Shown: piece after piece, positions 1-64,000 of the stretch
How the letters are laid out: each line of letters starts with the position of its first letter
How positions within the stretch are numbered: the stretch's first letter is position 1
Made by a program: the position numbers and the translations under genes
Source: Macrostomum lignano
Lineage: Eukaryota
Assembly: GCA_002269645.1 (NCBI GenBank)
Contig: NIVC01001267.1
Location: forward strand, 124,001-188,000
Reading direction: 5' to 3'
Length of the DNA stretch: 64,000 nucleotides
The notes under the pieces: model-generated
The model's database searches: none
Told to the model about the DNA's origin: nothing
What the model saw: only the letters and a program-made list of their open reading frames with translations

Positions 1-1430
1 TTCTGCCTTGATGCTGGACTAGCTCACTTTCTAGGAATATGTTCTGATTGCATTCTAACAAACTGAAGCATTCTCGGCACTAAACTTTCTCGGCGGCTCT
101 GAGAGCCAGAGCCTCAAACAGACAGAGAAATCTGTTCGAGTTGTGTCTGTAGGTTAGGTGGACCAGCTACTCCAAAGCACTTCTAGGCGATAATCTGAGC
201 CAGGAATCTCCGAGAGCCTCTCGTTACACATCCATGTTCTACCTTGATGCTGGACTAGCTCACTTTCTAGGAATCTGTTCTGATTGCATTCTAACAAACT
301 GAAGCATTCTCGGCACTAAACTTTCTCGGCGGCTCTGAGAGCCAGAGCCTCAAACAGACAGAGAAATCTGTTCGAGTTGTGTCTGTAGGTTAGGTGGACC
401 AGCTACTCCAAAGCACTTCTAGGCGATAATCTGAGCCAGGAATCTCCGAGAGCCTCTCGTTACACATCCATGTTCTACCTTGATGCTGGACTAGCTCACT
501 TTCTAGGAATCTGTTCTGATTGCATTCTAACAAACTGAAGCATTCTCGGCACTAAACTTTCTCGGCGGCTCTGAGAGCCAGAGCCTCAAACAGACAGAGA
601 AATCTGTTCGAGTTGTGTCTGTAGGTTAGGTGGACCAGCTACTCCAAAGCACTTCTAGGCGATAATCTAAGCCATGAATCTCCGAGAGCCTCTCGTTACA
701 CATCCAGATGTTCTGCCTTGATGCTGGACTAGCTCACTTTCTAGGAATCTGTTCTGATTGCATTCTAACAAACTGAAGCATTCTCGGCACTAAACTTTCT
801 CGGCGGCTCTGAGAGCCAGAGCCTCAAACAGACAGAAATCTGTTCGAGTTGTGTCTGTAGGTTAGGTGGACCAGCTACTCCAAAGCACTTCTAGGCGATA
901 ATCTGAGCCAGGAATCTCCGAGAGCCTCTCGTTACACATCCAGATGTTCTGCCTTGATGCTGGACTAGCTCACTTTCTAGGAATATGTTCTGATTGCATT
1001 CTAACAAACTGAAGCATTCTCGGCACTAAACTTTCTCGGCGGCTCTGAGAGCCAGAGCCTCAAACAGACAGAGAAATCTGTTCGAGTTGTGTCTGTAGGT
1101 TAGGTGGACCAGCTACTCCAAAGCACTTCTAGGCGATAATCTGAGCCAGGAATCTCCGAGAGCCTCTCGTTACACATCCAGATGTTCTGCCTTGATGCTG
1201 GACTAGCTCACTTTCTAGGAATCTGTTCTGATTGCATTCTAACAAACTAAAGCATTCTCGGCACTAAACTTTCTCGGCGGCTCTGAGAGCCAGAGCCTTA
1301 AACAGACAGAGAAATCTGTTCGAGTTGTGTCTGTAGGTTAGGTGGACCACCTTCTGAGAGCCAAAGCCTCAAACAGACTGAGAGAGCTGATTCAGTTGTG
1401 TCTGTAGTTTAGGTGGACCAGCTTCTCTAC
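1..1430. repeat. Tandem satellite, ~236-238-bp unit, ~5.7 copies plus a degenerate tail
   Basis: The unit start TTCT(G/A)CCTTGATGCTGGACTAG recurs at 1, 237, 473, 711, ~947 and ~1185; the copies are near-identical. Confidence 0.97.
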
Positions 1431-2817
1431 AGCAATTGAGTTGCAGGCCTTGCAGCTAGCTACTTTGAGATCATCAAACGAAACTCACTTTTCTGGACTC
1501 AGTGTCGACGGATTTGCGAGCAGACTGATGATTTTCACCAGGCGATGCGGCTTCTTCGATTTCGCAGTGGCTTTTTGCGACGGTGTTTTTTTAGTTTTTA
1601 TTTTAGGCTTGGCGTCCTTTTTTGCGGGTCATCATATTTTGGTTGTAGATTACAGTTTTTGGCACAATAAATTTATATATGGATGAAACTTGGAGTAAGG
1701 ATTAACATTAGACCTATTAAGTATAAAAAACCGTTCTAATCTATACAATTGCAATCCTTTAGAGTTGTATAGTATGGATTATAAGTACTTTCTTTTAAAC
1801 TGTCTGTGTCTGGTCTCACTACGCCATGGTTTACGTGGACCACCCGCTTAGACATTATATATCCCTCTCTCCACTGTCTTACCTTCAGAACGCTTGCGGG
1901 TTTCCTATTGGCTGCGGTCGGTCCCATTGTTGGGGTGGATCTATCCTCCTAAGTGTTAACCAGCCAATTATAGAAAGGGAGGTCTGTCTGTCTGTCTGTT
2001 CCAACCCTATACTCCTGCACATGTGTTTACGTGGACCAAACAGACAGTGAGTGTTAGGCTGACTGTTAATGCGTTCTTAGTTTTACTGGGACCGCAATCA
2101 AGTCGACCTTTTGCTAGAGAGTCAGGGACCCGATCGCTAGTTAAAAGGCCCTTCTTAATTGCGTCCTCTCGATCAAATCTTTTGCATGTACATGGATGAA
2201 TTGTCCTTTTCAATTAGGTAAATTGCATCTTCAACTTTGCACTTGAAAGGCTGCAGCTTAGGATCTTCTTCTTCCAAAATTGGAGGAGGATAGAACAGGA
2301 TATCCCATAGTGTTTACGATAGAATTGGCAAGCACTTAATTCATGAAGTTGCTATTTTCTTCTTGTCTAATGGTAGAGCCTCAGAAATTCGCATTTACAC
2401 AGTGTGGCTATCAAGGACCACTGGGAGTTCTTGAGAAGTCATTGAAGAATACTATTTAAGCTTCACTTAAATATCTTTCTTGTCTCGGAGTCTTTATCGT
2501 TTGATCTGGTTCGCGAATTGGATTTCTTTACGTTGGTGTCTTACTCTGTGAGTCTGTGCTCAGAGTACGATACCGGAATTGCTGGAACTGAGCTAATTAA
2601 ATGGAGTTTAAAGTTTACTGTATCAAATTCATTTCGCATACGAGGTTTCAGAATTTTTAATTAACCTGCGTACCTACTTGAATGTCAAAGAACTGAACGC
2701 ATATTGTTTTAAAGCCAGTAGCGGTCATAATATGATGCCAACATAGCCCTTTGTTCGTAAGGTAATGATCTGTAAAAAATTCAGTTTTGCATCGAATCTA
2801 TGCTTAATAACTGCTAT

Positions 2818-2869
2818 ACACAAACAGACACAAACAGACACAAACAGACACAAACAGACACAAACAGAC
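2818..2869 (+). repeat. (CACAAACAGA)n 10-bp minisatellite
   Basis: About five direct copies are visible. Confidence 0.9.
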
Positions 2870-3178
2870 GATTTTCGAAAAATTTTCTAAAATTTTTCGG
2901 TTTACGTGGACCAGACTCGCTCGGTTTAGGTAGACCAGGCTGGAGGTCCAGCTAAACTGAAATGCGAATAACTTTGGAAAAAACCATGCTAGACATCCCA
3001 AAATTGCTTAAGCCTTTCTTGACCCGCCTGACATTAATGTGAGATCCTCATCAACGTCTTAACCCCACCAGAGACAAAATTATTTGGTGGTCCACCTAAG
3101 TGGTCTACCTACACCGGTTGGTCCAGCTAACGAGGCTACTGAACTTCCAAAAAGTCCACGTAAACACACAGACAGTAG

Positions 3179-3530
<352 letters not shown>

Positions 3531-4339
3531 TACCGCTGTCTGTGTGTTTAGCGGGACCAGAGTTTGGTTAATGCATTAGGTGGACCACCTAGTTTCCTTA
3601 TAAAACCGGTGTCTTTTGTCTCTACACGAAAAGTTAGCGTGGGTTGTCTTTCAGTTTAGCCTGCAGATTAGCCATCTCGTGGAAACTGCATGTCACTTTC
3701 AACTGGGATAGCTGGACCAGCCCGGACTTGTTTTAGGTGGACCTTCAAAAAGACACCGTTTAGGTGGACTATCATTTATTTAGCAGAGTACTGCGATTAT
3801 TATCGACCCAGTACTGTTAAGCACGAGAAAAAACACTAAAAAGTCACGTGACAGAAGCCCCAAATACAAAATATGTATTAAAGTGCAAATAATGCATACA
3901 GTTCTAGTATGCTCCGGACTCAAGAACCGATCATCCTCATTAAAAGCAAATTAATAAAATGCAACTAATTTTTAGGCCGAGAAAAATAGTTACAAGTGCA
4001 AATTAACGGCCAAGCAAAAGTTTAAATAGCAAAAAGTCATATTTGTAGTGCACTAGAATAATGATAAACCTAAAGAAACACACTTAACGTCCCAAATATG
4101 TGCCAAAAAAGCAAGTAGATTGACGATGATAATTAATAAATACATTTGCCTAATAAATTTCACGTATTGCAATAGAACAACTTTCCACCCAATTTTTGAA
4201 CAATTAAAAAATTTTTAACGGACGGACAAGACATGTTACGAAGGATAGCGGAATCATCTCACAGAAAGCCACAAGCTGTCGCAGTCAATATCATCGTAGA
4301 CAAACTTTTGCGGTTGAGCACAAAAAACTCGTCTTCATT

Positions 4340-5383
4340 TTGCCAGAGTTGCTTGCGTCACTCGTCTGCATCAAAGCTGACTTGCCGTCTCCAGACTGGG
4401 CCTGTCAAATTTGGCATTTATACGAGAATTCAGGATTGACAGTTTACAACTAATATTCTACTGAGACTTTGAAACAGACTGGCATATTGGTGTCAGTACA
4501 GTCTGTAGTTTAGCTGGACCTCCTAAACTTGAATTCCACCTCCCATCTGTGAGGCTCCTAAACAGACTGGCTCAGTTGTGTCAGTGCAGTCTGTAGGTCA
4601 GCTGGACCTCCTAAACTTGAATTCCACCTCCCATCTGTGAGGCTCCTAAACAGACTGGCTCAGTTGCGTCAGTGCAGTCTGTAGGTTAGCTGGACCACCT
4701 AAACTTGAATTCCACCTCCATCTGTGAGGCTCCTAAGCAGACTGGCTCAGTTGCGTCAGTGCAGTCTGTAGGTTAGCTGGACCAGTTCAATTAGAATAGG
4801 ATAAGCCAAATCTGAACACAATTTTGCAGCAAGCTCACCACATCTGTCCACCGGACTGACCAGCGTCTCAGGTGCCTCAGCAAACTTTTTAGAGAGGTGT
4901 CCAGATGTGAGGTCTCAGCCTATAGTCGACTCAATGGCTCTTGGCCTTTGAAGTATTGGTCGACATCTTTCCAGAGTTGCTTGCGTCACTCGTCTGCATC
5001 AAAGCTGATTTGTCATCTTCAGACTGGGCCTGTCAAATTTGAAATTTATATGAGAATTCAGGATTGACAATTTACAACTAATATTCTACTGAGACTTTGA
5101 AACAGACTGGCTCAGTGGCGTCAGTACAGTCTGTAGGTTAGCTGGACCTCCTAAACTTGAATATCTGTGAGGCTCCTAAACAGACTGGCTCAGTTGCGTC
5201 GGTGCAGTCTGTAGTTTAGCTGGACCTCCTAAACTTGAATATCTGAGGCTCCTAAACAGACTGGCTCAGTTGCGTCAGTGCAGTCTGTAGTTTAGCTGGA
5301 CCTCCTAAACTTGAATATCTGTGAGGCTCCTAAACAGACTGGCTCAGTTGCGTCAGTGCAGTCTGTAGGTTAGCTGGACCACC
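4340..5383. repeat. Local duplication (~4340-4790 vs ~4970-5383) containing 65-80-bp hairpin-bearing tandem units
   Basis: CCAGAGTTGCTTGCGTCACTCGTCTGCATCAAAGCTGA occurs twice. The repeated unit AAACAGACTGGCTCAGTTGCGTCAGTGCAGTCTGTAGGTTAGCTGGACC has ACAGACTG/CAGTCTGT inverted arms. Confidence 0.9.
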
Positions 5384-5385
5384 TA

Positions 5386-6430
5386 CGAGGGTCATCCCAA
5401 AAGTTTCAGCAAACGCCTATTAATTTTCGACAAACGAGTATCAGAACAATGAACAGGTCAAAAACCTTCAAAATAACTTCCGTTGACTTGAATTGTGCGC
5501 TCCCAGCGGCCAGGCAACTTCTGAACGCCGTCAGCAGCGCCGGATTCGCACAGGTCTTTTGCAATGCGGCCGACCTCGCTGAACAGGTCATCCAGGCAAT
5601 AGAAACGACGCCCTCGGAGCTGGGTCTTAAGCTTCGGAAAAAGATCGAAATCGCAGGGACTGAGGTCTGGGGAGTAAGGAGGATGAGGCAGCACCTCCCA
5701 CTGGTAGTCCCGCAGTAGGTCCTGCACAATGCGGGCTGTGTGCGAACTGGCATTGTCGAGCAGAAGGAGTGGACCAAGTTCCAGGGTCTGTGGCCACTTT
5801 TTGCGCAAGGCAGGCCGAAGATGGTGAATAATGAAGTTCCCATAGTACTGTTAATTGATGTTTTGGCCCTCAGGATCGCGGTGGATGAGAATAATGCCAG
5901 AGCTGTCGTAGCATGCGATGATCATCATCTTGTCGGCTCCCTTAGCGCGCCGCAGAACTGATGGTCTTGATGGCTGCGCAGAACCTTTCGACTGCCACTC
6001 GGAATTCTGGCTCTTGAGATTGGGCTCGTACGAACAGATCCAAGTCTCGTCAAGCGTGACAATACGGTCTAGGAAAGCCGAACCCTCTCTCCTGAACCGA
6101 TGCAGAAGCTGCTGAGCAGTTGTCACCCGGCGTGCCTTGTTGTCATCCGTGAGATGGTGCGGCACCCACCTGGCTGTGACCTTCTGCAGTCCAAGATCCT
6201 GGATGAGGATCCGATGCACACTCGACGAGGGGATTCCGGACAGCTCAGCCATTTCTTCGCATGTCCAACGGCGATCGATGTTTAGCAGCCCTTGGATCAA
6301 CTCGATGTTCTACTCTGTGCGAGCTTCTTTTGGCCTACCAGATCGTGGGTCATCCTCGACATCAGAGCGGCCATTCTTAAATCGACTGTACCAGTCGTAC
6401 ACGGCTCGCTGGCTCATCGCATGTGGCCCA
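5386..6430 (-). mobile_element. mariner (DD34D) transposon, 3' TIR present, 5' end lost, transposase frameshifted
   Basis: TA|CGAGGGTCATCCCAAAAGTTT terminus at 5384-5406. ORF 5851-6300 has WVPH..LT and IVTLDETW; ORF 5458-5808 has LDNASSH-x-HPPYSPDLSPCDF (34-aa spacing). The HTH SQRAVYDWYSRFKNGR..DDPRSGRP is at the end of ORF 6310-7035. Confidence 0.95.
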
Positions 6431-7035
6431 TGGGCCTGCAGCAATGTCGCTGGCTGCGGCCACTGCTGATGCGATGCTGTCGTCTGCGGCGGTGGCCGCA
6501 GTTGGTGCACGGTTGGCCCAGCCTTAGGCGCTATTGCTCGATGTCGCTTGGCAGTGATGCATTGCGTCGGCGTTGCACCTTCGGGCTGGCGCTTCATTAT
6601 GGCCGGACTCACCACTACAGGATTGGCAGCCTGGGCTCGCAGTAAGGCGGCACGGGCGCCAGGCTCGTGTGGCACTGGTGTAGGTTTGGGCGCCGGTTTA
6701 ATCACCACGGACTTGGGCCGTGAAGTGTACCGTGATTCTTCTTTCGGCTTGGTCGAGGCTTCGATCGGCTCTTTCTTGAGCGTTTGGCTGTTCGCCGTTT
6801 CTTCCGTACTTTGGGCATCCACCGCCTCCATTTCGCTATTGGCATTTATCGCCTCTTCTAAGCTGCATAAGCTTTGGGCATTCACTGCCTCTCCTAAGTT
6901 AGCTGTAGTTCGGGCATTCACTGCTTCTCCTAAGTTAGCTGATTCCTGGGCGTTCACCGCCTCTTCTTCTTGACATAGATCTACTGTAAAACTTGCTAAT
7001 AATTCATCAAACGCTATGGCGTCAAACTCCTCCAT
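6310..7035 (-). CDS. Chimeric ORF: acidic/low-complexity N-terminus downstream of Gypsy pol, fused in frame to the mariner HTH
   Basis: The last ~40 aa are mariner N-terminal HTH; the first ~200 aa are unrelated, with 11-aa repeats (EAVNAQ...). Confidence 0.55.
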   Translation of the reverse strand: MEEFDAIAFDELLASFTVDLCQEEEAVNAQESANLGEAVNARTTANLGEAVNAQSLCSLEEAINANSEMEAVDAQSTEETANSQTLKKEPIEASTKPKEESRYTSRPKSVVIKPAPKPTPVPHEPGARAALLRAQAANPVVVSPAIMKRQPEGATPTQCITAKRHRAIAPKAGPTVHQLRPPPQTTASHQQWPQPATLLQAHGPHAMSQRAVYDWYSRFKNGRSDVEDDPRSGRPKEARTE

Positions 7036-7232
7036 GTTTCTTAAGTTCCTGGTTAAATTCTAACTGTATAATGGTTCTGAATTCTATTCTGACTTCCTCC
7101 TGGCCCAAGTGTCCTTTTTATATAGTTTGACCCCGCTGAATTATTTCAAACAAGCTGACTTGTTTTAATCTGTACAAACTATCTTATTGGCCGTTGCGCA
7201 ATAAACACTTGATTTAAACCGCAACTGGATTC

Positions 7233-10200
7233 TTATTGGCTGGCTAAAAGTTTAATTTCTCTAATAGACTCCACACAGTAGCAAGCTTTTTTTAGATAAC
7301 ACTGGCATTTGACTGGCGGCCTAGTGCGGCTGCGTGTGTTATATGGTTTAGTTTCATTACCCTCTTTGTCTAGCGTACCCCCATTCTCAGTGTGGGCCCC
7401 ATGCGCGCCTTCTCTCTCCCTTGGTTCTGTTTCATGTCTGTTGTCAATCGTTACTTCTCCTCCTCTCTCTGACCTCTCCATCTCCTCTTCCGCTAGGCTC
7501 TCATGTTGCATATTATTTTCTATCTCAGCTTCTGGCTCGGCTTCCAACTCTGATCCATTCTCATGTACCGATTGTTCATTTCCACAAGTCTTGCAAAACC
7601 GATTCTGGTATTCTTCATCAGAGCTTTCCTCTTCAGATTCGATAATTGGCTTTTCTAACCTATTCTTTCTGGTGTGGCTTCTTTAGTGTGACCTCTTGCT
7701 GATTTTTTATTTAAATGCTTAGCTTTCTTCTGGCTTCCCTTATTTGTAACTTCTACTATCTCAGCGCTCTCCTGGCTTCTCTTATCTATTGACTCTTTCA
7801 CTGAATTTGGCACTGGCGCCATGTTATCCCTATGTACTAATAACTTATTGCCTACTAACTCGCCATCTTCTTTCTGAATCTTAAAAACTACTTCTGAAAT
7901 CTGCTTAAGTACTCTAAAGGCGGCTCTCTTTTTCCTATGAAACTTATTAGACTCGTCAATGTTAAGTTGTGGATTGTTATCTAATAGTAGGCTTCCTACT
8001 TCAATAACCTTTGGCTTCCTCTGATTCTCTGTGTCTATCTGTCTCTTGTCATGCACTTTCTCAAATGTTTCCCTTATTCATTTCCTGGCACTGTCTAATC
8101 TCTGCATGTTCGGCAATATAAGTTGGATAATTAGCATATTGATTTGGCTCTAAGTTCGCTGTCTATGGGCAAAACTGCCTCTCTGCCAAATAATAAGAAA
8201 TGCGGCGAATAGCCTGTAGTTTGATTAACGCTAGTTCTTACTGCGACTAAGGTGGCTGGAATTAATGGATCCCAATTGCTGTGATCTTTTTCAATCAGGC
8301 ATGTGATTATCGATTTGACCTGTTTGTTAAATCTATCAACTAAACCATTGCTTTGAGCGTGGTATGGAGTTGTGAAAGTGTGCTTCACATTGAACAACTC
8401 ACAGAATGCACTAAATTGTCTGCTAGTAAATGTTTTGCCATTGTCTGTATGGATCCAATGACATTGGCCATATTCACTTAACACTCTTTCTTGCAATAAC
8501 TTAATGATTGTATCAGCCTTTTGATTGCGCATCGGAAATGCAAACGAGTAGCGAGTATTGCTGTCTACTATTGTTAGCACATATTGATGACCTCTTTTAC
8601 TAATCTTAGAAATTGGCCCAATCACATCTATGTGTAATCGGTGGAATGGCTCACTAATTGGAAATAACTATAAGCGACTATAATAATTACATAATCCTAA
8701 GAAACTTCTCAGTTCTTTCACATCTTTTGGCTTTGGCCAACTCCTCATAGCTTCTATTTTAGCTTCATCAGTCCTAATTCCTTCTCTTCCAATTACATGA
8801 TCTAAATATTTTAACTCGCTGTGAAATAGATTGCACTTTTTAGCTCTTAATTTCAGTCCTGCACTAATTAGTCTTTGAAATACCTCTTTGAGGTGTTCTA
8901 AATGATCTTCAAACTGCTTAGAATTGTTCACTATGTCATCTATGTACGACATGGCATATTTATGCTGAATACCTGTCAATACTAGATTCATAAGCCTTTG
9001 AAAAGTACCTGGGGCATTAGATGAGCCCTGAGCCATAACTTGGTACTCAAATTAACCTCTTGTTAATGTTGAGAATGCAGTCATACACTTGTGTTCTTCT
9101 TTTCTCGGAACTTGCCAATAACCAGAATTTAGGTCAAGGCTACTAAAATACTGACTGCCTGTCAAATGCTAAAATGTCTCTTGAACGTTTGGCAGCGGAT
9201 ACGGAAAGTAGCGGATCCGGATACGGAATTCAGCACTGTAAAGTCGCTAACTATTCGAATAGTACCATCTTTTTTAGGTACAATCACTAAAGGTGTTGAA
9301 TAAGTCGAATAGCATGGCCTAATTAGATTTTTGGCTAACATGTCCTCTAACTGAGCATCTACTTGCTTCTGAAGATGAAGGGGAATGCTTCTAGTCGGAA
9401 TCCTAACAGGTTTCTCGTCTCTTAGTGAGATCTCATGCGTGACTAATGATGTTAAGCCCATATCTAGATCATGTTGAAAAAATGCCTCTCTATGCTCTTT
9501 TACGAGCTGAATCACTCTATCTCTCTGTTCTGTTGTCAAATTCTCACTAATATCTATTTCGCTAATCCAAGTTTCACTTGTAGATTGCGCTTGATTGACA
9601 CGTTCGGTGATTGGCTGATTTGGTGGCACGGTTTGATCTACGTGACTATTCATGTAGTTTAGCTCTCGGGCTCTTATTGGCTTAGCTAGACCTACTAATG
9701 ACGATTTCGGCAACTTCACTTCTACCGTGCTTCTATTCACTACTTCTACTACGGCTACGCCATCGCGCATAGTAACTAAGGTTGGATTCATGTCTAATGT
9801 CTCGCCTTTAGTTCTTATACTACTTCCAATAGTCTCAATAGTCATTGGCGTGCCATAGTTAGCTCCTGAGTTTTTGGCTAATCTTACTGGGATTCGCAGT
9901 GCGCTATTAGGCGGAACTACTGCTCTTTCCTGAGTATATACTCGCCAAATTTTTACTGAAAAATGAGTGTACTGCATGGGAATACAAGTTCCCTATTTTA
10001 GAGTTAGCATGCCTTTAGTTAAATAAATGCTTTCACAGTGATCCTTAAAGAATTCCATGCCTAATATATTATCACAATCGTGGCTACACAATAGAAATTC
10101 TATTTATAATTCTAAATCTCCGAACTGTACTACAGTTGCGTCTCCTTGCTTCGCCTAATTTCACTGTAGTCCCATCAAATGTGGAAACTCTCCTACTCGT

Positions 10201-10603
10201 CTCTCTAATCTGATTTGACTCAAATAGCTCTACTCTAATAGATCTACTTAGAAAATTGTTTTGAGCGCCTGTGTCTGTTAGAAAGTCTACTTCTTGATTC
10301 TCAATATTGCCTACCACTATCGCTTCATAACCTGTTTGATTTACTAATTCAACTTTCTGCTTCGGAAAAACTTTGCTTGATTACTTTCTTAGATTTTTGT
10401 TGGCGAAATTCGGGTTCAGATTCTTCTACTACTGATGCAGGGTTTGCAGTAGGATAAGTAGGTTCGGCACATTGTGATGCGGCTGGTGCGTACGCATGAG
10501 GTGCTGACGCAGAATAAGTAGACATTGGTGCTGGTGCAAACGCATTATTTACATGCACTCCACACATGTCTTTTTCGCATTGGGACAGTTCGCCAACCTT
10601 CAC
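7233..10603 (-). mobile_element. Degenerate Ty3/Gypsy LTR retrotransposon gag-pol (PR-RT-[RH deleted]-IN)
   Basis: Protease FLTDTGA (10084-10317). RT IVPKKDGTIR..DF..LN, FQRLMN, YIDDI, LRSFLGLCNYY (8668-9977). Integrase HIDVIGP, HTDNG, SNGLVDRFN, TGYSPHFLLFGR (8131-8625). C-terminal segments at 7233-8056. Multiple stops and frameshifts. Confidence 0.95.
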
Positions 10604-10737
10604 TATCTACACTACTATAATTAGGGGCCTTCATTTCAAAACTACTTTTCCTAGAGGGTCTTGGCCTCTAATGCCACCCTCTGTACTCTAGTTTCCCTGT
10701 TTGCGGTTCACTCGGCACTGGTGACCTATACCAGGCC

Positions 10738-11343
10738 TTATCGAGCCGGGTTTCTGGCAAATTGCACACCTTCCTGGCTGCGGCGAATAAGAACATTCTT
10801 CCAGTGACAGGGAAGAAAACTCCCTGGAGAATTTTCATCGTCCTTTTGTCTCCTTGCAATTATAAATTCACCTCGTTTTGCCAAAACCATTTTATTGTGA
10901 ATATAATCGCCTTCACTTTCAAGGGCCTTAAATGCCTTTCTACGAATGAACTTACGGCGGATCTGCTGCAAGCACTTAACGTCAGACTCTGGTTTACGAG
11001 CTCGTATGAGCTGTTTTGTAGTGCCGAGAGATTTTTTCAACATTTTTCCACAATATTTGCAGTAATGCAGCTTTGTTGTCGAATTGACAAGCTTCTGCAA
11101 AACAGCACTGCATCCTGCATCATCCTCAGCCTTTAAAGAAACAGGTAGAGTAATTGAGACACTTTTTTCTTCAATCCGCGCGGAACTAACATTGACATTA
11201 GCTGAAAATGTCACTTGATCACCATCTTCAGCATTCGCAGTTACAAAATCAACGAGTTGGGACGGCATTGAATGCTCAGCAAAATCTTGAACCACGGACA
11301 AGGCATTCATCTGAGGATAAAAATTCGAATTGACAGCAGCCAA
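10738..11343 (-). pseudogene. Fragment with a Cys/His domain (HYCKYC...GDYIHNK.VL..RGEFIIARR...FLPC) of the type found N-terminal to tyrosine recombinases in some metazoan Crypton-like elements
   Basis: Motif recognised from memory of family patterns; no recombinase core follows in this window. Confidence 0.45.
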
Positions 11344-14300
11344 ATTTTCGTAAAATGTAAAATCGCAAAATGTGCCTCTTCAGAACAATACGCCACTGGT
11401 GTACAAAACAACTGATCGATTTCGCGACCACTTGGCGGCTGACCAACTGTCTGGCTTAAGCCGGCTGGAGGCTGCTGTTGAGCAGGCGGAATCGCACTAG
11501 TTACTCGTAGTTCAGCGACAAGGCTTGAACTAGTGGCGTCTGTGCTTGCGGAGACCGCATTAAAGTTCTGCTCAATCCGCAACGCATCAGCGGAACTCTC
11601 GGCTTCAGAAGCTGTGTGAAAGAATTTGTGTAGTGTAGATACACCTCATGAACGCAATCATTGACTGAGCAAAGTTTTACATATTCCCAAACTCAAACTC
11701 AAGCTACTTCGAAAGCTATTCTGTTTTGTTTACTTAGAGAGAGCTATACTTTGCTGGCTTAACTACATGAACCATTTTCTAGTGACAGCCAGTAGCCGCG
11801 TTAAAAATACATACTCTATGTCCCATTAAGTGCGTCACAATAAATGCCTCTAACATCACATCCGCAAAATCAACATCACATACACTTTGCTCGTATTTAC
11901 CAGTGCAATGTGTGTATGTGTTTTTCTGTCCTGTTGATGCCGCTTAAAGATGTGTTCTGTTTTTCTTTCCTACTTATGATGTGTAAATAATAAAGTTAAT
12001 ATGTGCTTCTCTACGTGGAATACAGTAATTTCTGCAATTAAAGTACCTGTATATGATCGATGTTTTGCAAGCTTGAAGACGTCCACAGCAGGGTCCACAC
12101 TGGCGAACGGAGCTGCGGTCATCGTCGTTGTTACAGAAGCTGAATGGTCTGTGCAGCCGGCATCTACTGAGCCGCTTGAAAACAGAGCAGGGTCCACACT
12201 AGCAGACGAGCTGCGGCTGTGCCGGAATTGCAGGAATGACTGTTTGTGTTCTCAATAGCTGTTTTTTATATAGTCTTCTAATTCTGTAGAGATTAATGTT
12301 TTTAAGTAGCATAAGATATTTTAGTTAATTGGCACTAAAATGATACGCATAGCTAGTGTTCGCTTAAGTACTGACTGATTGCATTGGATTATAGTTGAGA
12401 ATAATGAGTGATTAAAATGACTATCGAAATTTACTGTAAAAAAGGTTGTCTGTGTATTTGTATTTTGTAGGTTGTGAACGAAAAGAATATCCATTACCTT
12501 TATAGTATTTTTGAAGCCGTCTCTGACCTTGACACCCTTTTGCATTTGCTCAGCTGCAAGTGACGAATTAGTGTGGAATATTAGTGTGGTGATAAAAAAG
12601 TTCTGCAACCTCTTGTTATAGCTTTTAGTTATGGAATCGGCAAAAGCCAAAAACTTATACATATGCGGCTATATCCTCCATCCTTTCCATCCTCCACCAC
12701 CACCTACACTAAACGTCTAAGATCTGTTTGTTTGTCTGTCCATCTGAAACGCTCTAGAGCTCGCAATTCTTGACCAATTTTGATCGCGTTTTCGCCAAAA
12801 GATTCAAAATTGTCTGGAAAGAAGACAGTTAAAATTTCTTTAATCTGCTTCAATGCTAAAGGGATTAAATATTCGAAAAACGGTTTTAAATGGGCGAATT
12901 CAATGTATTTTTTATCAAACTGCTCGCAGCGAGAGAATTCACAGCCAATTTCAATGATTGCGCCAGAGCCAACTGATAAGAAAACTCACTGGGCCCCACT
13001 GGCGAGATAATTACTCTATTTTAATTGCGCAACCATACCAGGGGCCAAAAATAAAATTACTCTGGAGGCTGGCAGCCAGCTCTTTAAGCGTCTAAGATCT
13101 GTTTTTCGTAACGCTCTACAGACTGCAATTCTTGACCAATTTTGATCGCGTTTTCGCCAAAAGATTTGTAATTATCTGGAAAAAAGACAGTTAAAATTTC
13201 TTGTATCTGCTTCAATGCTAAAGGTATTTAATATTCGAAAAACGAGTTTTTCTAATGCTTTTAATGAAAGGCCAAGCAAGGTTGAATTCTTGACTGGCTG
13301 CATTTTTCAATTCTAATTATGATTGCGCCACAACTGCGTACAGCATATTCTCGCTATAAACTGACTGAGCTTTTCAGGTGGAGGCAGTGTGCCAAGCATT
13401 GCGCAGGCACTCTGGAGGGAGAGAGAAATCAGCCAGTGCATTTTAAAAGTATTGAAATTAAAATAATGCTCAGTGGCTGCGTGTGTACATTCTTCTGACC
13501 CTGGCTGAATGGCGGACTGCATAGACAATTGCTATTTATAGATTTCTCTTAACTGTGCATTGGCTCTGCCAGCACGAAACGTGCACACTGAGCAACCTAT
13601 CACTGCTATGTATTTGACTGCTGTGCCGAAGAATATATGGCTGATTTTTGCGCCCTCCCTTCAGTAGGCGGAATAGCCGCAGTGTAGGCACTAGGACTAG
13701 GTTTAGGCTAGGCGTAAGGTCCAAGGTTCGAGTCCGCCTCCCCGGCGAATAATTAAAATTAAACAAGTTAATTCATTTATAGCTCGCGCCTCAACTAATT
13801 GAATCATTTTTTATTAATTAGTAAGCCACACTCAATAAAATATTTTTGCTATTCAGCACAAGTTGCTAAACAAATTGATTTTGTCAACGTTAATTTGTCA
13901 ATTTGTCAATTTGAATTTGATTTGATTTCAGCCAGTGCAGTTTAAAATTAGATTTGTAAAAAACTGCTTCATATACCAGCGTATTACTGCTCTCGAATTG
14001 CAGACGATGCTGCTAAATAGCTAAACTGCTGAAGTTACTGCTAAATGCTGAGCTGCGCAAAAGACTGCCGATATGTATCGTAAATTGATTAGTGAGCCAT
14101 ACTAAATACTGAGCAAATTTTTAGATTATTGGAAGAAGCATTGCTGAGAAGACTGAGGAGCCGGCCGAGAGGAGAACTGCAGACTGCTGAGGGGAACTGC
14201 AGATTGTCAAAGGGATCATTCATGCAGACTGCAAAAGGAAAAATTGAAAAAAAACTGCTGATGTATTCCTCCAGACTTATGAGTGTATAGCAGAGCAAGT

Positions 14301-14944
14301 TGTTGAGGGGATACGAGTAACTGCGGACTTGAATTAGTGAAATATTGTAGTTTGCCGATGTTAATGAAAGTTGTAGACAGCAAGGTGGATACTCGTACCT
14401 GCAGGCTGCTAAGAGTATGACCAGTCTGTTTGCGGGATTAGAAGTGATAGCTAATTTCAGGTTGTTGTGGGGATAACTGCCGATTTCTGGGGGGAGGGGT
14501 TAACTTCAAAGTGTGAAGTTACTAAACTTCTAGAATAGTATAAGTCTTTTAGTAGAAGGTCGGCAGTTCGAGTCTACATTGAAGTAGCGAATTTATCTTT
14601 GTGACAATAATCATTGTTTCCTATGGGGATTCATGCAAATTTTTAACATTTTATTTTGTATACTTATGCTTTTGCTGGGGCTACGCTAAGCTTCAAAAGC
14701 AGCGCTTATCTGCTGTAAGTGCTAATTTGCAAAGGGTATTGCTAATCTGGGTGAGCAGCGCTAATCGGGGAGAGCAGTGCTAATCTGACGCATATAATAA
14801 AATAATACGCTCGTAAATATGTAAGGGAATTAAATTGAACCTGCAAGTTGCAGAAACATTTTAAATGGTTTCGATTATCCAGAAGCAATATAGCCATAAG
14901 CAAAGATTAGTGCAATGTGCAAAACAGTACTGGTGAACGATGAC

Positions 14945-15210
14945 TAAACTGCTGGTGAAGCATTTCTAAACTGCATTGCTGAACTGCTGGTGAAGCATTG
15001 CTAAACTGCATTGCTAAACTGCTGGTGAAGCATTGCTAAACTGCATTGCTAAACTGCTGGTGAAGCATTGCTAAACTGCATTGCTAAACTGCATTGCTAA
15101 ACTGCTGGTGAAACATTGCTAAACTGCATTGCTAAACTGCTGGTGAAGCATTGCTAAACTGCATTGCTAAACTATATTGCTAAACTGCTGGTGAACCATT
15201 GCTAAACTGC
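14945..15210 (+). repeat. Tandem array of GCATTGCTAAACT / GCTGGTGAA subunits (~35-bp period)
   Basis: Direct repeats visible. Confidence 0.92.
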
Positions 15211-15999
15211 AGAAAGCTATAGTGAAATATTGTTTTTTTATTAAAAACTTCTTTTAAAGAGAAGAAAACGCAAAGGCAAGAAAAAAACGAACAAGAATCA
15301 TCATGTCAATTATAAAAGAAGCGCCCTGTCGAAAGTAAAAGTCTCATTGGGAATTGCTAAGACTGTTAAGACTGCTAAGACTATTGCTACGAGCATAATG
15401 CTGGTATGGCAAATTGCTGTGATATATCAATACTCATGGGAGGATTTATAAGATCTCAAGGCACAAGGGAAATTGCTATAATAGTCATTCTGGGGAGAAT
15501 TGCTTTGATTTCAAGGTTCATTTGTGAAATTGCAGAAATAAATTGTTGAAATGCAAGTGCCAAGATATCAGAAGGTATCAAAAGTCACTCATTTTTCAGG
15601 CTCATGGGGAAATTACTAACATTTCCAAAGCTCATTAGGGAATTGCTGAAATTCTGCTGCAGGTTAAGGGTTAGGCTTAGGGTTCAATTATAGAGCGATA
15701 GCCGTGTCAATCATTAATGATCCATCGAGGAATTGCTAAGATTAAATGCTCTTGGGGCGAATTACTTAAATGCTTTGGCTCTACGGGGAATTACTGACAG
15801 GTCAAGGCTTCCGGTGAAATTTAGATTTAAAAGCTTATGAGGAAGTTACTTTAATGCTGAGGCTCAAGGCTCATTGTCGAAATTGCTAACATGCCAAGAT
15901 TTTCTTATGGGTCAGGGTTAGAGGCTTAGGGTCAGTTTTTGTTCAATCATAGATTAACCGCTGTCAACCATCAATTAAAGACTTGCTAAGATATCTAAG

Positions 16000-16680
16000 C
16001 TCATCGGGGAATAGCTGAGTTGTCAAGGCTTATAAGGGGATTGCTGAGTTATCAAGGCTTATAAGGGGATTGCTGAATTCTTGGGAGAGGGGAGTTGGGT
16101 TGTTGGGATGTCAAGGCTAATTACTGCGCTGGGAGAATTGCATAGATGTCGAGGCTGGAGTTTAATTGCTGCGATGTCGAGGCTTAATGGGGTTATTCCT
16201 GAGATGTCAAGGCTTACTGGGGGAATTGCTGAGATGTTAAGGCCTACTGGGGAAATGCTGAGATCTCAAGACTTACTGGGAAAAGTTTTGAGATCTTCAG
16301 AGCTTACGGGGGGAATTGCTGAGATCTCAAGGCTTACTGGGGGAATTACTGAGATGTCAAGGCTTACTGGGGGAATTACTGGGATGTCAAGGCTTACTGG
16401 GGGATTGCTGAGATGTCAAGGCTTACTGGGGAAATGCTGAGATCTCAAGGCTTACTGGGGGAATTGCTGATATGTCAAGGCTAACTGGGGGAATTACTGA
16501 GATGTCAAGGCTTACTGGGGGAATTGCTTTGATGTCAAGGCTTACTGGGGGAATTGCTGAGATCTAAAGGCTTACTGGGATCTCAAGGCTTACTGGGGGA
16601 ATTGCTGAGATCTCAAGGCTTACTGGGGGAATTTCTGAGATCTCAAGGCTTACTGGGGGAATTGCTGAGATGTCAAGGCT
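16000..16680 (+). repeat. ~30-31-bp minisatellite (GGGGAATTGCTGAGATSTCAAGGCTTACTG)
   Basis: About 20 copies, with degenerate copies further upstream. Confidence 0.95.
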
Positions 16681-17859
16681 CATGGACGATGGCTGAATTG
16701 TTGGGGGGTGTTAGGTTGTTAGGCGATTGTCAGATAGTCAGGTAGAACGGCTCAAGTAGCTCATGTAATTCAGATAATGAAAAAGTACACACAAGTGATG
16801 CTGATTTCTGCTAATAGGAAATACCAGCGCATTCATTATAGGTTTGATCCTTTGATTTAGGCTAATATAGAGAGAGGGTCTAAGGGCGTCAGGGATTTGC
16901 ATATTGAGCTCCTGCTGCGGATCAGAATATGCCCCGGCCATTGACGATATCCATCAAGAGTTTGTGCTTGAAAGGATAAGCACTATTTGCTGATTTAGAA
17001 AGGGTTTTGGGCTGATGAAGGAAACTTTTTTGGCTAATGAAAGTTTGGATTAATGGCAATTTATTTCTGCCAAAATGAGAAAAGGTAATTTTTGATTAAT
17101 GGAAATCAATATTTTGGACGATTATAGTAAAGTTACTCTTATGCAAAAATAAAAACCAATTAGTGTCATTTTCAAGGCTCCCCAGCGGGGGGCTAAATGG
17201 CTAGTTCCAATATACTAAAAATGGTCTGTTTGTGTCTATCTATCTATCTATGTGATCGATTAGAGAAAAAATGGCTGGACTGATTTTGTTCGAACTTGCA
17301 CTGTTCGATCAGAAATTTTCCCGTGACTGTACATGCATCGTGGCTAAGAAATTGCTCGATGCTAAAGGCATTAAATATTCAAAAAACATGCTTTTTTGCA
17401 AAGGTCAAGCAAACTTTCCGACTTTAAATGCATTGTAAGAATAAGTCGGAGTTGTAAGTCGGAGTTACAATTCAAAACTGACTGGTTGAATTCTGATTCT
17501 GAAATAGATTGCATCATAACTGAATTGGAACTCCGACTTGAATTGAAAATGCAGTGTGGAAGCGTAGCACCAGATTTGATTTAAATTGCGTAACCATATT
17601 GTTAACTGATACTGACTGACTGAGAAACTGATTATGTCATAACTGCTTCGTATGATTTACTCTATGCTTGGATTTTAAAGTGTTGAATTATATAAGTGCA
17701 AAATTTGATGTTATCAAAACGATGAGAGCTAGCCTAGAGGTGAAAAAAGTGAACTGCTAAATGCAGCGACGATGGTTCGAATTTTCATAGAGTATAATTT
17801 TTTTAATTAAAGCTTTTCAACGTCAGGAAAACTAAAGGACTTTTTAAAAAGAAGCGTCA

Positions 17860-18155
17860 TGTAAAAATCATAGAAGCGTCATGTAAACAATCAGAAGCGT
17901 CATGTAAAAAATCATAGAAGCGTCATGTAAACAATCATAAAAGCGTCAAAAAAAATCATAGAAGCGTCATATAAAAATCATAGAAGCGACATGAAAAAAT
18001 CAAAAAAGCGTCATGTAAAAATCATAGAAGTGTCATGTAAACAATCATAGAAGCGTCATGTAAAAAATCATAGAAGCGTCATGTGAACAATCATAGAAGC
18101 GTCATGCAAACAATCATAGAAGCGTCATGTAAAAATCATAGAAGCGTCATGTAAA
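17860..18155 (+). repeat. ~21-22-bp minisatellite (AATCATAGAAGCGTCATGTAAA)
   Basis: About 13 copies; degenerate copies recur at 19030-19120. Confidence 0.93.
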
Positions 18156-18159
18156 AATG

Positions 18160-18572
18160 ACGCTTCTTAAAGTGTTGACCCATCCGCTGCCCAACTCGCG
18201 GGCATTCGGCGCACATAAGAAGTCCTAGTCTAGAGTTGCGCGCATTTTTTGCTATGCGCGCTTCAAGCGCTGCCAGACCAGCGATCGCAGATCTTCGAAT
18301 CGGGTGGGCCTCACGATGGACCGCGATTAGGTGAGTGCGCAGATTTTCGGAGCGCAGGTCAGTCGCCCCACACAGTGGGCATGACCTATACTCACCGTGC
18401 CCAGTAGAAGAACCCTTTGGGCCACGTTCTCGCCGACCGCGACCAGCAGTTACAGCGCCGCGCACGTCCTGGTCGTCGTCCTCACTGTCGTTGTCAAAAT
18501 TAAAAAGATTATCGATTAACTCTGAAACCTCGGAATACTCGATCCGGATGTCATCAGGCTATGCTGCAGCCA
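18160..18572 (-). pseudogene. Truncated double C2H2 zinc-finger gene remnant
   Basis: CPLC...RSENLRTHLIAVH and CAEC...MGQHFKKRH. The upstream ATG is followed by a stop and a frameshift, and the 3' end is cut by the minisatellite. Confidence 0.7.
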
Positions 18573-18911
18573 TTGTTGTTCAGAGGAGGTAAACTGGTCT
18601 ATATTCGCGAAAAATATTCAACTGAATCGAAGTAGAATGTATCAAAATTTAAACTAAGCTGACAGTCTTATGTTAGTGAAGGTAAAGTAAATTGGCATAA
18701 AGACGCCAGATGGGGTTGAGTGCTGCATAAATTCTGGTTTTGTAGGAGGTTAATACACAATTTAGGAGCCTTGTACACTTTATAGAAGCCGCATACACTT
18801 TATAGGAGCCGTATACAGTTATTAGGAGCCGTATACACCACCTCAGGAGGTTTGTACACTTAGTAGGAGATTGATACACTTTGTAGGATTAACATACACC
18901 AAAAAGTAGTG

Positions 18912-18992
18912 TTAGGGTTAGGGTTAAGGTTAGGGTTAGGGTTAGGGTTAGGGTTATTGCGTTAAGATTCGGATTAGGGTTAGGGTTAGGGT
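18912..18992 (+). repeat. Interstitial (TTAGGG)n telomere-like tracts
   Basis: About 7 + 3 copies; more at ~19157-19180. Confidence 0.9.
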
Positions 18993-19419
18993 AGCTTATA
19001 ACTTAGCTCATGTAGCTTATTAAAAATGTTTATCATGGAAGCATCATGCAAAAATAATGGAATCGTCATGCAAAAACAATGGAAGCGTCATGCCAAAAAT
19101 CATAGAAGCATCGATCATGGAAAAACTCATGGACAAAATATTGAATTTAGGGTTTTGGTTAGGGTTAGGGTTAGGGTTAGAAGTTTGACAGGAGTTATTT
19201 TAAGATTTCAAGGCTACATGTAGCTTATTAAAAAAAACGTGTATTGCATTTCTTTGGCTCCCCAACGGGGGGCGTAGATTGCTAGTCTGTTTGCTATATT
19301 TATATGCATTTTTGGCTTCCAAATGGGCCCCAGTCAAATTTCACAGCCATATATTTTCCATGTGTTTTCAGTAGCTGATGAAACCATCAAGACAGTGTTC
19401 GCTTCTATATCTTTATGCG

Positions 19420-19985
19420 CATGCAACTTGGCTGCAGAGCGACTGATATTTATACTGATCTGGTGAATGTTTTAGCTAACTCCGCTCCATCATTTGACAC
19501 AGTTGCCCGCTGGATGCGCCATTTCTCGGAAGGTCGGGACAGCTTCAACGATTAACCGAGGTCAGGCCGACCCCGGACATCCGTAGCCGAAGATGTCGTG
19601 GCCCGTGCCGATGCAATAATTCGTGAGGATCGGAGCATTACGCTGTGATTCCTTGCCTATGAGCTTGGTGTCAGCTATGGAAGTGCGCATAACATCAGGA
19701 ATGAGCAACTGGGCCGCACAAAGACCTGCGCTCGGTGGGTACCCCATCTTCTCACTCCGGAGCAGCAAGCAGAGAGGGTGCGCATCTGTCGCTTGTGGCT
19801 GCAAATGTTTGAGCCCCACGGCCCACGACGACTGTCGGATGTCATCACTGGAGACGAATGTTGGATCTCCTTTACCATGAAGGATAAGCAGGCTGGCAGA
19901 AGCAGCAGGCAGGCTAGCAGCCTAGGCCCGAGGTGCTAAAGACCGGATTCCGCAGTTGGAGGTGGATGTTCACCATTGTTTAAAC
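19420..19985 (+). pseudogene. mariner transposase 5' fragment with in-frame stops
   Basis: Manual translation: SFDTVARWMRHFSEGRDSFND*PRSGRP...CARWVPHLLTPEQQAERV...VITGDECW. Confidence 0.85.
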
Positions 19986-20249
19986 TCTCCGCGAATCCGC
20001 GAATGCGCTTGTAGGTAATAAAATGAGTTGCAAACAATTTGCAGCAAGAGACAGGAATTTAGCTTGAAAAACCACTTCTGTTTTTCTACTTGTCTTGTAC
20101 GGCTGACAACTAGCGTCCGTCCTGTCCACTCCTCCCATGCTTTGATCATAGTCCAGAGCTGTCTGCGCCTTCAGCAGCTGCTGCTCCTGACCGCCTCGCT
20201 GAGCCCTTGTAACTTGCACACAGTTGGCCGTGCCAGCACTGTCTAGCAT
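19980..20249 (-). pseudogene. piggyBac transposase fragment
   Basis: LDYDQSMGGVDRTD..QPYKTSRKT matches the piggyBac DYN..MGGVD..D motif around the third catalytic Asp. Confidence 0.75.
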
Positions 20250-21596
20250 GTAGACGGTCTTTAGACCAGAGACTAGGCTCGCCGATCCACTATCTCACGG
20301 CAAGCAGATCCCCACGCCTAGAAAATGTGTTGAATGGTGGGTGCAACACCTGCTGCTTCAATGCAGCTTTCATTTTTAATTAGCGTAGCAGCCCTGTATG
20401 CTCTGGCGTTTGTCCAGTCGCACAAGCTTTGCAGAGAACGTATTAAACTATTGCATTCGTGACTGCGATAACCAAAAAAATTGTCTATGGCGAGCATAGA
20501 GATTTCTGGATTTCTATGCTTGCAATATGTTCTTCTCATTTCAATACGCAGGGTGAATAAGATGAATATACGAGGCAATACCTGTCTATGGTAAAACTTT
20601 TGAATTCGGTTTGTCCATGGATGAAGGAATACACTGGATTGCTCATCTGAAATAGTCTATGGTCGAGTTCTTTCCTCCAAACTTGGAATTTACCCCCATA
20701 GGAAAGGCTGATGAAAGTTAAAAGTAATCTCCCGTAGGACTTGATTGGATGCTGAATCAGTCCATCAAATACATCTTTGGATTTCCCTCTAATTTTCAGC
20801 AGCTAGACATGCTTGTAGGTAGAAAAGCCTAAATAAAGCATCACGCTGTTGCCTGCGGACGTCTCACCGGCCCTGATCATTAATCACAAAGAGACTGGAA
20901 TGGGCGACCGGTCTGAGCCTTAACTGGTTTTGTTTTTTATTTAGTAGCGAGGGTTGAAATTACATCTCCTATTGCTGTCTGGGATAATCATCTTGGGGCA
21001 AGGATCTTCCTCCTTAACACTAAGGTTGAAGTGAAAATGAATGTTACCGACTTTAAACGACCACTGTTCGTTATCGGAGCAGTACATAACTATCAAGATG
21101 TCGATTATTAATATAGCTAGCTCTAGGTGCATAAAATTCCTAAATTATGAATGGAGGAATCTAGCACGCTGACGAGTGCGTCAATGGCTTTGACCATTGA
21201 CGCACATTGAAGCCATTGAAGCCATTGACGCACAAGTCAAAGTGCTTGATTCCCATTCTTATTTGATCCAACATGTGTGGCTAAAGTAGACAAGGGTGGT
21301 GCTGGGGGTGTGGAGTTTGACTTGAACCATAGACAAAATATGCGCGAGCTAGTCTGAACATTCTTGCACGATGTAAAGAAGATTATGCTTGTAGTCTATG
21401 GCTGTTTTTCTACTCGTAAATATAGAAACATTGCGCATTACATTCTTGCACGATTGACATTCCTGCACGGAGTGCACATGTAAATTCAAGGTGCTTTTAC
21501 CATAGACACTTGCATTTCTGCACGCATATGGCGACTTCCAAAGCATTCTTGAACGCTGGATCAAGAAAGAATTAATAATTATGGTCGCTCGGTGCA

Positions 21597-21917
21597 GCAG
21601 ACACTCGGTGCAGCAGATACACGGTGCAGCAGATACACTCGGTGCAGGAGAGACACTCGGTGCAGCAGATACACTCGGTGCAGCAGAGACACTCGGTGCA
21701 GCAGATACACTCGGTGCAGCAGATACACTCGGTGCAGCAGAGACTTTCAGTGCAGCAGATACACTCGGTGCAGCAGAGACACTCGGTGCAGCAGATACAC
21801 TCGGTGCAGCAGAGACACTCGGTGCAGCAGATACACTCGGTGCAGCAGATACACTCGGTGCAGCAGATACACTCGGTGCAGCAGATACACTCGGTGCAGC
21901 AGATATACTCGGTGCAT
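21597..21917 (+). repeat. 18-bp minisatellite (GGTGCAGCAGATACACTC)
   Basis: About 18 copies. Confidence 0.97.
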
Positions 21918-21974
21918 AGATACTTAATGAGGCAGAGACGATCAGTTCAGGAGAGATATTAAAGGCAGAGCACC

Positions 21975-22280
21975 AAGTGCGCGCAACTGACTGGTTGGCA
22001 CAGCACCTGGCTTCAATAACCTTCTATAACCGCAAGCCAGTTTTCTCTGTGGAACTGTCGTGAAGGAGTCGGCGGCGAAGTGCTTGTCGCAAAGAAATGT
22101 GTTTCTGGTTGGCTTGAACTTTGGCGATGTTTTTATACTCACCAGTCATTCAGAGAGCTGATCGATGAATTTAACAGGAAAAGCAAAAAAATAATCGGGC
22201 TGCCGTCCTCATTTTTGTCGCCGGTCTTGGATTTGCAGTCCAAGGCAGTGCAGTGGCGCTTTGCCATTACCAGTGAAAGC
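21975..22280 (-). pseudogene. THAP zinc-finger domain remnant (frameshifted)
   Basis: MAKRHCTALDC...F.FP...W...FLCDKHF...RLLKPGAVPT, i.e. the C2CH THAP signature plus the AVPT box. Confidence 0.75.
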
Positions 22281-23079
22281 TGACGGAACAAAACGACAAA
22301 GGCAGAATAGAATAAATTAATGACACACAGCTCTCATTGAAAAGGAAACCTTATATGCACCCTTCTCTCTGCAGCTCGTCTGCTTTGATACATACTGCTA
22401 CAATATTCTATGAAAACACTCAAAGTCAAACTCACACCCCGATCTTCGAATTCCCCCTGACTGATTCAGCAGCCAGTCAAGTCATACGGGGAATTATTTT
22501 TAACTTTCATCAGCCAACAGGGGTAAATTCCAAGTTTGGAGGAAAGAACTCGACCATAGACTATTTCAGATGAGCAATCCAGTGTATTCCTTCATCCATG
22601 GTTTTGTAGATGTAAAGCTCTCACACCTATCCTGGCCTGCTTCTGGAAGTGGCTGGAAGCTATTTTTAGCAGACTCTGACAACTCGATCTGCTAGCCATA
22701 TGAGCTCGTGTATGTAGCTAGAATTATAATGCAAGCAACTTATACCGATATTTTCACCCCATCACACTACTTCCTACTGATGCCTACCAACGTTTCAATT
22801 TTTTGACAGCCCTATGAGAGGGAGTGGGGTGAAAACTTGATCTGGCAGAAGTTTTCAGCTTTTAAATCTATGGCAGCAGAGCTGCTACATGAGGCTATCG
22901 GGTGAGCAAAAATAGACGCGGGAGGCTAATGGTTAATTAAGAGTAAAAATACGTGACCGAATAATTCTACAATTTTCAAGTTTATCTGTGAGGGCATACC
23001 TAAAGGCTTCCTAATCAGCGCACCAGAAGCTCTTGGTCGTTAATGGGCCAACTTAGAGTTGGGATCTAGATAAACTTTA

Positions 23080-23700
23080 GTAACTATTGGGAAGTGATCA
23101 CTGTCGATGTCATAACCTACCAGCACCTCACTAACAAGCTGAACAAGTTTGGGAGAGCAAATTCATAGTTCTAACGCGTTCACTCCCCTATAGTTAATCA
23201 CCAGATACCAGGGACCAAAGATCACCAAAGGAATTGAAGATCGCAGGAGGGCCATGGTGGTGTTCCAGCCGTTCAATTAACTGTTTCCCGGGGAAATTGT
23301 TAGCGCTGTCACTGCCCAGGATGGAATGCCGACAGTTCAGATCCCCCATGAGAATTTATTTGGGCTAAGCAAGCAGGTGCTCTAGGATGTCCAAATTAAG
23401 CCTATCAGGGGTGGAGGCCCTATACAGTAGAGACACCTGCATGATATCGATGGTTTTATTGTTAAGGTGGACATTAAAACAAATTCATAGTTGGAGTTGT
23501 CAAAGTATTTGTTAACGCCTGAGATTTAGGGTGTTAAAATAGGCAACTGCCAGTCTTCTGCGACACTCAGGTACATCGTACCTGATGATGGCGTACCCTT
23601 GGACAAAAAACGTTATTTTTGTTAGGATGAGTTTCAGAAAGAGAACAATGTCTATTTCCTCATTATACAGCCACGTTTTAATCTCAGATTTTGTTGCTCA
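23080..23700 (-). pseudogene. AP endonuclease of a non-LTR retrotransposon ORF2 (decayed)
   Basis: Minus-strand manual translation gives IDIV..(S)ETH, ILMGDLNCRHS and IDSDHFPIV motifs. Confidence 0.8.
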
Positions 23701-24408
23701 GCTTATTACAGTTAATGTTCCCAATGTTGAGGGACAGTTAAAATTAGGGTGGCCAGAGGTGGTATCAGGGATCGTTTGTATTATTAATAGCCATTGCGAA
23801 TGAAAAAAAAATTATTTAAAGTCAGTTCAGAACTCGGTTCCGCACACCGAGGTGACTTCAACTTCACCTACCTTGACTGCGGGCTCTCTTGGGCACAAGA
23901 AGTCGCCAGAAATTCACTCAATATACGGGCTGCAAGCTGGCTTGCTTCCCATGCAGTAAGCGATTTACCCGGATTGATCTCCTTAAGCCTGTTGAGGGCC
24001 CTCAGAACTATCTCCAGGACCTCACTTTGGGAAAAACCCTGCTCACCACTTGCCGAGTTCGCAGTCTTGGTAGCAGGCGCAGTTTGGGTGGTCGCAGGAT
24101 CGCTACGCTCAACCCACTGACCTAGTACCACAGACCAATAAGTATAACTAGACTGCGCATCCAGCATTGCTTGCCTGGGCTCGTTTTTTGACAAAATGAC
24201 AAAGCAAAAAATGGTCCTCTCTACCCCAGCCCAAAACGATCGATATTTTTGGCTTGGGGAAGACTGGCCCTTCTTCAGCTGTCTGCACTCTGCCCTTTTT
24301 TAAATTCACATATATATTAATGCGGCTTGGGGACCACAATAGCAATGCTATACTAACTTTAAACAACTAAGCAAAGTTATTAAAAAATTAATAATTTCTC
24401 AAAACGAA

Positions 24409-25571
24409 ATGGAAGAACAACCTGAATCTTCTAAATTGCCGAGGAAAAGAAAAGGAAATTACGGCAGCTTTTGCTGCGCTGCTGGCTGCTCAAACAATTC
24501 AGCAATGTCTTTGGCAGGAGTGTCCTTTCATACTTTTCCAAAGGACAAGGAAATAAGGAAAAAGTGGCTGATAGCGCTGAGAAGAAAAGATTTTGAGCCA
24601 TCGCCATCCACGCAAGTCTGCTCAATGCATTTTGAGGAATCTTGCTTCAAAGAGCAATTTGCAGGCTTTCTGCCTAGCGTCAAAAGACGGCTATATCCAA
24701 ATGCCGTTCCTTCCATCTTCCCGGCGTTCCCTGACCATCTGCAGCCGAAAGCTGAGAAGAAACGGAAGACTGCCACCGCGACCGCAGCTCGCGAAGTTGA
24801 TTTCGCTGCATTTTGTAAATCAACAGAGAGCAGCGAGCCGGAAGCTCCAGTGGCTGCCAAGGAAGATGAAGATCCTGGACCGGACATCCATGTTAACTGC
24901 GTGCCCAGAGAAGAATTCGACAAGAAGGTGAGAGCACTTAAAAATCTTCGGCACATATACAGAAGGCTTCTATCTACTCATAGCCGGTTCAAAAAAGTGC
25001 AAAGGCTGTTAAAATCTTAAGGCGGTCACTCCAGAGCAAGTACCTCAAAATTCGATCACTGCGCTCAAAGAATAGGCAAATTAAACAAAGAGCCAAGACC
25101 CTGAAAGATGTGATTCGAGAGTTAAGGGCCAAATGTATTTTGAATGAAGCTGCTGCATCTCAGCTGAACTTCTTGACTTCCGATTCACTGCTTAGCAGCA
25201 TTTTGCCAAGCAAGATTACTAAGAGGACAAGAATATTCTCCCACGAAGTGCGGAAATTCGCCTCCACATTGCACTTTTACAGCCCGAAGGCCTATGCGTA
25301 TGTGAGACAGTACTTTCAGCTTCCGCATCCAGCTTCGCTTAGAAGATGGCTCTCGAATGCGAAATGCTTTCCAGGATTTTGTGACCAAGCCTTTCAGGAA
25401 CTTTCTCGACGACGCAGCTCCAATGATGACCGATCCTTCGACTACTGCAACGTTGTAGCTGATGAAATGTCACTGGAAGCGATGGTTGAGTGGAATTCAA
25501 ATAAAGGCAGGTTCTTTGGCTATGTTGACAAAGGCGATGACAAGTCAACTGATCAGGAGGCAACTTCAGCA
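24409..25571 (+). pseudogene. P-element/THAP9-like transposase, 5' part (THAP + coiled coil + start of catalytic domain)
   Basis: THAP CCAAGC..SFHTFP..W..CSMHF..AVPSIF (24409-25020); FASTLHFYSPKAYAYVR..LPHPASLRRWL..PGF..VVADEMSL (25110-25571). It resumes after the insertion as ALVVMAVGLKSYWKLPLRYY (27588-27650). Confidence 0.9.
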
Positions 25572-27579
25572 GGGGGGGGGGGGTTTCACAAACTCGAAAT
25601 TTCACAACGTCGAAAGCACCCTCCTTCATAAGGTCGAAATTTCACAAGGTCGAAATTTCACAACATCGAAAACTCGAAAAGCATCCACTTTCACAAGGTC
25701 GAAATTTCACAACATCGAAAACTTTAGCAAGACTTCATAAGGTCGAAATTTCACAACATCGAAAACTCGAAAAGCATCCACTTTCACAAGGTCGAAATTT
25801 CACAACATCGAAAACTTTAGCAAGACTTCATAAGGTCGAAATTTCACAACATCGAAAACTCGAAAAGCATCCACTTTCACAAGGTCGAAATTTTACAATA
25901 TAAAAACTGAGAATTTAGCAGCCACAAGTATGACAAGGTCAAAATTTCACAATGTAGAAAACTAAAGTTTCTATTGTGTCAATGTTTATATTATTATTTT
26001 TTATTTTAATAGCTTATTTGGTTCAACTAGTTTTTAATCACATCTTTAAGTAGTTCAACGTCAAGGAGTGCTGAGTGCTCTTGTAGAAGGGCCTATATTT
26101 TATTCTACGAAATTATTATTATTCTTAAAAGTTAAATTCCCGCCAAATAACAAATACCTTATATTTTTGTTTTAATGCATTAATTTGTTTTAAACGTAGA
26201 AATTTAGTTTTTAGTAAGGCGAAATAATTTTGTTTTAGTTAACTGTTGTTTAAACGCATGATACCCGAACCAATAGAATAAGACTTTGTCTACTATAAAT
26301 ACAAGGCCAAAATAGAACATTTCTTTAACCGTTCGGGTTCATTCTCAGTAACCTAGAAATTAAGATTTCTCTGGTTTTCTGACTTAGTCATTTAAGCAGG
26401 ATTGCGAGTTGTAAATACCGTGTTGGATAGAAAGGGCGTTTTGCCAGTACAGTTAAGCAGGGATTGCCGAACAAGCGTTTTGCTCAGTAAAGAAAGGCGG
26501 ATTGCCCAGTAGAAAGGGAGGATTCCCAAGGAAATAAATTCAGGCTGTTGCAGCTAAGCGTGATGCAGTTCTAAGTCGTGAAAGACAGTATTAAAAGCCG
26601 GAAACCCCTCGGTCTCGGTAACGCTGTGTTTGGACTGTATAGTTTAGGAGTTTAGTAGTAGTCAGCAGTGTCTTGCCACTCGGGCACTGAAGCTACCCAG
26701 GGTAATTCGTATCGACGATAGCCCATAGCGTATAAAGTACATGTAAGTATAAAAGTAGGATTCTTAGAAATAATAGATTCAGTACAATTTAGTGAAATCT
26801 TAAAAGAGAGAAATACATTTCTATAGCAACTTGGTATCAGCTGTGGGATCCAGTAGAATTAGAGAGAAACCCGCCTGCAACAACTTGGTGATTCAGCGGT
26901 GGAATTATAAGCTAGAAAGTAGATTCACCTACGACACTCTGCTAAGTGTCTTATGACTACTGGGATGATGGGTTAGTTTACATAAGTAAGTTTAGCTATA
27001 TAGTTGGGAAGCATTTTGGAATTAGAAGCAGTAAAAAGCACCTAAAATTTGGTATCAGAAGTAGGATAAATTTAGGGGAAAAGAGATAGCCCTATAAAAA
27101 CTTTGGCAATGAATGGGTAGGATAAATTAGACAAAGTGACAAACAGAAAAACACCTACAACATATATAGGCCTACTAATCAACAATAGAAAGAAAAGCCT
27201 CGAAGGCTTACAACTATTATGATTCAACAAAAAAGTGACAATTGAAGACTAAGGCCTAATATTATTGATAAAAATATTGTGAAAGTGAAGTATAGGCCTA
27301 TTTAAAAAAATAAAGAAGTGCATAGCTGAAAAAATATGATTATCCTCTACAAGGTATTTGAAAAAGATAAGACTCTTACTTTTTGAAAGTGGCTGCTATT
27401 TGAGTTTTCGATGTTATGAAATTTCGACCTTATGAAGTCTCTTGCTAAAGTTTTCGATGGTGTGAAATTTCGACCTTGTGAAAGTGGCTGCTATTTGAGT
27501 TTCGACCTTGTGAAATTTCGACCTTGTGCAATAATTTGCTTTTCGACGTTGTGAAATTTCGACCTTGTGAAAGCAACCC
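25572..27579. mobile_element. Nested non-autonomous TIR element with 8-bp TSD and subterminal inverted repeat arrays
   Basis: TSD CTTCAGCA (25564-25571 and 27580-27587). Ends are GGG(TTG)TTTCAC / GTGAAAGCAACCC. GGTCGAAATTTCACAACATCGAAAAC arrays at 25590-25950 are mirrored at 27400-27575. Confidence 0.88.
26410..27160 (+). mobile_element. LTR-like segment followed by several primer-binding-site-like motifs
   Basis: TG-start candidate at 26410. After ...CTATAGCAAC comes TGGTATCAGCTGTGGGAT (26832), and later TGGTATCAGAAGTAGGAT (27050), close to the tRNA-Leu-type PBS TGGTGTCAGAAGTGGGAT. No pol follows. Confidence 0.5.
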
Positions 27580-27689
27580 CTTCAGCATTGGTAGTGATGG
27601 CAGTGGGTCTCAAGAGCTATTGGAAGCTACCTTTAAGATATTACCACATGCGCAGTCTAGTTATACTTATTGGTCTGTGCCTAGTACAC

Positions 27690-28000
27690 CGGAAAGATCT
27701 CCTGAAGTCCCGGGCCTTAACTAGGATCCCCCTGTCTGTCTAAAGCCCCCCTGACTAAATTTGCTTCTAAGCTTCATTACTGTGCTATGCTCACACTCAG
27801 TTTCCAGCTTGTTAGGTAATTTTAATTTCGAATTTGTAGAAGGCTAAGTGATCGAGGCCCCAATTCGCGCACTTAAAGCCCGTGTCCATTGGGCAGTCTC
27901 CTGAGAAATGCTCCCCAGCGCACTTGTTGCACCTGAACTGAGCAGCCCCCCCGGCTTTCAAGGCCTTGGCACCTGCGGCACTGGACCTCTTTCAACGGTG
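27690..28000 (-). pseudogene. LINE (Jockey/I-like) ORF1 CCHC knuckles; continues past the P insertion at 23868-24120
   Basis: QCRRCQG...RCNKCAGEHFSGDC...KCANWGLDH triple knuckle, upstream of and co-oriented with the AP endonuclease. Confidence 0.7.
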
Positions 28001-28739
28001 GCAGGCTGTGCAATTCTTCGCATTTATATCTTATTGAGCCTAGTTCAGTTCCGTTTTTAAGCTTTATCCAAAAGTAGATTTACTTCTAGTGAAGAGCCTA
28101 ATGAAAGGTGTAGGTTGTCCCGTTGTTTTCGACATCATTCCTAGTAGCACCGCTCATCACTATGATGCTGTCACTAGCAAGTTTTTGAGAAAAAAATATG
28201 TTGCCGCTGGCGTTCTTGGTTCTAGGTTGGAAATCCCGGGCAGCTCCGAGCGATAACGAGACGATCGCTGAATCAAGACCTGGTAAAAGTTAGATTGTAA
28301 AAAGGAATGTCAATTTCGCCTATAGATGTCTCGAATTTATGCAGAATATGGGTACATACTCGTAGGATCCTTATAGCTATTTAATATCGCTTTTGTATTC
28401 AATTTTTCACTCACGGCTTTCGAAAGTGGAGACGGAGACTATGTGGCTTCGCCTAGTCACAGTAGTCTATGGCCCAATCCAAAAGGCTAGAAGGCGCAAT
28501 CAGTTTTCCAACTGAGGAAATCAATTTACTACTCGAATATACCTTTTAACAATTTTGGACATAAGTGAAGTTTTTTAGTCTTTGGCCAGCTCAGTCATAA
28601 AAAAGTGAGTTTGATTTAGTCAGCACTCGGGTCTACCATAGACTATAGTAAAGAAATGAAATCGATTTAGTTTTAAGTGCCACGTATTTAAACCCTTCCA
28701 TGACTTGATTTTAGTCAAAGTGAATTTTATTTAGTCATC

Positions 28740-29135
28740 ATGGCGGCAGCTGCAGGCATTCGCAGAGTCACTATCTCTGAACAGGACAGGCGAAGACTCA
28801 TCGACGCCTTTATTGGCAATGCCGATTGGCAGCAACTAGCGAGACAGCTAAACGTCCCACGTCAGTCTGATAGAAATGTTGGACGCGTTGAGGCCTCGAT
28901 ACGAGGAGGAAATAAGCCAAAAGCTTTAACTGAAGCTATGCTCGACAGACTTGTTAAATTTATTGGTGAAACGCCCACCGCGGCGCTCAATGACATGCGG
29001 CAACGCTTTATTGTGTTGTTCCCAGACTGGCAACCCTGCACCATTCAAACCATAAGCCGTGCTCTGGACGGAAGATTAACAACTTTAAAGCTACTACGCA
29101 CCATCCCAGAGGCATGGAATGCCGACCGTGTTTAA
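28740..29135 (+). pseudogene. IS630/Tc1-like transposase N-terminal HTH fragment
   Basis: RRRLIDAF..WQQLARQLNV...GGNKPKALTE..TISRAL...TLK pattern. Confidence 0.65.
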
Positions 29136-29239
29136 CTACTCGTATCTTCTCAAAGCTATAACTACTAAATAAAATTCACCTTGACTTAATAAAAGTTACA
29201 AAAGACGGATTTAGAGGAACTTGACTAAATCGATTGCAT

Positions 29240-29560
29240 TCACTCATCAAGGAACACAACAGTCGTGTTCAGCTGTAGGTTGATGAACCAGAGGGCATAC
29301 ACCTGCCTGAGTTTTACGGCGTGATTGCGAGCTTCCTGAATGTCGCTTCCCTTCGTAGCCCCCTTCAGAGTGTATAGCTCTCAACCCAGTGCTCGTGAAA
29401 TGAACTTCTGGGTGTTCTGCAGACCATTGAACTGTTGCAGCAAGTGCTCCCACATCTGACTCAGTGTTAGAAACGGGTTGTCTTTGACCAAGTCAATTAG
29501 AAAATTGCGCATCTCGTCTGTCACGACAAACCTACGGCGTCCTCTGAGTGAGGCAGCTTT
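29240..29560 (-). pseudogene. Second IS630/Tc1-like transposase fragment, opposite strand
   Basis: Manual translation: RGRRRFVVTDEMRNFLIDLVKDNPFLTLSQM...ISRALG*ELYTLK...VVFLDE. Confidence 0.65.
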
Positions 29561-30557
29561 GTGATTCGACCAAAAGCAATGATTTTGTTCGCAGTGCTTC
29601 TTTCACTACGAACCACTGTAATATGTCTTTTAGCATTTTGGCCTTGTGAACGTTGAACATCTGCCATCGGAGAGCAGACAACGCGTCAGTCAATCAATTC
29701 CTCTAAGAGAAGGGCTTTTTGTGGTCTTGCTTCAGTTTAGAGCTTGTTGCCTGTAACCTGATCAAAGACTCTCGCAAAAGCTTTGGCACTGAACGATCCC
29801 AGTATAGCTTGGCCATAGACAAAATTCCGCTCTTTTTTCCAGGGAGTCCTCTGCTCACAGGTTGTGGAAAATTGATTACCTCAGTTGAAAAAAGTGAGTG
29901 TGCCTATTTGCCAGTTTGGTTTGGGCCATAGACTACTTTGACTAAGCGAAGCTACAGTCTCTTTAGAAAGCCCCGAGTGGAAAATTGACTGCAAAAAGCG
30001 TTAACAGAAACACTTTGGCAACTGCAACAGCCATGCCATAACAAAGATTTCAGATAAGAGCTGCATTTAGGAGAAGAACCGTTGGTGTCACTAACAACCG
30101 ACTCGCCTTCATCTGCAGCAGAACAACAACATCCACGAATCATCCATTCCAAAATGTGCTTCGTATTCAGAGGTCATGAAGCGTACCCTATTTGACCACC
30201 ATCGTGTGCAATTGCACAAATTTCCGCTGAGCGATGCGATTGTAGCAAACTGGCCGCATATTCTGGGGCTGGCGGTTGAGACTCTTGGAGCCCGTTAGCG
30301 CAAGAAACCTAAACGTGTTCTCATAGATATAGACAAAAATCGAATCATCCTAGTGGAACAATCTTCAATGTTGTAGTGTACGCCACCTCTAGCACTGACC
30401 CCGCCAACTATTGCGTAACATTGTAGCCGCATATCGGCAGTCAGTCTATATAATAACTAAAATATACGGTCTATGAGACCATGTTTTTTCGCATCACACA
30501 AGCGAACTACAAATGTCTGTGGCCCCGACTCACCCCTAATCTTGAGATACATGTAGT

Positions 30558-30685
30558 CCATGGATGAAGGAATAGAAATGATCGCTCATCTGAAAGCGAG
30601 TCTATGGCCAAGACTTCCTAAAAATTGGGATATCCTTCCATAAATTTCATTGGCTGCTTGAATTTAATAATACCCCCCCCCCAAT
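30558..30685. repeat. Dispersed repeat family (CATGGATGAAGGAATA...GCTCATCTGAAA..GTCTATGG)
   Basis: Related copies at ~20615-20700 (+), ~22545-22600 (-) and ~43090-43212 (-). Confidence 0.75.
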
Positions 30686-30745
30686 TTCTTAATGGCTGAA
30701 GCTTGTACGCGGGGGAAATTCACGATTAACGCGCATGCTAGGCTG

Positions 30746-31504
30746 TAGTATAGCATTTTGCAGCCCATTGGGGCTTATGCGCATTTAATTTAATCCAAGA
30801 TATGTTTGCCAATGCAACGGAGCTTTTGTCTATGGTAGCAAGGCTGGCACAGCGGCATTTAATTTGGTCCAACAAGCATCAATTTGGTCCAAACCCTCGT
30901 GAGTCATTGGACAAACCCTTGCTTTCTCGCAACCGTATGCAGGTTTTTGCGTACCGCTGGAATGTCAGCGTCTCTATCAACAATTTTCAGTTGCTTTTCC
31001 AGAGCTCTGCTGATAGTCGAAATCTGATAACTAACTGGAACTGTTCCTTCAACTTCTGCTGCATTTCTGCAACGTCAATAAAGGGTTCGTCTCAGCTGCA
31101 TCGAGTAGCACCAGTTGGATTTGCGGCTCTCGAGCAACTTGCCTTGGCGATTGCCACCCTTTCGCAGGCAATCTCTGCTGGCAAAGTTTCAACGCGCTGA
31201 TGGATGCTGTAAACCACCTTTTCTTTTACATTCAGCAACCTTACAATGTCCTTTGGGTGTTCACCTCTGTCAAGTGCTTCGATCACAAGCCAATGACATT
31301 TGTTCAACAGCCTAGCATATGGTCCACAATTCTGGGGCTGAGCTGTAAATGAACCAAATGGACCAAATTGATGCTTGTTGGACCAAAATAACTGCCGATG
31401 TGCCAGCCTTGCTACCATAGACAAAAGCTCCATTACTTTAGCAAACATATCTTAGATTAAATTCAATGCGCGTAAGCCCAAATGGGCTGCAAAAAGCTAT
31501 ACTA
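30746..31504 (-). mobile_element. Tc1/mariner-like deletion derivative with ~150-bp TIRs
   Basis: TAGTATAGCATTTTGCAGCCC...TTTGGTCCA is mirrored at 31360-31504; internal HTH-like remnant (VIEALDRGEHPKDIVRLLNV). Confidence 0.8.
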
Positions 31505-31777
31505 ACATAGATAATCTTTTCTCTTGTTTTAAATGCTAATGTATCCCCCAGTTGCACTGGTGCAGTAGTCTATGTTCTAAAGGTTTATTTCGTTTATCTG
31601 CACCGGTGCAGATAAATGAGTTATTTGCACCGGCACAGAGTGCAAATAAACGAGAACTTTATATTTTACAATGAAATCGATTCAACATGAAATTGTAACC
31701 ATTTAACAATTGCATTTGTGCAAAAGTCTAAGTTCCAGTGATAAACGCAGACACAGACATGACGCAGATAACAGTGA

Positions 31778-33089
31778 TTAGTCCTTGTTTACGAATGTGA
31801 TGGTAACCTTATTAGTGTCACCACAAGCCTCAATCCGCATTAGTTTGTGCGGTGTTCCTTGAACCACAGTAGTTTCACAGAAGTCCGTCCCGGTTGTAGC
31901 AGTACTGCCATCGGGTGTAGTCACAGTTGACATGGTCCTTGTACTGATCTCACGAGTTTGACTGTCGACTTGACCGCATAGAATTGCGCTTACGTTTTTC
32001 TGCTTCGTGATAGATGGCGAGATATAGCGCTCAAGGGCTTTAGAACTGGAATGGCCAGTAACTTTGGCGATGTCACTACGCTCAATTCCAGCCTCATGCA
32101 ACTCCGTGGCGCACATCTTTCGCAGACTTTGGTTGGTAAATCTAGAGCTCCCATTCGGACGAACCAGTGCTACAGCATCCTTCACCAGAGTAGAGAGTGT
32201 ATTCCTTCCAATCGGCGTGGACAGAAACCAAGATTTCCCAATATTTGATGTCCAGTGCTTGTTGGCAGCAAGCAACTTTGCAGTTTTCCGGGCGTAGAGA
32301 TGCATACTTCCGATAGATGCAAACAATACATTTGGTGCAATCCGCTGAATGGAACGCCCTCACCAGTTTTGGTTCCTTGTTCATACCTTTTAAGCCTCCT
32401 TGATTAGTCTTCGTTCTTCGGTTCTCCGCATAAACTAAACACTCATCTACTCCACGCCCTTCAATCCGAATTTCGCGTTCAAATTCCAGGTCCCTCAGTT
32501 CGGATCCACCTCGCAGTCCAAAATTCTTCCCAATCAGCCAGATAGTCGTGCGTACCAACTGCTCCGGAGACTCGACACCTAGAACGCCGTCTGACCACAG
32601 GTCCTCTTCAATGGTTGTCGACACGGGCTCTGCCTTCCTCAATCCAGCGCCCTTGCCCTCCGCAGTAGAAATCTTCATGGCCGCGTCCAAAGCCTTTCTG
32701 CTCTTTTCGAACTCGATGTCCGTCCAGATGCACCACTGACGGCGATACACATGGCGCATGTGGTACTGTATTGACGAAAAGAAATCCTTTAATGTCCCAG
32801 CGGAGTAGCGATCGTTCCTCTTTGTCCTGACCTCCAGAATGAAACTTATTAGAAAGTTCAAATCGGACTTCGAGAACTCATCTGCGTCTTTCAGTACCAT
32901 GAGCGCGGGTCCACCGTCGGAACACCAGAGTACTTTCTTCGCCGCATGCCACTCTTGGAAAGTAGCAAACATCCAGCGACATTTCTTTAGCGTGTTCGTT
33001 GGAACCTTTTCTTCGATTAGTGAACTGACTTCTTCGTCAGTCAGATTGACAAATCTTTCGGTAGCCATTTTAACTATACTGTCCGTCAA
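31778..33089 (-). pseudogene. Crypton (DUF3504-type) tyrosine recombinase, one frameshift near 32300
   Basis: N-terminus RFVNLTDEEV..KVPTNTLKK..W; catalytic box LIGKNFGLRGGSELRDL; TKTNQGGLK; W..STPIGRNTL; FTNQSLRKMCATEL..IAKVTGHSS..LERY. Confidence 0.92.
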
Positions 33090-33339
33090 AAGTTCCGGAA
33101 CCCTTGCTACGATGTCTTCTAGCGGACATAATTTCAGTCCGTTTCAATTGTAACTTGATTCAAATGAAAGCTGCGGATCTCAGCTCCATTATGTGGTCAA
33201 GAAAAAGTTTATTCGAAGGAGCGCGTGTGAACAGGCCAGTGTTATGTACATAAAGGTTAGAGAAAAAAAGTGAGGAAAAGACAAACAAGCAATTGTCTAT
33301 GGTTGCTGAGTCTATGGAGCAAACACACAGGGCTATTTA

Positions 33340-34432
33340 CACACTTGCTGCCGGCACACAAAAAAAGATGGCGTCCTGAATTTAAACGGAAGAGTAATTC
33401 TCAATAGCGAGTCGCGCCGCCCTGTGCACGAATTACAGCTTCGCAGCGACTGCGCATCGAGTGGATGATGCGGCGCACCAGGTCTTGAGGAATCGCAGCC
33501 CATTCTTCGGCAATCGCTGGGGCCAACGCTGCGATATTAGGAATATTTCGCCTGGCCAGTCGTCTGCCCAGCTCATCCCAGATATGTTCTATCGGGTTCA
33601 AATCCGGGCTGTTGGCCGGCCAGTTCATGTGCACATACTGCACATGTGTGTCATGAAACTGCTGCACAATAGCACATCTGTGTGGCGTCGCATTGTCGTC
33701 CTGCAGCAGGAACCCCTGACCAACGCTCGCCAGCCCAAAGGGAACCGCAACATCACGTAGAACTGCTACGTACCTTGCGCCCGTCATGGTGCCGTCAATC
33801 ACTTCGACGAAGGACAGGTGGTTCCATGATGCTGCAGCCCAGACCATCACCGACCCGCCACTGCCACCGCGCCTCGATACCCACTGCACTGCGTCCTGTT
33901 GCTCGTAGCAAGAGTTGCGCTGGCGCCACACGCGAATTCTCCCATCATTCTAATGCACACAGAATCTGCTCTCGTCGGTGAACACCACCAGCCGCCACTG
34001 CTGTTGAGCCGACCAAAAGCGATGCTCGTGACACCACTGCAGCCGTGCGGCTCTGTGAGCTGCTGACAGAGCAGGGAACTTTAAACTTCGATAGCTGTCG
34101 AGTCCTGCGGCTCGAAGTCGACGGGAGATGGTGGACTGCGACACCGTGACATGCAAACGGTCGCTCAAATTTCTCTGCAATGTCGGCAGGCTCACGAAAG
34201 GGTCATTCCTGGCAATGTTTGCAACGAAGTTATTGCTGGCTGCATCCATCACACGAGGCCGTCCTGATTTCGGCAAGTTGTCAACAAAGCCACTGGTCGC
34301 AAATTTGGACGCGTAACGCTGCACAGTCGTCAGTGGCACGTCAAGATGAGCAGCGATTCGTTTCAGCGACCATCCGGCATCCTGTCGTAACGTCACAATT
34401 CTCCACCGCGTCTCAGTGCTAACAACCGGCAT
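33340..34432 (-). mobile_element. Tc1-family transposon, transposase with a single in-frame TAG; D-35-E spacing
   Basis: ORF 33950-34432 (HTH, VVFTDESRF) is in frame with 33401-33931 (QDDNATPH..WPANSPDLNPIEHIW). A TA-flanked end is likely at 33340; no matching 5' TIR was found. Confidence 0.92.
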
Positions 34433-34800
34433 TTTGCTAAGCTGGCTTGTTGACGTAGACCCTGTTTTTTACTCTCCCATGAAAGCTGACTGCACAAGAA
34501 TCCATAAGAGCCTGTTGATCAGGCTCCCATAAGCGCCTCAGTGCAGCCTTGCCAAGTCTCCAAATTTCATCAGCACGTCGACCACATGTGTCTGCATCAG
34601 TTAATTGCAGACGCAGTGCTAATTGGCGCACAGGGGTGTACTGAATACACTAGCGCTTATGGAAAAAATCCGGACTTCTGGCAGAACCGTCGAATATCTC
34701 GACGGTCCGGAGGGCTGGCGACTTGATTCTTGTTTGAGAAGGTGCGCAACAAAAAGTTAGCCATATCATTTGGCTTTCACGGCGGTAAACAGGCCGGATA

Positions 34801-34950
34801 ACTGCGGCAAAGCGCTATACATTGGTAACATATGAGTGCGGCAAAGCGGAGATAGAAGTGCGCAGAACTGCGGCAAAGCGCTATACATTGGTAACATATG
34901 AGTGCGGCAAAGCGGAGATAGAAGTGCGCAGAACTGCGGCAAAGCGGATA
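34801..34950 (+). repeat. 66-bp tandem repeat (2.3 copies) carrying five GCGGCAAAGCG motifs
   Basis: Unit starts at 34801, 34867 and 34933. Confidence 0.92.
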
Positions 34951-35397
34951 AAAACGGCAACTATAGAAGGAATTGTAAATATATACGTGGCAGAAATTTG
35001 GCAGCTAGTAAGTTAGGTAGCACAATTCACTGTTGGTGCCTAGCACAATGTCTATAAAAGTAGATATATATAGCTATGGGGAAGTTTCATTTGTTGCTAT
35101 ATCTGGCTAGCCTGTGTAGTATACGAGACATGCCTATCGCCTAATTAATCTATCAAATTGTTGTTAAAATAAAGCGGAGAAAACGGAGAACAGAGCATGG
35201 GCATAATAAAAGTGGCACAATATATATATATTAGACAAGCATTACAGGATTCAGTTTTCAGTTTACATTATTGCATTAACTATAACAATTTGTAGCAATT
35301 TAGCTAATCCAGGTAGCGCGCTTGCAGCATCAACTATGGCTATATAGTTATATATAGGCGGCGGCAAAACAATTATTACGACAAAGGGTCGCGCAAG

Positions 35398-35434
35398 AAA
35401 TTGTGCTTGGCACCTCCGGTGCCAGGCACAATTT
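35398..35434. other. 17-bp-arm hairpin AAATTGTGCTTGGCACC-TCC-GGTGCCAGGCACAATTT
   Basis: One G-T mismatch; the stem extends with GCGC/GCGC. It shares its core with the 15-bp inverted pair at 35035-35049 and 42788-42802. Confidence 0.9.
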
Positions 35435-35557
35435 CAAGCGCGCCCTAGATATAAATAATTGACAACTGATTGATTGAAATTTTTCTACCTGTCGCATTTC
35501 GACACAGAGGTCTGTTGCTTCTGCTATTGCGCTGCTGCTATTGCGTCACTCTGTCAA

Positions 35558-38306
35558 TTAGCCCCCCCCCCGCTTACATCCGGTGCATCTGGCTGGGCCA
35601 GACGTCGCCGCACTCGACTTCTTTTTCTTCTTCTGCTGCTGCTCCTGCATCAACGATAGCCTGGCTTCGGCGGCCGCTTTGCGCTTTGATTTGCATCGCA
35701 TCAGCTGTACTTCACCGTGCGTTACGGGCTGCGAGAACGACGGCACGAAGCAGACTTCAGTCGGCGTAGTTGCTGTCCTGGCGGCTGGACCGGATGCGGC
35801 ATTGGTGACGGCGGTGCACCTGCGTGTAGCTTTGGCTGCTGGCACGACTGCTGCTGCTGCTGCTGCTGTTGTTTTGCTGGTGGAGGCGGAGGAGGCCTTG
35901 GCAGTCGTCGAGGAGGAGGCGGCTCGCCGCGCGACAAGCTGGTCGACTGTGGCCTGAACATTAGTCCTGGTAACCAGCATGGCATTCGTCGCGTAGTGCC
36001 TCATCATCATAGGCACGGAATTCTCGAAAAGCGCGGCCACCTGATCGGCCATCTCTGGTCGGCCAGCCGCCGCTATGTCCTGCTTTGAGCTGCGAAAGAT
36101 GGTCGGGCAGACTCCGGCTCGACCTAGCAGGTGCTGGGCGTAGGCTGCAACAGAGTGGCTAAACGTCGAGACGGACAGCTTCTCGCCTCGCAGAGTGCAC
36201 AGGACGAACGGCGAGCTAGACACTGCGGGCAAGTCGCCTGCGGCGATGCAACTGCTGCGCCAGGCTAGCAGCAGGTCGATGAACGACGTCGGCAGTGTGA
36301 GGACGCTGCAGCCGACCGAGGCGATCTTCTTGTGGCTCACCTCGCGACCGGGAAGCCGGATGGTCGAATAGCCATTTTCCGCGTTGTCTCGGCGACAGGC
36401 GCTACCCGGCCGGATGTGCGCTACGCGGAGACCGCGCCACGGCCGAACGCGCAGCGGATGCATCGCGGTCGCGTGAAGAGCGAAGCGGTTGCGCATCGCA
36501 GTGAAGCCGGCGGCGCAGCCACGTCCGGCGGGCACGTCGGGGCCGGCGGAGACCAGCTCGGAGTAGTCGTCGAGAATTTTGCGCCACTCAACGGGGGTCA
36601 GCAGTCTGCATTGCTTCTTGTCGTGGTGCAACGGAGCGTCCAGCCGGCGTTCAAAGTCGTGCCGCTGCCTGACTGTTTTCAACCGCTTCTGTAGCAGGTT
36701 GCAACGGCTGTCAAAGTCGGCGGCAATCTCGGGCGGCAGCGCGAGGCGTTCGATTAGCGACTGCAGATGTTGTCGGTCGTGCACGATGTATGCCAACATG
36801 TACTGGGTACACCGAATCAGGGCCTGTGCCCGATTTCTAACCGTGCCAGAACTCTTGCTGGTGGCGCGAATCTCTGCGACGGCTGCTGACGGGTCGGCCA
36901 GACAGAACACCAAGTCCCGCTCGTGGAGGCCAACACCAGCCACCTCTGCCATCTTTGAACAAACGGACAATACGAGTGACAAGGTGTCAATCAGCGCTTC
37001 AGTGTGGCCGTCGTACTCGGGATTGCGGACGCCAGTCGAGTCATCCCAATGGAGCTCTTGCAGAACCTTCAGCTGAGCCAGCAGCGGTGCGTCGATGGGA
37101 TACTGTCGCAAAAGTTCGGAATTGCTGCGCAACTTGATGACGGCCAGAGCATCCCCCGCCGCGATCGCTGCCTTCACGGCCGCCGAGTCGCGGCTGGCAT
37201 TCGCCGCCGAGGCCGCCGAGGCCGCCGAGTCGCAGCTGGCATTCGCCGCCGAGGCCGCCGAGTCGCAGCTGGCATTCGCCGCCGAGGCCGCCGAGTCGCA
37301 GCTGGCATTCGCCGCCGAGGCCGCCGAGTCGCAGCTGGCATTCGCCGCCGAGGCCGCCGAGTCGCAGCTGGCATTCGCCGCCGAGGCCGCCGAGTCGCAG
37401 CTGGCATTCGCCGCCGAGGCCGCCGAGTCGCAGCTGGCATTCGCCGCCGAGGCCGCCGAGTCGCAGCTGGCATTCGCCGCCGAGGCCGCCGAGTCGCAGC
37501 TGGCATTCGCCGCCGAGGCCGCCGAGTCGCAGCTGGCATTCGCCGCCGAGGCCGTCGAGTCGCAGCTGGCATTCGCCGCCGAGTCGCAGCTGGCATCCGC
37601 CGCCGAGTCGCAGCTGGCATCCGCCGCCAAGGCCGCCGAGTCGCGGCTGCTGCTGCTGCTGCCTTTGGCAAGAGGCGCCAAGGAATCGGCTGTATGCAGT
37701 TATGGATGGATGGTGTGCGAAAATGAAGTCACGGGTGAGCTTTTGAAAGCAATGTGCTCCAATTTTAGATTGACAGCGACTCATACCTGCTGGCTTTTTA
37801 GCGTGCTTTGCTGCGTGCTTTGTCGTATCTCTATAAAAGCACTTGCAGTCGGCGCAGTACTGTTCCCGTCGGCGAGCACGATTTGCTGCCTGTTGCTCAA
37901 CAGCCACAGAGTCTGCCGCAGGTCGCAGGGTGGAAAGTCGCCAAAGCCAGGACGTACGCCTTTCCAAAGACCAGCCGTCCTCGTTGGCACTGTCGATATG
38001 CTGTTGCTTGATCCAGTCTTTATGCCGCGCAGCAAAATGCCTCTTCAGCGTGTCTCCACGCATCTGGGCGGTGCAGCCCGGAACAGGGCACTGCTTGGCA
38101 TATTTTTTGTTGCGATCGGTTGCTGCGGCACTCGTGCCTCTGACTGTCGCTGAACCCGCCGCTGCCGCTTCCGCGCCTCTGGCCGACGCCGCCGAACTTG
38201 CCGCTGCCGCTGCCGGGCTGCTGTCCAGCAGGCAAGTCAAAGGGCCGTCGCCATCGCCGCTGCTGGCCAGCGCTGGACTGTCCGCGGCCGCTGCTACTGT
38301 GTACAA
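35558..38306 (-). CDS. C2H2 zinc finger - Ala/Ser repeat - tyrosine recombinase fusion, ~883 aa; exons 38306-37787 and 37689-35558
   Basis: Phase-1 intron G|GTATGA...ACTGCATACAG|CC joins the two ORFs in frame. ZnFs: CPVPGC..TLKRHFAARH and CADC..KHAAKH. YR-like order: RNRF..HPLRVR..GLRVAHI (R), SHKK (K), PTIFR (R), ALFENS, MRHY (Y). Confidence 0.75.
37190..37640 (-). repeat. 33-bp coding minisatellite (DSAASAANASC)n, ~10 copies
   Basis: Frame-preserving repeat inside the recombinase gene. Confidence 0.95.
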
Positions 38307-39847
38307 TGGGTGTTAGATGGCATGGCAACCCATCAATCAATCAATCAAACAATCAATCAATGTAGTGAATAGAGTCTTAAATATCGGATCGGATGACGCA
38401 GTTTCGCCTCACCTCCAATCGATGCTGAAATCATAAATTCGCTGCTACTTGAACTATCGTCTTGGGCCTCTTCCTCGTCGTAGCCGAACAAGAGCCGGAG
38501 GTACTTTCCGAAGGACATCATCAGGCGATGGAATAAATAAAGAAAACGGATTTTGGACCTGATCACTCTTTGCAATTGTTTACAGTGAAAAATGGAAGGG
38601 AAGAGCCATAGACTGTTGACTGACTTTATACAAAGAAGCGAAGAGTTAGCCATCCAAATCCCGGCTATCCCCCCTCCTCATAGACTAATCTCACCGGGCA
38701 TGTACTCTGCTGTTGTCTATGGATTTTTGTTGTCTATGGTTGTATATGTTGACTATCGATTTTTTTGACTGTGTTCCTTAACCCAGCCCCCACCCCCGCA
38801 TGCATCAGTGCCCCACACTCTCTTTCTCCCTCTATCCAAAAAGCAATTTTAGCCAGCCACCCCGATTTTCCTACCCCCGCCCTCTGTAAAGCCGAATGGT
38901 CATAGGGCACTGCATATTATGCAAGGCAAAAGAAAATAATACACGCAACTATTTCTGCTGTTCAATAAAAAGCACCAAAGCGATATAGACGTATTGATGA
39001 ATATATATATATCTACCCCCCCCCCCTAATATAGTAGACAGACATAATATTATAGAGTAAATATCAATGAGAGAATATTGTGGCCCAAATATGTTGCCAA
39101 AAAAGCGCATTTGCCCTGTAGATAGAAAATGTTTTCGACTAAAGATATATAAATTACGGATGCAGCACCATTACTAAGTTGCTCAATAGGAAGCAGCTGA
39201 TCGAGATGGAAAAAAAGCTGTTTGGTTTGGTTTGGTATACAATAGCGAAGAAGCGGCGAAATATTTAAATAACGGTTGCTTAGGCGGCCCCATCTGGCGC
39301 ACAGAAGCGACAAAAAATGCACATCGAACTCCTTAGAAACAAAACCAACACTGCAGTTGCATTCAGCCAGCCAGGCTGAGATCACGTCGATTTCCAAACG
39401 ACGACGAAACAAACTGAAAAACAAACACACACAAACACTGGAACACGAGAACAGGTGTACCTTTCTGCCTGCAGCACAACCTCGGTACCTGCATCGCATC
39501 GCCTCAACAAAGTAGGGGAAGTAAGGGCCAAAGAGAGAGGGAGAGAGAGAGAAGGGGAAAGAGGATAGAAGGGATAGAAGATAGAGAAGAAACAAAGGTA
39601 AGTGTGGGCAATGTGCATCTGACGTGCTGCAGCAGCTCACTAAATTGTTGCAGCAGTACTGCAGCCCCTAACGACTGGCCCACCTCCGCCGCCGGCACAA
39701 TAACGATAATGTCCTCCATCCATCCATCCATCCATCAATCAATCAATCAATCAGTGTTTCTATTCAACAATAGTAGGCTGCTTCGCGTTCTTCTTCTTCT
39801 TCTTCTTCGGCGACGGCGGCGGCATCGTCGGCAAACAGCCGCTCCTG

Positions 39848-42576
39848 CTACTGCGGCGGTGGCGGTGGCGGCGGCGGCATCTGCTGCTGCTGCTGCTGCT
39901 GCACATTTTTCTTCGCCGCCTGCGACGCCGCATCTTGGCGTCCTCTGCCGCTGCGACCTTGACTGGCGTCGCACCCGTCGCAGTCGAACAGATTATGCGG
40001 GATGTGCACGACTGCAGTCATCCTGCGCAAGAAGTCCCGACTGATCTGCCCTGGGGCCGCGTGGCCCGCCACAACAATGGCGTGTGGCCATGGCTCTTTT
40101 TTGTGGCTTTGATATTTCTCATTGATCGTGAACTTATCACGGTTGAACAGTAGCAGCAGTTGACCCGGAATTGGACGGCTGGCATCGAATTCATCGACAA
40201 AAATGCACTTATGCAAGTTAAAGCGCAGCCCGTCGAAAGGAAAACTTGTTGTCAAGTCCGGCACGAACACAGGCTCCCTGCCAAAGTGCAGGTGCACCAT
40301 GGCCGTCTTGCCAACTCCGGAAGGCCCCCACAAATATATTGTGGGCGGCGGCATCTCCCTCTGCATGGCGCGGCACACGGCTATCTGTACGTCGCACAGA
40401 CCGCTGCCCAGGTGCGTCACCACAAGTTCGTCTGGCAGCGGCGGTGGCGGCTGCGGCTGCTGCTGCGACACCCTCTGGCTGCCGCCGTTGCTGCGGCGGC
40501 GACACGCGTCCTCCGACGAAGAAGAAGGACCGGAACAGGCGGCGAAAGTGGCGGCGGCGGCGGCGGCGGCGCTACTACGGAACGACACTGGCGGCCGCTC
40601 GCAGACACCGCACAGTGCCTTCTGCTGCTGGCCGCCGAGCCTGACGAACCCCGAGAGCGCCTCTGCCCTCATCCGACGCAGAAGTTGAATGTTGTTGAAG
40701 TAGTCTAAAGACTGCTTTGTCAACATCGGATTGCCCGCGTTTAGCACGGGGTCGTCAAGATCCGGCTGCACCGCCTCGACCGGATACGACATCGCCCAAC
40801 GATAGAGTACGATGGTGCGCGACAAGCAGCTGTCATCGATATTAATTGTGCAGCATACCGGGTCAAGCGCAGTTATCCGGCGCAGCTCGGCTTCGACGCT
40901 GCGGACGCTCCTGATCTCGACTTGCGTCCAGCGGCGCACAGCAAAGGTGTCCGCGTCGCGGCCTGACGCGAAAATCGGACGCAGCTGCCCGACCAAGTCG
41001 CAATTAGTGTGGAGGACGGCGGTGCGGACAAATGCGTGAATGCTTGACGTCTCCCGACTAACATCGTCGGTCAGGGGCGCATATGGATCGACAATGTGCG
41101 TCTTGGATGGCTCGAACTCATTCTTAGTGACGCCTATTTTTTGACATTGTTTTTTGTGTGTTGATCGTCGAGTTGAGAAATTAGATGCAGAAGAAGAAGA
41201 CGGCGCAATATTATTCAGAAATGGGATGATGCAGAGAGAGAGAGAGGGGGCGGAGGCGCGCGACAGATGAGGATTGTGGGGGAAGAGGGATTATACGATT
41301 ATGGCAGTGTTGCAGTCGTGGCAATTCAATAAATGGCATTGATATATCATTAATTGTGATATTCATATAGTCTATGGCAATAGTTTGGCAAATCAGCGCT
41401 GTCGATCGCGCATAGGAGCTGCACAGAAATGATATAAAAAGAAAAGAACAGCAATGCTTAATAAAGTAAGTAGATAAATAGGAAAGGGCAACAACCCCAC
41501 GCTACTCACTGATGGCCAGTTGAGTCGCCCATTCACTCCAGGCTGACATTAACATCATCTTGAGCGCGCCAGGTTGCTTCACGTAGGCTATCCTGAGCAC
41601 AGACATGCCGCGGTAGGCCCGCCGATTCGCCAGCTGTCCATTGCTGCCTGCAACGGAGGCGTCTACGGCATCCTCGGGGTGCAGCAGAATGCGAGGCACG
41701 AGCAGCCTGGACGTGGTGTCCCGTGTCGGCTGCGGCTGCTGATGATGCTGGTGAGCAGCAGCCGTCTCGTAGGAGGCGGCCGCGGCGCTCCATTCGTCGG
41801 TATATCCGCCGCAGTAATAAGGTGGCGGCGGAGGCGGCGGCGGCGGCGGCGGCGGCGGCGGCTGCGAAGACCGAGTGTCCGACGGGATAGAACAGCCTGT
41901 CGTCAAAGTGGACGATTGGTGGTGGTTGTTGTGAACAATGACAAATAATTTCACAATATGGGTAATGAGCTATGAACTAAAAGTGTAAGGATCGATGGTC
42001 AACAACGAATGCTCAGCAACTGAGCAGCAGCATTCAACGACTCCTACCTGGCGATAGGATCGAACTGCTGCGACTGCAGGGCGACGATGGCAGCGCGTTC
42101 GCCGCCGTTATCGGGCGTTGACAATGGCGCTTTGGCGGTGTCGGCCCTTGTTGCTGCTTAGCGGCGCTTAGCGACGCGGCCGTGCCACTTCGGGATACGA
42201 AGCAGCGACTCGTTATCGCCGGCTTGATGCCAGCTGACCCGATTCTCGGCTGTCGTTTTAGTTCCGGCTTTGCAGCGACTGCAGCCGCTGTCTCCTGATG
42301 ATGCTGCTGCTGACTCTGCTGTTCAGTCTTGAATAATGGCAGGCGACCACTTGCCTCGTCGTCTTCGTCGCTGTCTGGTACGAAGACCCCAGTGATGACG
42401 CAATCAGCCTGCTCATCCGCCGCCTCCAGCGTGAAGAGGTCGGCCTCTAGTGCAGCCCGCTCCGCGTCTTCTTGCCGCTTTGGAACAGTCGATGGGGCCG
42501 CGGCCGCGGCGGCGGCGGCGGCCGCGGCTTCAGCAGCGTCAACCTGCTCGCAGGCTTCCAGGAGGACGGCCGCCAT
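39848..42576 (-). CDS. Rep-like protein with SF3 helicase, ~733 aa; exons 42576-42048, 41896-41510, 41133-39848
   Basis: Two phase-1 introns (G|GTAGGA..GACGACAG|GC and A|GTGAGT..AAAATAG|GC) join the frames without stops. Walker A WGPSGVGKT, Walker B IFVDEF, B' LLLLFNRDKFTINEKY, motif C IVVAGH, Arg finger FLRRM. The true start may lie further upstream. Confidence 0.8.
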
Positions 42577-42779
42577 CTCGTCCGCGGTTGCGTATTGGCT
42601 ATCGCCGGGCCATGGAGGACTTGCATCTTTTATATTTTATTATCGTAATCAGCTGCTCGCTGGCTGCTGGATGCTCGCTGCAGCTAACAACGGTCGGACG
42701 CGCGCGTGGGCAATAATGCAGAAAAAATGAATGAGCAGCCCAGCCGTATACTATAGCTACCGGGTTAATATATATATCT

Positions 42780-42975
42780 CTAGTAAGATTGTGCTAGGCA
42801 CCGCCGCCTCTGCCGCCGCTTTGAGCTTTTTGTCTATGGTCCATCCGCAGCATATATATATCTTTAAAAGAATTGTGCTAGGCACAATCCGCTTTGCCAC
42901 AGTGCGCACTGCATCCGCTTTACCGCATCCGCTTTACCGCATCCGCTGTACCGCAATTGCTAATTGCTTTACCGT
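42780..42975. other. Right-end motif array of the Rep-YR element
   Basis: ATTGTGCTAGGCAC occurs twice (42788, 42872), each preceded by a TATATATATCT box, followed by CCGCTTT(G/A)CC repeats, which are the reverse complement of the left-end motif. Confidence 0.8.
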
Positions 42976-44677
42976 AGCGCAAGATAGCCCGTGTTCTTGA
43001 ATCTCGTGTGCCTGCGTTGCTCCGTTCCGGCGCAGCAAAAAAATTTGGGAAATTCCCCCCCTCTTGGTAGTTCTACTGTTAAGAACTTAGGGGGGGGCTA
43101 TTATTAAATTCAAGCAGCCAATGAAATTCATGGGGGAATATCCCAATTTTTAGGAAGCCTTGGCCATAGACTCGCTTTCAGATGAGCGATCATTTCTATT
43201 CCTCCATCCATGATGCAGTCCCCATTTTAATTATATTGGCTGGGTGAGTCTATAAATATTTACCCCGATTCAACTTTATTGGTTTTCGCTTGAACGCGAG
43301 GGAAGTCTAAATCAGTTCCTTTTAAGTTTTTTTTTCGTGGGAAAGACTAGGAATTTACGACGTATTTATAGTCCCACTAACCCTACAGCCTAAACAGATG
43401 ACTTGCCCATCTAAAAGAATATAAGATCTATGGTTGATTGACACAAGTAGTGTTTTTAAAATCGGTGATACAACCTTTATTGAAGTTTATTTTTTAGATT
43501 TAACTTAAGCTAAACTTAAACAAACAACGAAAAAGAAAAAGTTATTTTCTTATTTTTAAAGATAATTGGGGAACACGCAATGGAAAGTTTTTGATAGGAA
43601 CCAGAATGGGGGTTGTAGCAACTCCATAGTCGACAGCTGTACTCATAAAACGACCATTAAGCAACCACATAGAAAGAGAGGAGCGCAACTTCATTCCGAA
43701 AAACATCTCTGCATCTCTGCTGTGAATGCCAGCGTTGTGAACATGTAAAATGGTACAATTCTGGGGCTGCCAAAAACCGGCTGCAGAATAGACGGTTCGA
43801 TGAGCCCTAGCAGATCTGTAGCCCTGCCGGTGCTACGGTTTAGAATCTTCGGGGCTCCGGCCAGTTTTGTATCGCTGACTCGCCGATCTGGAGACTGCAA
43901 ACGGGCTACGATCGCCGACCGGAGATCTTAAAGGGTGTAAGATCTCCTTTGGAGACTACAAACGGTTATGGGTCCGTTTTGGGATCTCCGGGGCATGATT
44001 GGGTCTCATCTGGAGATCCTAGATTCTGTTGTACCTTCGGAGATTCTGCACCGTTTCCCGATCTCCTTCACGAGTGCAAAAACTAATGTTTGATTTAGAA
44101 TTTCCGGCTACCGATTTACCCAATTTTTAAAGAAATTATAATCTTTCTATTTTGTATAGTATTGTGTATGCGCTTCTCGCTTGGGGTTGTCTTAAGGCGG
44201 CCTGGCAGGTCTTTAAATCTCATGGCTGGCACCTATGTTGTATCTGTGGTTGAGGTTGTGCTAGCACAGGGCTCTTAGGTTGTCTCAGGCTCTCTCTTGC
44301 CAGAAGCCTACTTATCAGTAGCGTTGGTAGTTGCTGTCACCAGTCCCTTCGGATCTCAGCCTTCGGTGAGGTGAAGATCCCGTCGGAACGAAATAACAAA
44401 GACAAGCGAACACAGCACTTCAGGCAGATTAGCGATTTCAGACTAATAGTCAGCAGATCCTGTCGGGCTCAGTGGGTCGGCTGGGAGGACGGTGTTAGCC
44501 TCAGAGCAGAATCAGAGGTCTTAGTTTAGGATGAGAACTGAGTCAGGACAATGGGAGAAATAGGGCAATTGCAGAACTGCGTTTACTGAGAGAGAACAGA
44601 GCTAAAGAAATGACCGAAATGGCCGACCGAACAATTGCGCTGCGGTCAGGCCCGCACTGCCACTCTAACGGACTGCC

Positions 44678-45301
44678 TCATCGCAGGCGCTTGACCTGAC
44701 CCCTCAGACTGCTGCTGCCTGCCCCTCCCGCCTGTTCTGCGAGCGCATGCGCGAAAGGGGCCTCCCTTCTGCGTCTTAATATAAAGAAATGAAGCGAACT
44801 GAACTGAGCTGATCTGAACCAAGGCATGAGGGGGGCTCGCATATATAGAGAGGAAATATTGCACCATCGAAAACAAGACCCCCGCTGCGGGTCATTGATG
44901 GCTCTGTTGCTATTTTTAGCAACTGGCGCACGGGTTTTGTCCAGAGGAGGAAGGGGTCTGGTCTGGGTGCACGTGATTTCCCCCACAAACACGGGCCTAA
45001 CGCACAATGATGAAATGACAGCTGCGCGTCGCCCCGGGTCGTTGTCTATATAATCGAAGATATATTTGACGCACTCGACGATTGCGTCAGCTCGGTTGCG
45101 TGCCGTTCCTAGCTCTCTGACGAGGACCGGACCTCTAGCAGCCTGCCTGGGATCCGTCAACCAGAATGAGTCATCGCGAAAGCCGGCGCTTGGGTTCATT
45201 CTGGCGAACGCCGTCATCTCCAAATTGTACGTCAACTGCCATTCCTTTCGGAAATCAGCGTCCTGCCGGCCGCGAATACCGGTCTCCTCGTCGAAGAACA
45301 T
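44678..45301 (-). CDS. Orphan ORF of unknown function downstream of the second Rep-like copy
   Basis: 207 aa; the first ~110 aa have globular-looking composition; no family recognised. Confidence 0.35.
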   Translation of the reverse strand: MFFDEETGIRGRQDADFRKEWQLTYNLEMTAFARMNPSAGFRDDSFWLTDPRQAARGPVLVRELGTARNRADAIVECVKYIFDYIDNDPGRRAAVISSLCVRPVFVGEITCTQTRPLPPLDKTRAPVAKNSNRAINDPQRGSCFRWCNISSLYMRAPLMPWFRSAQFSSLHFFILRRRREAPFAHALAEQAGGAGSSSLRGQVKRLR

Positions 45302-45717
45302 ATCTTCAATATGGCTAGCTGTTTGGCCACCGCCTTGCCGTAAACCGCGGCGTCCAGTTTGTCTACTGCAGCATTTTGCTGATGCTGCTTAGGCTGACTA
45401 AATGCTGCCGCTTCGAACTCAGTCGCCTCTGCCACCGCCACCGCTTCGACCGTAGCCGCCGCAACCACTGCAGACGCTGCCAAAGATGACGACTTTCGCT
45501 GCTGCTGATGCTGCCGACGCCGTTTGGTTCGGGCGACACTTTCACCGTTGCCGTCGTCAGCAGCAGCTTCGGCCGCATGCAGCTTGCTGTGATAGTCGAC
45601 ATACTATGATAGTCTGCGCAGATGAGGTCAAAACGGGGATGCGCTTGCTCGCGGACAGGCTCAGCAAGACTGTAGCGCCTCGACCACCACTCGGTTCCAC
45701 CCTCCAGTTTCGACTAA

Positions 45718-47323
45718 TCAATCGATGCGTACAGACTGTCTGCCGCTGCGGGTTCTTTTGCAGCGCCCCCTCGACGCGTGTACTTGCTGCAACTCATCGA
45801 AGAATAGACAGCAATGGATACCGAGCTTCAGTCCGTCGAATGGGAAAGTCTCCGATAAGTCGGGAGTGTACACTGTCTCGCGGCCGAAGTGTATTGCGAC
45901 CATAGCGGACTTCCCAACGCCGCTTGGTCCCCAGAGATACAATATAGCCGGAGCTACACGTGCCTGCCGCATTGAGGCGCAAAGCTCGCGCTGGACTGCC
46001 CTGCCGCCACCCAGCACTACGCGGTTCGCGCTAATGTTGCTGCGCGAGGTATCTGCTGCGGCAGCAGCCGCGGTCGATGCCACTACCGGAGGCAGCTTGC
46101 AAACACCGCACAAACTCGGTCGAACCAGGGTGGACGGCAGTGGGCTAATGCCCAACTCCTCGGCCGGTATCTGGTGCATCATCTGCACTGAGGAAAAATA
46201 CTCAAGTCTGTCGCATCAGCAGCGGGTTGCCCACAGACCAACTGTGGATCGTCTGGCCGAGGGGTCACAATGCCCAACGGGAGGACATGGCCCATCTGTA
46301 GAGCACGACGTTGCGAGACAGGCAGCTATCATCGATGTCCATCGTTGCAGCTGCGGGATCGCTCATAGTGACGCGCCTGATCTCAGCCTGGCCGGATCGC
46401 ACACTGCGAATTTCGGCGCGCGTCCAGCCCATCACGGCGAAGGTGTGCTCGCTGGAGCCGGAGCCAAACAGTGCGCTCAGCCGACCGATCAGGTCAAGGG
46501 TGTTGTGCAGCGCGTTGGTGAGAATGAACACCAACAAGGATCTGGTGCCTTTAATTAGGCAAGAAGCAGTCGGGGCGTAAAGATCCATCATAAGCGTGTG
46601 ACGCGACAAAATCATTGTCTGCCAAGCCTATGCATTATTAGATTTACATAAAGAAGCGGCAAAGCGAGTTTTTACTTACCAATCGCAAACTGAGTAGCGT
46701 ATCTCCTTCTCAATGCGCTATCCAGCATCATCTTCATCTGCGAAGCGTTTCGCACATATGCCATCTGGACTATGGACATTGCACGGAAGGCTCGGCGACT
46801 CGCGTCAGCAGTAGCGGTGACACCGGCGGACAGGGGCTCTGCTGGGTGCAGCGGTACGCCCGGTGTCAGGAGCCGCGATGTCGTGCACTTCGGTTGCTAC
46901 GAAACCGGAATAGTCGCCTCGTAGGCAGCCGCAGCCATTGAATAGTCTGCCGGCTTAGCCTTGTCTGTGTTTGGTAATAGTAATTTATACTTTGACAAGT
47001 TGCCATACAGATGTAGCCCATATTTCGCAATACTTAAAGCTATATCACATTCACAAAACAATAGTTCAAAGTCGATTTTGTATTTTATGCATGCATGTAG
47101 ACCTACCGGCGATGGTGGCGGCGGTGGAAGACGATGTTCTCGCTGCTGCTGGCTAACGCCACCTCGGTGAAGAGATGCTTGACGTCGATGGGGATGCCAT
47201 CAGAGGTGATAGTTTAAACGGCAGCGGCCGCTGCGAAGCGATTGGGTGTAACAGTCTTGGCTGCAGCGGCATCCCCGCCTTCTTTATGGTGCTTTGGCCA
47301 ACAACGTCAGTCATTTTTTCCAT
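45718..47323 (-). pseudogene. Divergent paralog of the Rep-like SF3 gene; exons 47323-47107, 46964-46680, 46627-~45718
   Basis: TTSRLL.P..LHP; SRRAFRAMSIVQMAYVR..MKMML..ATQFAI; EIRSVRS..EIRRVT..DP; DIDDSCLSR.VVLYRWAMS; LCGVC..PPV; LYLWGPSGVGKSAMV.IHFGRE..PDL..FPFDGL..FFDEL. Premature stops and frameshifts; homology is lost after Walker B. Confidence 0.88.
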
Positions 47324-48278
47324 TTCAAGACATTTTCCACATAGGAAAGTAGTCTTCGCATAGTAGCTCGCATATTTCGCAGCCGTCGTGCACCATATCA
47401 GGGAAGAAATAGCAAGCGTTGGAAAACACGTGTAAATGTGTTGTCAGTTCATGATTCCGCATTACAATTCTAATAGAGAACTTTTTCTTGCACTTCTTGC
47501 TCAGTAAACAGCACCTTGCTTCTTGCGCTTACTGCCATCCTTTTTTCTCACTATGTAATACAATGCTCCATCGTGGATACTAAAATGTTTGCTCTTACCC
47601 TGATGCGCCTCTTTAAATTGCTTTTCTCTCTAACGTTCAAGAAGACAGGGATTTGTGCGTAGTCATTGCCCAAAATTTTAGTTTCATGCAGTAACCTCCA
47701 TGCAATTGGTGGCCATTCTTTTGAATCAGAATTTATTACACATGTGACGAAGTTGTAGACCTACTTTTCTTTTGCTAATGTTGATGAGTTTGTGTAGCGG
47801 TCTATCAGGATTTACACGTAGTGAAGAAGTAACTGGGCGAATTACAGGGAGCTGTCGAAAATACTGTCGAAAATCTGCGAACCAAATTTAAAACGTTTTA
47901 GTAGTAATTTGAAGTTGTAGTAAAAGATCTTAAAGATTCAAAGAACTTAATCTACTTAACGTGTCAAACAATACGTGCAGATGTACAATTAAATAGAATA
48001 CTTAAATACCAATAATGACATGTACTTTGTAAAGGCTTCACAACGACGGCTCACAAAACGATCTACAAAAGCTCACACCGTCACACACAGATGGCTTCTC
48101 TTTATAACTACAAAACGGATAAAACCATAAATTTTAATAAAAGGACCAATAAAACGGATGAAAACGAGAAAGCTTGATTCATTTTGCAGTAGCCACGACT
48201 CGTATCAGTGGAGTGAGTCAGTGATAAGTTCTGTCAGAATAAATAAATTATCTAATTGAATGTGCAACCATGCAAAGT

Positions 48279-50037
48279 TCAGTTTTGAAAGACAAGCTTG
48301 GGTCCTGCCCCGACGTTGATCTCCCTCGCCACTTCCGACTCGTCAATAACCGTTCGCTGGGCGGCACCAGGCTGCAAAGCAACTACACCGTCATCTTCAA
48401 CTGATAGCTGAAGCACTGACGCCACGGCTGCACTGGATTGTTGGAATGATCGATCCCGTCTCTTGGCCAGGTACCGGCGTGTTGTTCTCTCAGATAGTTG
48501 TCCAGTGATGGACATGATGTCGGACATGCTGTGCCCGGCAGCCTCAAGGTCGCAGATTCTTGTAAGTAAGAAAGTTGTCCTTCGCGTCCCTTCAACTTGG
48601 CCTTAGACATAAAAAAACGGCAGCGGTCATTGATTAAAATGTCACTTCGTGGTAATGACCTCTGATTAAAGGCCGGTCATCAATTTTAAGTCAAACCAGC
48701 AATTTCGATTTATGAGAACGGCAAACGAGACAAAAGTTTATTTAAAACTATTTACCATTTTGTTTAAAACCAATAACAAAAATGGTCAAATCCTATTAAG
48801 CTTTAATGTTAATTGAATTTGCAATCAGAGAAGGTGCAGTTATGAAACAGAACTTGTTCGCCAGATTTGCTTGATTGATGCCGGTTATTTGCATGTTTGA
48901 CGTCACGCTAGTGGATGGTCCAACAGGCAGATCCAGCTCACTGGCCCCAGAATCACTTGATCTTCCGTAGCCGACCTAGTCGTCTTTATCTTCTTTTTCT
49001 TTAGTTTGCAGTGTCAATGCTGACGTCACAGCGGAGCTGCTCGCTTGCAGAGCGCGGTCCCGACGTTTTTCAAGGTACCGGCGTGCCGTTCGTTTAGAGT
49101 TTTGGCCGGTGACAGAAATGATGTCCGTCCGCCATGCTATGTCCTGCGACCTCCAGATTGCAGATCCTGGTGACCCTAATAGAAGATTATGGCAGGCCAG
49201 AGCGTGTCGAAATGAGGGTAAAACCAGCGATCTTTGCCTGCAGCCGATGTCTATGGCCAAACCAAATGGCATATAATCTTTATATTTATTCCCCTCTTTA
49301 AAAACAAGAAGCGAGTAAACAAGCAGAATCAATTTCCAGAATAACAGATTAAAACGGAATGTGAGCTAATAAATATAGCTCTTATTTACATGTACAGTGA
49401 ACTAGGTAACGCATTATTGTCTCAAACATGCTAAAAGTTCAGTCTGCTCGATCAAACACTCACTTGTTGGGGGTGAAGTTAAGGTACAGTTTTCGAACTT
49501 GCAGTTCCCAAACGAATTGGGTGCTTTGCCAACTGGATTGCTAAAGGCTATATCATGCAGTTCGAAAGAGAATTTGAACCAACATCAGATGCTCTCAATG
49601 TCGGTTGGCATTGCATCTTCAATCAGAAACTTTTTAAACCTTTGAATATGATGTTCCGTCTGCTTTGCGGTAGACTTTCGCTTGCTATCCTCTTCTACCT
49701 GTCGCAGAAGATATTGTTCTTCAGAGGTCAACTCACGCAACAGAGTAATGTCAGCGTTGGTTGGATCACGGAGTTCCTCGTCGTAGAGGCGTTCATGGTT
49801 CTCAGTAAGGCCTGTCCATTGGTCGATTGGGACGGTATCCTCGCTGTTTACAAAACGAACGACAAAATCCAACTCATCGCCAGTCAAACCGCCTATTTCG
49901 TTTTTGCGTAATTCTGTCGTAGCGCAACATGATGCAAAAACGAAAAAAAAAATACTGTAGAGAAAATCGAGAAATAATCGAGAAAAACAGACTACTATAT
50001 ACAAATAGTAGGGGTCCTTCGTAGAAATTTTTACCAT
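48279..50037 (-). pseudogene. Fragments of a second Crypton-type tyrosine recombinase
   Basis: N-terminus RFVN..EEDSKRKSTAKQTEHHIQRFKKFL (49585-50037); two C-terminal pieces DI(M/I)S(I/V)TGQ.S.RT.RRYL (48279-48527, 48976-49150). Confidence 0.7.
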
Positions 50038-50200
50038 AGACAGTGACAGCGGGCGCGAAATTAAGTTAATCTATAGAAGTGAAGGCGTTTTGTCATAGAC
50101 AGTTGCAGCGGGCGCGAAACGTCATTTCGTGACGTTTAGTAGTACAGAACTAAGATGTCTATGGCAACAAGCAACGGCAACGGTGTAACAAAGGTAGCAG

Positions 50201-50654
50201 TATTGCTTTTGTCAGCCTAACTGAGAATAAAGCCATCCAAAGTGAGAATCCTGTCTACGCTGACTGCGAAGGGCCTGGCTGCGTGCAGCCTTAGTCTATG
50301 GGCCATAGACAATAAAGGACAAGCAAAGTGATAAAAAGCCATCCAATGTGAGAATCGATTGGTCTATGCGTCGTATTCTTTTATTTTTATACCTTCTGAG
50401 CTTCTGAGCCATATGACTAGCCAATCCTAGCTTATCCTTTATAGTCTATGGCTCATAGACTAGGCTGGACGCAGCTAGGCCCTTCGTATTCAGCGTAGGC
50501 AGGATTCTCACATTGGATGGCTTTTTATCACTTTGCTTGTCCTTTATTGTCTATGGCCCATAGACTAAGGCTGCACGCAGCCAGGCCCTTCGCAGTCAGC
50601 GTAGGCAGAATTCTCATTTTGGATGGCCTTATTCTCAGGCTGACAAAACCAATA
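50201..50654. mobile_element. Foldback MITE with ~150-bp TIRs
   Basis: TATTGCTTTTGTCAGCC...GTGAGAATC (50201-50357) is mirrored at 50500-50654. Confidence 0.9.
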
Positions 50655-50659
50655 GTTAA

Positions 50660-51070
50660 AGTACAACATTTCCCCCTGATCTCAAGATCACATGTCAGGA
50701 TGGTGCATAGCGCTGGGGTGCCGACCTCCTGCGCTTCGACCTCCAAGGTCCGCACTCCTGCGTTCACACAGGTGTCAATCTGCCGACTCCAGGTGGCTGC
50801 GGCTGGGTGCCAGGCTCGGGGCGGATGTCAGTCACATGGCGCGGTAGTCCGTTGACTTCCACCGATACGCCTCGGGTTGGACCCGTCACCTGGCCGCGTG
50901 GCCACTTGTCCGTGCACCGGGCATTCGCTGGCTTTACGAACACTTCAGTCCCGGGAAGAAACATCGCGTTGGCTTCGGGTGCATCCTTGACTCTCACAGA
51001 TAAGGACTTTCAGTCGTAGTTGGAGATGATCCTGCTGGGAACACTGTCTGCCCTGGTGCCATTCCTGTAG
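50660..51070 (-). pseudogene. Gypsy integrase C-terminal fragment with polypurine tract and LTR start
   Basis: VFVKPANARCTDKWPRGQV...VEVNGLPRHVTDIR; downstream GAGATCAGGGGGAAA|TGTTGTA. Confidence 0.7.
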
Positions 51071-51132
51071 GCCAGATTATACAACTCGAAAAAATAGTGC
51101 CCTGAAAAGCGTGCTTTATCTTCTATACGTAA

Positions 51133-52053
51133 TATAGGATTTTTCGTTTGATTTCATAAAATTGTCATTTGATTTCGTCCATAGAAGTTGGCAGCGCGGC
51201 CATAGAGTCTATGGCAATAAAGTGCGCTGTTTTCCGATTGAATTCATAACTTTGCCACTTCATTTCGACATACCCAGTAGAAAGGCAACAGAAAAGTCGA
51301 TGCGCCTGTCCAGTACAGAAAGAACTGTTAAAAACAGAAAGCTGTATATTTAAGTCACATGAGGAAGTAGGCAGTTGCAACAGTGAAATCAGTTATGTCC
51401 GCCAAAGTTAATGCTCGTTCGCTGCAACAAGCTACAAATTTCACATTATCTGCTACTCATTGATGCACAGGGGCAGAAACCGCATCACATGTCGTTCTCA
51501 GGCAAGGCACTTCGCGGCGGAAATTTCCTCTAGTGCAACGTAGCCGCAGTGGAAAAGCACCATGAGTCTCCACTGCGTTAGGTTGATGCCATCAGGCGGA
51601 TAGCTAAGTTCCTGTTGAAGCTCAGGTGTTGCTAGCTGGCGTTTAAGCGAAGCCTTGAGACAACTGTGTGCCTGCTCCGCGGCGTTAAGAAATTGAGAGT
51701 ACGGTGGCAGAGTTCGCAGTTGAATATGATAGGCCGCGTTTATACGTTTCCAATGGACGCGTATGCAGCCATTTTTAGGCACACAAGGAAGGTGACTGTT
51801 GCCCAAGGAGGACACGTTCATATAGGCTTTTAATTACTATGAGAGGTTTGGCCATAGATATTCACCCACTGATATCCCAGCCCCCTCTGGCAGTGTTTGA
51901 GTCACTCCGCGCGTCAAGTTGAAATGAAGTGGCAAAGTTTGAATTCAATCGGAAAACAGCGCACTTTATTGCCATAGACTCTATGGCCGCGCTGCCAACT
52001 TCTATGGACGAAATCAAATGACAATTTTATGAAATCAAACGAAAAATCCTATA
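51133..52053 (-). mobile_element. IS630/Tc1-like deletion derivative with ~140-bp TIRs
   Basis: TATAGGATTTTTCGTTTGATTTC... is mirrored at 51914-52053; internal LRTLPPYSQFLNAAEQAHSCLK (51498-51821). Confidence 0.88.
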
Positions 52054-52292
52054 ATATGGATAGGCTGCTACGGGCAAAAATGAGTGAATCAGCCTCAGCG
52101 CTTCGCGCCTCGACCGTTTCGCTCATTTCTGCCTTAAGCAGCCCATCCATATTGGTATATTAACAAGGATCGGGTTAGCATGCTTTGTCTAAGATGCAGA
52201 GATTTTTTAGCTCAATAGAATTTATATTAATTGATGCTGCGATTAGAATGCATCTTTGATAGACCAGCCTTCTCGCTCAAGTTATGCATAAA

Positions 52293-52886
52293 TCAAACAA
52301 GATAGTTTACACCGCAATTCTGTTTCGTTGAAAACGCAGGACTGCCGTTCGTAGAGTTTACTAGTGAACGTGGAAATGGATGGTTATCCTTCGTCTCAAC
52401 GGGTAGGAGGTCTAGATACCGCCACACCTTTTTAGTATCGTAAATCCTTGCCTGCTTGTTGTCGGCTTTTGCTTTTGCTTTACGAGCCATGGCATCTTCG
52501 AAAGTTAATGATGATCCGAAGCGATTCGATTGAGACGTTTCGGACTCCCACGTATCTGTTGTCATGTAGCTGCCAGAAGTCATGACGGCTGAGATATCAT
52601 GATGATTACGAAGGTCTCCACCGACAGCTAAGACAGCATCGATGTCAGATTGACGCAGTCGATTCGGATCAAAATCACCAACAAAGTCTTCGCCATAGTC
52701 TACAAGTAAGATCGGCAGACTTACGAGCGTATTCATGGAAGGAAGAGGCGGGAGACAGTAGAACTGCTTTCCATCAGAGTCGGTGTGCAGCTCCAATGCA
52801 TCTCGTCGTGTCAGCTGCTGCAGATCTTCTTGGCCTAATGCCGGCTCGAATGCAGACAAGCGATGCTGGGCAGTAGATTTATCCAT
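52293..52886 (-). CDS. Orphan 197-aa ORF, unknown
   Basis: ATG-initiated, non-repetitive; no motif recognised. Confidence 0.3.
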   Translation of the reverse strand: MDKSTAQHRLSAFEPALGQEDLQQLTRRDALELHTDSDGKQFYCLPPLPSMNTLVSLPILLVDYGEDFVGDFDPNRLRQSDIDAVLAVGGDLRNHHDISAVMTSGSYMTTDTWESETSQSNRFGSSLTFEDAMARKAKAKADNKQARIYDTKKVWRYLDLLPVETKDNHPFPRSLVNSTNGSPAFSTKQNCGVNYLV

Positions 52887-53003
52887 CCCGTTTTTTAGTT
52901 TGGGAAAATTAGGGTTCTATGTCCAAAATTCATATAAATAAACAAACCATAAACTATATACCGTACAAGTGGGGCATCAAAATATTAATGAATGGGATTC
53001 ATA

Positions 53004-53020
53004 TCCAATATACTAAAAAT

Positions 53021-53061
<41 letters not shown>

Positions 53062-54181
53062 ATACGTTTAAAACAAACCGTTTGACCAATTTTCTCTATT
53101 TTTTGACCAACTTGTAGGAAATTTATCAGAGATGGTATGATTAGTTTTTGGTATGTTTTTATCAATGTTAAGTACCTGTAAAAGGTGAAAAACAGGTGTT
53201 TTCCCTATCTAATTAGTGTATTTTTCTTGCAGTGAGAGCTCAATATGTCTATGGCCATAGACTAATCTTCAATTCAAGTTCTTGAACTGATGCTACGAGC
53301 TATAAATAATTAAATATTCAAAAGTATATGCACAAGGGAGAGAAAAATGTTTAGTGGCTGCGTGTGTAATAAATTAAGACCTTGGCTGACTGGCGGACTG
53401 TATAGACAATTGCTATTTATAGATTTCATTCAACAGTGCATTGGCTCTGCCCGCACACTGAGCGGCCTATCGCTGCTATGTATTTGACAGCGGCGCCAAA
53501 GCATATATGGCTGATGTTAAAAATGGTCTGTCTGTGTGTGCCCCGGGTCTTGGGTGCTTGCTGTCTGGGGGATGCTTGCTGTCTGTGTGATGCTTGCTGT
53601 CTGGGGAATGCTTGCTGTCTGGGGGATGCTTGCTGTCTGGGGAATGCTTCCTGTCTGAGTGATGCTTGCTATCTGGGGGATGCTTGCTGTCTGGGGGATG
53701 CTTGCTGTCTGGGGGATGCTTTCTGTCTGGGGGATGCTTGCTGTCTGGGGGATAGCTTGCTGTATGAGGAATGCTTGCTGTCTGGGGGATTGCTTGCTGT
53801 CTGGGGGATTGCTTGCTGTATGAGGAATGCTTGCTGTCTGGGGGATTGCTTGCTGTCTGGGGGATAGCTTGCTGTATGAAGAATGCTTGCTGTCTGGGGG
53901 ATTGCTTGCTGTCTGGGGGATTGCTTGCTGTCTGGGGGATAGCTTGCTGTATGAGGAATGCTTGCTGTCTGGGGGATTGCTTGCTGTCTGGGGGATAGCT
54001 TGCTGTATGAGGAATGCTTGCTGTCTGGGGGATTGCTTGCTGTATGAGGAATGCTTGCTGTCTGGGGGATAGCTTGCTGTATGAGGAATGCTTGCTATCT
54101 GGGGGATCACTTGCTACATTACATCATTATTAAAATTATTACATTCTTTATTTGCTCCCAACGGGTGGCGTAGATTGCTAG
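53004..54181 (+). mobile_element. Non-autonomous Helitron-like element
   Basis: A|TCCAATATACTAAAAATG(GT)n 5' end; 3' hairpin plus CTAG|T; A|T target; no TSD. Confidence 0.78.
53550..54105 (+). repeat. 17-18-bp minisatellite (GCTTGCTGTCTGGGGGAT / GCTTGCTGTATGAGGAAT)
   Basis: About 30 copies inside the Helitron-like element. Confidence 0.96.
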
Positions 54182-54284
54182 TTCTACCTATAGAATTAAA
54201 AGGCTTTGGATCAAGTTTGGAGAGAAAAGCCATAGACTTAACTTACTGCTGATAGTAGAATAGATTAGCAAATTATCTGCCAAT

Positions 54285-54700
54285 GCCCGGTATTCACGAA
54301 GGGCAGGCTCACTCATCTCGGGCCAAACCCGGTTCTCTCTGACGGTTGCAAGTCCGAGAGCATTTGCTCTGTGGGGAATACCGCACTGCAGGCGAGACCG
54401 ACGGGATCCCCCGAACGACATAACTTCCATGGAAGTTATAGTTCCCGCCTCCACGCTGCATCAGCCGGTTGGTGGACCCTGCAGCTACACACGCTCACAT
54501 AGAGTGTACAGCAGTCCGTTGACTTTCTAATCGGCAGGCATGTACACTATCTGTGCCTGGGGGTTTACCCTTTTGGGTCTGGGTGTCACGACAACCCCTC
54601 AGGCTATTTTTCGTGCACAAGTCTCAAATAAACGTGGCCTCGCACGGAATCGAACCAGGGGCGGTTAGTCCATGTTCTAGGACTCCTTGCTCGATGCCAA
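54285..54700 (-). mobile_element. Possible tRNA-headed SINE or structured retroposon 5' region
   Basis: Minus strand GGTTCGATTCC B-box preceded by an AGTCC/GGACT stem; 20-bp perfect palindrome ATAACTTCCATGGAAGTTAT at ~54420. Confidence 0.35.
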
Positions 54701-57700
54701 TTTAAGGAGATCAGATACAGACAGAGCTAAGTCAAGTCAAGACTGCATCGACTTTTAGAATACTGATGGAATTGAGCTCATGAAAATCATTCTTCCATCA
54801 ATTAAAACCATTCTCTTCGAGACTTTGATAACGCGTTCTTGATAATTGGGGATTAGGGAAAATAATCCTCATTCTCGCATGCCTGCAGTATCGCTTTCAT
54901 GCGGAATTGCCAGAGAAAAATCTGACAACAGATTAGCACCAGTAGCCCTCGGAGGATCTCGAGCCAAAGAATGCGGGCTCAATGCTTGCGTGACAGTGAA
55001 TTGAAAGGTACCAGGGTAAACGAAATATGGAATATTAGAGACACTCGATTTTCCCATTGCTAAATTTGATGTAGCCAGTCGTGACAGCACACTTGAAATG
55101 GATGGATGGAGTGGACTGCAGTCGATGTAGATTTATCCAGAGTCACGGGGGGATGCGATGCGAATTAGCGACCTTGGGAATTTAATAATCCTCTTAACTA
55201 CTCGGAAAAGTCAGCAAAGACAAGAGAGACCAGAGCAATGATGGCTTACGCTACTGGCTGTCACAACATCAAGTCGTCACGTCGCTCTTCGATTCGTATT
55301 GTAACCACAAGTCTTATTAGCGTCTGTTGGGTGCTCTTTTGTCGCTTTTAAATAGCGATGACAGTGTGTTGGGCATCGTAAATTAACAATCGTGCAATTA
55401 CCGTTAATGATAAAAGCGTTAAAATCATCTTAACTTTTTAACATGCTTTCGCTAAAATGTCAACGACCGATCGTGAGTAAACGGTAATCCGTTGACGTTA
55501 CAGCATATTAAGAATGCTTAATTAACCTATTTAAGTAATTTCAGACGTCTCTTTAGGAATTAGAACACTGATGCATCTATGTTGACTCAATATATTTATT
55601 TGTTTTACTGATTTCACCAAGGAGTTATAGCATCTGCCATTCAAGCCATTCCTTGTACCCCGTTGGCAGCAGCTTTGTCGCTCTGGGATTTCGCCGCTTA
55701 GATGAAGCCTAGTGACGGAGGTCCTGTTCATCTTTCCGCTAACTCGCTCCTCAATCCCCCTAACGCCATCTTACAAACAGAATAGGCCACCGCATGGGGT
55801 GGATAGGGGGCGGAGCGGGACAATGTAAATTCATCACTGTACATTTGGGGCGGTATGACTGTCTGGTCAGAGGAGTCGGCAAAATGAGCAGTAATGCCTC
55901 TAGCCAGTCTCGTGTGACGATGTACACAGCCTCCTGCCTCTAATACGCGAAGTGTGGATGGAATGGACTGTCAATGTACACTTTTACGATCGTATCAGGC
56001 GATGAAATATCGATTTAGCAAGTCAATGTGCATATTTGACGTATAATATTCCGTTAGTAAAATTTAAACTTTATTCTTTGTTCTTTAGTGCCTTCCATTC
56101 TTTTTAAAGTTGTCAAAAAACAGCAATTGAGAATTGATTGTTTTTTTAATTTCAATTGAAATCGAATTTTTCGATTGGAAAGTATAAATAAATAACTCAA
56201 TATGTCTCGCGTGACTAAGAACTCCAAAGAAATGCACTTTGTCTTCTTCTGTTTATCTCGATCGGTGCTTTTTTATGAGAATGATTCCTTTCAGATTTCT
56301 AGTCTTAACATCGCCATTCAACATTCTAAACAGAAGAGTCAGACATGGACTCGGCTCAAAAAACGGTTCAGTCAAAAATCAAAGGCACAACCGCATGTAG
56401 AGCGTGGAACGGGGATTTTGCAGCACAGCATCGAGAAAATATGATCAAAGGGACTGACTTGGCAAGATGATTGAAATATTGCATACAGTGCGCTCCCAAT
56501 TCCGCAGGCCATCACGCTGAGTAGTGAAAAAATTGGCCTCTTAAAAGTCGAAATTGTGTTAGGAATCAAAGCGAAAAATAGGGTCTGAAGTAAGCCCATT
56601 AAATCCATTACAAAATGGCTGCATGTTGTGAGCAAGGAATTCACTACATGCGATAACTGAAATCGCTGTTGCATTCGAGATACTTAGCTACTATAGTCGA
56701 GGTTCGAGAGCTTTAATCCCGTGTTTAAGCGCGCTTTCATGTCAGTCCACGGTCGAGTGATTGACTCACATCAAAATACACAGTCGGCCGGGCATCCTTA
56801 ATATCCTACTCAAAAAAAGATCATTGCCCATCTTTTTAAGCAGTTTTCTTTCTTATTTCTTTGACAGATCAGCCGACTTAACTAGACTGATGGCCCTTAA
56901 AAGACTTCAACAATATTTATGTAGTTTAGAGATTATTTGGAACCTGAAAAAACCTTAAGTGCATTTGTTGTGTTCTCTACAGTGGTTTTTAGAAAGATTC
57001 AACATCTTCCCACTGAGGAGATTCTGCCCAATTTCGCTGACTCCTGAGCACAAAATCGCACTACCGGCCCTGAATTTCTATAATTGTGGCTGTGAATCAC
57101 ACGACAATCCCCCGGCTAATGAATGTGACCGCGCACGGAATTCCGAATGGAACCAGTGGTCCAGCATGGCGCAAGAGCCAGACACTTAACACCTAGCTGC
57201 TCTTCCTTAAGTTGAGATTAGTACTAAAAACGTCTGCATTTTCTAAAATTGTTCGGAACTTTATTCTGAAATTCTGAAACAAAACAAAACGAGACCAAAG
57301 TTTTAATCGAAGTTTCGTCAAACTTGAAATCTTGAATCGAACGTTTTCAAATTAATTCGAAGCTCTCTCTTGTCTCAATTAGATTGCCCTGGCCTCACAA
57401 CTTATCGACTATTAATAATTGGGGAAATTAGAGACTTACCGGGACATTGTGCTTAGCGAAATCAATAAGCTTAAGCCAATTCTAAGCCCCCATCTCATAT
57501 CCCTTCTCATACCGATTTTCTATTAGCTTAGTTAAATTTGTCTCGCTTGACTTAAAATCCATCTCGCTCTGCATCTGAGATGGTTTTTCTGCCGCAAAAA
57601 GCAACTGGTCTTTTCGGCGGGTCTGCAATGGAGGACGGTTGCCCCCCCCCCGTTAAAATAATCGATTTATTTCATCTCTCTTGCTCGACCCATCGATGCG

Positions 57701-57900
57701 TGCGGGCCGCTGCATCCAGCCGGCTTCACAAACGGGGATTCTTCCATCGGGCAAAAGAAAAGGGTATAAAGACCTGCTTTTTCATTCTCCCCCCCAGGAT
57801 CCAAATCGTATTGAATTCTGCTTCTTCTCGAGCTTCTCGAGCAACCCCCCCCCCCTGACTGACTGCCTTTGGGCGAAAAAGGCCACTGTGACATTACATG

Positions 57901-57937
<37 letters not shown>

Positions 57938-58369
57938 TCGCTCAATACACTGGAGCAGCTGCTGTCAGTAATGGGAGCCATTTTAATAACGACAGAATGC
58001 TCAAAGACATAGGGGGCGCACAGACAGGGAGGATGGCTTGAGATTTGGCTTCTGTGCTTCTTCATCAGTTTCTTCTCCTTCGCTTTCGCGGAAATGCTTC
58101 AGCTGACAGGCTTAGCAGTGATTTCTGATTGAAATTTGAGTCTGGTAATTGGACAGATTATATCACTATTTAATAACAAGTTGCTTGTCCTCAAGGGAAT
58201 AATTATTCAATCTTTTATTTTGCTGTAGTAAAAATATTTTTTAGGCATTAACAACTTTTGAAACCATGGTTTTTTGAAAGATGATTATAATTTTTTTAAT
58301 TGACTGATTAAGCATTTAGTTTGCCTTTATTTATGTCGCAATGCAGTCTCAGTACTCGTGCGAATTGTG

Positions 58370-58975
58370 CATGTAGTCTTTGTGCACCATTGTGGTCTTT
58401 GTACACCATGGTTGGTCTTTGTGCACCATGGTGGTCTTTGTGCACCATTGTGGTTTTTGTACACCATGGTGGTCTTTGTGCACCATTGTGGTTTTTGTAC
58501 ACCATGGTGGTCTTTGTGCACCATTGCGGTCTTTGTGCACCATGGTCTTTGTGCACCATGGTTGGTCTTTGTGCACCATGGTGGTCTTTGTGCACCATGG
58601 TCTTTGTGCACCATGGTCTTTGTGCACCATGGTTGGTCTTTGTGCACCATGGTGGTCTTTGTGCACCATGGTCTTTGTGCACCATGGTTGGTCTTTGTAC
58701 ACCATGATTGGTCTTTGTGCACCATGATTGGTCTTTGTGCACCATGGTGGTCTTTGTGCACCATGGTCTTTGTGCACCATGGTTGGTCTTTGTACACCAT
58801 GGTTGGTCTTTGTGCACCATGGTTGGTCTTTGTGCACCATGGTGGTCTTTGTGCACCATGGTCTTTGTGCACCATGGTTGGTCTTTGTGCACCATGGTGG
58901 TCTTTGTGCACCATGGTGGTCTGTGCACCATTGTGGTCTTTGAGCACCATTGTGGTCTTTGTGCACCATGGTGGT
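58370..58975 (+). repeat. 15-20-bp minisatellite (GGTCTTTGTGCACCAT(GGT))
   Basis: About 33 copies; it produces the spurious HKD/CTK ORFs. Confidence 0.97.
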
Positions 58976-59039
58976 CTTTTACATCATTTATGGTCTTTTT
59001 AAAAATAGCAGTCTGCAAACTTGCACAAAGAGGGGTTGT

Positions 59040-59200
59040 AGCCTAGTAATGCGCCGCGTCAACTTGCTGTTCGGATGAGTCCGTCAGCATTCAGGTCTTG
59101 GCGTTGTACAGCACGATAGTTTCGACCACCGACTGGAACAACGCCGCGATGTAACGGCCAGGTGGGACCTCAATCGGACAGCAGGTCCCGTCAGAACGAA
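59040..59200 (-). pseudogene. RTE-like non-LTR retrotransposon C-terminal fragment
   Basis: LFQSVVETIVLYNAKT*MLT....VDAAH resembles the RTE LF.S.V.S.LLYG.ETW.LT motif. Confidence 0.55.
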
Positions 59201-59949
59201 TTGCAAAGCATTGCAAGAAGTACAAACACATCATAGTGTCAGTGCATCTTATATTCATAAACTGCACTTACAATACTAGTAACAACACTATGTATGCAGT
59301 ATCAAAATCAGACCAGCATTAATAATATTTAATAATAATAAAACTTGCGATCAATTTACAGCCGTCACAGACCCAAACCGCGACTCACGGCTCTCTAATA
59401 TACACCCTCGCTTACCTTAGTCTTAAGCAAGCCTTAATAGCAAGTTCTCACGCAACAGGGAGATTTTATTCGTCCTCAGTAAAGAGTTTTTTCTCTCTTC
59501 TCTTGTTGAAATAAACCCTACAGTACCAGCTATGAGGACGGAATGATTGAGAAGCCCAAAACGCTATTTAGTTATGTCCTCGGCTGTTTGCTAAAACTGC
59601 ATCGCTACTCAATGCCTTCTCCCTTGCTTCCCTTTCTCCTAGCTGTAGTTCCTAGGGTTGCTAGTTGAGAACTCTGTCCTGTGCCTGCCATGTTTGGGAC
59701 TGAGAGTTTTTTTCTGATTTAAACCATAATCGTGTAGCTACTCTTGTCGAATGGTTCACCTGAGTTTAAGTGTATCAGATATATTCGGCTCAAAATCATG
59801 CATTTCGATCACTGACTGACTGTGTGCCAGAGTTTCTTGACAGTTTGGAAGTTCAATGCTAAGGGTTTTGAATCTTTGAGCAGCTGCTGGATTACAGTTT
59901 GTGAATCTTGTAGTTTCTAAATTTTTTGTGAAGCTTCTAGTCTGTGAAT

Positions 59950-60230
59950 TTTTTATTTTGTGGAGCTTGTAGTTTGTGAATCTTGCAATTTGTGAATATT
60001 GTAGTTTGCGATGCTTGTAGTTTTCGAAGCTTGTAGTTTGTGAATCTTGTAGTTTGTGAATCTTGCAATTTGTGAATCTTTCAATTTGTGAATCTTGCAT
60101 TTGTGAATCTTGTAGTTTGTGAATGAATTCTAATTTGTGAATCTAAGAATTTGTGAATCTTGCAGTTTGTGAATCAATTCTAGTTTGTGAATCAATTCTA
60201 ATTTGTGAATCCAAGAGTTTGTGAATATTC
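59950..60230 (+). repeat. ~16-17-bp degenerate repeat (TTTGTGAATCTTGTAG)
   Basis: Direct repeats visible. Confidence 0.88.
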
Positions 60231-60717
60231 AAATGTATGAATCTTGGAGCCGGTAAACATTGGAGTTAATGTTTCGAGCTCTTTCAAAGGGCAACGACAA
60301 AAGGATGCAACAATTTGTCCAACGATATCCGTAGAGTTACACAAGAAGATTAGCCACAAAAAGATACTTGAGAGCCAGGAGATGAATGAAATTCGAAATG
60401 GAGCGTGACCTCGGCTCCGGACTCGAAATTGGAGGCTAATGGCAAAATATGGCAGAAAGGCACTTAAGAAACGGCTGAGATAAAACAGATAAGGAAGCAA
60501 AGAGGGGAAAAGCATAAAAAGCAGCAAATAATGGGGGGCGCAGGATTTCAATTCGATAGATGAATGCCCGAAATTCGAACCAAAATTCTTGTCTCTCTGA
60601 GAACTGAATCCTTGCTCAATTAGGGAATAGGAGAGTGTATAAGTGTGCTCTCAGAAATGGAAACTGGAAATGCACTGGGGCGAAAGCTAGAGATGGAGTT
60701 GATTGACTAATTTAATG

Positions 60718-61935
60718 TCTCCCTGTCTCCCTGTGTCTGCCTGTCTTCCCTATTGTCTCCCTGTGTCTGCCTGCTGTCTCCCTGTGTCTGCCTGCTGTCT
60801 CCCTGTGTCTCCCTGTTGTCCCCCTGTGTCTGCCTGTTGTCTCCCTGTGTCTGCCTGCTGTCTCCCTGTGTCTCCCTGTTGTCTCCCTGTGTCTCCCTGT
60901 TGTCTCCCTGTGTCTCCCTGTTGTCCCCCTGTGTCTGCCTGTTGTCTCCCTGTGTCTCCCTGTTGTCCCCCTGTGTCTGCCTGTTGTCTCCCTGTGTCTG
61001 TCTGCTGTCTCCCTGTGTCTCCCTGTTGTCTCCCTGTGTCTCCCTGTTGTCTCCCTGTGTCTCCCTGTTGTCCCCCTGTGTCTGCCTGTTGTCTCCCTGT
61101 GTCTGCCTGCTGTCTCCCTGTGTCTGCCTGTTGTCTCCCTGTGTCTGCCTGCTGTCTCCCTGTGTCTGTCTGCTGTCTCCCTGTGTCTGTCTGCTGTCTC
61201 CCTGTGTCTGCCTGCTGTCTGCCTGTTGTCTCCCTGTGTCTGCCTGCTGTCTCCCTGTGTCTGCCTGTTGTCTCCCTGTGTCTGCCTGTTGTCTCCCTGT
61301 GTCTCCCTGTTGTCTCCCTGTGTCTCCCTGTTGTCTCCCTGTGTCTCCCTGTTGTCTCCCTGTGTCTCCCTGTTGTCTCCCTGTGTCTGCCTGCTATCTC
61401 CCTGTGTCTCCCTGTTGTCTCCCTGTGTCTGCCTGTTGTCTCCCTGTGTCTGCCTGCTGTCTGCCTGTGTCTGCCTGTGTCTCCCTGTGTCTCCCTGTGT
61501 CTGCCTGTTGTCTCCCTGTGTCTGCCTGCTGTCTGCCTGTTGTCTCCCTGTGTCTGCCTGTTGTCTCCCTGTGTCTGCCTGTTGTCTCCCTGTGTCTCCC
61601 TGTTGTCTCCCTGTGTCTCCCTGTTGTCTCCCTGTGTCTGCCTGCTGTCTGCCTGTGTCTGCCTGCTGTCTCCCTGTGTCTCCCTGTTGTCTCCCTGTGT
61701 CTGCCTGCTGTCTCCCTGTGTCTGCCTGCTGTCTGCCTGTTGTCTCCCTGTGTCTGCCTGCTGTCTCCCTGTGTCTGCCTGTTGTCTCCCTGTGTCTGCC
61801 TGTTGTCTCCCTGTGTCTGCCTGTTGTCTCCCTGTGTCTGCCTGTTGTCTCCCTGTGTCTGCCTGTTGTCTCCCTGTGTCTGCCTGTTGTCTCCCTGTGT
61901 CTCCATGTTGTCTCCCTGTGTCTGCCTGTTTTCTG
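60718..61935 (+). repeat. Pyrimidine-rich satellite built from TGTCTCCCTG/TGTCTGCCTG units
   Basis: About 1.2 kb with 10/13/23-bp periodicity. Confidence 0.98.
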
Positions 61936-62359
61936 TGTCTCCCTCCTCTCCAGATTCCATGTCTTACAGTTGCCGCCCCAGTCCGGTGCAGGCAAGTGCC
62001 TGAGCAAGTCATTGCTGCCTATGCAGAGGCGTTCCTTCAGGATGTGATCCGCTGTAAACACACATAGTTAACGCCATTATTTGTCATCTGAACCCGGATG
62101 GACCCCTGTCAACAGGACACAGGATTAACATTAAATAACTGTCTGCAGTGGACTACTGAATGATAAAATGTGCATATTCGAAGTGGCCATTAAGAATCGA
62201 GTAACACTCGCAAATAACAAGCCATCGGACATGACTGCCACCTAATTTGAATTCCTTGTCGTGTTAAGAGCTCGATTGCAGCACCCTGAAATTAATGAAT
62301 TGTTTGTTGTAAAAGACAATAAATCTCTGAGTCTCGCTGCCCACAAAGGCACAAGAAGA

Positions 62360-62830
62360 CAGAGGGAGGCACCGGGAGACTAGGGGAGACAACAGGAAGG
62401 CACAGGCAGACACATAGAGGAACAGGGAGACAACAGGGAGACACAGTGAGACACTAGGGAGACAATATGGAGACACAAGGAGACAATAGGGAGACAACAG
62501 GGAGGCACAGGGAGACAACAAGCAGACACAGGCAGACACATGGAGCAACAGGGAGACAACAGGGAGACACAGTGAGACACTAGGGAGACAATATGGAGAC
62601 ACAGGGAGACAATAGGGAGACAACAGGGAGGCACAGGGAGACAACAAGCAGACACAGGCAGACACATGGAGCAACAGGGAGACAATAGGGAGATATAGGG
62701 AGACAATAGGGAGACACAGGGAGACACTAGGGAGACAATAGGGAGATATAGGGAGACAATAGGGAGACACAGGGAGACACTAGGGAGACAATAGGGAGAC
62801 ACAGGGAGACAACATGCAGACACAGGAAGA
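62360..62830 (-). repeat. Related satellite in the opposite orientation (GGGAGACACA/GGAGACAACA)
   Basis: Reverse-complement relative of the 60718-61935 array. Confidence 0.9.
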
Positions 62831-63339
62831 CAACAGCGGCTGACCCTGAAGCTCAGAGCTGTTCTCACAAGAGTTAGTAAGGCACTCTGAATCTATGCAA
62901 GACTCAACAAGCCTCCCTCAACCATAACTTGTCGGCGCTAGCTCGGTCTTTTGAACCGTGAAAACAGAGAGACGATATTCATAAAACCTATACCGGAGAT
63001 CGGGTGTGTGTGTGCGTGTGTGTGTGCTCCGGTGGGGCAGCAGGTACAATGTTTTGAGGGGATTTCGAATCGGGCCGAAGCGAAGGGGAATGAAAAACAC
63101 AGCGGCTGGCTGGCTTGAGTAAGAGTGACGGGGTGAGGGATCGGGAAGAAGGGGGAGTGTGTGGGGAAACGTGATCTTTGCTGAGCGCAACACGAGCCAA
63201 AAACCGGTTGCCGACCCGTTTGAGTGCCACTGCGCGTTCGCTCGGGTGCCTCTTCGCTCTGCCTGTTTCTGAATTTCGCTTTCATCCGTTTTCTCTTGTC
63301 TGACTATGAGGGATAAACTTCATAAGTCTGTTTTTCTGC

Positions 63340-63527
63340 CTGTCTTAGTGTCTGTCTGTCCGTCCTGTCTGTCTGTCCTGCCTGTCTGCCTGTCTGTCCT
63401 GTCCTGTCCTGTGTGTGTGTGTGTCTGTCTGTCTGTCCTGTCCTGTGTGTCTGTCTGTCTGTCTGTCTGTCTGACTGTCTGTCCTGTCCTGTCCTGTCCT
63501 GTCCTGTCTGTCCTGTCCTGTCCTGTG

Positions 63528-63575
<48 letters not shown>

Positions 63576-63598
63576 CTGTCCTGTCCTGTCTGTCTGTC
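63340..63598 (+). repeat. (TGTC)n/(TGTCC)n compound microsatellite
   Basis: Visible directly. Confidence 0.95.
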
Positions 63599-64000
63599 TA
63601 GTTGTTTATCTTAGCGTCATTCATGTTCTCCTCATCGGCATCAATGATATCATCACAAACAGTTAATGAAAAGCTTTCTATCACATGCCATTACAGTCAA
63701 CGATAATTTCAAGTTTTACTTGAGAACTTATAAATTCAAAGCGTCAAAATTTGAGTGTCAAATTCACCTGTGGCGCAGGTGTGCCAGCCCAGCCAGTGGC
63801 CTTCAGATTCGATATCAGAAACTCCGACATTATGGGGGATCTCCTCAGTTCGGGGGGGGGGGGGTTGGTAAGCGGAGAGCACAGGATGCGAAGAAAGGAT
63901 GATGGGGGTAAGAGAGGGAGGGAGCGGGGATTTGGGGGTGTCGGCAAGGTATTGATAAAGAGAAATGAATCGAACCAGTTGCTCACCTGCTCTCCTTCAA

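Follow-up and report, generated by a model that had tools for sequence, protein, structure and literature searches.

What do the mirrored motif clusters in this part of an animal genome delimit, and which proteins would read them? A preliminary description of the 64-kb stretch of Macrostomum lignano DNA analyzed here (the window) had proposed that arrays, a repeated module and a hairpin on one side are mirrored about 8 kb away, forming a symmetric set of binding sites at the ends of a mobile element rather than a contiguous terminal inverted repeat (TIR). We found that the inward-facing array is indeed mirrored: with at most one mismatch allowed, GCGGYAAAGCGG is matched 10 times in 64 kb where 0.51 matches would be expected, and 9 of these 10 lie at the ends, five on the plus strand at 34804-34947 and four on the minus strand at 42889-42954, with a single match elsewhere at 46656. 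All six window matches to GTGCCNRGCACAAT fall within the two ends (0.25 expected). The proposed 15-bp inverted partner is exact, with GGTGCCTAGCACAAT at 35035-35049 being the inverse of 42788-42802, and it is the longest exact word common to the left end and the reversed right end; none of 2000 shuffles reached 15 (maximum 14), and 5 of 1936 random real window pairs did so because the window is repeat-rich. A contiguous TIR was rejected, as this longest exact inverted match of 15 bp stands at unequal distances from the two ends.

The left array, GCGG(C/T)AAAGCG(G) on the plus strand at 34782-34947, begins with a degenerate copy at 34782 and continues with five copies at 34804, 34838, 34870, 34904, and 34936; these stem largely from a 66-bp tandem duplication and thus do not represent five independent events. 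The right array, GCGG(T/C)AAAGCGG on the minus strand at 42889-42974, has copies at 42889, 42915, 42929, and 42943 and a degenerate one at approximately 42963-42974, mostly reading GCGGTAAAGCGG with a 14-bp period, so that the spacing of sites is unequal between the two sides (32/34 bp on the left versus 14 bp on the right). Contig depth over the 66-bp unit (34800-34946), relative to the neighboring contig, was 3.0x in public run X6 and 2.3x in run X1, a weak hint of length variation in the left array.

A second class of motif, the GTGCCnRGCACAAT–AGATATA module, also faces inward at both ends. As had been described, it occurs twice per side: the composite with AGATATA(T/A)ATA is found four times in the window, two per end. 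The spacer, put at N10-14 in the preliminary description, needs widening to N8-14, since the actual spacers are 12 and 14 on the left and 8 and 8 on the right. On the plus strand, module L1 (35018-35072) contains two copies of TAGCACAAT 23 bp apart and GTGCCTAGCACAAT-N12-AGATATATATA, and module L2 (35385-35457) consists of a 62-nt hairpin built of two tail-to-tail GTGCCnRGCACAAT motifs, then N14 and AGATATAAATA. On the minus strand, module R1 (42768-42802) reads GGTGCCTAGCACAAT-N8-AGATATATATA, and module R2 (42852-42888) is a perfect palindrome, ATTGTGC-TAG-GCACAAT, followed by N8 and AGATATATATA. The hexamer ATTGTG/CACAAT occurs 8 times in the 958 bp of the ends, 7 times in the 7,269 bp inside and 31 times in the 55,773 bp outside; the hairpin and the palindrome contain it in inverted pairs, and every module ends in a TA tract. 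The composite end motif had no matches in viral contigs.

The hairpin at 35385-35446 has a folding energy of -30.1 kcal/mol (z -10.2), and none of 200 shuffles folded equally well. It is not mirrored, contrary to what had been proposed: the right end has only the perfect 17-bp palindrome at 42872-42888. The hairpin core (35404-35435) recurs at a second locus, found in contigs of runs X1, X6, and X9, where it is enclosed by a different but self-complementary outer stem, GGCAGAT/ATCTGCC. That this outer stem differs and yet pairs indicates that pairing or symmetry has been kept, which supports a kept function. The second locus also has a 2x2 internal loop of TT/TT versus AA/AA in the window, with the same apical loop; read from the letters of this one example, the difference hints that the hairpin may flip. 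In X9 we observed a 59-nt skip across the hairpin, which fits folding of a single strand. An intron was rejected as an explanation of this skip, which has AC..GC ends and a 6-nt microhomology. A match of the hairpin to Rfam mir-1271 was likewise set aside as that of a generic hairpin (31.5 bits against a cut-off of 80.5).

To what extent of DNA do these motifs belong? We are highly confident that the interval 34754-42986 of this animal genome is a mobile DNA element of 8.2 kb, and the motifs lie just inside both of its ends; the true ends are further out than the preliminary description had placed them. The DNA on either side is a high-copy host repeat, whose left half lies at 34724-34753 and whose right half lies at 42987-43047 (both on the plus strand). 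In X6, the summed contig depth of the stretch 42981-43047 is 146,752, versus 85 in the adjoining flank, and the loose ends preceding 42981 match window positions 34724-34753 in 16 contigs of X6 and 11 contigs of X2. Because these letters precede other copies of the repeat, the element is seen to split it, and the flanks fit together again apart from a 6-bp word that is present twice. This word forms a direct repeat, AAG(T/A)TA, at both ends (AAGTTA at 34754-34759 and AAGATA at 42981-42986, plus strand, with one mismatch between the left and right core), which is likely the crossover overlap and which the preliminary description had overlooked. Most copies of the host repeat, which is extremely abundant, end in TTGTCAGGGGGG, followed by variable sequence.

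Other flanks were found at the same junctions. On the left side, X6 and X1 each have one contig that joins a different upstream flank at 34754; on the right side, contigs of X6 and X2 break off precisely at 42986, and in X16 a spliced contig runs on from 42986 for 64 letters into other sequence. Since different flanks join at the element junctions, the element has moved and has occupied more than one insertion site. Together, the rejoining flanks, the 6-bp direct repeat and the alternative flanks bear out the proposal that these are mobile-element ends and not a contiguous TIR. The junctions were probably made by a recombinase. Compared with the usual core-site pattern of tyrosine recombinases (11-13-bp inverted repeats around a 6-8-bp spacer), the 6-bp core is present and the flank symmetry is weak, with inverted repeats beside the core agreeing at approximately 5 of 13 positions by eye.

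These observations come from contigs of four public runs mapped to the right part (37700-43400) and from contigs of X6, X1, X16, and X9 on the left end (34748-35600). At 85% likeness, the left end drew 5 contigs in X6, 5 in X1, 0 in X16 and 3 in X9, and such low numbers indicate that the left end is not a common genome-wide repeat, although the short motifs alone are not resolvable by such mapping. Nor is the end sequence missing from the copy with a different left flank, which keeps it. The zero count in X16 is uninformative on expression. Where long contigs cover the element, they depart from the window by 0-1 letter per 1-2 kb, and the element appears young and low-copy. Neither of the two junctions in the window is bridged by any of the listed contigs, so that the insertion may be peculiar to the assembled line or may have been lost by the assembler. 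Similarly, we found no circle junction or end-to-end joint among the left-end contigs, where assembled contigs drop rare forms and where, with the two halves of the element mapped separately, such a joint would be visible only as a loose end. A branch point of X6 and X2 contigs lies at 39217-39246, and the right (Rep) half has approximately 1.6x the depth of the left (recombinase) half, depth being no measure of copy number; the branch is possibly a variant with the right half only. A single X9 contig runs unbroken across 37700-39707.

The element carries two genes, both on the minus strand. The left one is a predicted 916-amino acid zinc-finger/tyrosine-recombinase-like gene (35558-38521; predicted exons 38521-38413, 38296-37787, and 37689-35558) with a frame open over GT-AG introns. 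It has two C2H2-like fingers, at 38090 and 37856, and an R/K/R/N/Y motif series at 36457-35990 that reads by eye R..K..TxxR..N-x8-Y, with T and N at the positions of the two His residues in the superfamily pattern R-K-H-R-H/W-Y. Bacterial type IB topoisomerases offer a precedent for Asn at the second His position. The ESM Atlas matches the protein to a eukaryote cluster (0.98) and to another cluster, with 15% Phage_integrase (0.96); HMM and BLAST searches returned no match in Pfam, PHROGs, NCBIfam, PDB sequences, phages or plasmids, and BLASTP found none to the recombinase of a neighboring Crypton. A single-sequence structure model (pLDDT 37) was too poor for fold comparison. Judging from the ESM Atlas scores and the motif series, the left gene probably encodes a tyrosine recombinase. 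The first finger has R, D, T, and R at helix positions -1, 2, 3, and 6, which by the C2H2 code presumably specifies G(C/T)G, and the left and right arrays contain both GCG and GTG forms. Between the zinc fingers and the recombinase core lies a near-perfect 33-bp coding tandem repeat (37113-37682) that encodes an Ala/Ser/Cys-rich 11-mer.

The right one is a 733-amino acid Rep-like gene (39848-42576; exons 42576-42048, 41896-41510, and 41133-39848) that comprises a putatively HUH-derived domain, a Cys-rich linker and an SF3 helicase with Walker A at 40327 and Walker B at 40204. Its frames are open across GT-AG introns, and the first intron is spliced in the X16 contig. Modeling of the last exon gave papillomavirus E1 as the top fold match, with AAV Rep and PCV2 Rep in the first 11 PDB rows, and matched CRESS Reps in BFVD; the best PDB match of the family profile was a Replication-associated protein (E 0.00076). 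The structure model thereby confirms an SF3 helicase fold for the predicted C-terminal part, and the helicase motifs are intact. An exhaustive search yielded 18 relatives, the best being a Macrostomum lignano protein and the weaker ones including classical CRESS Reps, with 11 of the 18 scoring above the first classical Rep. Word-based protein searches gave no matches. Related loci were found neither in viral contigs (for the recombinase-like protein, the Rep or the Rep relative P0014) nor in metagenome contigs (for alignment A4 or P0004).

The N-terminal part of the Rep-like protein is rather likely to have originated from a HUH nuclease domain that is now dead, as alignment with relatives suggests. 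Relative P0014, which falls with the family in the helicase tree, has both HUH and YITK intact. In alignment A2, its catalytic Y stands opposite R, R, and W, and its K opposite A, M, and S, in three family members (the window protein, the second window copy of the family and P0005), so that the window protein reads R-I-T-A at the YxxK position in a register of moderate confidence; the HUH positions read S-I-H, S-L-L, and E-I-H in a manual register from which the MAFFT placement of the His differs. The top ESM Atlas rows for this part are CRESS Viral_Rep/Gemini_AL1 clusters (0.86-0.89), which we take as a lead only. BLASTP and hhalign comparisons of the N-terminal part with intact Reps were not significant, in searches where the positive control P0014 failed too, and the structure model has a pLDDT under 50 here. 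In the helicase tree, the family together with P0013, P0014, P0017, and P0018 stands apart from three classical Reps (100/100), and the Rep family appears as one clade in 26% of bootstrap trees. The family also has conserved Cys motifs before the helicase (40612-40385) and an HxxxxCxGC tail after it (39982), which are perhaps zinc sites. Large T has a zinc site before its helicase.

A second, broken member of the Rep family lies at 44680-47300, with 36-45% identity, the same intron position, frame changes and stops. This second Rep gene (approximately 45790-46900, 3 kb downstream) has no recombinase beside it and no end motifs or arrays nearby. Together with the branch at 39217-39246, it indicates that the Rep can occur without the recombinase, and the pairing of recombinase and helicase is thus shown in one family only. 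After it follows a 207-amino acid ORF (44678-45301) for which Pfam, PHROGs, NCBIfam and PDB gave no match. By eye, we found no credible capsid gene among the ORFs of the element (a 196-amino acid low-complexity ORF at 39050-39640 was left out); the two genes fill the 8.2 kb, leaving no room or ORF for a major capsid protein and a packaging ATPase.

How might these parts work together? We propose that the recombinase excises and integrates the element as a circle via the end motifs and that the helicase likely copies this circle, a proposal that we consider evenly balanced as a whole; the replication of the circle, taken by itself, is about an even call too. The recombinase would exchange strands within the AAG(T/A)TA core, and the excised element would have its right end joined to its left, leaving the GCGG arrays divergent, head-to-head, approximately 12 and 22 bp from the core. 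There they would serve as arm sites of the recombinase, a role for which they are placed as expected and to which the G(C/T)G preference of the first finger would fit. Apparently without the first HUH His and the YxxK Tyr, the Rep-like protein would act in the manner of papillomavirus E1 or SV40 large T. After binding to the inverted ATTGTG/CACAAT pairs of the hairpin and the 17-bp palindrome, it would melt the neighboring AGATATATATA tract, and theta replication with host polymerases would then raise the copy number before reinsertion. The apparent absence of nicking residues from the Rep-like domain, as judged from its alignment, argues against the plain rolling-circle iteron reading. Assigning each motif class to its protein is arguably the weakest step of this proposal.

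The two assignments may be exchanged, with the GCGG repeats being Rep iterons that excision assembles into an origin like that of staphylococcal pathogenicity islands (SaPIs), and the GTGC-nnn-GCAC palindromes and the hairpin being recombinase or accessory sites. Opposed iteron sets are a conserved feature of SaPI origins, the arrays would stand head-to-head only on the circle, and tyrosine recombinases bind inverted repeats, GTGCCTAGCAC being a quasi-palindrome. However, the stretch between the two arrays on the hypothetical circle is approximately 50% AT and thus not AT-rich, the palindromic modules are approximately 100-660 bp away from the crossover core, to which the GCGG arrays are adjacent, and the finger helix, by the C2H2 code, fits G(C/T)G. 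We therefore consider this exchange of sites unlikely.

Replication could also be dispensed with altogether. The element would then move by Crypton-like cut-and-paste through a non-replicating circle, with the arrays as arms, the helicase as cargo or a recombination helper, and the CACAAT-TATA modules as promoters. R1 and R2 point into the Rep gene approximately 190-310 bp upstream of its ATG, and AGATATATA is also found approximately 480 bp upstream of the recombinase gene on the sense strand of that gene, which fits a promoter; a Rep relative without a recombinase and the low copy number agree with this reading. Yet L1 and L2 face the 3' end of a gene on the minus strand, with no plus-strand gene that they could drive. 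The spliced X16 contig starts beyond 42986 and so outside the element, the helicase has its motifs intact, and the hairpin core has been kept at another locus. On this evidence, we hold cut-and-paste without replication to be distinctly unlikely.

We judge it highly improbable that the hairpin itself is the origin, either for rolling-circle or rolling-hairpin replication (nicked by an intact HUH protein in trans or by an enzyme with the recombinase fold) or as the telomere-resolution site of a linear hairpin-ended replicon. Protelomerases share the tyrosine-recombinase fold, the hairpin is strong, and the TT/TT versus AA/AA loop at the second locus is what a flip isomer would show, in one example; hairpins are also general in HUH elements, according to the accessible text of PMC10288648. 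Against this, the element's own Rep apparently has no catalytic Tyr, the hairpin lies approximately 630 bp inside the end with the junctions elsewhere, and no opposite-strand joint at the hairpin was found among the left-end contigs. Finally, two adjacent or nested elements (one Rep-only and one recombinase-only) or an assembly chimera, with end symmetry by chance, would account for the branch, the uneven depth of the halves and the want of a bridging contig among those listed, but are barely credible given that both genes lie within a single clean insertion with a 6-bp duplication, that both motif classes are common to both ends and that the X9 contig is unbroken over 37700-39707.

We compared the element, under our preferred reading of a recombinase-excised and helicase-copied circle, with known systems. 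Cryptons have 4-6-bp terminal direct repeats that are regarded as recombination substrates (PMC3212892, accessible text), and a circular intermediate has been proposed for them (PMC3212892 and PMC13565253, accessible text), with Crypton-type recombination described in the available part of the latter as not demonstrated experimentally. The element resembles them as a eukaryotic tyrosine-recombinase element with introns and 6-bp direct repeats at both ends and without a TIR. It differs in that its recombinase matches neither DUF3504 nor Phage_integrase, both of which are matched by the true Crypton nearby, and departs from the Crypton R-H-R-Y type, with no Pfam family matched and T and N at the His positions. 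It also has zinc fingers, inward-facing subterminal arrays and an SF3 helicase gene, and the accessible text of PMC3212892 on Cryptons makes no mention of 'helicase'.

Staphylococcal pathogenicity islands carry an integrase. Their origins consist of opposed iterons bound by an SF3 initiator (PMC9371898, accessible text), so that the likeness of the element to SaPIs and related phage-inducible islands (PICIs), as far as these are described there, is one of working only: an integrase with a self-loading SF3 initiator-helicase and opposed short iterons. A bacterial host, winged-helix origin recognition, a primase and phage-dependent packaging, as given in that text, set the islands apart; the island origin is described as one block beside rep, whereas the arrays of the element are split between its ends. 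The opposed iterons of the islands surround an AT-rich center, and the arrays of the element would come to oppose each other on a circle, with approximately 50% AT between them. By analogy, the junctions would work most like those of a Crypton, and the whole element most like a staphylococcal pathogenicity island.

With CRESS viruses and the PEVE/PIVE elements of planarians, in the descriptions accessible to us, the element shares a CRESS-type SF3 helicase, a likely HUH-derived N-terminus, a hairpin and a flatworm host. It differs from CRESS viruses in having no capsid gene, in the apparent loss of the HUH His and YxxK Tyr, and in its spliceosomal introns and recombinase gene. Rep-bearing transposons of fungi and animals and the planarian PEVE/PIVE are described without a recombinase in the available part of PMC3198968, and the term 'recombinase' is absent from the accessible texts of PMC3198968 and PMC6668415. 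According to the latter, E1 and large T are initiators made of an inactivated HUH domain and SF3. E1 binds at inverted pairs of hexamers that match ATTGTT imperfectly, and an AT-rich stretch flanks the core origin of SV40 (PMC1779811, accessible text). On these partial descriptions, the element resembles papillomavirus E1 and polyomavirus large T in its SF3 domain, its apparently inactivated HUH domain and its short inverted sites beside an AT tract (ATTGTG versus ATTGTT). Sequence kinship with them is seen only in the SF3 fold, the nuclease loss would be independent, and papillomaviruses and polyomaviruses have capsids and no recombinase.

Replitrons, as far as the accessible text of PMC10288648 describes them, are likewise eukaryotic transposons that encode a CRESS-like HUH protein and have a hairpin and short direct repeats at their termini, but they keep the catalytic Tyr and are without a helicase or a described recombinase, whereas the element has a helicase and apparently no such Tyr. 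Mobility by a tyrosine recombinase through a circle has been shown for Starships (10.64898/2026.09.21.753150, accessible text); these share the circle-based mobility and differ as giant fungal elements for which that text names no replication gene. The recombinases of polisuviruses are found together with PolA or AEP, and circovirus-like Reps occur in one group (10.64898/2026.10.13.758929, accessible text). Polisuviruses pair a recombinase with a replicase, as the element likely does, but have capsid genes in the description available. The element falls outside the Cryptons, Replitrons, CRESS viruses and polinton-like viruses.

We found no such element in the literature searched by titles and abstract openings, a search that did not extend to Repbase and most subscription journals. 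A cycle of excision as a circle, copying of that circle and reinsertion is known from bacterial islands, and we found no description of it in animals. In that searchable literature, no small integrating elements of animals are known that have their own replication initiator but neither capsid nor polymerase. We tentatively suggest, as a possibility somewhat short of probable, that the element is the first known representative of a group not yet described, namely integrative elements of animals that replicate themselves and have no capsid. In these, a CRESS Rep that independently lost its nickase would have become a theta initiator paired with a zinc-finger tyrosine recombinase, and the end arrays would come together as a hub for recombination and replication only once the element has been excised. 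Other eukaryote-like metagenome and Logan records also contain the helicase family with these residues lost, and such a group may therefore be wide. If true, this would show how a tyrosine-recombinase element multiplies even though cut-and-paste alone adds no copies, and it would be a second independent switch from nickase to origin-binding domain, as behind the initiators of papillomaviruses and polyomaviruses. The exact ends, the 6-bp core and the two motif classes make Crypton-type recombination directly testable, and the element points to a compact, animal-adapted site-specific recombinase.

The element lies in a nest of other repeats. An unrelated Crypton-type gene in two frames (31778-33089; DUF3504, E 2e-15; QRICH1; Phage_integrase, E 1e-7) ends 1.7 kb from its left end, and a Tc1/mariner transposase gene, also in two frames (33401-34432; HTH_Tnp_Tc3_2, DDE_3), lies between them, with no matching TIR pair found for it. 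The whole 12.6-kb nest is bracketed by inverted 134-bp matches (93%) at 30559-30692 and 43079-43212, which belong to a high-copy TIR-like family also present at 20613 (20615-20762 and 22459-22601). A smaller inverted pair is found at 30746-30891 and 31359-31504.

Follow-up and report, generated by a model that had tools for sequence, protein, structure and literature searches.

A stretch of 64,000 nt of a Macrostomum lignano contig, referred to below as the window, was analyzed. It contained two genes of the same orientation, enclosed by two arrays of short repeats that face each other (Table 1). The enclosed DNA had a GC content of 0.554, compared with 0.42-0.46 in the background, and distinct GC-rich coding sequence was present in both lineages. 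No recognizable ORF was found in the spacer between the two genes, and Rfam detected no RNA family in 33000-48000.

Table 1. Positions in the window of the element, its parts, its target and a neighboring second copy
Feature	Positions	Strand	Description	Basis
Target, left half	34533-34762		Short interspersed repeat, also in M. lignano; adjoins Tc1/mariner copy	
TAGCC, left flank	34758-34762		Candidate crossover core or 5-bp target duplication	Read directly
Whole element, copy 1	34763-42988	Both genes on -	8,226 bp	Flanks contiguous in L002 repeat copy
Left subterminal inverted-repeat region	34782-35072	+	Six iterons, then GTGCCTAGCACAAT (35036-35049) and TATATA tract	
Internal palindrome	35385-35450		Two inverted GTGCCWGGCACAAT copies with short spacer, between recombinase stop codon and left iterons	
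Zinc-finger/probable recombinase gene	35558-38296	-	Exon 2, 35558-37689; intron, 37690-37786; exon 1 from 37787	
Probable tyrosine-recombinase catalytic domain	35924-36604 (approximate)	-		hhalign profile comparison
33-nt tandem repeat	37113-37682	-	In-frame, 11-aa unit, in recombinase exon 2; ~11 copies, 99% identical	
Two zinc-finger-like motifs	37803-38090 (approximate)	-	C-x4-C-x11-H-x4-H; C-x2-C-x9-H...	Read from translations
Spacer between two genes	38297-39847		1.5 kb, AT-richer, GC 0.447	ORF scan
Helicase gene	39848-42576	-	733 aa; exons 42576-42048, 41896-41510, 41133-39848	
SF3 helicase domain	39946-40435 (approximate)	-		Sequence matches, Foldseek, model
Helicase N-terminal region	40650-41700	-	Family-specific; includes intron 41134-41509	Alignments A1, A6
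Right subterminal inverted-repeat region	42768-42974	-	TATATA tract, two GTGCCTAGCACAAT, three to five iterons	
TAGCC, element right end	42984-42988			Read directly
Target, right half	42989-43060		Same short interspersed repeat as left half	
Copy 2, recombinase-gene remnant	44980-45301	-	~110 aa of N-terminal helical domain, 28% identity	BLASTP, E 1e-11
Copy 2, helicase-gene remnant	45787-46884	-	~50% aa identity to copy 1	tblastn, tblastx, three-frame reading

The two flanks of the element adjoin each other in a paralogous copy of the target repeat at L002, a locus in M. lignano. Window positions 34609-34762 matched L002 19750-19903 at 90%, and 42981-43047 matched L002 19895-19956 at 82%. This set the exact ends of the element at 34763 and 42988, and the DNA between them is a single inserted unit. 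The first-pass annotation of this DNA had recognized a discrete mobile insertion, as this empty site confirmed, but its limits of 34780-43000 had to be replaced by these ends.

The same annotation had reported no visible target site duplication. On the contrary, TAGCC was present at both junctions and only once in the paralogous empty site (..AAAGTTAGCC/CGTG..). The last 10 nt of the element, AAGATAGCC, ending at 42988, were equal to the corresponding empty site, AAGTTAGCC, at nine of ten positions. The 5-bp direct repeat could be the crossover core of a recombinase, and it fits a target duplication left by cut-and-paste transposition equally well. The target repeat was also considered as the end of the neighboring Tc1/mariner element. 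This was rejected; the L002 copy has no adjoining transposase.

Six iterons of the form GCGGYAAAS were found at the left end (34782-34946), with a 66-bp duplication, and three to five were found on the opposite strand at the right end (42890-42974). The motif GCGGCAAAGCG occurred five times on the + strand at 34804-34946 and three times (1 mismatch) on the - strand at 42890-42940, a count in the end arrays that was reached by none of 100 shuffles. When the pattern was loosened to GCGGYAMAS, 9 of the 11 matches in the window fell inside the two end zones. GTGCCTAGCACAAT was located at 35036 on the + strand and at 42788 and 42872 on the - strand. The left segment 34865-35072 aligned collinearly with the reverse complement of 42768-42958. 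The element ends in long inverted repeats, imperfect and composed of iterons in opposite orientation, with arrays of about 200-300 bp each, in agreement with the earlier description of reverse-complementary motif arrays.

Hairpin ends, which had also been described, were rejected. The terminal 150-nt segments folded no better than shuffled sequences (z -0.35 to +1.1). The sole strong hairpin of the element was the internal palindrome (-30.3 kcal/mol as a DNA fold, z -9.5; none of 200 shuffles was as stable). Its loop is 3-5 nt long, and its arms consist of the element's own repeat motif.

Both introns of the helicase gene are of the GT-AG type and in phase 1, and the frame was kept open by one acceptor only. 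The joining of exons B and C was supported by a homologous ORF in L006 that has no intron and aligned in one collinear HSP (E 7e-14). In the other gene, a GT-AG intron of 97 nt (37786-37690) separates the zinc-finger exon from the large one. The earlier reading of two co-oriented genes with frames open after canonical splicing was thus upheld.

The C-terminal part of the helicase protein contains Walker A (GPSGVGKT), Walker B (IFVDEFD), motif C (VVAGH) and an RR finger, followed by a conserved H-x5-C-x2-C tail. The domain was modeled with a pLDDT of ~90. The top Foldseek matches in the PDB were papillomavirus E1, AAV2 Rep40/68 and the PCV2 Rep ATPase, and those in BFVD were CRESS Rep and parvovirus NS1, with bidnavirus NS also matched. 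By phmmer, classical Reps were matched at E 1e-4 to 7e-4. The matches to classical CRESS Reps and the Foldseek matches identify this ATPase as an SF3 helicase of the Rep/NS1/E1 type. In Pfam, PHROGs and NCBIfam, it was matched at the P-loop level only, and the Pfam RNA_helicase match was sub-threshold (E 0.046).

In the N-terminal region of this protein, an SVRS and a W-x-(M/L)-S-Y motif are conserved, and a C-x2-C lies ahead of the helicase domain. Most of the region was modeled with a pLDDT below 50, and it may contain a cryptic fold. No HUH or YxxK motif was conserved in an alignment of seven homologous N-terminal regions, and no Rep, nuclease or other Pfam family was matched at E<=10. Pfam, PHROGs and NCBIfam detected no primase family in the helicase protein, of which the N-terminal region was modeled at low confidence. 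The label CRESS-Rep-like, given in the first-pass annotation, therefore applies to the helicase domain but not to the N-terminal region.

A search of 1.84 billion (1.84e9) representative proteins gave 17 matches, with about 13 relatives. The matches outside the family were classical Reps with visible HUH and YxxK only (P0012, P0014-P0016). The relatives recovered were on eukaryote-like contigs, some with introns, and the contigs of the other family members, 0.9-3.4 kb in length, have no room for a second gene. No relatives were found in IMG/VR, GenBank phages or JGI metagenomes, and a PDB sequence search with the helicase protein was empty. The word-indexed homology search gave no match with the helicase ORF and, among the matches listed, only P0005 with the family alignment A1. 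Pfam has no model for this family.

The first exon of the second gene reaches an acceptor at about 38272-38296. Frame tests found no in-frame ATG upstream of the zinc finger in this exon. A candidate start spliced from helicase exon A or A+B was frame-compatible, but 69 other ATG..GT combinations exist. The two zinc-finger-like motifs received no Pfam call. The M. lignano homologue has the two motifs as well, and the region matched the L002 ORF by BLASTP at E 1e-3.

Tyrosine recombinases share the catalytic set R-(K)-H-R-(H/W)-Y. Candidates for these residues in the C-terminal domain were the Arg in HPLRV, the Lys in EVSHKK, the Arg in TIFR and the Tyr in RHY, and both canonical His positions were substituted. 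The domain was compared by hhalign with a profile of six members (XerD, XerC, lambda Int, Cre, FimB and FimE). The score was 29.9 (E 1.2e-3; probability 8-19%), and the alignment placed two Arg residues on R148 and R247 of XerD. Among the controls, 200 column shuffles reached at most 21.4 and 12 unrelated real proteins gave 9.7-18.7, while a DUF3504 positive control certified by Pfam gave 30.4. The M. lignano homologue alone scored 14.5, which is no signal, and its first Arg was absent from the alignment.

No homologue of the recombinase protein was found by the word-indexed search or by Pfam at E<=10, including Phage_integrase and DUF3504. PHROGs and NCBIfam gave nothing, and PDB sequences gave no match to the protein or to a two-sequence recombinase profile. 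From the weak profile-profile match, which lay above all the negative controls, we interpreted the C-terminal domain of the zinc-finger protein as probably a tyrosine recombinase. The first-pass annotation had called it one. The domain behaved accordingly in the profile comparison, but not in the Pfam and PDB searches. Structure prediction, proposed there for both proteins, likewise gave the SF3 fold for the helicase but only a pLDDT of 37 for the single-sequence AlphaFold model of the recombinase.

Domain searches of all ORFs of the element detected no RT, RNase H, DDE transposase, capsid or other domain. No packaging ATPase, protease or primase domain was found within the element, which has two genes only. 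The suggestion that it might be a virus was not sustained, in view of the lack of a capsid and of any other recognizable gene.

A second, decayed copy adjoins the first and has the same gene order. Its helicase remnant contains at least two frameshifts and has lost the end of the helicase domain by a 3' truncation. In its recombinase remnant the catalytic half is gone in one large loss, and at least one frame change lies upstream. At L002, both genes lie within 7 kb and are convergent, with ~4.2 kb between the stop codons. The helicase there has 39.5% identity, and the zinc-finger recombinase has 25% (E 3e-6).

Two further, divergent loci contain the pair of genes as well. Co-occurrence, named in the first-pass annotation as a check, was thus observed in copy 2 and at L002, but with the different orientation at the latter. 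A MITE and a satellite lie between the convergent genes, so the two-gene unit is not established as a fixed arrangement outside the window. The empty site at L002 set the termini in the window. No inverted arrays were found between the outer regions of L002. One intact copy was seen.

We interpreted the unit as a Crypton-like DNA mobile element that uses a tyrosine recombinase for its movement and has, in addition, a gene for a replication-type helicase. We estimate the probability of this interpretation at roughly 60%. Cryptons are tyrosine-recombinase elements of fungi, stramenopiles and animals. Like them, the unit is a DNA element without RT or LTRs that was apparently moved by a tyrosine recombinase, its probable recombinase is fused to a DNA-binding module, and the short direct repeat at its boundaries may be a crossover core instead of a target duplication. 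Cryptons reportedly encode the recombinase only and lack long terminal inverted repeats. The unit, on the other hand, adds the SF3-helicase gene and the inverted iteron arrays, and its recombinase matches neither Phage_integrase nor DUF3504 of Pfam. DIRS and Ngaro elements encode RT and RNase H alongside a tyrosine recombinase, and differ from the unit in this respect.

Beyond insertion as a unit and the identity of the helicase, we infer the steps of the scheme that follows. The recombinase would excise the element as a circle, and would integrate the circle by reciprocal exchange within the TAGCC core common to element and target. Exchange within a shared core would explain why the similarity between the right end and the empty site extends beyond 5 bp. 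The iterons would face each other ~20 nt on either side of the joined core. They are putative binding sites for the zinc fingers, the N-terminal domain of the helicase, or both.

The free circular form may also replicate. A hexameric helicase would unwind the iteron region, and host polymerases would copy the extrachromosomal form. Such an action would resemble those of E1, large T antigen and Rep/NS1, and that of the replicative-integrative 'end module' proposed for polinton-like viruses. As the searches detected no nuclease domain, replication, if any, would follow a theta-like and not a rolling-circle mode.

A further and more tentative interpretation is that the unit is an animal 'integrative episome', the first member of a new eukaryotic group of mobile elements, and alternates between a chromosomal copy and a self-replicated circle. 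Conceivably, a nuclease-less SF3 helicase of the Rep/NS1 type replicates it and a very divergent tyrosine recombinase integrates it at a short core. One set of inverted iterons might, with similar reservation, be both attachment site and origin.

Prokaryotic integrative plasmids and small integrative elements encode a tyrosine integrase with a replication initiator or helicase, and pass between integrated and circular states. The combination of integrase and Rep/helicase in a small unit is the same, as a functional analogy. The unit differs in its eukaryotic host, its spliceosomal introns, the lack of sequence relatives in phage and viral collections, and NCBIfam matches at the P-loop level only.

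Among the alternatives, the best surviving one, which we consider unlikely, is that the unit derives from an integrating small DNA virus (polinton-like, virophage-like or other episomal), as its 'end module' or as a remnant without a capsid. The recombinase, the SF3 helicase and the inverted repeats would then have been left from, or captured from, a larger viral genome. Polinton-like viruses and virophages encode major and minor capsid proteins, a packaging ATPase and an AEP/D5-type primase fused to S3H. In some of them the tyrosine recombinase and S3H adjoin inverted repeats, and a mobile replicative-integrative 'end module' has been proposed, consisting of an inverted repeat, a primase-helicase and a tyrosine recombinase (PMC11296320). 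Its inverted repeats are proposed to be the attachment site and the origin (PMC11296320).

The unit resembles this module in the recombinase and S3H helicase encoded beside inverted repeats. All the nearest named relatives of the helicase, by structure and by sequence, are viral, and the GC composition is foreign to the host background. Against a viral remnant, the insertion has its own inverted ends, is complete between them and stands alone at 8.2 kb, with two genes, in an animal nucleus. The virion module (capsids, packaging ATPase), the protease and the primase domain were not detected, and neither IMG/VR nor GenBank phages contained a relative. Both genes carry spliceosomal introns, which suggested long residence in, and adaptation to, the animal nucleus. 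Other members of the helicase family are also on eukaryote-like contigs, some with introns.

Somewhat less probable still is that the helicase protein is itself the mobilizing enzyme. Its N-terminal domain would be a very divergent nicking nuclease acting by a Helitron- or Replitron-like, Rep-driven route, and the zinc-finger protein would be an accessory DNA-binding factor and no recombinase. The weakness of the recombinase assignment is consistent with this. So are the better conservation of the helicase gene between copies (~50% vs 28%) and the Rep proteins as nearest named sequence relatives of the helicase domain.

CRESS Reps have an N-terminal HUH endonuclease (motifs I-III, catalytic Tyr), and the viruses have a capsid gene and a nonanucleotide stem-loop origin. 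The unit shares with CRESS Rep and parvovirus NS1 the compact SF3 ATPase with Walker A, Walker B, motif C and Arg finger, and the short iterated repeats near the gene, as at Rep-dependent origins. It differs in lacking the HUH domain, the nonanucleotide stem-loop and the capsid gene, in its introns, and in its family-specific N-terminal domain.

In Helitrons, RepHel combines a two-Tyr HUH nuclease with a Pif1-type SF1 helicase, and the ends are asymmetric without inverted repeats. The helicase of the unit is SF3 and not SF1, without an HUH motif, and its ends are inverted repeats. A nicking route thus meets with HUH/YxxK conserved in none of the seven N-terminal regions, no Rep or nuclease family by Pfam, and symmetric inverted arrays in place of the asymmetric, TIR-less ends of rolling-circle elements. 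Moreover, the C-terminal domain of the zinc-finger protein matched the recombinase profile as well as the bona fide control did.

It is very improbable that the unit is non-autonomous, with two host or domesticated genes brought together by chance in a segmental insertion or an assembly artifact and with ordinary satellite as end motifs: a single copy was seen intact, the genes are arranged differently at L002, and repeats make up ~75% of the M. lignano genome, which is difficult to assemble (PMC10733133), but the junctions are precise against the paralogous empty site and share a 5-bp core, each end is a collinear inverted copy of the other, the decayed second copy keeps the gene order as in dying transposon copies, and the family is patchy and extremely rare in databases, unlike conserved host genes.

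The Crypton-like interpretation with an added helicase gene would widen the known combinations. The classes of eukaryotic DNA transposons are defined by their mobilizing enzymes: DDE transposase, tyrosine recombinase, HUH nuclease, and protein-primed polymerase plus integrase. No named family was suggested by Pfam, PHROGs, NCBIfam, PDB sequences or the literature, and the first-pass annotation had placed the unit in none. In the literature we found no description of a transposon with a recombinase and an SF3 helicase, and the pairing of a tyrosine recombinase with a virus-type helicase has not been described for animal transposons.

If the interpretation is true, a compact animal element has a gene combination previously described from polinton-like viruses, virophages and prokaryotic integrative elements alone. 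This bears on the exchange of replication and integration modules between small DNA viruses and transposons, and on whether Crypton-like circles amplify and do not merely move. The more tentative 'integrative episome', if true, would give animals an equivalent of prokaryotic integrative plasmids and might connect Cryptons with small DNA viruses in evolution. The helicase family is nearly invisible in current databases, and its definition lets annotators recognize such elements.

As a separate observation, Crypton-type (DUF3504) sequences were present in the same 64-kb window.

The boundaries of the element were fixed by a paralogous empty site in L002, an M. lignano locus. Window positions 34609-34762 matched L002 19750-19903, positions 42981-43047 matched L002 19895-19956, and the two L002 stretches are adjacent. 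Base by base, the uninterrupted paralogue reads AAAGTTAGCC followed directly by CGTGTT. At the left junction in the window AAAGTTAGCC is followed by the element, whose other terminus, CAAGATAGCC, is followed by CGTGTTC. The element was thus inserted as a single unit of 8,226 bp at a TAGCC site. Both junctions carry TAGCC, against a single occurrence in the empty site, which corrects the first-pass statement that no target-site duplication was visible.

Two readings of the TAGCC repeat are possible: a 5-bp target duplication, or a crossover core used in site-specific exchange. We favour the core, on mild evidence, because the unit has no DDE transposase (nor was any reverse transcriptase, capsid, primase or packaging gene found in it) and because the right end of the element and the empty site agree at 9 of the 10 positions that end with the core. 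Such agreement would not be predicted by a duplication.

The ends carry symmetric, inverted arrays of the iteron GCGGCAAAGCG, with the outermost copies about 20 nt inside each end. The number of copies at the ends was reached by 0 of 100 shuffles. A looser pattern had 11 matches across the 64-kb window, of which 9 lay inside the two end zones, in opposite orientation without exception. A second motif, GTGCCTAGCACAAT, was found once at the left end and twice, inverted, at the right end, and 42768-42958, once reverse-complemented, gave a collinear alignment with positions 34865-35072. The reverse-complementary arrays of the first-pass annotation were therefore borne out. Its hairpin ends were not, since the termini folded no more stably than shuffled sequence. 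The near-perfect palindrome listed in the table is internal to the element and consists of two inverted copies of the GTGCCTAGCACAAT motif, which is found in both subterminal regions. In layout it is comparable to an origin dyad or to the core site of a recombinase, yet it is set back from the left end by about 620 bp and does not lie at the junction.

Features of the element, its homologues and its surroundings (window coordinates unless a contig is named)
Feature	Position	Strand	Remarks
Element (copy 1)	34763-42988		8,226 bp
Iterons, left end	34804-34946	+	n = 5
Iterons, right end	42890-42940	-	n = 3, with one mismatch
Palindrome	35385-35450		-30.3 kcal/mol, z -9.5
33-nt tandem repeat, recombinase gene	37113-37682		~11 copies, 99% identity
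Recombinase gene	35558-38296	-	zinc-finger and probable tyrosine-recombinase gene
Helicase gene	exons 42576-42048, 41896-41510, 41133-39848	-	open across three exons, 733 aa
Helicase remnant, copy 2	45787-46884	-	~50% aa identity
Recombinase N-terminal remnant, copy 2	44980-45301	-	28% identity, E 1e-11
Iteron, copy 2	46656-46666		exact, single
Helicase homologue, L002	8454-10759	+	39.5% identity
Zinc-finger recombinase homologue, L002	17651-14941	-	25% identity over 205 aa, E 3e-6; zinc finger E 1e-3
MITE, L002	11201-11922		perfect 48-bp terminal inverted repeats
AG-rich satellite, L002	12888-14431		downstream of MITE
(D/N)SDGTI ORF, L001	1090-1293		overlaps helicase gene end
(D/N)SDGTI ORF, L008	2709-2930		after helicase gene end
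Crypton-type DUF3504/QRICH1 ORF pair	31778-33089	-	DUF3504 E 2e-15
Second ORF set	48279-50037	-	Crypton/DUF3504-like by eye
Tc1/mariner transposase	33401-34432	-	two ORFs
Mariner-like transposase ORFs	5406-7035		by eye
Gypsy-like pol/integrase ORFs	7655-9977		by eye
THAP-domain ORF	24409-25631		by eye
Long tandem repeats	3084-3579, 53436-54110, 58308-59018, 60703-62868		open in several frames

The two genes are intact and spliced. The helicase introns have the donors GTAGGA and GTGAGT, and for the first intron a single acceptor leaves the frame open. The second join had two independent lines of support. In copy 2, the degraded copy to the right of the element, the homologous codon carries a GTAAGT donor, and an intron-less homologous ORF in the metagenome contig L006 aligned through the junction as a single HSP (E 7e-14). 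The recombinase intron is 97 nt long and of the GT-AG type (donor GTATGAGT at 37786, acceptor before 37689), and its removal brings the zinc-finger exon in frame with the 2.1-kb exon. All three mapped introns are in phase 1. The splice models, the copy-2 donor and the L006 HSP bear out the earlier view of two genes that are open after canonical splicing.

No in-frame ATG was found upstream of the zinc finger in recombinase exon 1, and an additional 5' exon is therefore required. Helicase exons A and B have donors that agree in frame with recombinase-exon acceptors at 38272-38296, so that a splice from A or A+B to the recombinase would keep the frame, as would numerous other pairs of ATG and GT within the spacer. 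It is possible that both proteins come from one alternatively spliced primary transcript.

A word-indexed homology search with the helicase gave no match. An exhaustive search of 1.84 billion representative proteins gave 17 (best E 4e-26), all within the C-terminal 170 residues. Thirteen form a small family with Walker A, FxFDGL, Walker B, LLxLLDR..F..N.K.Q, motif C, an RR finger and an H-x5-C-x2-C tail. The other four (proteins P0012 and P0014-P0016) are Reps of the classical type, in which HUH and YxxK motifs can be seen. An AlphaFold model from 20 sequences reached a pLDDT of about 90 for the helicase domain. In Foldseek against the PDB, this domain ranked papillomavirus E1, AAV2 Rep40/68 and the PCV2 Rep ATPase at the top (TM 0.61 on target for the last), with RuvB-type AAA+ proteins interleaved; against BFVD the top matches were CRESS Rep, parvovirus NS1 and bidnavirus NS. 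The Rep sequence matches and the Foldseek rankings therefore support the earlier assignment as a Rep-like SF3 helicase.

The roughly 300 residues upstream contain family-conserved SVRS, W-x-(M/L)-S-Y and C-x2-C motifs, had no Pfam match and no conserved HUH or YxxK, and were modelled at low confidence. No evidence of a nuclease was found by Pfam, motif inspection or this model. In L001 and L008, contigs of the same ENA sample with helicase homologues, an ORF ends with a common (D/N)SDGTI motif that is missing from the window element. It may represent an additional exon or gene confined to that lineage.

Sequence searches with the recombinase (word-indexed, PDB sequences, Pfam at E<=10, PHROGs and NCBIfam) gave no match. 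The protein was compared by hhalign with a profile of XerD, XerC, lambda Int, Cre, FimB and FimE built from annotated records. The window catalytic region alone scored 29.9 (E 1.2e-3, 140 aligned columns), and a two-sequence profile of the window and L002 proteins 26.9. The maximum of 200 column shuffles was 21.4, and 12 unrelated real proteins of the window gave 9.7-18.7. The positive control, the Pfam-certified DUF3504 ORF (C-terminal in the Crypton-type pair of the window), scored 30.4. The M. lignano homologue alone scored 14.5, and its first Arg is missing in the alignment. The alignment was collinear and placed the HPLRV Arg on XerD R148 and the TIFR Arg on R247, with a conserved EV-x-HK at the expected site of the beta-hairpin Lys and RHY near the catalytic Tyr. 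Both canonical His positions are substituted. We interpreted the C-terminal domain as probably of the tyrosine-recombinase fold.

Two zinc-finger-like motifs precede the recombinase core, in the M. lignano protein also. Between them and the core lies the in-frame 33-nt tandem repeat, which is open in three minus-strand frames and one plus-strand frame and encodes an 11-aa Ser/Ala-rich repeat. The near-identity of its copies suggests a very recent expansion.

Linkage of the two genes was compared among copy 1, copy 2 and L002, as the remaining family members lie on contigs of 0.9-3.4 kb, too short for linkage. Copy 2 is 1.7 kb to the right of copy 1, with equal strand and gene order. Its helicase gene is interrupted by two or more frameshifts and truncated at the 3' end; in its recombinase gene the frame changes at least once, and the entire catalytic half is gone. 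The copies of both genes in L002 indicated that the pair recurs across lineages of roughly 40% identity. The co-occurrence sought by the first-pass annotation was thus found twice more, with the reservation that the L002 genes are convergent. A Tc1-like MITE, with a Tc1-like HTH ORF fragment inside, and a separate AG-rich satellite lie between them. Comparison of the outer regions of this locus gave no inverted arrays.

We file the unit as a DNA element mobilised by a recombinase, to which a helicase of the replication type has been added. That it is a self-replicating integrative episome, the founder of a new group, is a bolder reading and rather unlikely (roughly three chances in ten). It could instead be the remains of an integrating virus without its capsid, an element driven by Rep in which the zinc-finger protein is a mere accessory, or a gene pair that does not move; together, these readings have against them the absence of HUH motifs, the introns, the empty site and the symmetry of the ends. 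The first-pass observation was largely confirmed, with boundaries now exact, and its interpretation was supported in part.

The element works most like a Crypton, from which it differs in encoding more than a recombinase and in its long inverted ends. Its helicase resembles Rep/NS1 of CRESS replicons, whereas their HUH, capsid and origin are lacking. Every structural gene of polinton-like viruses is missing. Helitron and DIRS identities were rejected. Literature searches, with Repbase and Dfam outside the comparison, gave no account of a eukaryotic transposon that pairs such a recombinase with such a helicase. No recognisable domain was seen in the 1.5-kb spacer or in the other ORFs, and an Rfam search gave no RNA family.

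By analogy with the proposal for Cryptons, the recombinase would carry out strand exchange between the target and a circular form, inside the short core. The iterons may bind the zinc fingers, the helicase N-terminal domain or both, and the helicase would melt the iteron region for host enzymes to copy the free form. For the end module of polinton-like viruses (inverted repeat, primase-helicase and recombinase), an attachment site doubling as origin has been proposed (PMC11296320), the same logic as we propose for the iteron ends.

The window resembles a transposon-rich animal genome, with Tc1/mariner, mariner, Gypsy-like and THAP-like ORFs seen by eye elsewhere. GC is 0.55-0.63 in the element region versus 0.42-0.46 in the background. 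The Pfam-supported Crypton-type pair, in two overlapping reading frames, is separated from the left side of the element by about 1.7 kb containing a Tc1/mariner copy, which borders the left side of the repeat that received the element. This repeat is probably a separate short element, because its paralogue in L002 has no adjacent transposase. A short repeat flanking the element is 90-95% identical to a stretch of M. lignano contig NIVC01001938.1 (GCA_002269645.1, assembly Mlig_3_7; PMC10733133), which makes M. lignano or a near relative of it the probable host. The second Crypton-like ORF set has the tail ...TGQ.S.RT.RRYL..RRD... and a SAM-like N-terminal region. Long tandem repeats produce large spurious ORFs. 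The exact copy of GCGGCAAAGCG in copy 2 lies within an intron of the helicase remnant and may be due to chance, with about 1.3 matches expected per window at up to one mismatch.

Follow-up and report, generated by a model that had tools for sequence, protein, structure and literature searches.

Cryptons and Starships are eukaryotic transposons based on a tyrosine recombinase. Cryptons have terminal direct repeats of 4-6 bp and a proposed circular intermediate (PMC3212892, in part); the word helicase occurs nowhere in that paper. In the portions of PMC3212892 and PMC10104507 cited here, the circular intermediate of both groups is proposed rather than shown, and no means of raising copy number is known for either. 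In bacteria, elements of the Rel_PF01719-PF00910 and Rel_PF02407 types carry an SF3-helicase Rep beside a tyrosine integrase, as set out in parts of PMC6668415 and PMC5357655. Papillomavirus E1 and polyomavirus large T combine an inactivated HUH domain with an SF3 helicase (PMC6668415, in part). Among the titles and openings of abstracts listed for openly searchable literature outside Repbase, none describes a eukaryotic capsid-less element that joins a tyrosine recombinase to a CRESS-type helicase. Here, a locus with probably this combination is described in a 64,000-nucleotide stretch of Macrostomum lignano DNA (the window).

The element and its insertion site

An earlier note on this DNA described a single gene, a spliced zinc-finger and recombinase fusion. 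This gene is one of two in a mobile DNA element of about 8.2 kb located inside a high-copy repeat. The element, its borders and a decayed relative are as follows.

34763..42984, minus strand: whole element, 8,222 bp between the direct repeats, with two genes, both on the minus strand
34758..34762, no strand: left TAGCC direct-repeat copy, predicted crossover core, at the 34757/42985 joint of all four runs
42985..42989, no strand: right TAGCC direct-repeat copy, at the same 34757/42985 joint
44978..46884, minus strand: decayed relative, Rep-like gene then recombinase, with stops and frameshifts, ending after the core-binding part

Contigs of all four public runs contain a joint from 34757 directly to 42985, with a five-letter overlap that fits either side. 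The insertion thus defined is 8,227 bp long, is flanked by the 5-bp direct repeat TAGCC and lies inside a very high-copy repeat, the empty form of the site retaining a single TAGCC. Seven of the 15 joints listed (of 134) span 8,227-8,319 bases, from 34730-34759 to 42981-43059. In run X7 the two bins with the ends reach a summed contig depth, which is not a copy number, of 328,844 and 34,117, as compared to 88-841 in the 15 bins between them. Other copies of the repeat, rather than an empty allele of the studied locus, are the probable source of the empty-site joints. At a single locus, a recombination core and a 5-bp target-site duplication are not distinguishable from TAGCC alone. No circle junction is present among the 15 joints listed of the 134.

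The outermost ends agree at only 5 of 30 positions, so that a terminal inverted repeat is absent; short direct repeats of 4-6 bp (here TAGCC) without terminal inverted repeats are also the arrangement of Cryptons. The two genes account for every long frame between the ends and none of these matched a capsid family; likewise, no capsid, polymerase, reverse transcriptase or DDE gene was found there. DDE elements surround the element in the window.

The same two genes occur in the same order in a second, diverged copy, the decayed relative, 2 kb from the element. Identity ranges from 28 to 53% (28% over 116 aa with E 6e-12; 53%).

The probable recombinase gene

The recombinase gene consists of three predicted exons encoding a 915-aa product.

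38413..38518, minus strand: exon 1 with the start ATG, predicted
38297..38412, minus strand: intron of 116 nt, GT-AG, GC 0.41, predicted
37787..38296, minus strand: exon 2, with two C2H2-like motifs at about 38090-38022 and 37856-37803
37690..37786, minus strand: intron of 97 nt, GT-AG, predicted
35558..37689, minus strand: exon 3, encoding the linker, a helical core-binding-like domain, the catalytic domain and a low-complexity basic tail
37212..37583, minus strand: in-frame 33-bp tandem array, 11.3 copies, 99% match, encoding AASAANASCDS
35960..36520, minus strand: predicted tyrosine-recombinase catalytic domain, with R619 (36451), K659 (36331), R738 (36094), N762 and Y771 (35995)

The 97-nt intron proposed earlier, 37786-37690, is retained as a prediction: it joins the zinc-finger frame in phase to the frame of 713 codons, has GT-AG borders, shows a dip in GC (0.43 vs. 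0.61 and 0.65 in the adjoining exons), and its donor CAG/GTATGA is the best of the 21 GT-AG pairs able to restore the frame. Since there are 21 such pairs, frame restoration alone is no proof of the intron. No RNA contig of the public runs shows the splice. In runs X16 and X18 the recombinase core is not covered by any contig, and contigs of run X8 cover the recombinase introns unspliced, which says nothing on expression either way. The earlier gene extent to 38306 had to be revised, as there is no ATG at that end and the predicted upstream exon 38518-38413 with its 116-nt intron had been missed.

The repeat linker turned out to be real and in frame, at 37212-37583 with 11.3 copies, and assembled contigs of the public runs break at it. 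The Ala/Ser array likely serves only as a flexible tether. The two C2H2 zinc fingers of the earlier description hold by pattern only, with spacings C-x4-C-x11-H-x4-H and C-x2-C-x9-H-x3-H; the classical definition (C-x2-4-C-x12-H-x3-5-H plus a Pfam match) does not extend to them, as the spacers are 11 and 9 residues and no zinc-finger Pfam match appears at E<=1. Judged from the four ligands present in each, both motifs likely bind zinc. In the second copy, a zinc-finger-like CADYH..YVDYHSKLH was read by eye before an Ala-rich linker; 94-167 of 300 shuffles scored as high, and this chance-level match was not counted.

The probable recombinase core

The core is probably a tyrosine recombinase: each test is weak by itself, and all of them place R619, K659, R738 and Y771 in register. 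The R...K...R...Y series proposed earlier, with PTIFR and EN at the two substituted boxes, is found in the expected order and spacing (R619, K659, PTIFR738, EN762, Y771), and the catalytic Arg, Lys, Arg and Tyr align with the matching profile columns. A profile of 36 integrases brought box I, the lysine loop and the following helices into register with 6.1 bits, one of 500 shuffles scoring higher. With hhalign, PTIFR fell on the HxxR box and FENS..Y on LGH..Y (2 of 150 shuffles higher), and the glocal alignment gave Z 2.7 (4 of 300 shuffles). Overall, the p value of the profile tests is about 0.002-0.02. The ESM Atlas search gave 0.98 with a recognition of 2937, all of the 10 best named matches belonging to one family or clan; the best named cluster was 15% Phage_integrase.

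Two AlphaFold models of the recombinase were available, both with pLDDT 38. In the Foldseek search of PDB, ranks 1-13 and 15 among the rows listed were Cre, Tre or XerH with E 0.11-0.86, a set of 14 made up mostly of redundant Cre entries with a best E of 0.11. In VIA, model residue 25 was aligned to Cre residue 174, adjoining the R619/R173 pair, and the comparison with XerH gave Z 3.5 and an rmsd of 4.5 over 89 residues. Fold searches with model 1, and BFVD and VIA-wide searches with model 2, returned nothing usable; because the pLDDT is only 38, these failures are no evidence against a recombinase fold. The core-binding-like domain has seven predicted helices at a pLDDT of about 50 and is conserved in the second copy, with no fold match.

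Among 1.84 billion representatives a single homolog was found, the JGI/IMG protein P0001 (E 8.8e-4) encoded on a 1,482-bp contig, and R, K, R and Y are conserved in it at 26% identity. P0001 by itself did no better than shuffles in the profile and glocal tests, and hhalign against one single integrase failed. No Pfam or NCBIfam match was obtained for the recombinase, only one unrelated PHROG at E 0.68. There were no homologs in two word-index searches, PDB sequences, phages or scans of viral, metagenome and genome contigs, and plasmids yielded only two chance matches. Neither DUF3504, GCR1_C, Phage_integrase nor DUF3435 matched. The DUF3504 Crypton of the window, about 2.4 kb away and not 3 kb as first given, showed no BLASTP match at E<=10, in agreement with the view that the two cores are unlike. 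A divergent tyrosine recombinase, joined to two zinc-finger-like motifs by a low-complexity linker and unrelated to the Crypton, is thus a description of moderate strength.

The HxxR histidine is replaced by Thr735 (PTIFR738) and the His/Trp before the tyrosine by Asn762 (EN762). Both positions vary, 9 and 5 of the 36 compared integrases, respectively, differing there; in Table 1 of PMC2943603, among the parts used here, the histidine of HxxR is present in 87% and His/Trp in 96%. Asn at the His/Trp position is absent from the active Cre substitutions named in those parts. The residue three positions behind the first Arg, usually Glu/Asp, is a Pro in this core.

It is improbable that the core is dead or not a recombinase at all and that the block was inserted by another transposase leaving a 5-bp target-site duplication. 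The fold evidence is indeed weak test by test, the 5-bp repeat is compatible with either mechanism and DDE elements are all around; however, a terminal inverted repeat and an internal DDE gene are both lacking, R, K, R and Y are conserved against the 26%-identical homolog, and the frame is intact over 713 codons.

Motif arrays, AT tracts and the hairpin

Several repeated motifs are concentrated near the two ends.

34804..34946, plus strand: left subterminal array, five copies of GCGGCAAAGCG, predicted arm-type recombinase or zinc-finger sites
42890..42954, minus strand: right subterminal array, four copies of GCGGYAAAGCG, inverted relative to the left array
35036..35049, minus strand: ATTGTGCTWGGCAC motif adjoining an (AT)n tract, predicted origin or Rep site
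42768..42888, plus strand: two units of (AT)n tract plus ATTGTGCTAGGCAC, inverted relative to the left-end unit
35387..35445, no strand: hairpin with 28-nt arms and a 3-nt loop, made of two ATTGTGCTWGGCAC motifs

The array motif has 10 matches in the window vs. 1.96 expected, nine of them in the two end arrays, and none of 100 shuffles reached 10. The (AT)n-associated motif has six matches vs. 1.09 expected, all within the element. Origins of papillomaviruses and polyomaviruses have palindromic sites beside AT tracts, as does the element. The hairpin is significant (z -7.4, 0 of 200 shuffles), and one contig of run X8 skips 35369-35427, across it.

In the earlier note this hairpin was taken as terminal, and altered chemistry of a resolvase or telomere-resolvase kind, acting on terminal hairpins, was suggested as a speculation. 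The strength of the hairpin, the skipping contig and the presence of TelK in the Foldseek list (rank 48, E 2.5) speak for such a resolvase in a linear element. A protelomerase site would be a palindrome forming the hairpin ends of a linear replicon; yet the hairpin is internal, beginning 625 bp inside the left end and 113 nt beyond the recombinase stop codon, and the element is integrated between direct repeats. Moreover, Cre and XerH rank far above TelK, no second recombinase is available for integration, and the losses of both histidines have precedents. Neither the terminal position nor the altered chemistry was borne out, and a telomere resolvase now appears highly improbable.

The Rep-like helicase gene

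The second gene lies upstream on the same strand.

42048..42630, minus strand: exon 1, acidic, low-complexity, with an approximate 5' end
41897..42047, minus strand: intron of 151 nt, predicted; contigs of two studies stop at 42047
41510..41896, minus strand: exon 2, a Pro/Gln run followed by the beginning of the conserved N-terminal domain
41134..41509, minus strand: intron, predicted; the decayed relative has a 61-nt intron in the same place and phase
39848..41133, minus strand: exon 3, the remainder of the N-terminal alpha/beta domain, then a CxxC motif and the SF3 helicase
about 40366-39980, minus strand: SF3 helicase with Walker A GPSGVGKT, FDG, Walker B VDEFD, motif C and RR finger

The ends of the element and this Rep-type gene, the more interesting part of the locus, had been missed in the earlier note. 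The 5' end of exon 1 is approximate because all four runs carry a one-base indel relative to the window nearby. Contigs from runs X16 and X18 stop at 42047 and then continue with 59 other letters, and a contig of run X16 guessed to be RNA ends at 41510. Exon 2 has 47% identity to the decayed relative.

By its sequence, the gene encodes a CRESS-type SF3 helicase. The ESM Atlas gave 0.94-0.95 to Cressdnaviricota Rep clusters, and a profile of 60 CRESS Reps scored 40.5 bits against the helicase (best of 300 shuffles 1.0), a value somewhat inflated because these Reps were chosen with a pattern resembling the Walker A region of the helicase. Two of the searches found no homologs of the helicase; two further ones gave 6 and 16 loci with little matching beyond Walker A, among them L001, which over residues 7-102 is a picorna-like SF3 helicase. 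Other searches with the gene returned weak ATPase matches only, and a single, unrelated match came from scanning viral contigs by motif for a linking Rep family.

No intact HUH nicking motifs were found in the N-terminal domain by profile and threading tests, which performed at chance: with 60 CRESS Reps, retained from 121 loci, 304 of 500 shuffles reached the observed score, and 10 geminivirus-type Reps (10 of 122 loci after filtering) gave no match either. In a putative register read by eye, one His stands in the candidate for motif II (in the second copy, none), and both copies have Arg in place of Tyr in the candidate for motif III. Position and these eye-read motifs suggest that the domain may have a HUH/origin-binding fold.

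A copy-out, paste-in route seems unlikely. It would exchange only one strand at the ends, the helicase would peel this strand off and a single-stranded circle would be formed while the donor is kept, the recombinase replacing the lost HUH nickase. A CRESS-type helicase without recognisable nicking motifs does stand beside a recombinase without both histidines, and strand-biased circularisation and a recombinase-related relaxase are bacterial precedents (PMC9345347, PMC8152469, both in part). However, there is no sign of strand bias in the data, both histidine losses are found in annotated bacterial integrases, and the inverted arrays are paired at both ends, as in two-ended recombination.

An endogenous virus or viral segment also has little probability. 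In this reading the helicase and recombinase would serve a DNA virus for replication and integration, its capsid genes having disappeared or being carried by a separate molecule. The helicase is of viral type, and according to parts of PMC11296320 polinton-like viruses join a tyrosine recombinase and an SF3 helicase in a possibly mobile end module. This reading is opposed by the defined ends of an 8.2-kb element with only two genes, which the second copy shares, by predicted spliceosomal introns in both genes and by the lack of a relative in IMG/VR; the polinton-like helicases are D5 primase-helicases, not CRESS-type.

Proposed mechanism and significance

We lean, with modest confidence, towards an element combining a tyrosine recombinase and a CRESS-type SF3 helicase that excises as a circle, is copied with help of the helicase and re-integrates. 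The recombinase would bind both ends, the zinc fingers assisting on the inverted GCGGYAAAGCG arrays, and recombination of the two TAGCC cores would free an 8,227-bp double-stranded circle, as proposed for Cryptons. Circularisation would unite the left and right units of ATTGTGCTWGGCAC plus AT tract and the hairpin in one non-coding region. The Rep-like protein may bind this region through its probably non-nicking N-terminal domain, the SF3 helicase unwinding the DNA and host polymerases copying the circle, as with papillomavirus E1 and polyomavirus large T. The recombinase would then insert the circle at a core-bearing site, for which an abundant repeat would offer many harmless targets.

We tentatively suggest that the two copies may be founding members of an undescribed group of eukaryotic transposons: capsid-less integrative plasmids residing in high-copy repeats, with a new tyrosine-recombinase lineage and a Rep of CRESS descent in which an origin-binding domain has arisen from the nickase, so that the E1/large T step would have been repeated independently. 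If true, the bacterial elements with a Rep and an integrase would have a counterpart in eukaryotes, the way in which E1/large-T replication arose might have a present-day parallel, and a new site-specific recombinase that works in eukaryotic nuclei would become available. Since the ends are exact, the recombinase frame looks intact, the element has a replicative helicase and many DNA and RNA runs of the host are public, the circle and its replication can be tested directly.

Comparison with known systems

Among known systems, Cryptons, which lack a helicase, and the bacterial elements with a Rep and an integrase come nearest. Cryptons (Goodwin 2003; Kojima and Jurka 2011) share with the element a eukaryotic host, a tyrosine recombinase, introns and the lack of terminal inverted repeats. 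The recombinase differs in matching neither DUF3504/GCR1_C nor the neighbouring Crypton, in its N-terminal zinc-finger-like motifs and in the absence of both histidines; furthermore, a CRESS-type helicase gene is added within the ends, so that the recombinase is not the sole mobility enzyme. Starships are likewise eukaryotic, with a divergent tyrosine recombinase and short direct repeats matching the target, but they are fungal and giant, have the DUF3435 captain first, and no core replication helicase is described for them in the parts of PMC10104507 cited; the element has no DUF3435 match.

Replitrons and Helitrons are also eukaryotic DNA transposons based on a Rep-related protein. As portions of PMC10288648 describe them, they have an active HUH transposase and no recombinase, Replitrons lacking a helicase and Helitrons having one of the SF1B type, whereas the element has an SF3 helicase and a separate recombinase-like gene and belongs to neither. 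Polinton-like viruses resemble it in bringing a tyrosine recombinase and an SF3 helicase together in one eukaryotic integrating element (PMC11296320, in part). In contrast to them, no capsid, packaging ATPase, protease or primase was found in its 8.2 kb, the helicase is CRESS- and not D5-type, and long terminal inverted repeats are absent.

Bacterial pCRESS integrated plasmids and Rep-type integrative mobilizable elements share the capsid-less state and site-specific integration between direct repeats (parts of PMC6668415 and PMC5357655). The element differs from these Rep and integrase elements by its eukaryotic host and spliceosomal introns, with no coupling protein, excisionase or intact HUH motifs found. 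The likeness to E1 and large T lies in an SF3 helicase preceded by an N-terminal domain that lacks recognisable HUH catalytic motifs. The viruses that encode E1 and large T have a capsid and no integrase, while the helicase of the element resembles the CRESS Reps.

Ends of the Element and Target Site

The element is an integrating recombinase-plus-Rep element in all likelihood. Contigs from four public runs were aligned to 33000-48000, and seven of the 15 joints listed (there are 119 more) skip the whole block, omitting 8,227-8,319 bases. The joint 34757 to 42985 occurs in all four runs, and five letters at it fit either side. This overlap defines the direct repeat:

34758-34762 and 42985-42989: direct repeat TAGCC on the two sides of the element

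The element sits in a very high-copy repeat immediately upstream of the Tc1-like transposase frame 33401-34468. The contig depth of one run (X7) is 328,844 in the target bin vs. 88-841 within the element, and the empty-site joints probably derive from other copies of the target repeat. One contig of another run (X16) continues 64 letters past 42986 into sequence outside the aligned region, which hints weakly at a second flank. GCGCAA stands shortly ahead of TAGCC in both the target (34745-34772) and the right end (42975-43000).

The very ends of the element form no terminal inverted repeat (5/30 positions match). Further in, each end carries an array of GCGGYAAAGCG, the two inverted relative to each other, with five copies on the left and four on the right (10 matches across the window vs. 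1.96 expected). Inward of these arrays, ATTGTGCTWGGCAC has six matches, all within the element, vs. 1.09 expected, and adjoins (AT)n tracts. Two ATTGTGCTWGGCAC motifs build a hairpin (z -7.4) that begins 625 bp inside the left end; it is internal, not terminal as in the earlier note's speculation about a recombinase substrate. One contig of run X8 skips 59 bases across this hairpin (35369-35427), between short AATTGT repeats, which may reflect a deleted variant, slippage or an artefact of the library.

Other repeats were observed in the window:

8131-8667, minus strand: rve integrase fragment
18907-19180: short, interstitial TTAGGG-like runs
24343-25631, plus strand: P-element-like transposase (THAP, Tnp_P_element)
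30559-30692 and 43079-43212: inverted pair of copies of another repeat
30746-31504: small element, 146-nt inverted arms enclosing an HTH frame
31778-33143, minus strand: DUF3504/Phage_integrase Crypton, divided into two frames by a frameshift
33401-34468, minus strand: Tc1-like transposase, its HTH part separated from its DDE part by an in-frame stop

The window contains 36 CCATAGAC/GTCTATGG motifs, some of them close to the Crypton on either side. In three of the four runs, contigs connect 33295 with 34471, which shows that the Tc1-like element also exists in a high-copy form with an internal deletion. The introns, the TTAGGG runs and the Tc1, P-element and DUF3504 Crypton content suggest that the host is a eukaryote rich in repeats, probably an invertebrate animal.

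A Second Copy and the Rep-like Gene

44978-46884: decayed relative, two genes in the order of the element, with stops and frameshifts

Since gene content and order agree between the relative and the element, the two genes are no chance neighbourhood: the element belongs to a family, of which this genome has at least two diverged lineages. Database searches beyond this genome returned only P0001, the sole database homolog of the recombinase. The ends of the relative were not found within the window. Other repeats of high contig depth (44600-45050) cut it just after the core-binding part, and the end-array motif GCGGCAAAGCG occurs once, without mismatch, in its intron (46656-46666).

Three frames upstream of the recombinase gene are predicted to splice into one Rep-like gene. 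In two studies that are presumably RNA, contigs end at donor 42047 and then run on into 59 other letters; one contig from these studies ends at 41510. In the second copy, an intron occupies the corresponding position in the same phase. By its sequence, the C-terminal domain of the product is a CRESS-type SF3 helicase. In ESM Atlas it scores 0.94-0.95 to Cressdnaviricota Rep clusters, with two unnamed clusters higher (0.96). A profile of 60 CRESS Reps, selected by a Walker A pattern, scores it at 40.5 bits (best of 300 shuffles, 1.0), the alignment covering Walker A, Walker B, motif C and the Arg finger. The preceding domain, 45-53% identical between the two copies, occupies the position of the HUH nuclease of Reps, and profile tests detected no HUH in it. 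Read by eye in a tentative register, candidate motif II shows no more than one His, and in candidate motif III Arg replaces Tyr in both copies.

The Probable Recombinase Gene

In the open frame (37699-35558, minus strand, 713 codons), no Met precedes codon 250, yet the block kept in the second copy already begins at codon 213; translation must therefore enter the frame through a splice:

37786-37690, minus strand: predicted intron, 97 nt, in phase
Between the upstream exon and exon 2: predicted upstream intron, 116 nt
38518-38413: predicted upstream exon with ATG (product 915 aa)

The 97-nt intron has the best donor among 21 frame-restoring GT-AG pairs and a GC content of 0.43 vs. 0.61-0.65 in the exons; the contigs of the public runs examined gave no RNA support for either intron. 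Of the spliced fusion proposed previously, the in-phase intron stands, whereas its start, 38306, has no ATG and a further exon is predicted. The 33-bp repeat linker is a real array, in frame with the gene. The two zinc fingers each have four plausible ligands, but their spacers are short and neither motif has a zinc-finger Pfam match.

Identity and Chemistry of the Core

The core was described as a divergent tyrosine recombinase. No curated family matched it, and both AlphaFold models of the recombinase are poor (pLDDT 38). In ESM Atlas the core scores 0.98, at recognition 2937. The best of the named clusters is 15% Phage_integrase, and the ten best named hits belong to one family or clan. Foldseek of the core model against 350,542 PDB chains returned nothing at E<=0.001; among the matches listed, Cre, Tre or XerH take the first 14 places (E 0.11-0.86, entries largely redundant) and TelK ranks 48th. 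A second look with VIA gave XerH a Z of 3.5 and paired Cre residue 174 with model residue 25, and VIA-wide and BFVD fold searches with the core model found nothing.

Against a profile built from 36 bacterial integrases (the distinct ones among 41 loci), box I, the Lys loop and the helices that follow align in register, with 1 of 500 shuffles higher. Hhalign pairs the HxxR box with PTIFR and LGH..Y with FENS..Y (2/150 shuffles higher), and the glocal alignment has a Z of 2.7 (4/300 higher). P0001, 26% identical to the recombinase, keeps R619, K659, R738 and Y771; taken alone, it scores no better than shuffles. Several weak tests, different in kind, agree on a tyrosine recombinase, with R619, K659, R738 and Y771 in register, and we consider this fold very likely.

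The substitutions probably do not signal a different chemistry, a possibility raised speculatively in the earlier note. In the available text of PMC2943603, every substitution of Cre His289 recombines except five (Asp, Glu, Lys, Arg, Trp), and that of PMC8138268 describes whole subgroups with weaker His conservation. In the comparison set, 9 of the 36 integrases are without the corresponding His, and two carry Asn at the position of N762 (L023, above the Pfam cut-off, and L030, an annotated integrase). The former (L023:1468-2595, on a 156-kb viral contig) shows PYQMR where HxxR is usual and CGNS..Y where GH..Y is, and is a natural case of double-histidine loss. Asn is absent from the active substitutions of Cre Trp315 named in that part of PMC2943603, and Pro replaces Glu/Asp after the first Arg of the core, so slower or altered kinetics are possible.

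Proposed Mode of Propagation

The data show the insertion and its direct repeat, the end motifs, the gene content and the SF3 helicase, and from them we propose a cycle. The recombinase would excise an 8,227-bp circle, its fingers sitting on the arm-like arrays. The joined ends would bring the motif-plus-AT units together as an origin, onto which a non-nicking origin-binding domain would load the helicase, host polymerases then copying the circle. E1 and large T would be the model; their HUH domains are inactivated according to the available text of PMC6668415. The circle would re-integrate at a site bearing the core. At the predicted circle junction, a possible weak inverted repeat, GATA/TATC, flanks the core. 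The main rival, one-strand copy-out with the recombinase acting as a nickase, seems unlikely; the full cycle of excision, copying and re-integration is slightly favoured.

Comparison with Known Systems

In the freely accessible journal literature searched, no description of a recombinase paired with a CRESS-type helicase in eukaryotes was found; the available part of PMC11071296 names a recombinase solely for a virus that has a capsid and a primase-SF2 helicase. The gene is probably the recombinase of an undescribed two-gene integrating element. Going by the accessible portions of the sources cited here, the ends of the element behave like those of Cryptons, but its recombinase clade and gene content set it apart from them (PMC3212892). 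It also differs from polinton-like viruses (PMC11296320), Replitrons and Helitrons (PMC10288648) and Starships (PMC10104507). Bacterial Rep-plus-integrase elements are similar in build, whereas the present element is eukaryotic and spliced (PMC5357655, PMC6668415). We tentatively suggest that it could represent a new group of eukaryotic transposons.

Follow-up and report, generated by a model that had tools for sequence, protein, structure and literature searches.

The gene at 39848-42576 of the window (the whole 64-kb stretch of DNA analyzed here) is, on balance, the helicase gene of a GC-rich two-gene unit of ~8.2 kb that resembles a virus-derived or mobile element and resides in an animal-like nuclear genome. 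This reading draws on the SF3 helicase domain of the predicted protein, on a neighboring recombinase-like gene, on inverted ends that enclose both genes, and on further occurrences of the same gene pair.

Organization and Ends of the Unit

The unit spans approximately 34795-42975 and has a GC content of 56-64%, compared with 39-50% around it. Its terminal features are as follows:

34795..35110, plus strand: left terminal region, with five GCGGCAAAGCG(G/C) motifs followed in order by GGTGCCTAGCACAAT and an (AT)n stretch
42740..42975, minus strand: right terminal region, which matches the left end in inverted orientation
35387..35445, no strand assigned: two copies of the 15-nt terminal motif, head to head and 3 nt apart, close downstream of the recombinase-like gene

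The right terminal region contains four GCGG(T/C)A(A/C)AGCGG-type motifs, two (G/T)GTGCCTAGCACAAT motifs and (AT)n stretches, and the two ends align with each other over ~240 columns. Two motifs are confined to both ends, where they stand in inverted order (6 against 0.42 expected for one and 10 against 0.51 expected for the other). The 15-nt GGTGCCWRGCACAAT modules are found inverted at both ends and, inside the unit, as the head-to-head pair, which is a candidate recombination or binding site. As a single strand this pair folds at -30.7 kcal/mol (z = -10.5), with a loop of 3 nt, and it is the one strong hairpin of the unit.

Between the inverted ends there are only two large genes, and no other ORF with a match was identified. 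Only one intact copy of the unit was seen. Its exact termini and a target-site duplication were not found, and Rfam returned no match in the 64-kb window. The window as a whole is crowded with unrelated transposon remains.

The Helicase Gene and Its SF3 Domain

The gene and the motifs of its predicted product, all on the minus strand, are arranged as follows:

39848..42576: three-exon helicase gene, 733 aa; exons 42576-42048, 41896-41510 and 41133-39848
42047-41897 (151 nt) and 41509-41134 (376 nt): introns, both GT-AG and phase 1
42048..42576: exon 1, aa 1-176; predicted acidic, Ala/Gln-rich, low-complexity N-terminus
40601..41708: conserved N-terminal domain, aa 240-483, which spans intron 2 (from family alignments)
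39998..40360: SF3 helicase (P-loop ATPase) of CRESS-Rep type, aa 564-684 (from hhalign and HMMER)
40327-40304: Walker A, GPSGVGKT, aa 575-582
40204-40187: Walker B, IFVDEF, aa 616-621
40075-40061: motif C position, VVAGH, without Asn
40033-40019: Arg finger, FLRRM, aa 673-677, with an Arg pair
39971..39997: C-terminal H-x4-C-x-G-x(0,1)-C motif, HNLFDCDGC, conserved in family alignments

The first-pass annotation had proposed a three-exon gene in which two phase-1 introns restore one frame, and this structure is borne out by the GT-AG borders and by the joined exons, which comprise 2202 nt (733 codons plus a stop) with no internal stops. Homologs, gathered by exhaustive HMMER searches, exist for exon 2 and for exon 3. 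No homolog of exon 1 was detected, and the Macrostomum lignano helicase homolog also opens with a long acidic, low-complexity stretch. Intron 2 opens with GT immediately behind an Ile codon, in phase 1, and this site is found again in a second copy of the gene within the window and in the M. lignano gene. Together with the homologs of exons 2 and 3, this recurrence indicates that the gene model is more than chance, and a reading as a chance ORF was rejected. Because its position is common to homologs at ≤45% amino acid identity, intron 2 is old. Free nuclear-replicating viruses also have spliced Rep genes. Introns by themselves, from which long nuclear residence had been concluded at first pass, would therefore be no proof of residence in a chromosome; the intron site conserved across copies is.

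Judged by profile comparison, the C-terminal domain of the protein is an SF3 helicase of the CRESS-virus Rep type. In hhalign it matches four genuine Rep SF3 domains at 99.5% (E 3e-23) and 66 Reps from IMG/VR contigs at 98.5% (E 2.6e-15). Walker A, Walker B and the Arg finger line up with their counterparts in genuine Reps within an alignment of ~115 columns that starts at Walker A and runs beyond the Arg finger, and the segment 40402-40001 is ~30% identical to genuine Reps, which confirms the earlier statement that the SF3 ATPase is retained with these three motifs intact. Among 1.84 billion proteins, searched exhaustively, there were 17 matches, all to the ATPase part. Most of them (13) are fragmentary relatives, and the matches include Reps bearing Pfam Viral_Rep and RNA_helicase as well as the distant match P0014, which has weak Pfam similarity to PPV_E1_C.

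Other searches returned little. A word-indexed protein search gave either no match or P0005 alone, and exact-protein look-up of the ORFs in the window gave no record. PDB sequence searches yielded only poly-Pro noise, generic P-loop matches and other chance matches, PHROGs and NCBIfam yielded only weak P-loop matches, and pattern scans with the helicase in metagenomes and IMG/VR yielded only Walker-A look-alikes, with no relative in IMG/VR.

Motif C was correctly described at first pass as carrying His instead of Asn (VVAGH). Across the helicase family this position is occupied by H, V, C, N or T. Since two of the four genuine Rep matches (P0011 and P0016) likewise lack the Asn, its absence weighs little against the Rep type, although a motif C without Asn at a position that varies within the family suggests that ATP hydrolysis may be impaired. 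The C-terminal H/C motif and the CxxC located upstream of it may bind metal.

The N-Terminal Domain

Upstream of the helicase lies a domain of ~240 aa that is conserved solely within this small helicase family and for which family alignments and profile searches reveal no relation to HUH nucleases. Its landmarks are a single conserved His (aa 347), the elements S-V-R, R-x-x-T-x-x-D and P-x-D-x-D-P-F/V-L, an invariant W-x-x-[S/T]-Y at aa 418-422 and a terminal CxxC at aa 480-483. It is conserved in 6-7 homologs at 25-50% identity, in which the Trp and Tyr of W-x-x-[S/T]-Y do not vary. No match was obtained in Pfam at E up to 10, in NCBIfam or in PDB, where profile searches gave noise, and pattern scans for the domain in IMG/VR were empty.

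The first-pass annotation had aligned this half of the protein with rolling-circle Reps and interpreted it as a dead HUH nuclease. According to this interpretation, which we consider unlikely, a Rep nuclease without its former catalytic residues persists here as an origin-binding domain, and strand breakage has been passed to the recombinase. In all 66 IMG/VR Reps with room for one, and in P0011, P0014 and P0015, an HUH domain precedes the SF3 domain, which makes descent of the helicase from such a protein a natural guess. There is also a precedent: in polyomavirus large T and in papillomavirus E1, the SF3 helicase is joined to an origin-binding domain that is viewed as an inactivated HUH-like fold. 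The peptide that had been placed at motif II as 'TSSIHAFV' is indeed present ('SSIHAFV', aa 335-341) and is hydrophobic and strand-like in all homologs, and the best local hhalign match, which is not significant, pairs 'SSIHAFVR' with the motif II block of a true Rep.

Every homology test of the dead-nuclease interpretation was nevertheless negative. The profile alignment to Rep nuclease domains that had been suggested as a check found no significant similarity: five hhalign set-ups, with 4 or with 66 genuine Rep nuclease domains as targets, gave probabilities of 0.15-0.4%, which dropped as the query profile was deepened, whereas the same runs gave 98.5-99.5% for the helicase half. As for motif II, the distance of 'SSIHAFV' from Walker A is outside the range of 64 genuine Reps, and its His is not conserved, being Leu, Tyr or Ala in three homologs and either His or a gap, depending on the alignment, in a fourth. 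The peptide proposed as motif III ('QVEIRSVRSVEAELRRITALDP', aa 376-397) also exists, but no homolog has Tyr or Lys there, and it is ~190 aa from the Walker A Lys (~145 aa in P0005), compared with 81-112 aa in the 64 genuine Reps. AlphaFold models reached a pLDDT of 32 and 47.7; the latter is all-helical, although of low confidence, and a Foldseek search with this model, which is too poor to decide the fold, gave no match (best E 0.9).

It is quite improbable, in our view, that the domain is instead a working DNA-cleaving or DNA-joining domain of an unrecognized type that uses His347 and Tyr422, in which case the protein would still initiate by nicking and a different function would fall to the second gene. 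The invariant Trp and Tyr, a His kept in most homologs and the conserved acidic residues nearby (P-x-D-x-D) speak for this reading. However, conservation by itself is no proof of catalysis, Pfam, NCBIfam and PDB show no similarity to a nuclease family, and a second metal-ligand pair of the HUH kind is absent.

The Recombinase-Like Gene

The second gene of the unit lies downstream of the helicase gene and in the same orientation:

35558..38521, minus strand: three-exon gene, 916 aa; exons 38521-38413, 38296-37787 and 37689-35558
37212..37583, no strand assigned: 33-bp tandem repeat, 11.3 copies at 99% identity, within exon 3

Its two introns (116 and 97 nt) are GT-AG and both phase 1, and they leave a single frame without stops. 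The tandem repeat is open in several frames. Besides C2H2-like zinc-finger motifs and a repeat region, the predicted protein has a C-terminal tyrosine-recombinase-like domain (aa ~590-790) with the candidate residues R628, K660/661, R739, N763 and Y772. Judged by eye, the order and spacing R628-K660-R739-N763-Y772 fit a tyrosine recombinase, and the M. lignano homolog keeps R, K and R and has His at the fifth position.

No match to this domain was found in Pfam, NCBIfam, PHROGs or PDB, by tblastn against phages or by hhalign against Cre and lambda Int, and pattern scans for it in IMG/VR were empty. In the same window a true DUF3504 ORF is recognized by Pfam, unlike the recombinase-like domain. 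That a recombinase-like gene adjoins the helicase gene, as suggested at first pass, is correct, and the protein is a putative tyrosine recombinase, identified by motif order and spacing only.

Additional Copies of the Gene Pair

Remnants of both genes are present beyond the right end of the unit:

45787..46962, minus strand: copy 2 of the helicase gene, which matches aa 211-620 of copy 1 at 36-47% amino acid identity
44978..45301, minus strand: remnant of a second copy of the recombinase-like gene (BLASTP, 28% identity, E 2e-11, to the 707-aa ORF)

Copy 2 of the helicase gene is a decayed paralog located 3 kb from copy 1. It has three in-frame stops and at least one frameshift and lacks the 3' part past Walker B, and both of its intron sites can be recognized. 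Of the second recombinase-like gene ~110 aa of the N-terminal part are left, and the catalytic-like part is missing. A helicase gene and a zinc-finger/recombinase-like gene are thus linked three times, twice in the window and once at M. lignano locus L092. At L092 the two genes are convergent rather than tandem, and no terminal motif in common with the unit in the window was identified.

Proposed Mechanism and Origin

If the two-gene unit is a mobile element, the recombinase-like protein would cut and rejoin DNA at the GGTGCCWRGCACAAT modules, and the unit would leave and enter chromosomes as double-stranded DNA in a Crypton-like manner. The helicase protein might recognize the unit's own DNA via its N-terminal domain and Cys/His motifs, with the GCGGYAAAGCGG arrays as its candidate recognition site. 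It would then form an ATP-driven ring and open the duplex without a Rep-type nick, and this opening could serve copying of the excised form or aid recombination. Against such excision, inverted terminal sites would give inversion unless each site had its own asymmetric core.

We tentatively suggest a more specific origin, which is possible but short of probable: the unit may represent an undescribed group of DNA elements in animals, with a divergent tyrosine recombinase for their movement and a helicase that came from a CRESS-virus Rep, the nuclease half having been replaced or remodeled beyond recognition.

Domestication of a virus-derived helicase gene by the host, with the recombinase-like gene and the inverted motifs there by coincidence in a transposon-rich region, would suit the unrelated transposon remains in the window, the intact, intron-bearing and host-gene-like helicase gene and the very few relatives in public protein sets, but is highly improbable given that both gene types lie side by side three times, that a second, decayed helicase paralog lies close by and that the two genes, both within the inverted ends, are alike in composition and intron phase.

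Rep-type SF3 helicases are known almost solely as the C-terminal half of initiators that nick DNA. A lineage with the helicase, without a recognizable nuclease and with a recombinase-like partner, as the two-gene unit appears to be, would show chromosomal re-use of replication modules from small DNA viruses. The idea that another enzyme takes over the role of the HUH nuclease has been raised for other helicases (PMC11296320), and the unit would be a testable case of it. If the origin from a CRESS-virus Rep suggested above is correct, the "helicase without nickase" design known from polyomaviruses and papillomaviruses would have been reached here independently, and transposons would be connected to single-stranded DNA viruses in a new way. 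The helicase family is almost invisible in protein databases (17 matches in 1.84 billion sequences), and because the genes are spliced and lie within repeats, similar elements may be widely missed.

Comparison With Known Systems

With the Reps of CRESS-DNA viruses (Cressdnaviricota; PF02407 and PF00910) the helicase protein has the C-terminal SF3 helicase in common. It differs from them in the lack of a recognizable HUH domain, in a far longer stretch upstream of Walker A, in a motif C without Asn, and in CxxC and H/C motifs that are absent from the recovered Reps. Whereas CRESS viruses have a circular genome of 2-4 kb with a capsid gene and a stem-loop origin, the unit described here is chromosomal, 8.2 kb in length, bounded by inverted ends and equipped with another large gene. 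The alternative of an ordinary endogenous circovirus-like insert was rejected, since an HUH domain would be expected in it.

Helitrons and Replitrons resemble the unit in that they are mobile elements of eukaryotes and encode part of a Rep-type protein. In each of them the HUH nuclease is intact; Helitrons add an SF1B helicase, while Replitrons have no helicase (PMC10288648). A Helitron, with a two-Tyr HUH nuclease fused to its helicase, was rejected because the helicase of the unit is SF3 and no HUH domain is detectable, and a Replitron, with a one-Tyr HUH nuclease, was rejected on the same grounds.

Integrated elements that pair a recombinase with an SF3 helicase are known among Polinton-like viruses, virophages and Tlr1-type elements (PMC5499653, PMC11296320). 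Those are 14-40 kb in length, carry capsid genes and have a helicase of the D5 primase-helicase type, whereas the present unit has two genes and a helicase nearest to CRESS Reps. A Polinton-like virus was rejected because there is no capsid and the unit is too small.

In large T of polyomaviruses and E1 of papillomaviruses, an SF3 helicase is combined with a non-catalytic DNA-recognition domain, which is the logic of the dead-HUH interpretation. Large T also carries a zinc-binding element. Neither large T nor E1 was among the matches to the helicase protein or its family profile.

In the literature we found no description of an element such as this two-gene unit and no paper describing an SF3 helicase gene in Cryptons. 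Cryptons, as described, have no terminal inverted repeats and carry a single recombinase gene. The unit differs from them in its inverted motif-rich ends (~240 nt), in its second gene for an SF3 helicase, and in a recombinase-like domain that is missed by the Pfam models Phage_integrase and DUF3504. It is like them in being a nuclear DNA element with spliced genes, with no DDE transposase and no reverse transcriptase, and with one protein in which the order and spacing of recombinase catalytic residues can be made out by eye.

Structure of the Rep-Like Gene

The first-pass annotation had proposed a three-exon, Rep-like gene whose two phase 1 introns restore one frame, and this model was confirmed in the sequence:

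42576-42048, minus strand, exon 1, 3' end ...CAG/GTAGGA
ending at 41897, minus strand, intron 1, ...ACAG, phase 1
41896-41510, minus strand, exon 2, 3' end ...ATCA/GTGAGTAG
ending at 41134, minus strand, intron 2, ...AAATAG, phase 1
after intron 2 to the stop at 39848, minus strand, exon 3

Spliced translation of the joined exons (2202 nt) yields 733 codons with no internal stop, and the peptides quoted in that annotation, as well as the P-loop motifs, lie where it had placed them.

A second, decayed copy of this gene (copy 2) was detected by tblastn of the joined protein at about 46962-45787 on the minus strand. Over aa 211-620 its identity to the intact gene product is 36-47%; the frame is broken by three stops and one or more frameshifts, and the segment past Walker B is lost. 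Copy 2 retains a GTAGG donor closing an exon-1-like stretch and a GT immediately past the homologous Ile codon, in phase 1, which is the placement of intron 2 in the intact gene. Downstream of copy 2, an ORF (44678-45301) aligns at 28% identity (E 2e-11) with the N-terminal section of the large ORF following the intact gene.

Helicase Domain

The Pfam families expected of a Rep (Viral_Rep, Gemini_AL1 and RNA_helicase) all gave no match to the protein, for which just weak P-loop matches were obtained. Exhaustive HMMER searching of 1.84 billion representatives returned 17 matches at E <= 0.001, all to the ATPase part. Thirteen are short relatives without annotation, the best of them a hypothetical flatworm protein from Macrostomum lignano (42% identity), and four are Rep-like: P0011 and P0015 bear Viral_Rep plus RNA_helicase, P0016 bears RNA_helicase, and P0014 has HUH-like and SF3-like features. 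In profile-profile comparisons, the family ATPase domain aligned with the SF3 domains of these four proteins (99.5%, E 3e-23, 114 columns) and with those of 66 full-length Reps drawn independently of them from IMG/VR viral contigs (98.5%, E 2.6e-15, 115 columns). The Walker A, Walker B and Arg-finger motifs line up with those of the Rep SF3 domains, and the proposal of a retained SF3 ATPase with these motifs intact stands. Motif C lacks Asn, and this position is variable across the family; a CxxC ahead of the ATPase and H-x4-C-x-G-x(0,1)-C behind it are family-wide. Judged by sequence, the helicase half belongs with the CRESS Rep helicases.

N-Terminal Domain

Residues 240-483 are conserved in all homologs reaching that far, namely copy 2, the database protein P0005, the M. 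lignano gene (locus L092) and the metagenome contigs L093, L094 and L096. They share one His (aa 347), the motifs S-V-R, R-x-x-T-x-x-D and P-x-D-x-D-P-F/V-L, and a W-x-x-[S/T]-Y that is invariant. The first-pass annotation had read this half as an inactivated Rep nuclease, with 'SSIHAFV' as motif II and a later peptide as motif III. No Pfam family matched it even at an E threshold of 10, and PDB profile searches turned up nothing beyond chance matches. With hhalign, its probability was 0.4% against the nuclease domains of four Reps, and 0.27%, 0.36% and 0.15-0.33% against a profile of 66 Reps with progressively larger query alignments; the helicase half was the positive control in those very runs. 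At the His of 'SSIHAFV', copy 2 has Leu, M. lignano has Tyr and L093 has Ala. Within the proposed motif III a Thr is invariant, and no homolog has a Tyr there. In true Reps (n=64), 36-44 aa separate the motif II His from the motif III Tyr downstream of it, and 81-112 aa separate that Tyr from the Walker A Lys, whereas the proposed motif III is about 190 aa from that Lys in the helicase protein and about 145 aa from it in P0005, a protein without a low-complexity insert. Predicted structures were of low confidence (pLDDT 32 and 47.7, the second all-helical), with a best Foldseek E of 0.9. The domain is specific to the family and has no detectable HUH relation; an HUH ancestry too remote to leave a trace is conceivable, although none of the measurements supports it, and an inactivated nuclease appears unlikely. 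An unrecognised active nuclease centred on the invariant Tyr would accommodate the conservation of that residue, and we regard it as a distinctly improbable reading of a domain for which PDB profiles returned chance matches.

A Two-Gene Unit With Inverted Ends

The helicase gene lies inside a GC-rich block of about 8.2 kb (about 34795-42975; 56-64% vs. 39-50% in the surroundings), the limits of which are marked by two motifs, GGTGCCWRGCACAAT (6 in the window vs. 0.42 expected) and GCGGYAAAGCGG (10 vs. 0.51 expected):

near 35035, plus strand, one GGTGCCWRGCACAAT site
near 42788-42886, minus strand, two GGTGCCWRGCACAAT sites
overlapping the site near 42872, plus strand, sixth GGTGCCWRGCACAAT match, 2 mismatches
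35400/35418, both orientations, head-to-head GGTGCCWRGCACAAT pair internal to the unit
34804-34947, plus strand, five GCGGYAAAGCGG sites
42889-42954, minus strand, four GCGGYAAAGCGG sites
46656, one stray GCGGYAAAGCGG match

Read inward, the motif order is identical at both ends, and an alignment of the two ends spans about 240 columns. A 27-bp palindrome (-30.7 kcal/mol, z = -10.5) is made up by the internal pair. Only two genes lie between the ends, the second being recombinase-like, with GT-AG, phase 1 introns and a single 916-aa frame that unites two overlapping ORFs:

38521-38413, minus strand, exon 1
38296-37787, minus strand, exon 2
37689-35558, minus strand, exon 3, containing a 33-bp tandem array at 37212-37583 (11.3 copies, 99% identity)

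Its product comprises C2H2-like zinc-finger motifs, the array and a C-terminal part carrying R628, K660/661, R739, N763 and Y772, which are ordered and spaced like the catalytic residues of tyrosine recombinases. None of the tools applied recognised this C-terminal domain, and 'recombinase' is therefore a label by resemblance. The array seems to have expanded recently and can be read without stops in at least five of the six frames, hence the overlapping ORFs on both strands. Microsatellites of (CAAT)n/(CCAT)n type occur near the first intron of this gene (38322-38371) and just downstream of the helicase stop (39716-39773), a local feature common to the two genes.

The pairing recurs in M. lignano at L092 (contig NIVC01001938.1). 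The helicase gene there has a 77-nt, GT-AG, phase 1 intron right after an Ile codon, at the site of intron 2, and about 4 kb downstream, on the opposite strand, are a zinc-finger-like ORF and a homolog of the recombinase-like domain (pairwise E 2e-5) that retains R, K and R, with His at the fifth position. The association is therefore a family property and not peculiar to the window locus, and domestication of the helicase gene by the host is scarcely credible. A miniature Tc1-like element (L092 11201-11922) is nested between the two L092 genes; its terminal inverted repeats are perfect over 48 bp, and its ORF encodes an HTH only. Outside the window, the fullest relative encountered is on a JGI metagenome 3300040801 contig (L093 1663-2844; 52% identity to the M. 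lignano protein) and has an uninterrupted 394-aa frame with N-domain and helicase. This frame runs open across the intron 2 site, which indicates that intron 2 is not universal in the family.

Genomic Surroundings

The window is an animal-like region rich in transposons, with no obvious host gene:

32142-33089, minus strand, ORF with Pfam DUF3504 and QRICH1, Crypton-derived recombinase-type domain
33401-34432, minus strand, Tc1/mariner remains (DDE_3, HTH_Tnp_Tc3)
24409-25631, plus strand, P-element/THAP transposase remains
8131-8625, minus strand, retroviral-type integrase core remains
6310-7035, minus strand, Mos1-type HTH remains
1-1355, 16164-16680, 53555-54115, 58376-58979, 60716-61944 and others, satellite/minisatellite arrays (units 236, 30, 18, 19 and 21 bp)

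Long (ACAG)n/(GTCT)n runs are also present. The DUF3504 ORF, 2.5 kb from the unit, has no sequence kinship with the recombinase-like gene. A 134-bp inverted repeat pair (30559-30692/43079-43212, 93% identity), one arm of which is about 100 bp beyond the right end of the unit, may represent a small repeat present twice. Alternatively, the arms may be the termini of a larger composite of about 12.6 kb, which would also enclose the DUF3504 ORF and a Tc1/mariner copy.

Interpretation and Comparison With Known Elements

The best reading, which we hold to be somewhat favoured, is a two-gene element with recombinase-like and Rep-derived helicase proteins. Its principal competitors are the inactivated-nuclease proposal of the first-pass annotation, the unrecognised active nuclease and host domestication. 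The three-exon splicing of the helicase gene, the Rep-type SF3 character of its C-terminal domain and the family-restricted conservation of its N-terminal domain are measured. For the terminal motifs, the N-terminal domain and the second protein we infer the following roles: the recombinase-like protein would break and join DNA at the 15-nt GGTGCCWRGCACAAT modules, and the helicase protein, as a CRESS-type Rep derivative, would recognise the element's DNA and unwind it without nicking.

No description of this combination was found in the limited set of papers searched. Identity with a Helitron or Replitron was rejected against the definitions in PMC10288648, and with a Polinton-like virus against PMC5499653 and PMC11296320. 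CRESS Reps are defined by a nuclease for which the helicase protein tested negative. The unit is best read as working most like a Crypton; however, Cryptons have a single gene and no inverted ends, whereas the unit has two genes and inverted ends, and its 916-aa protein carries candidate catalytic residues in recombinase-like order and spacing, within a domain that no tool recognised.
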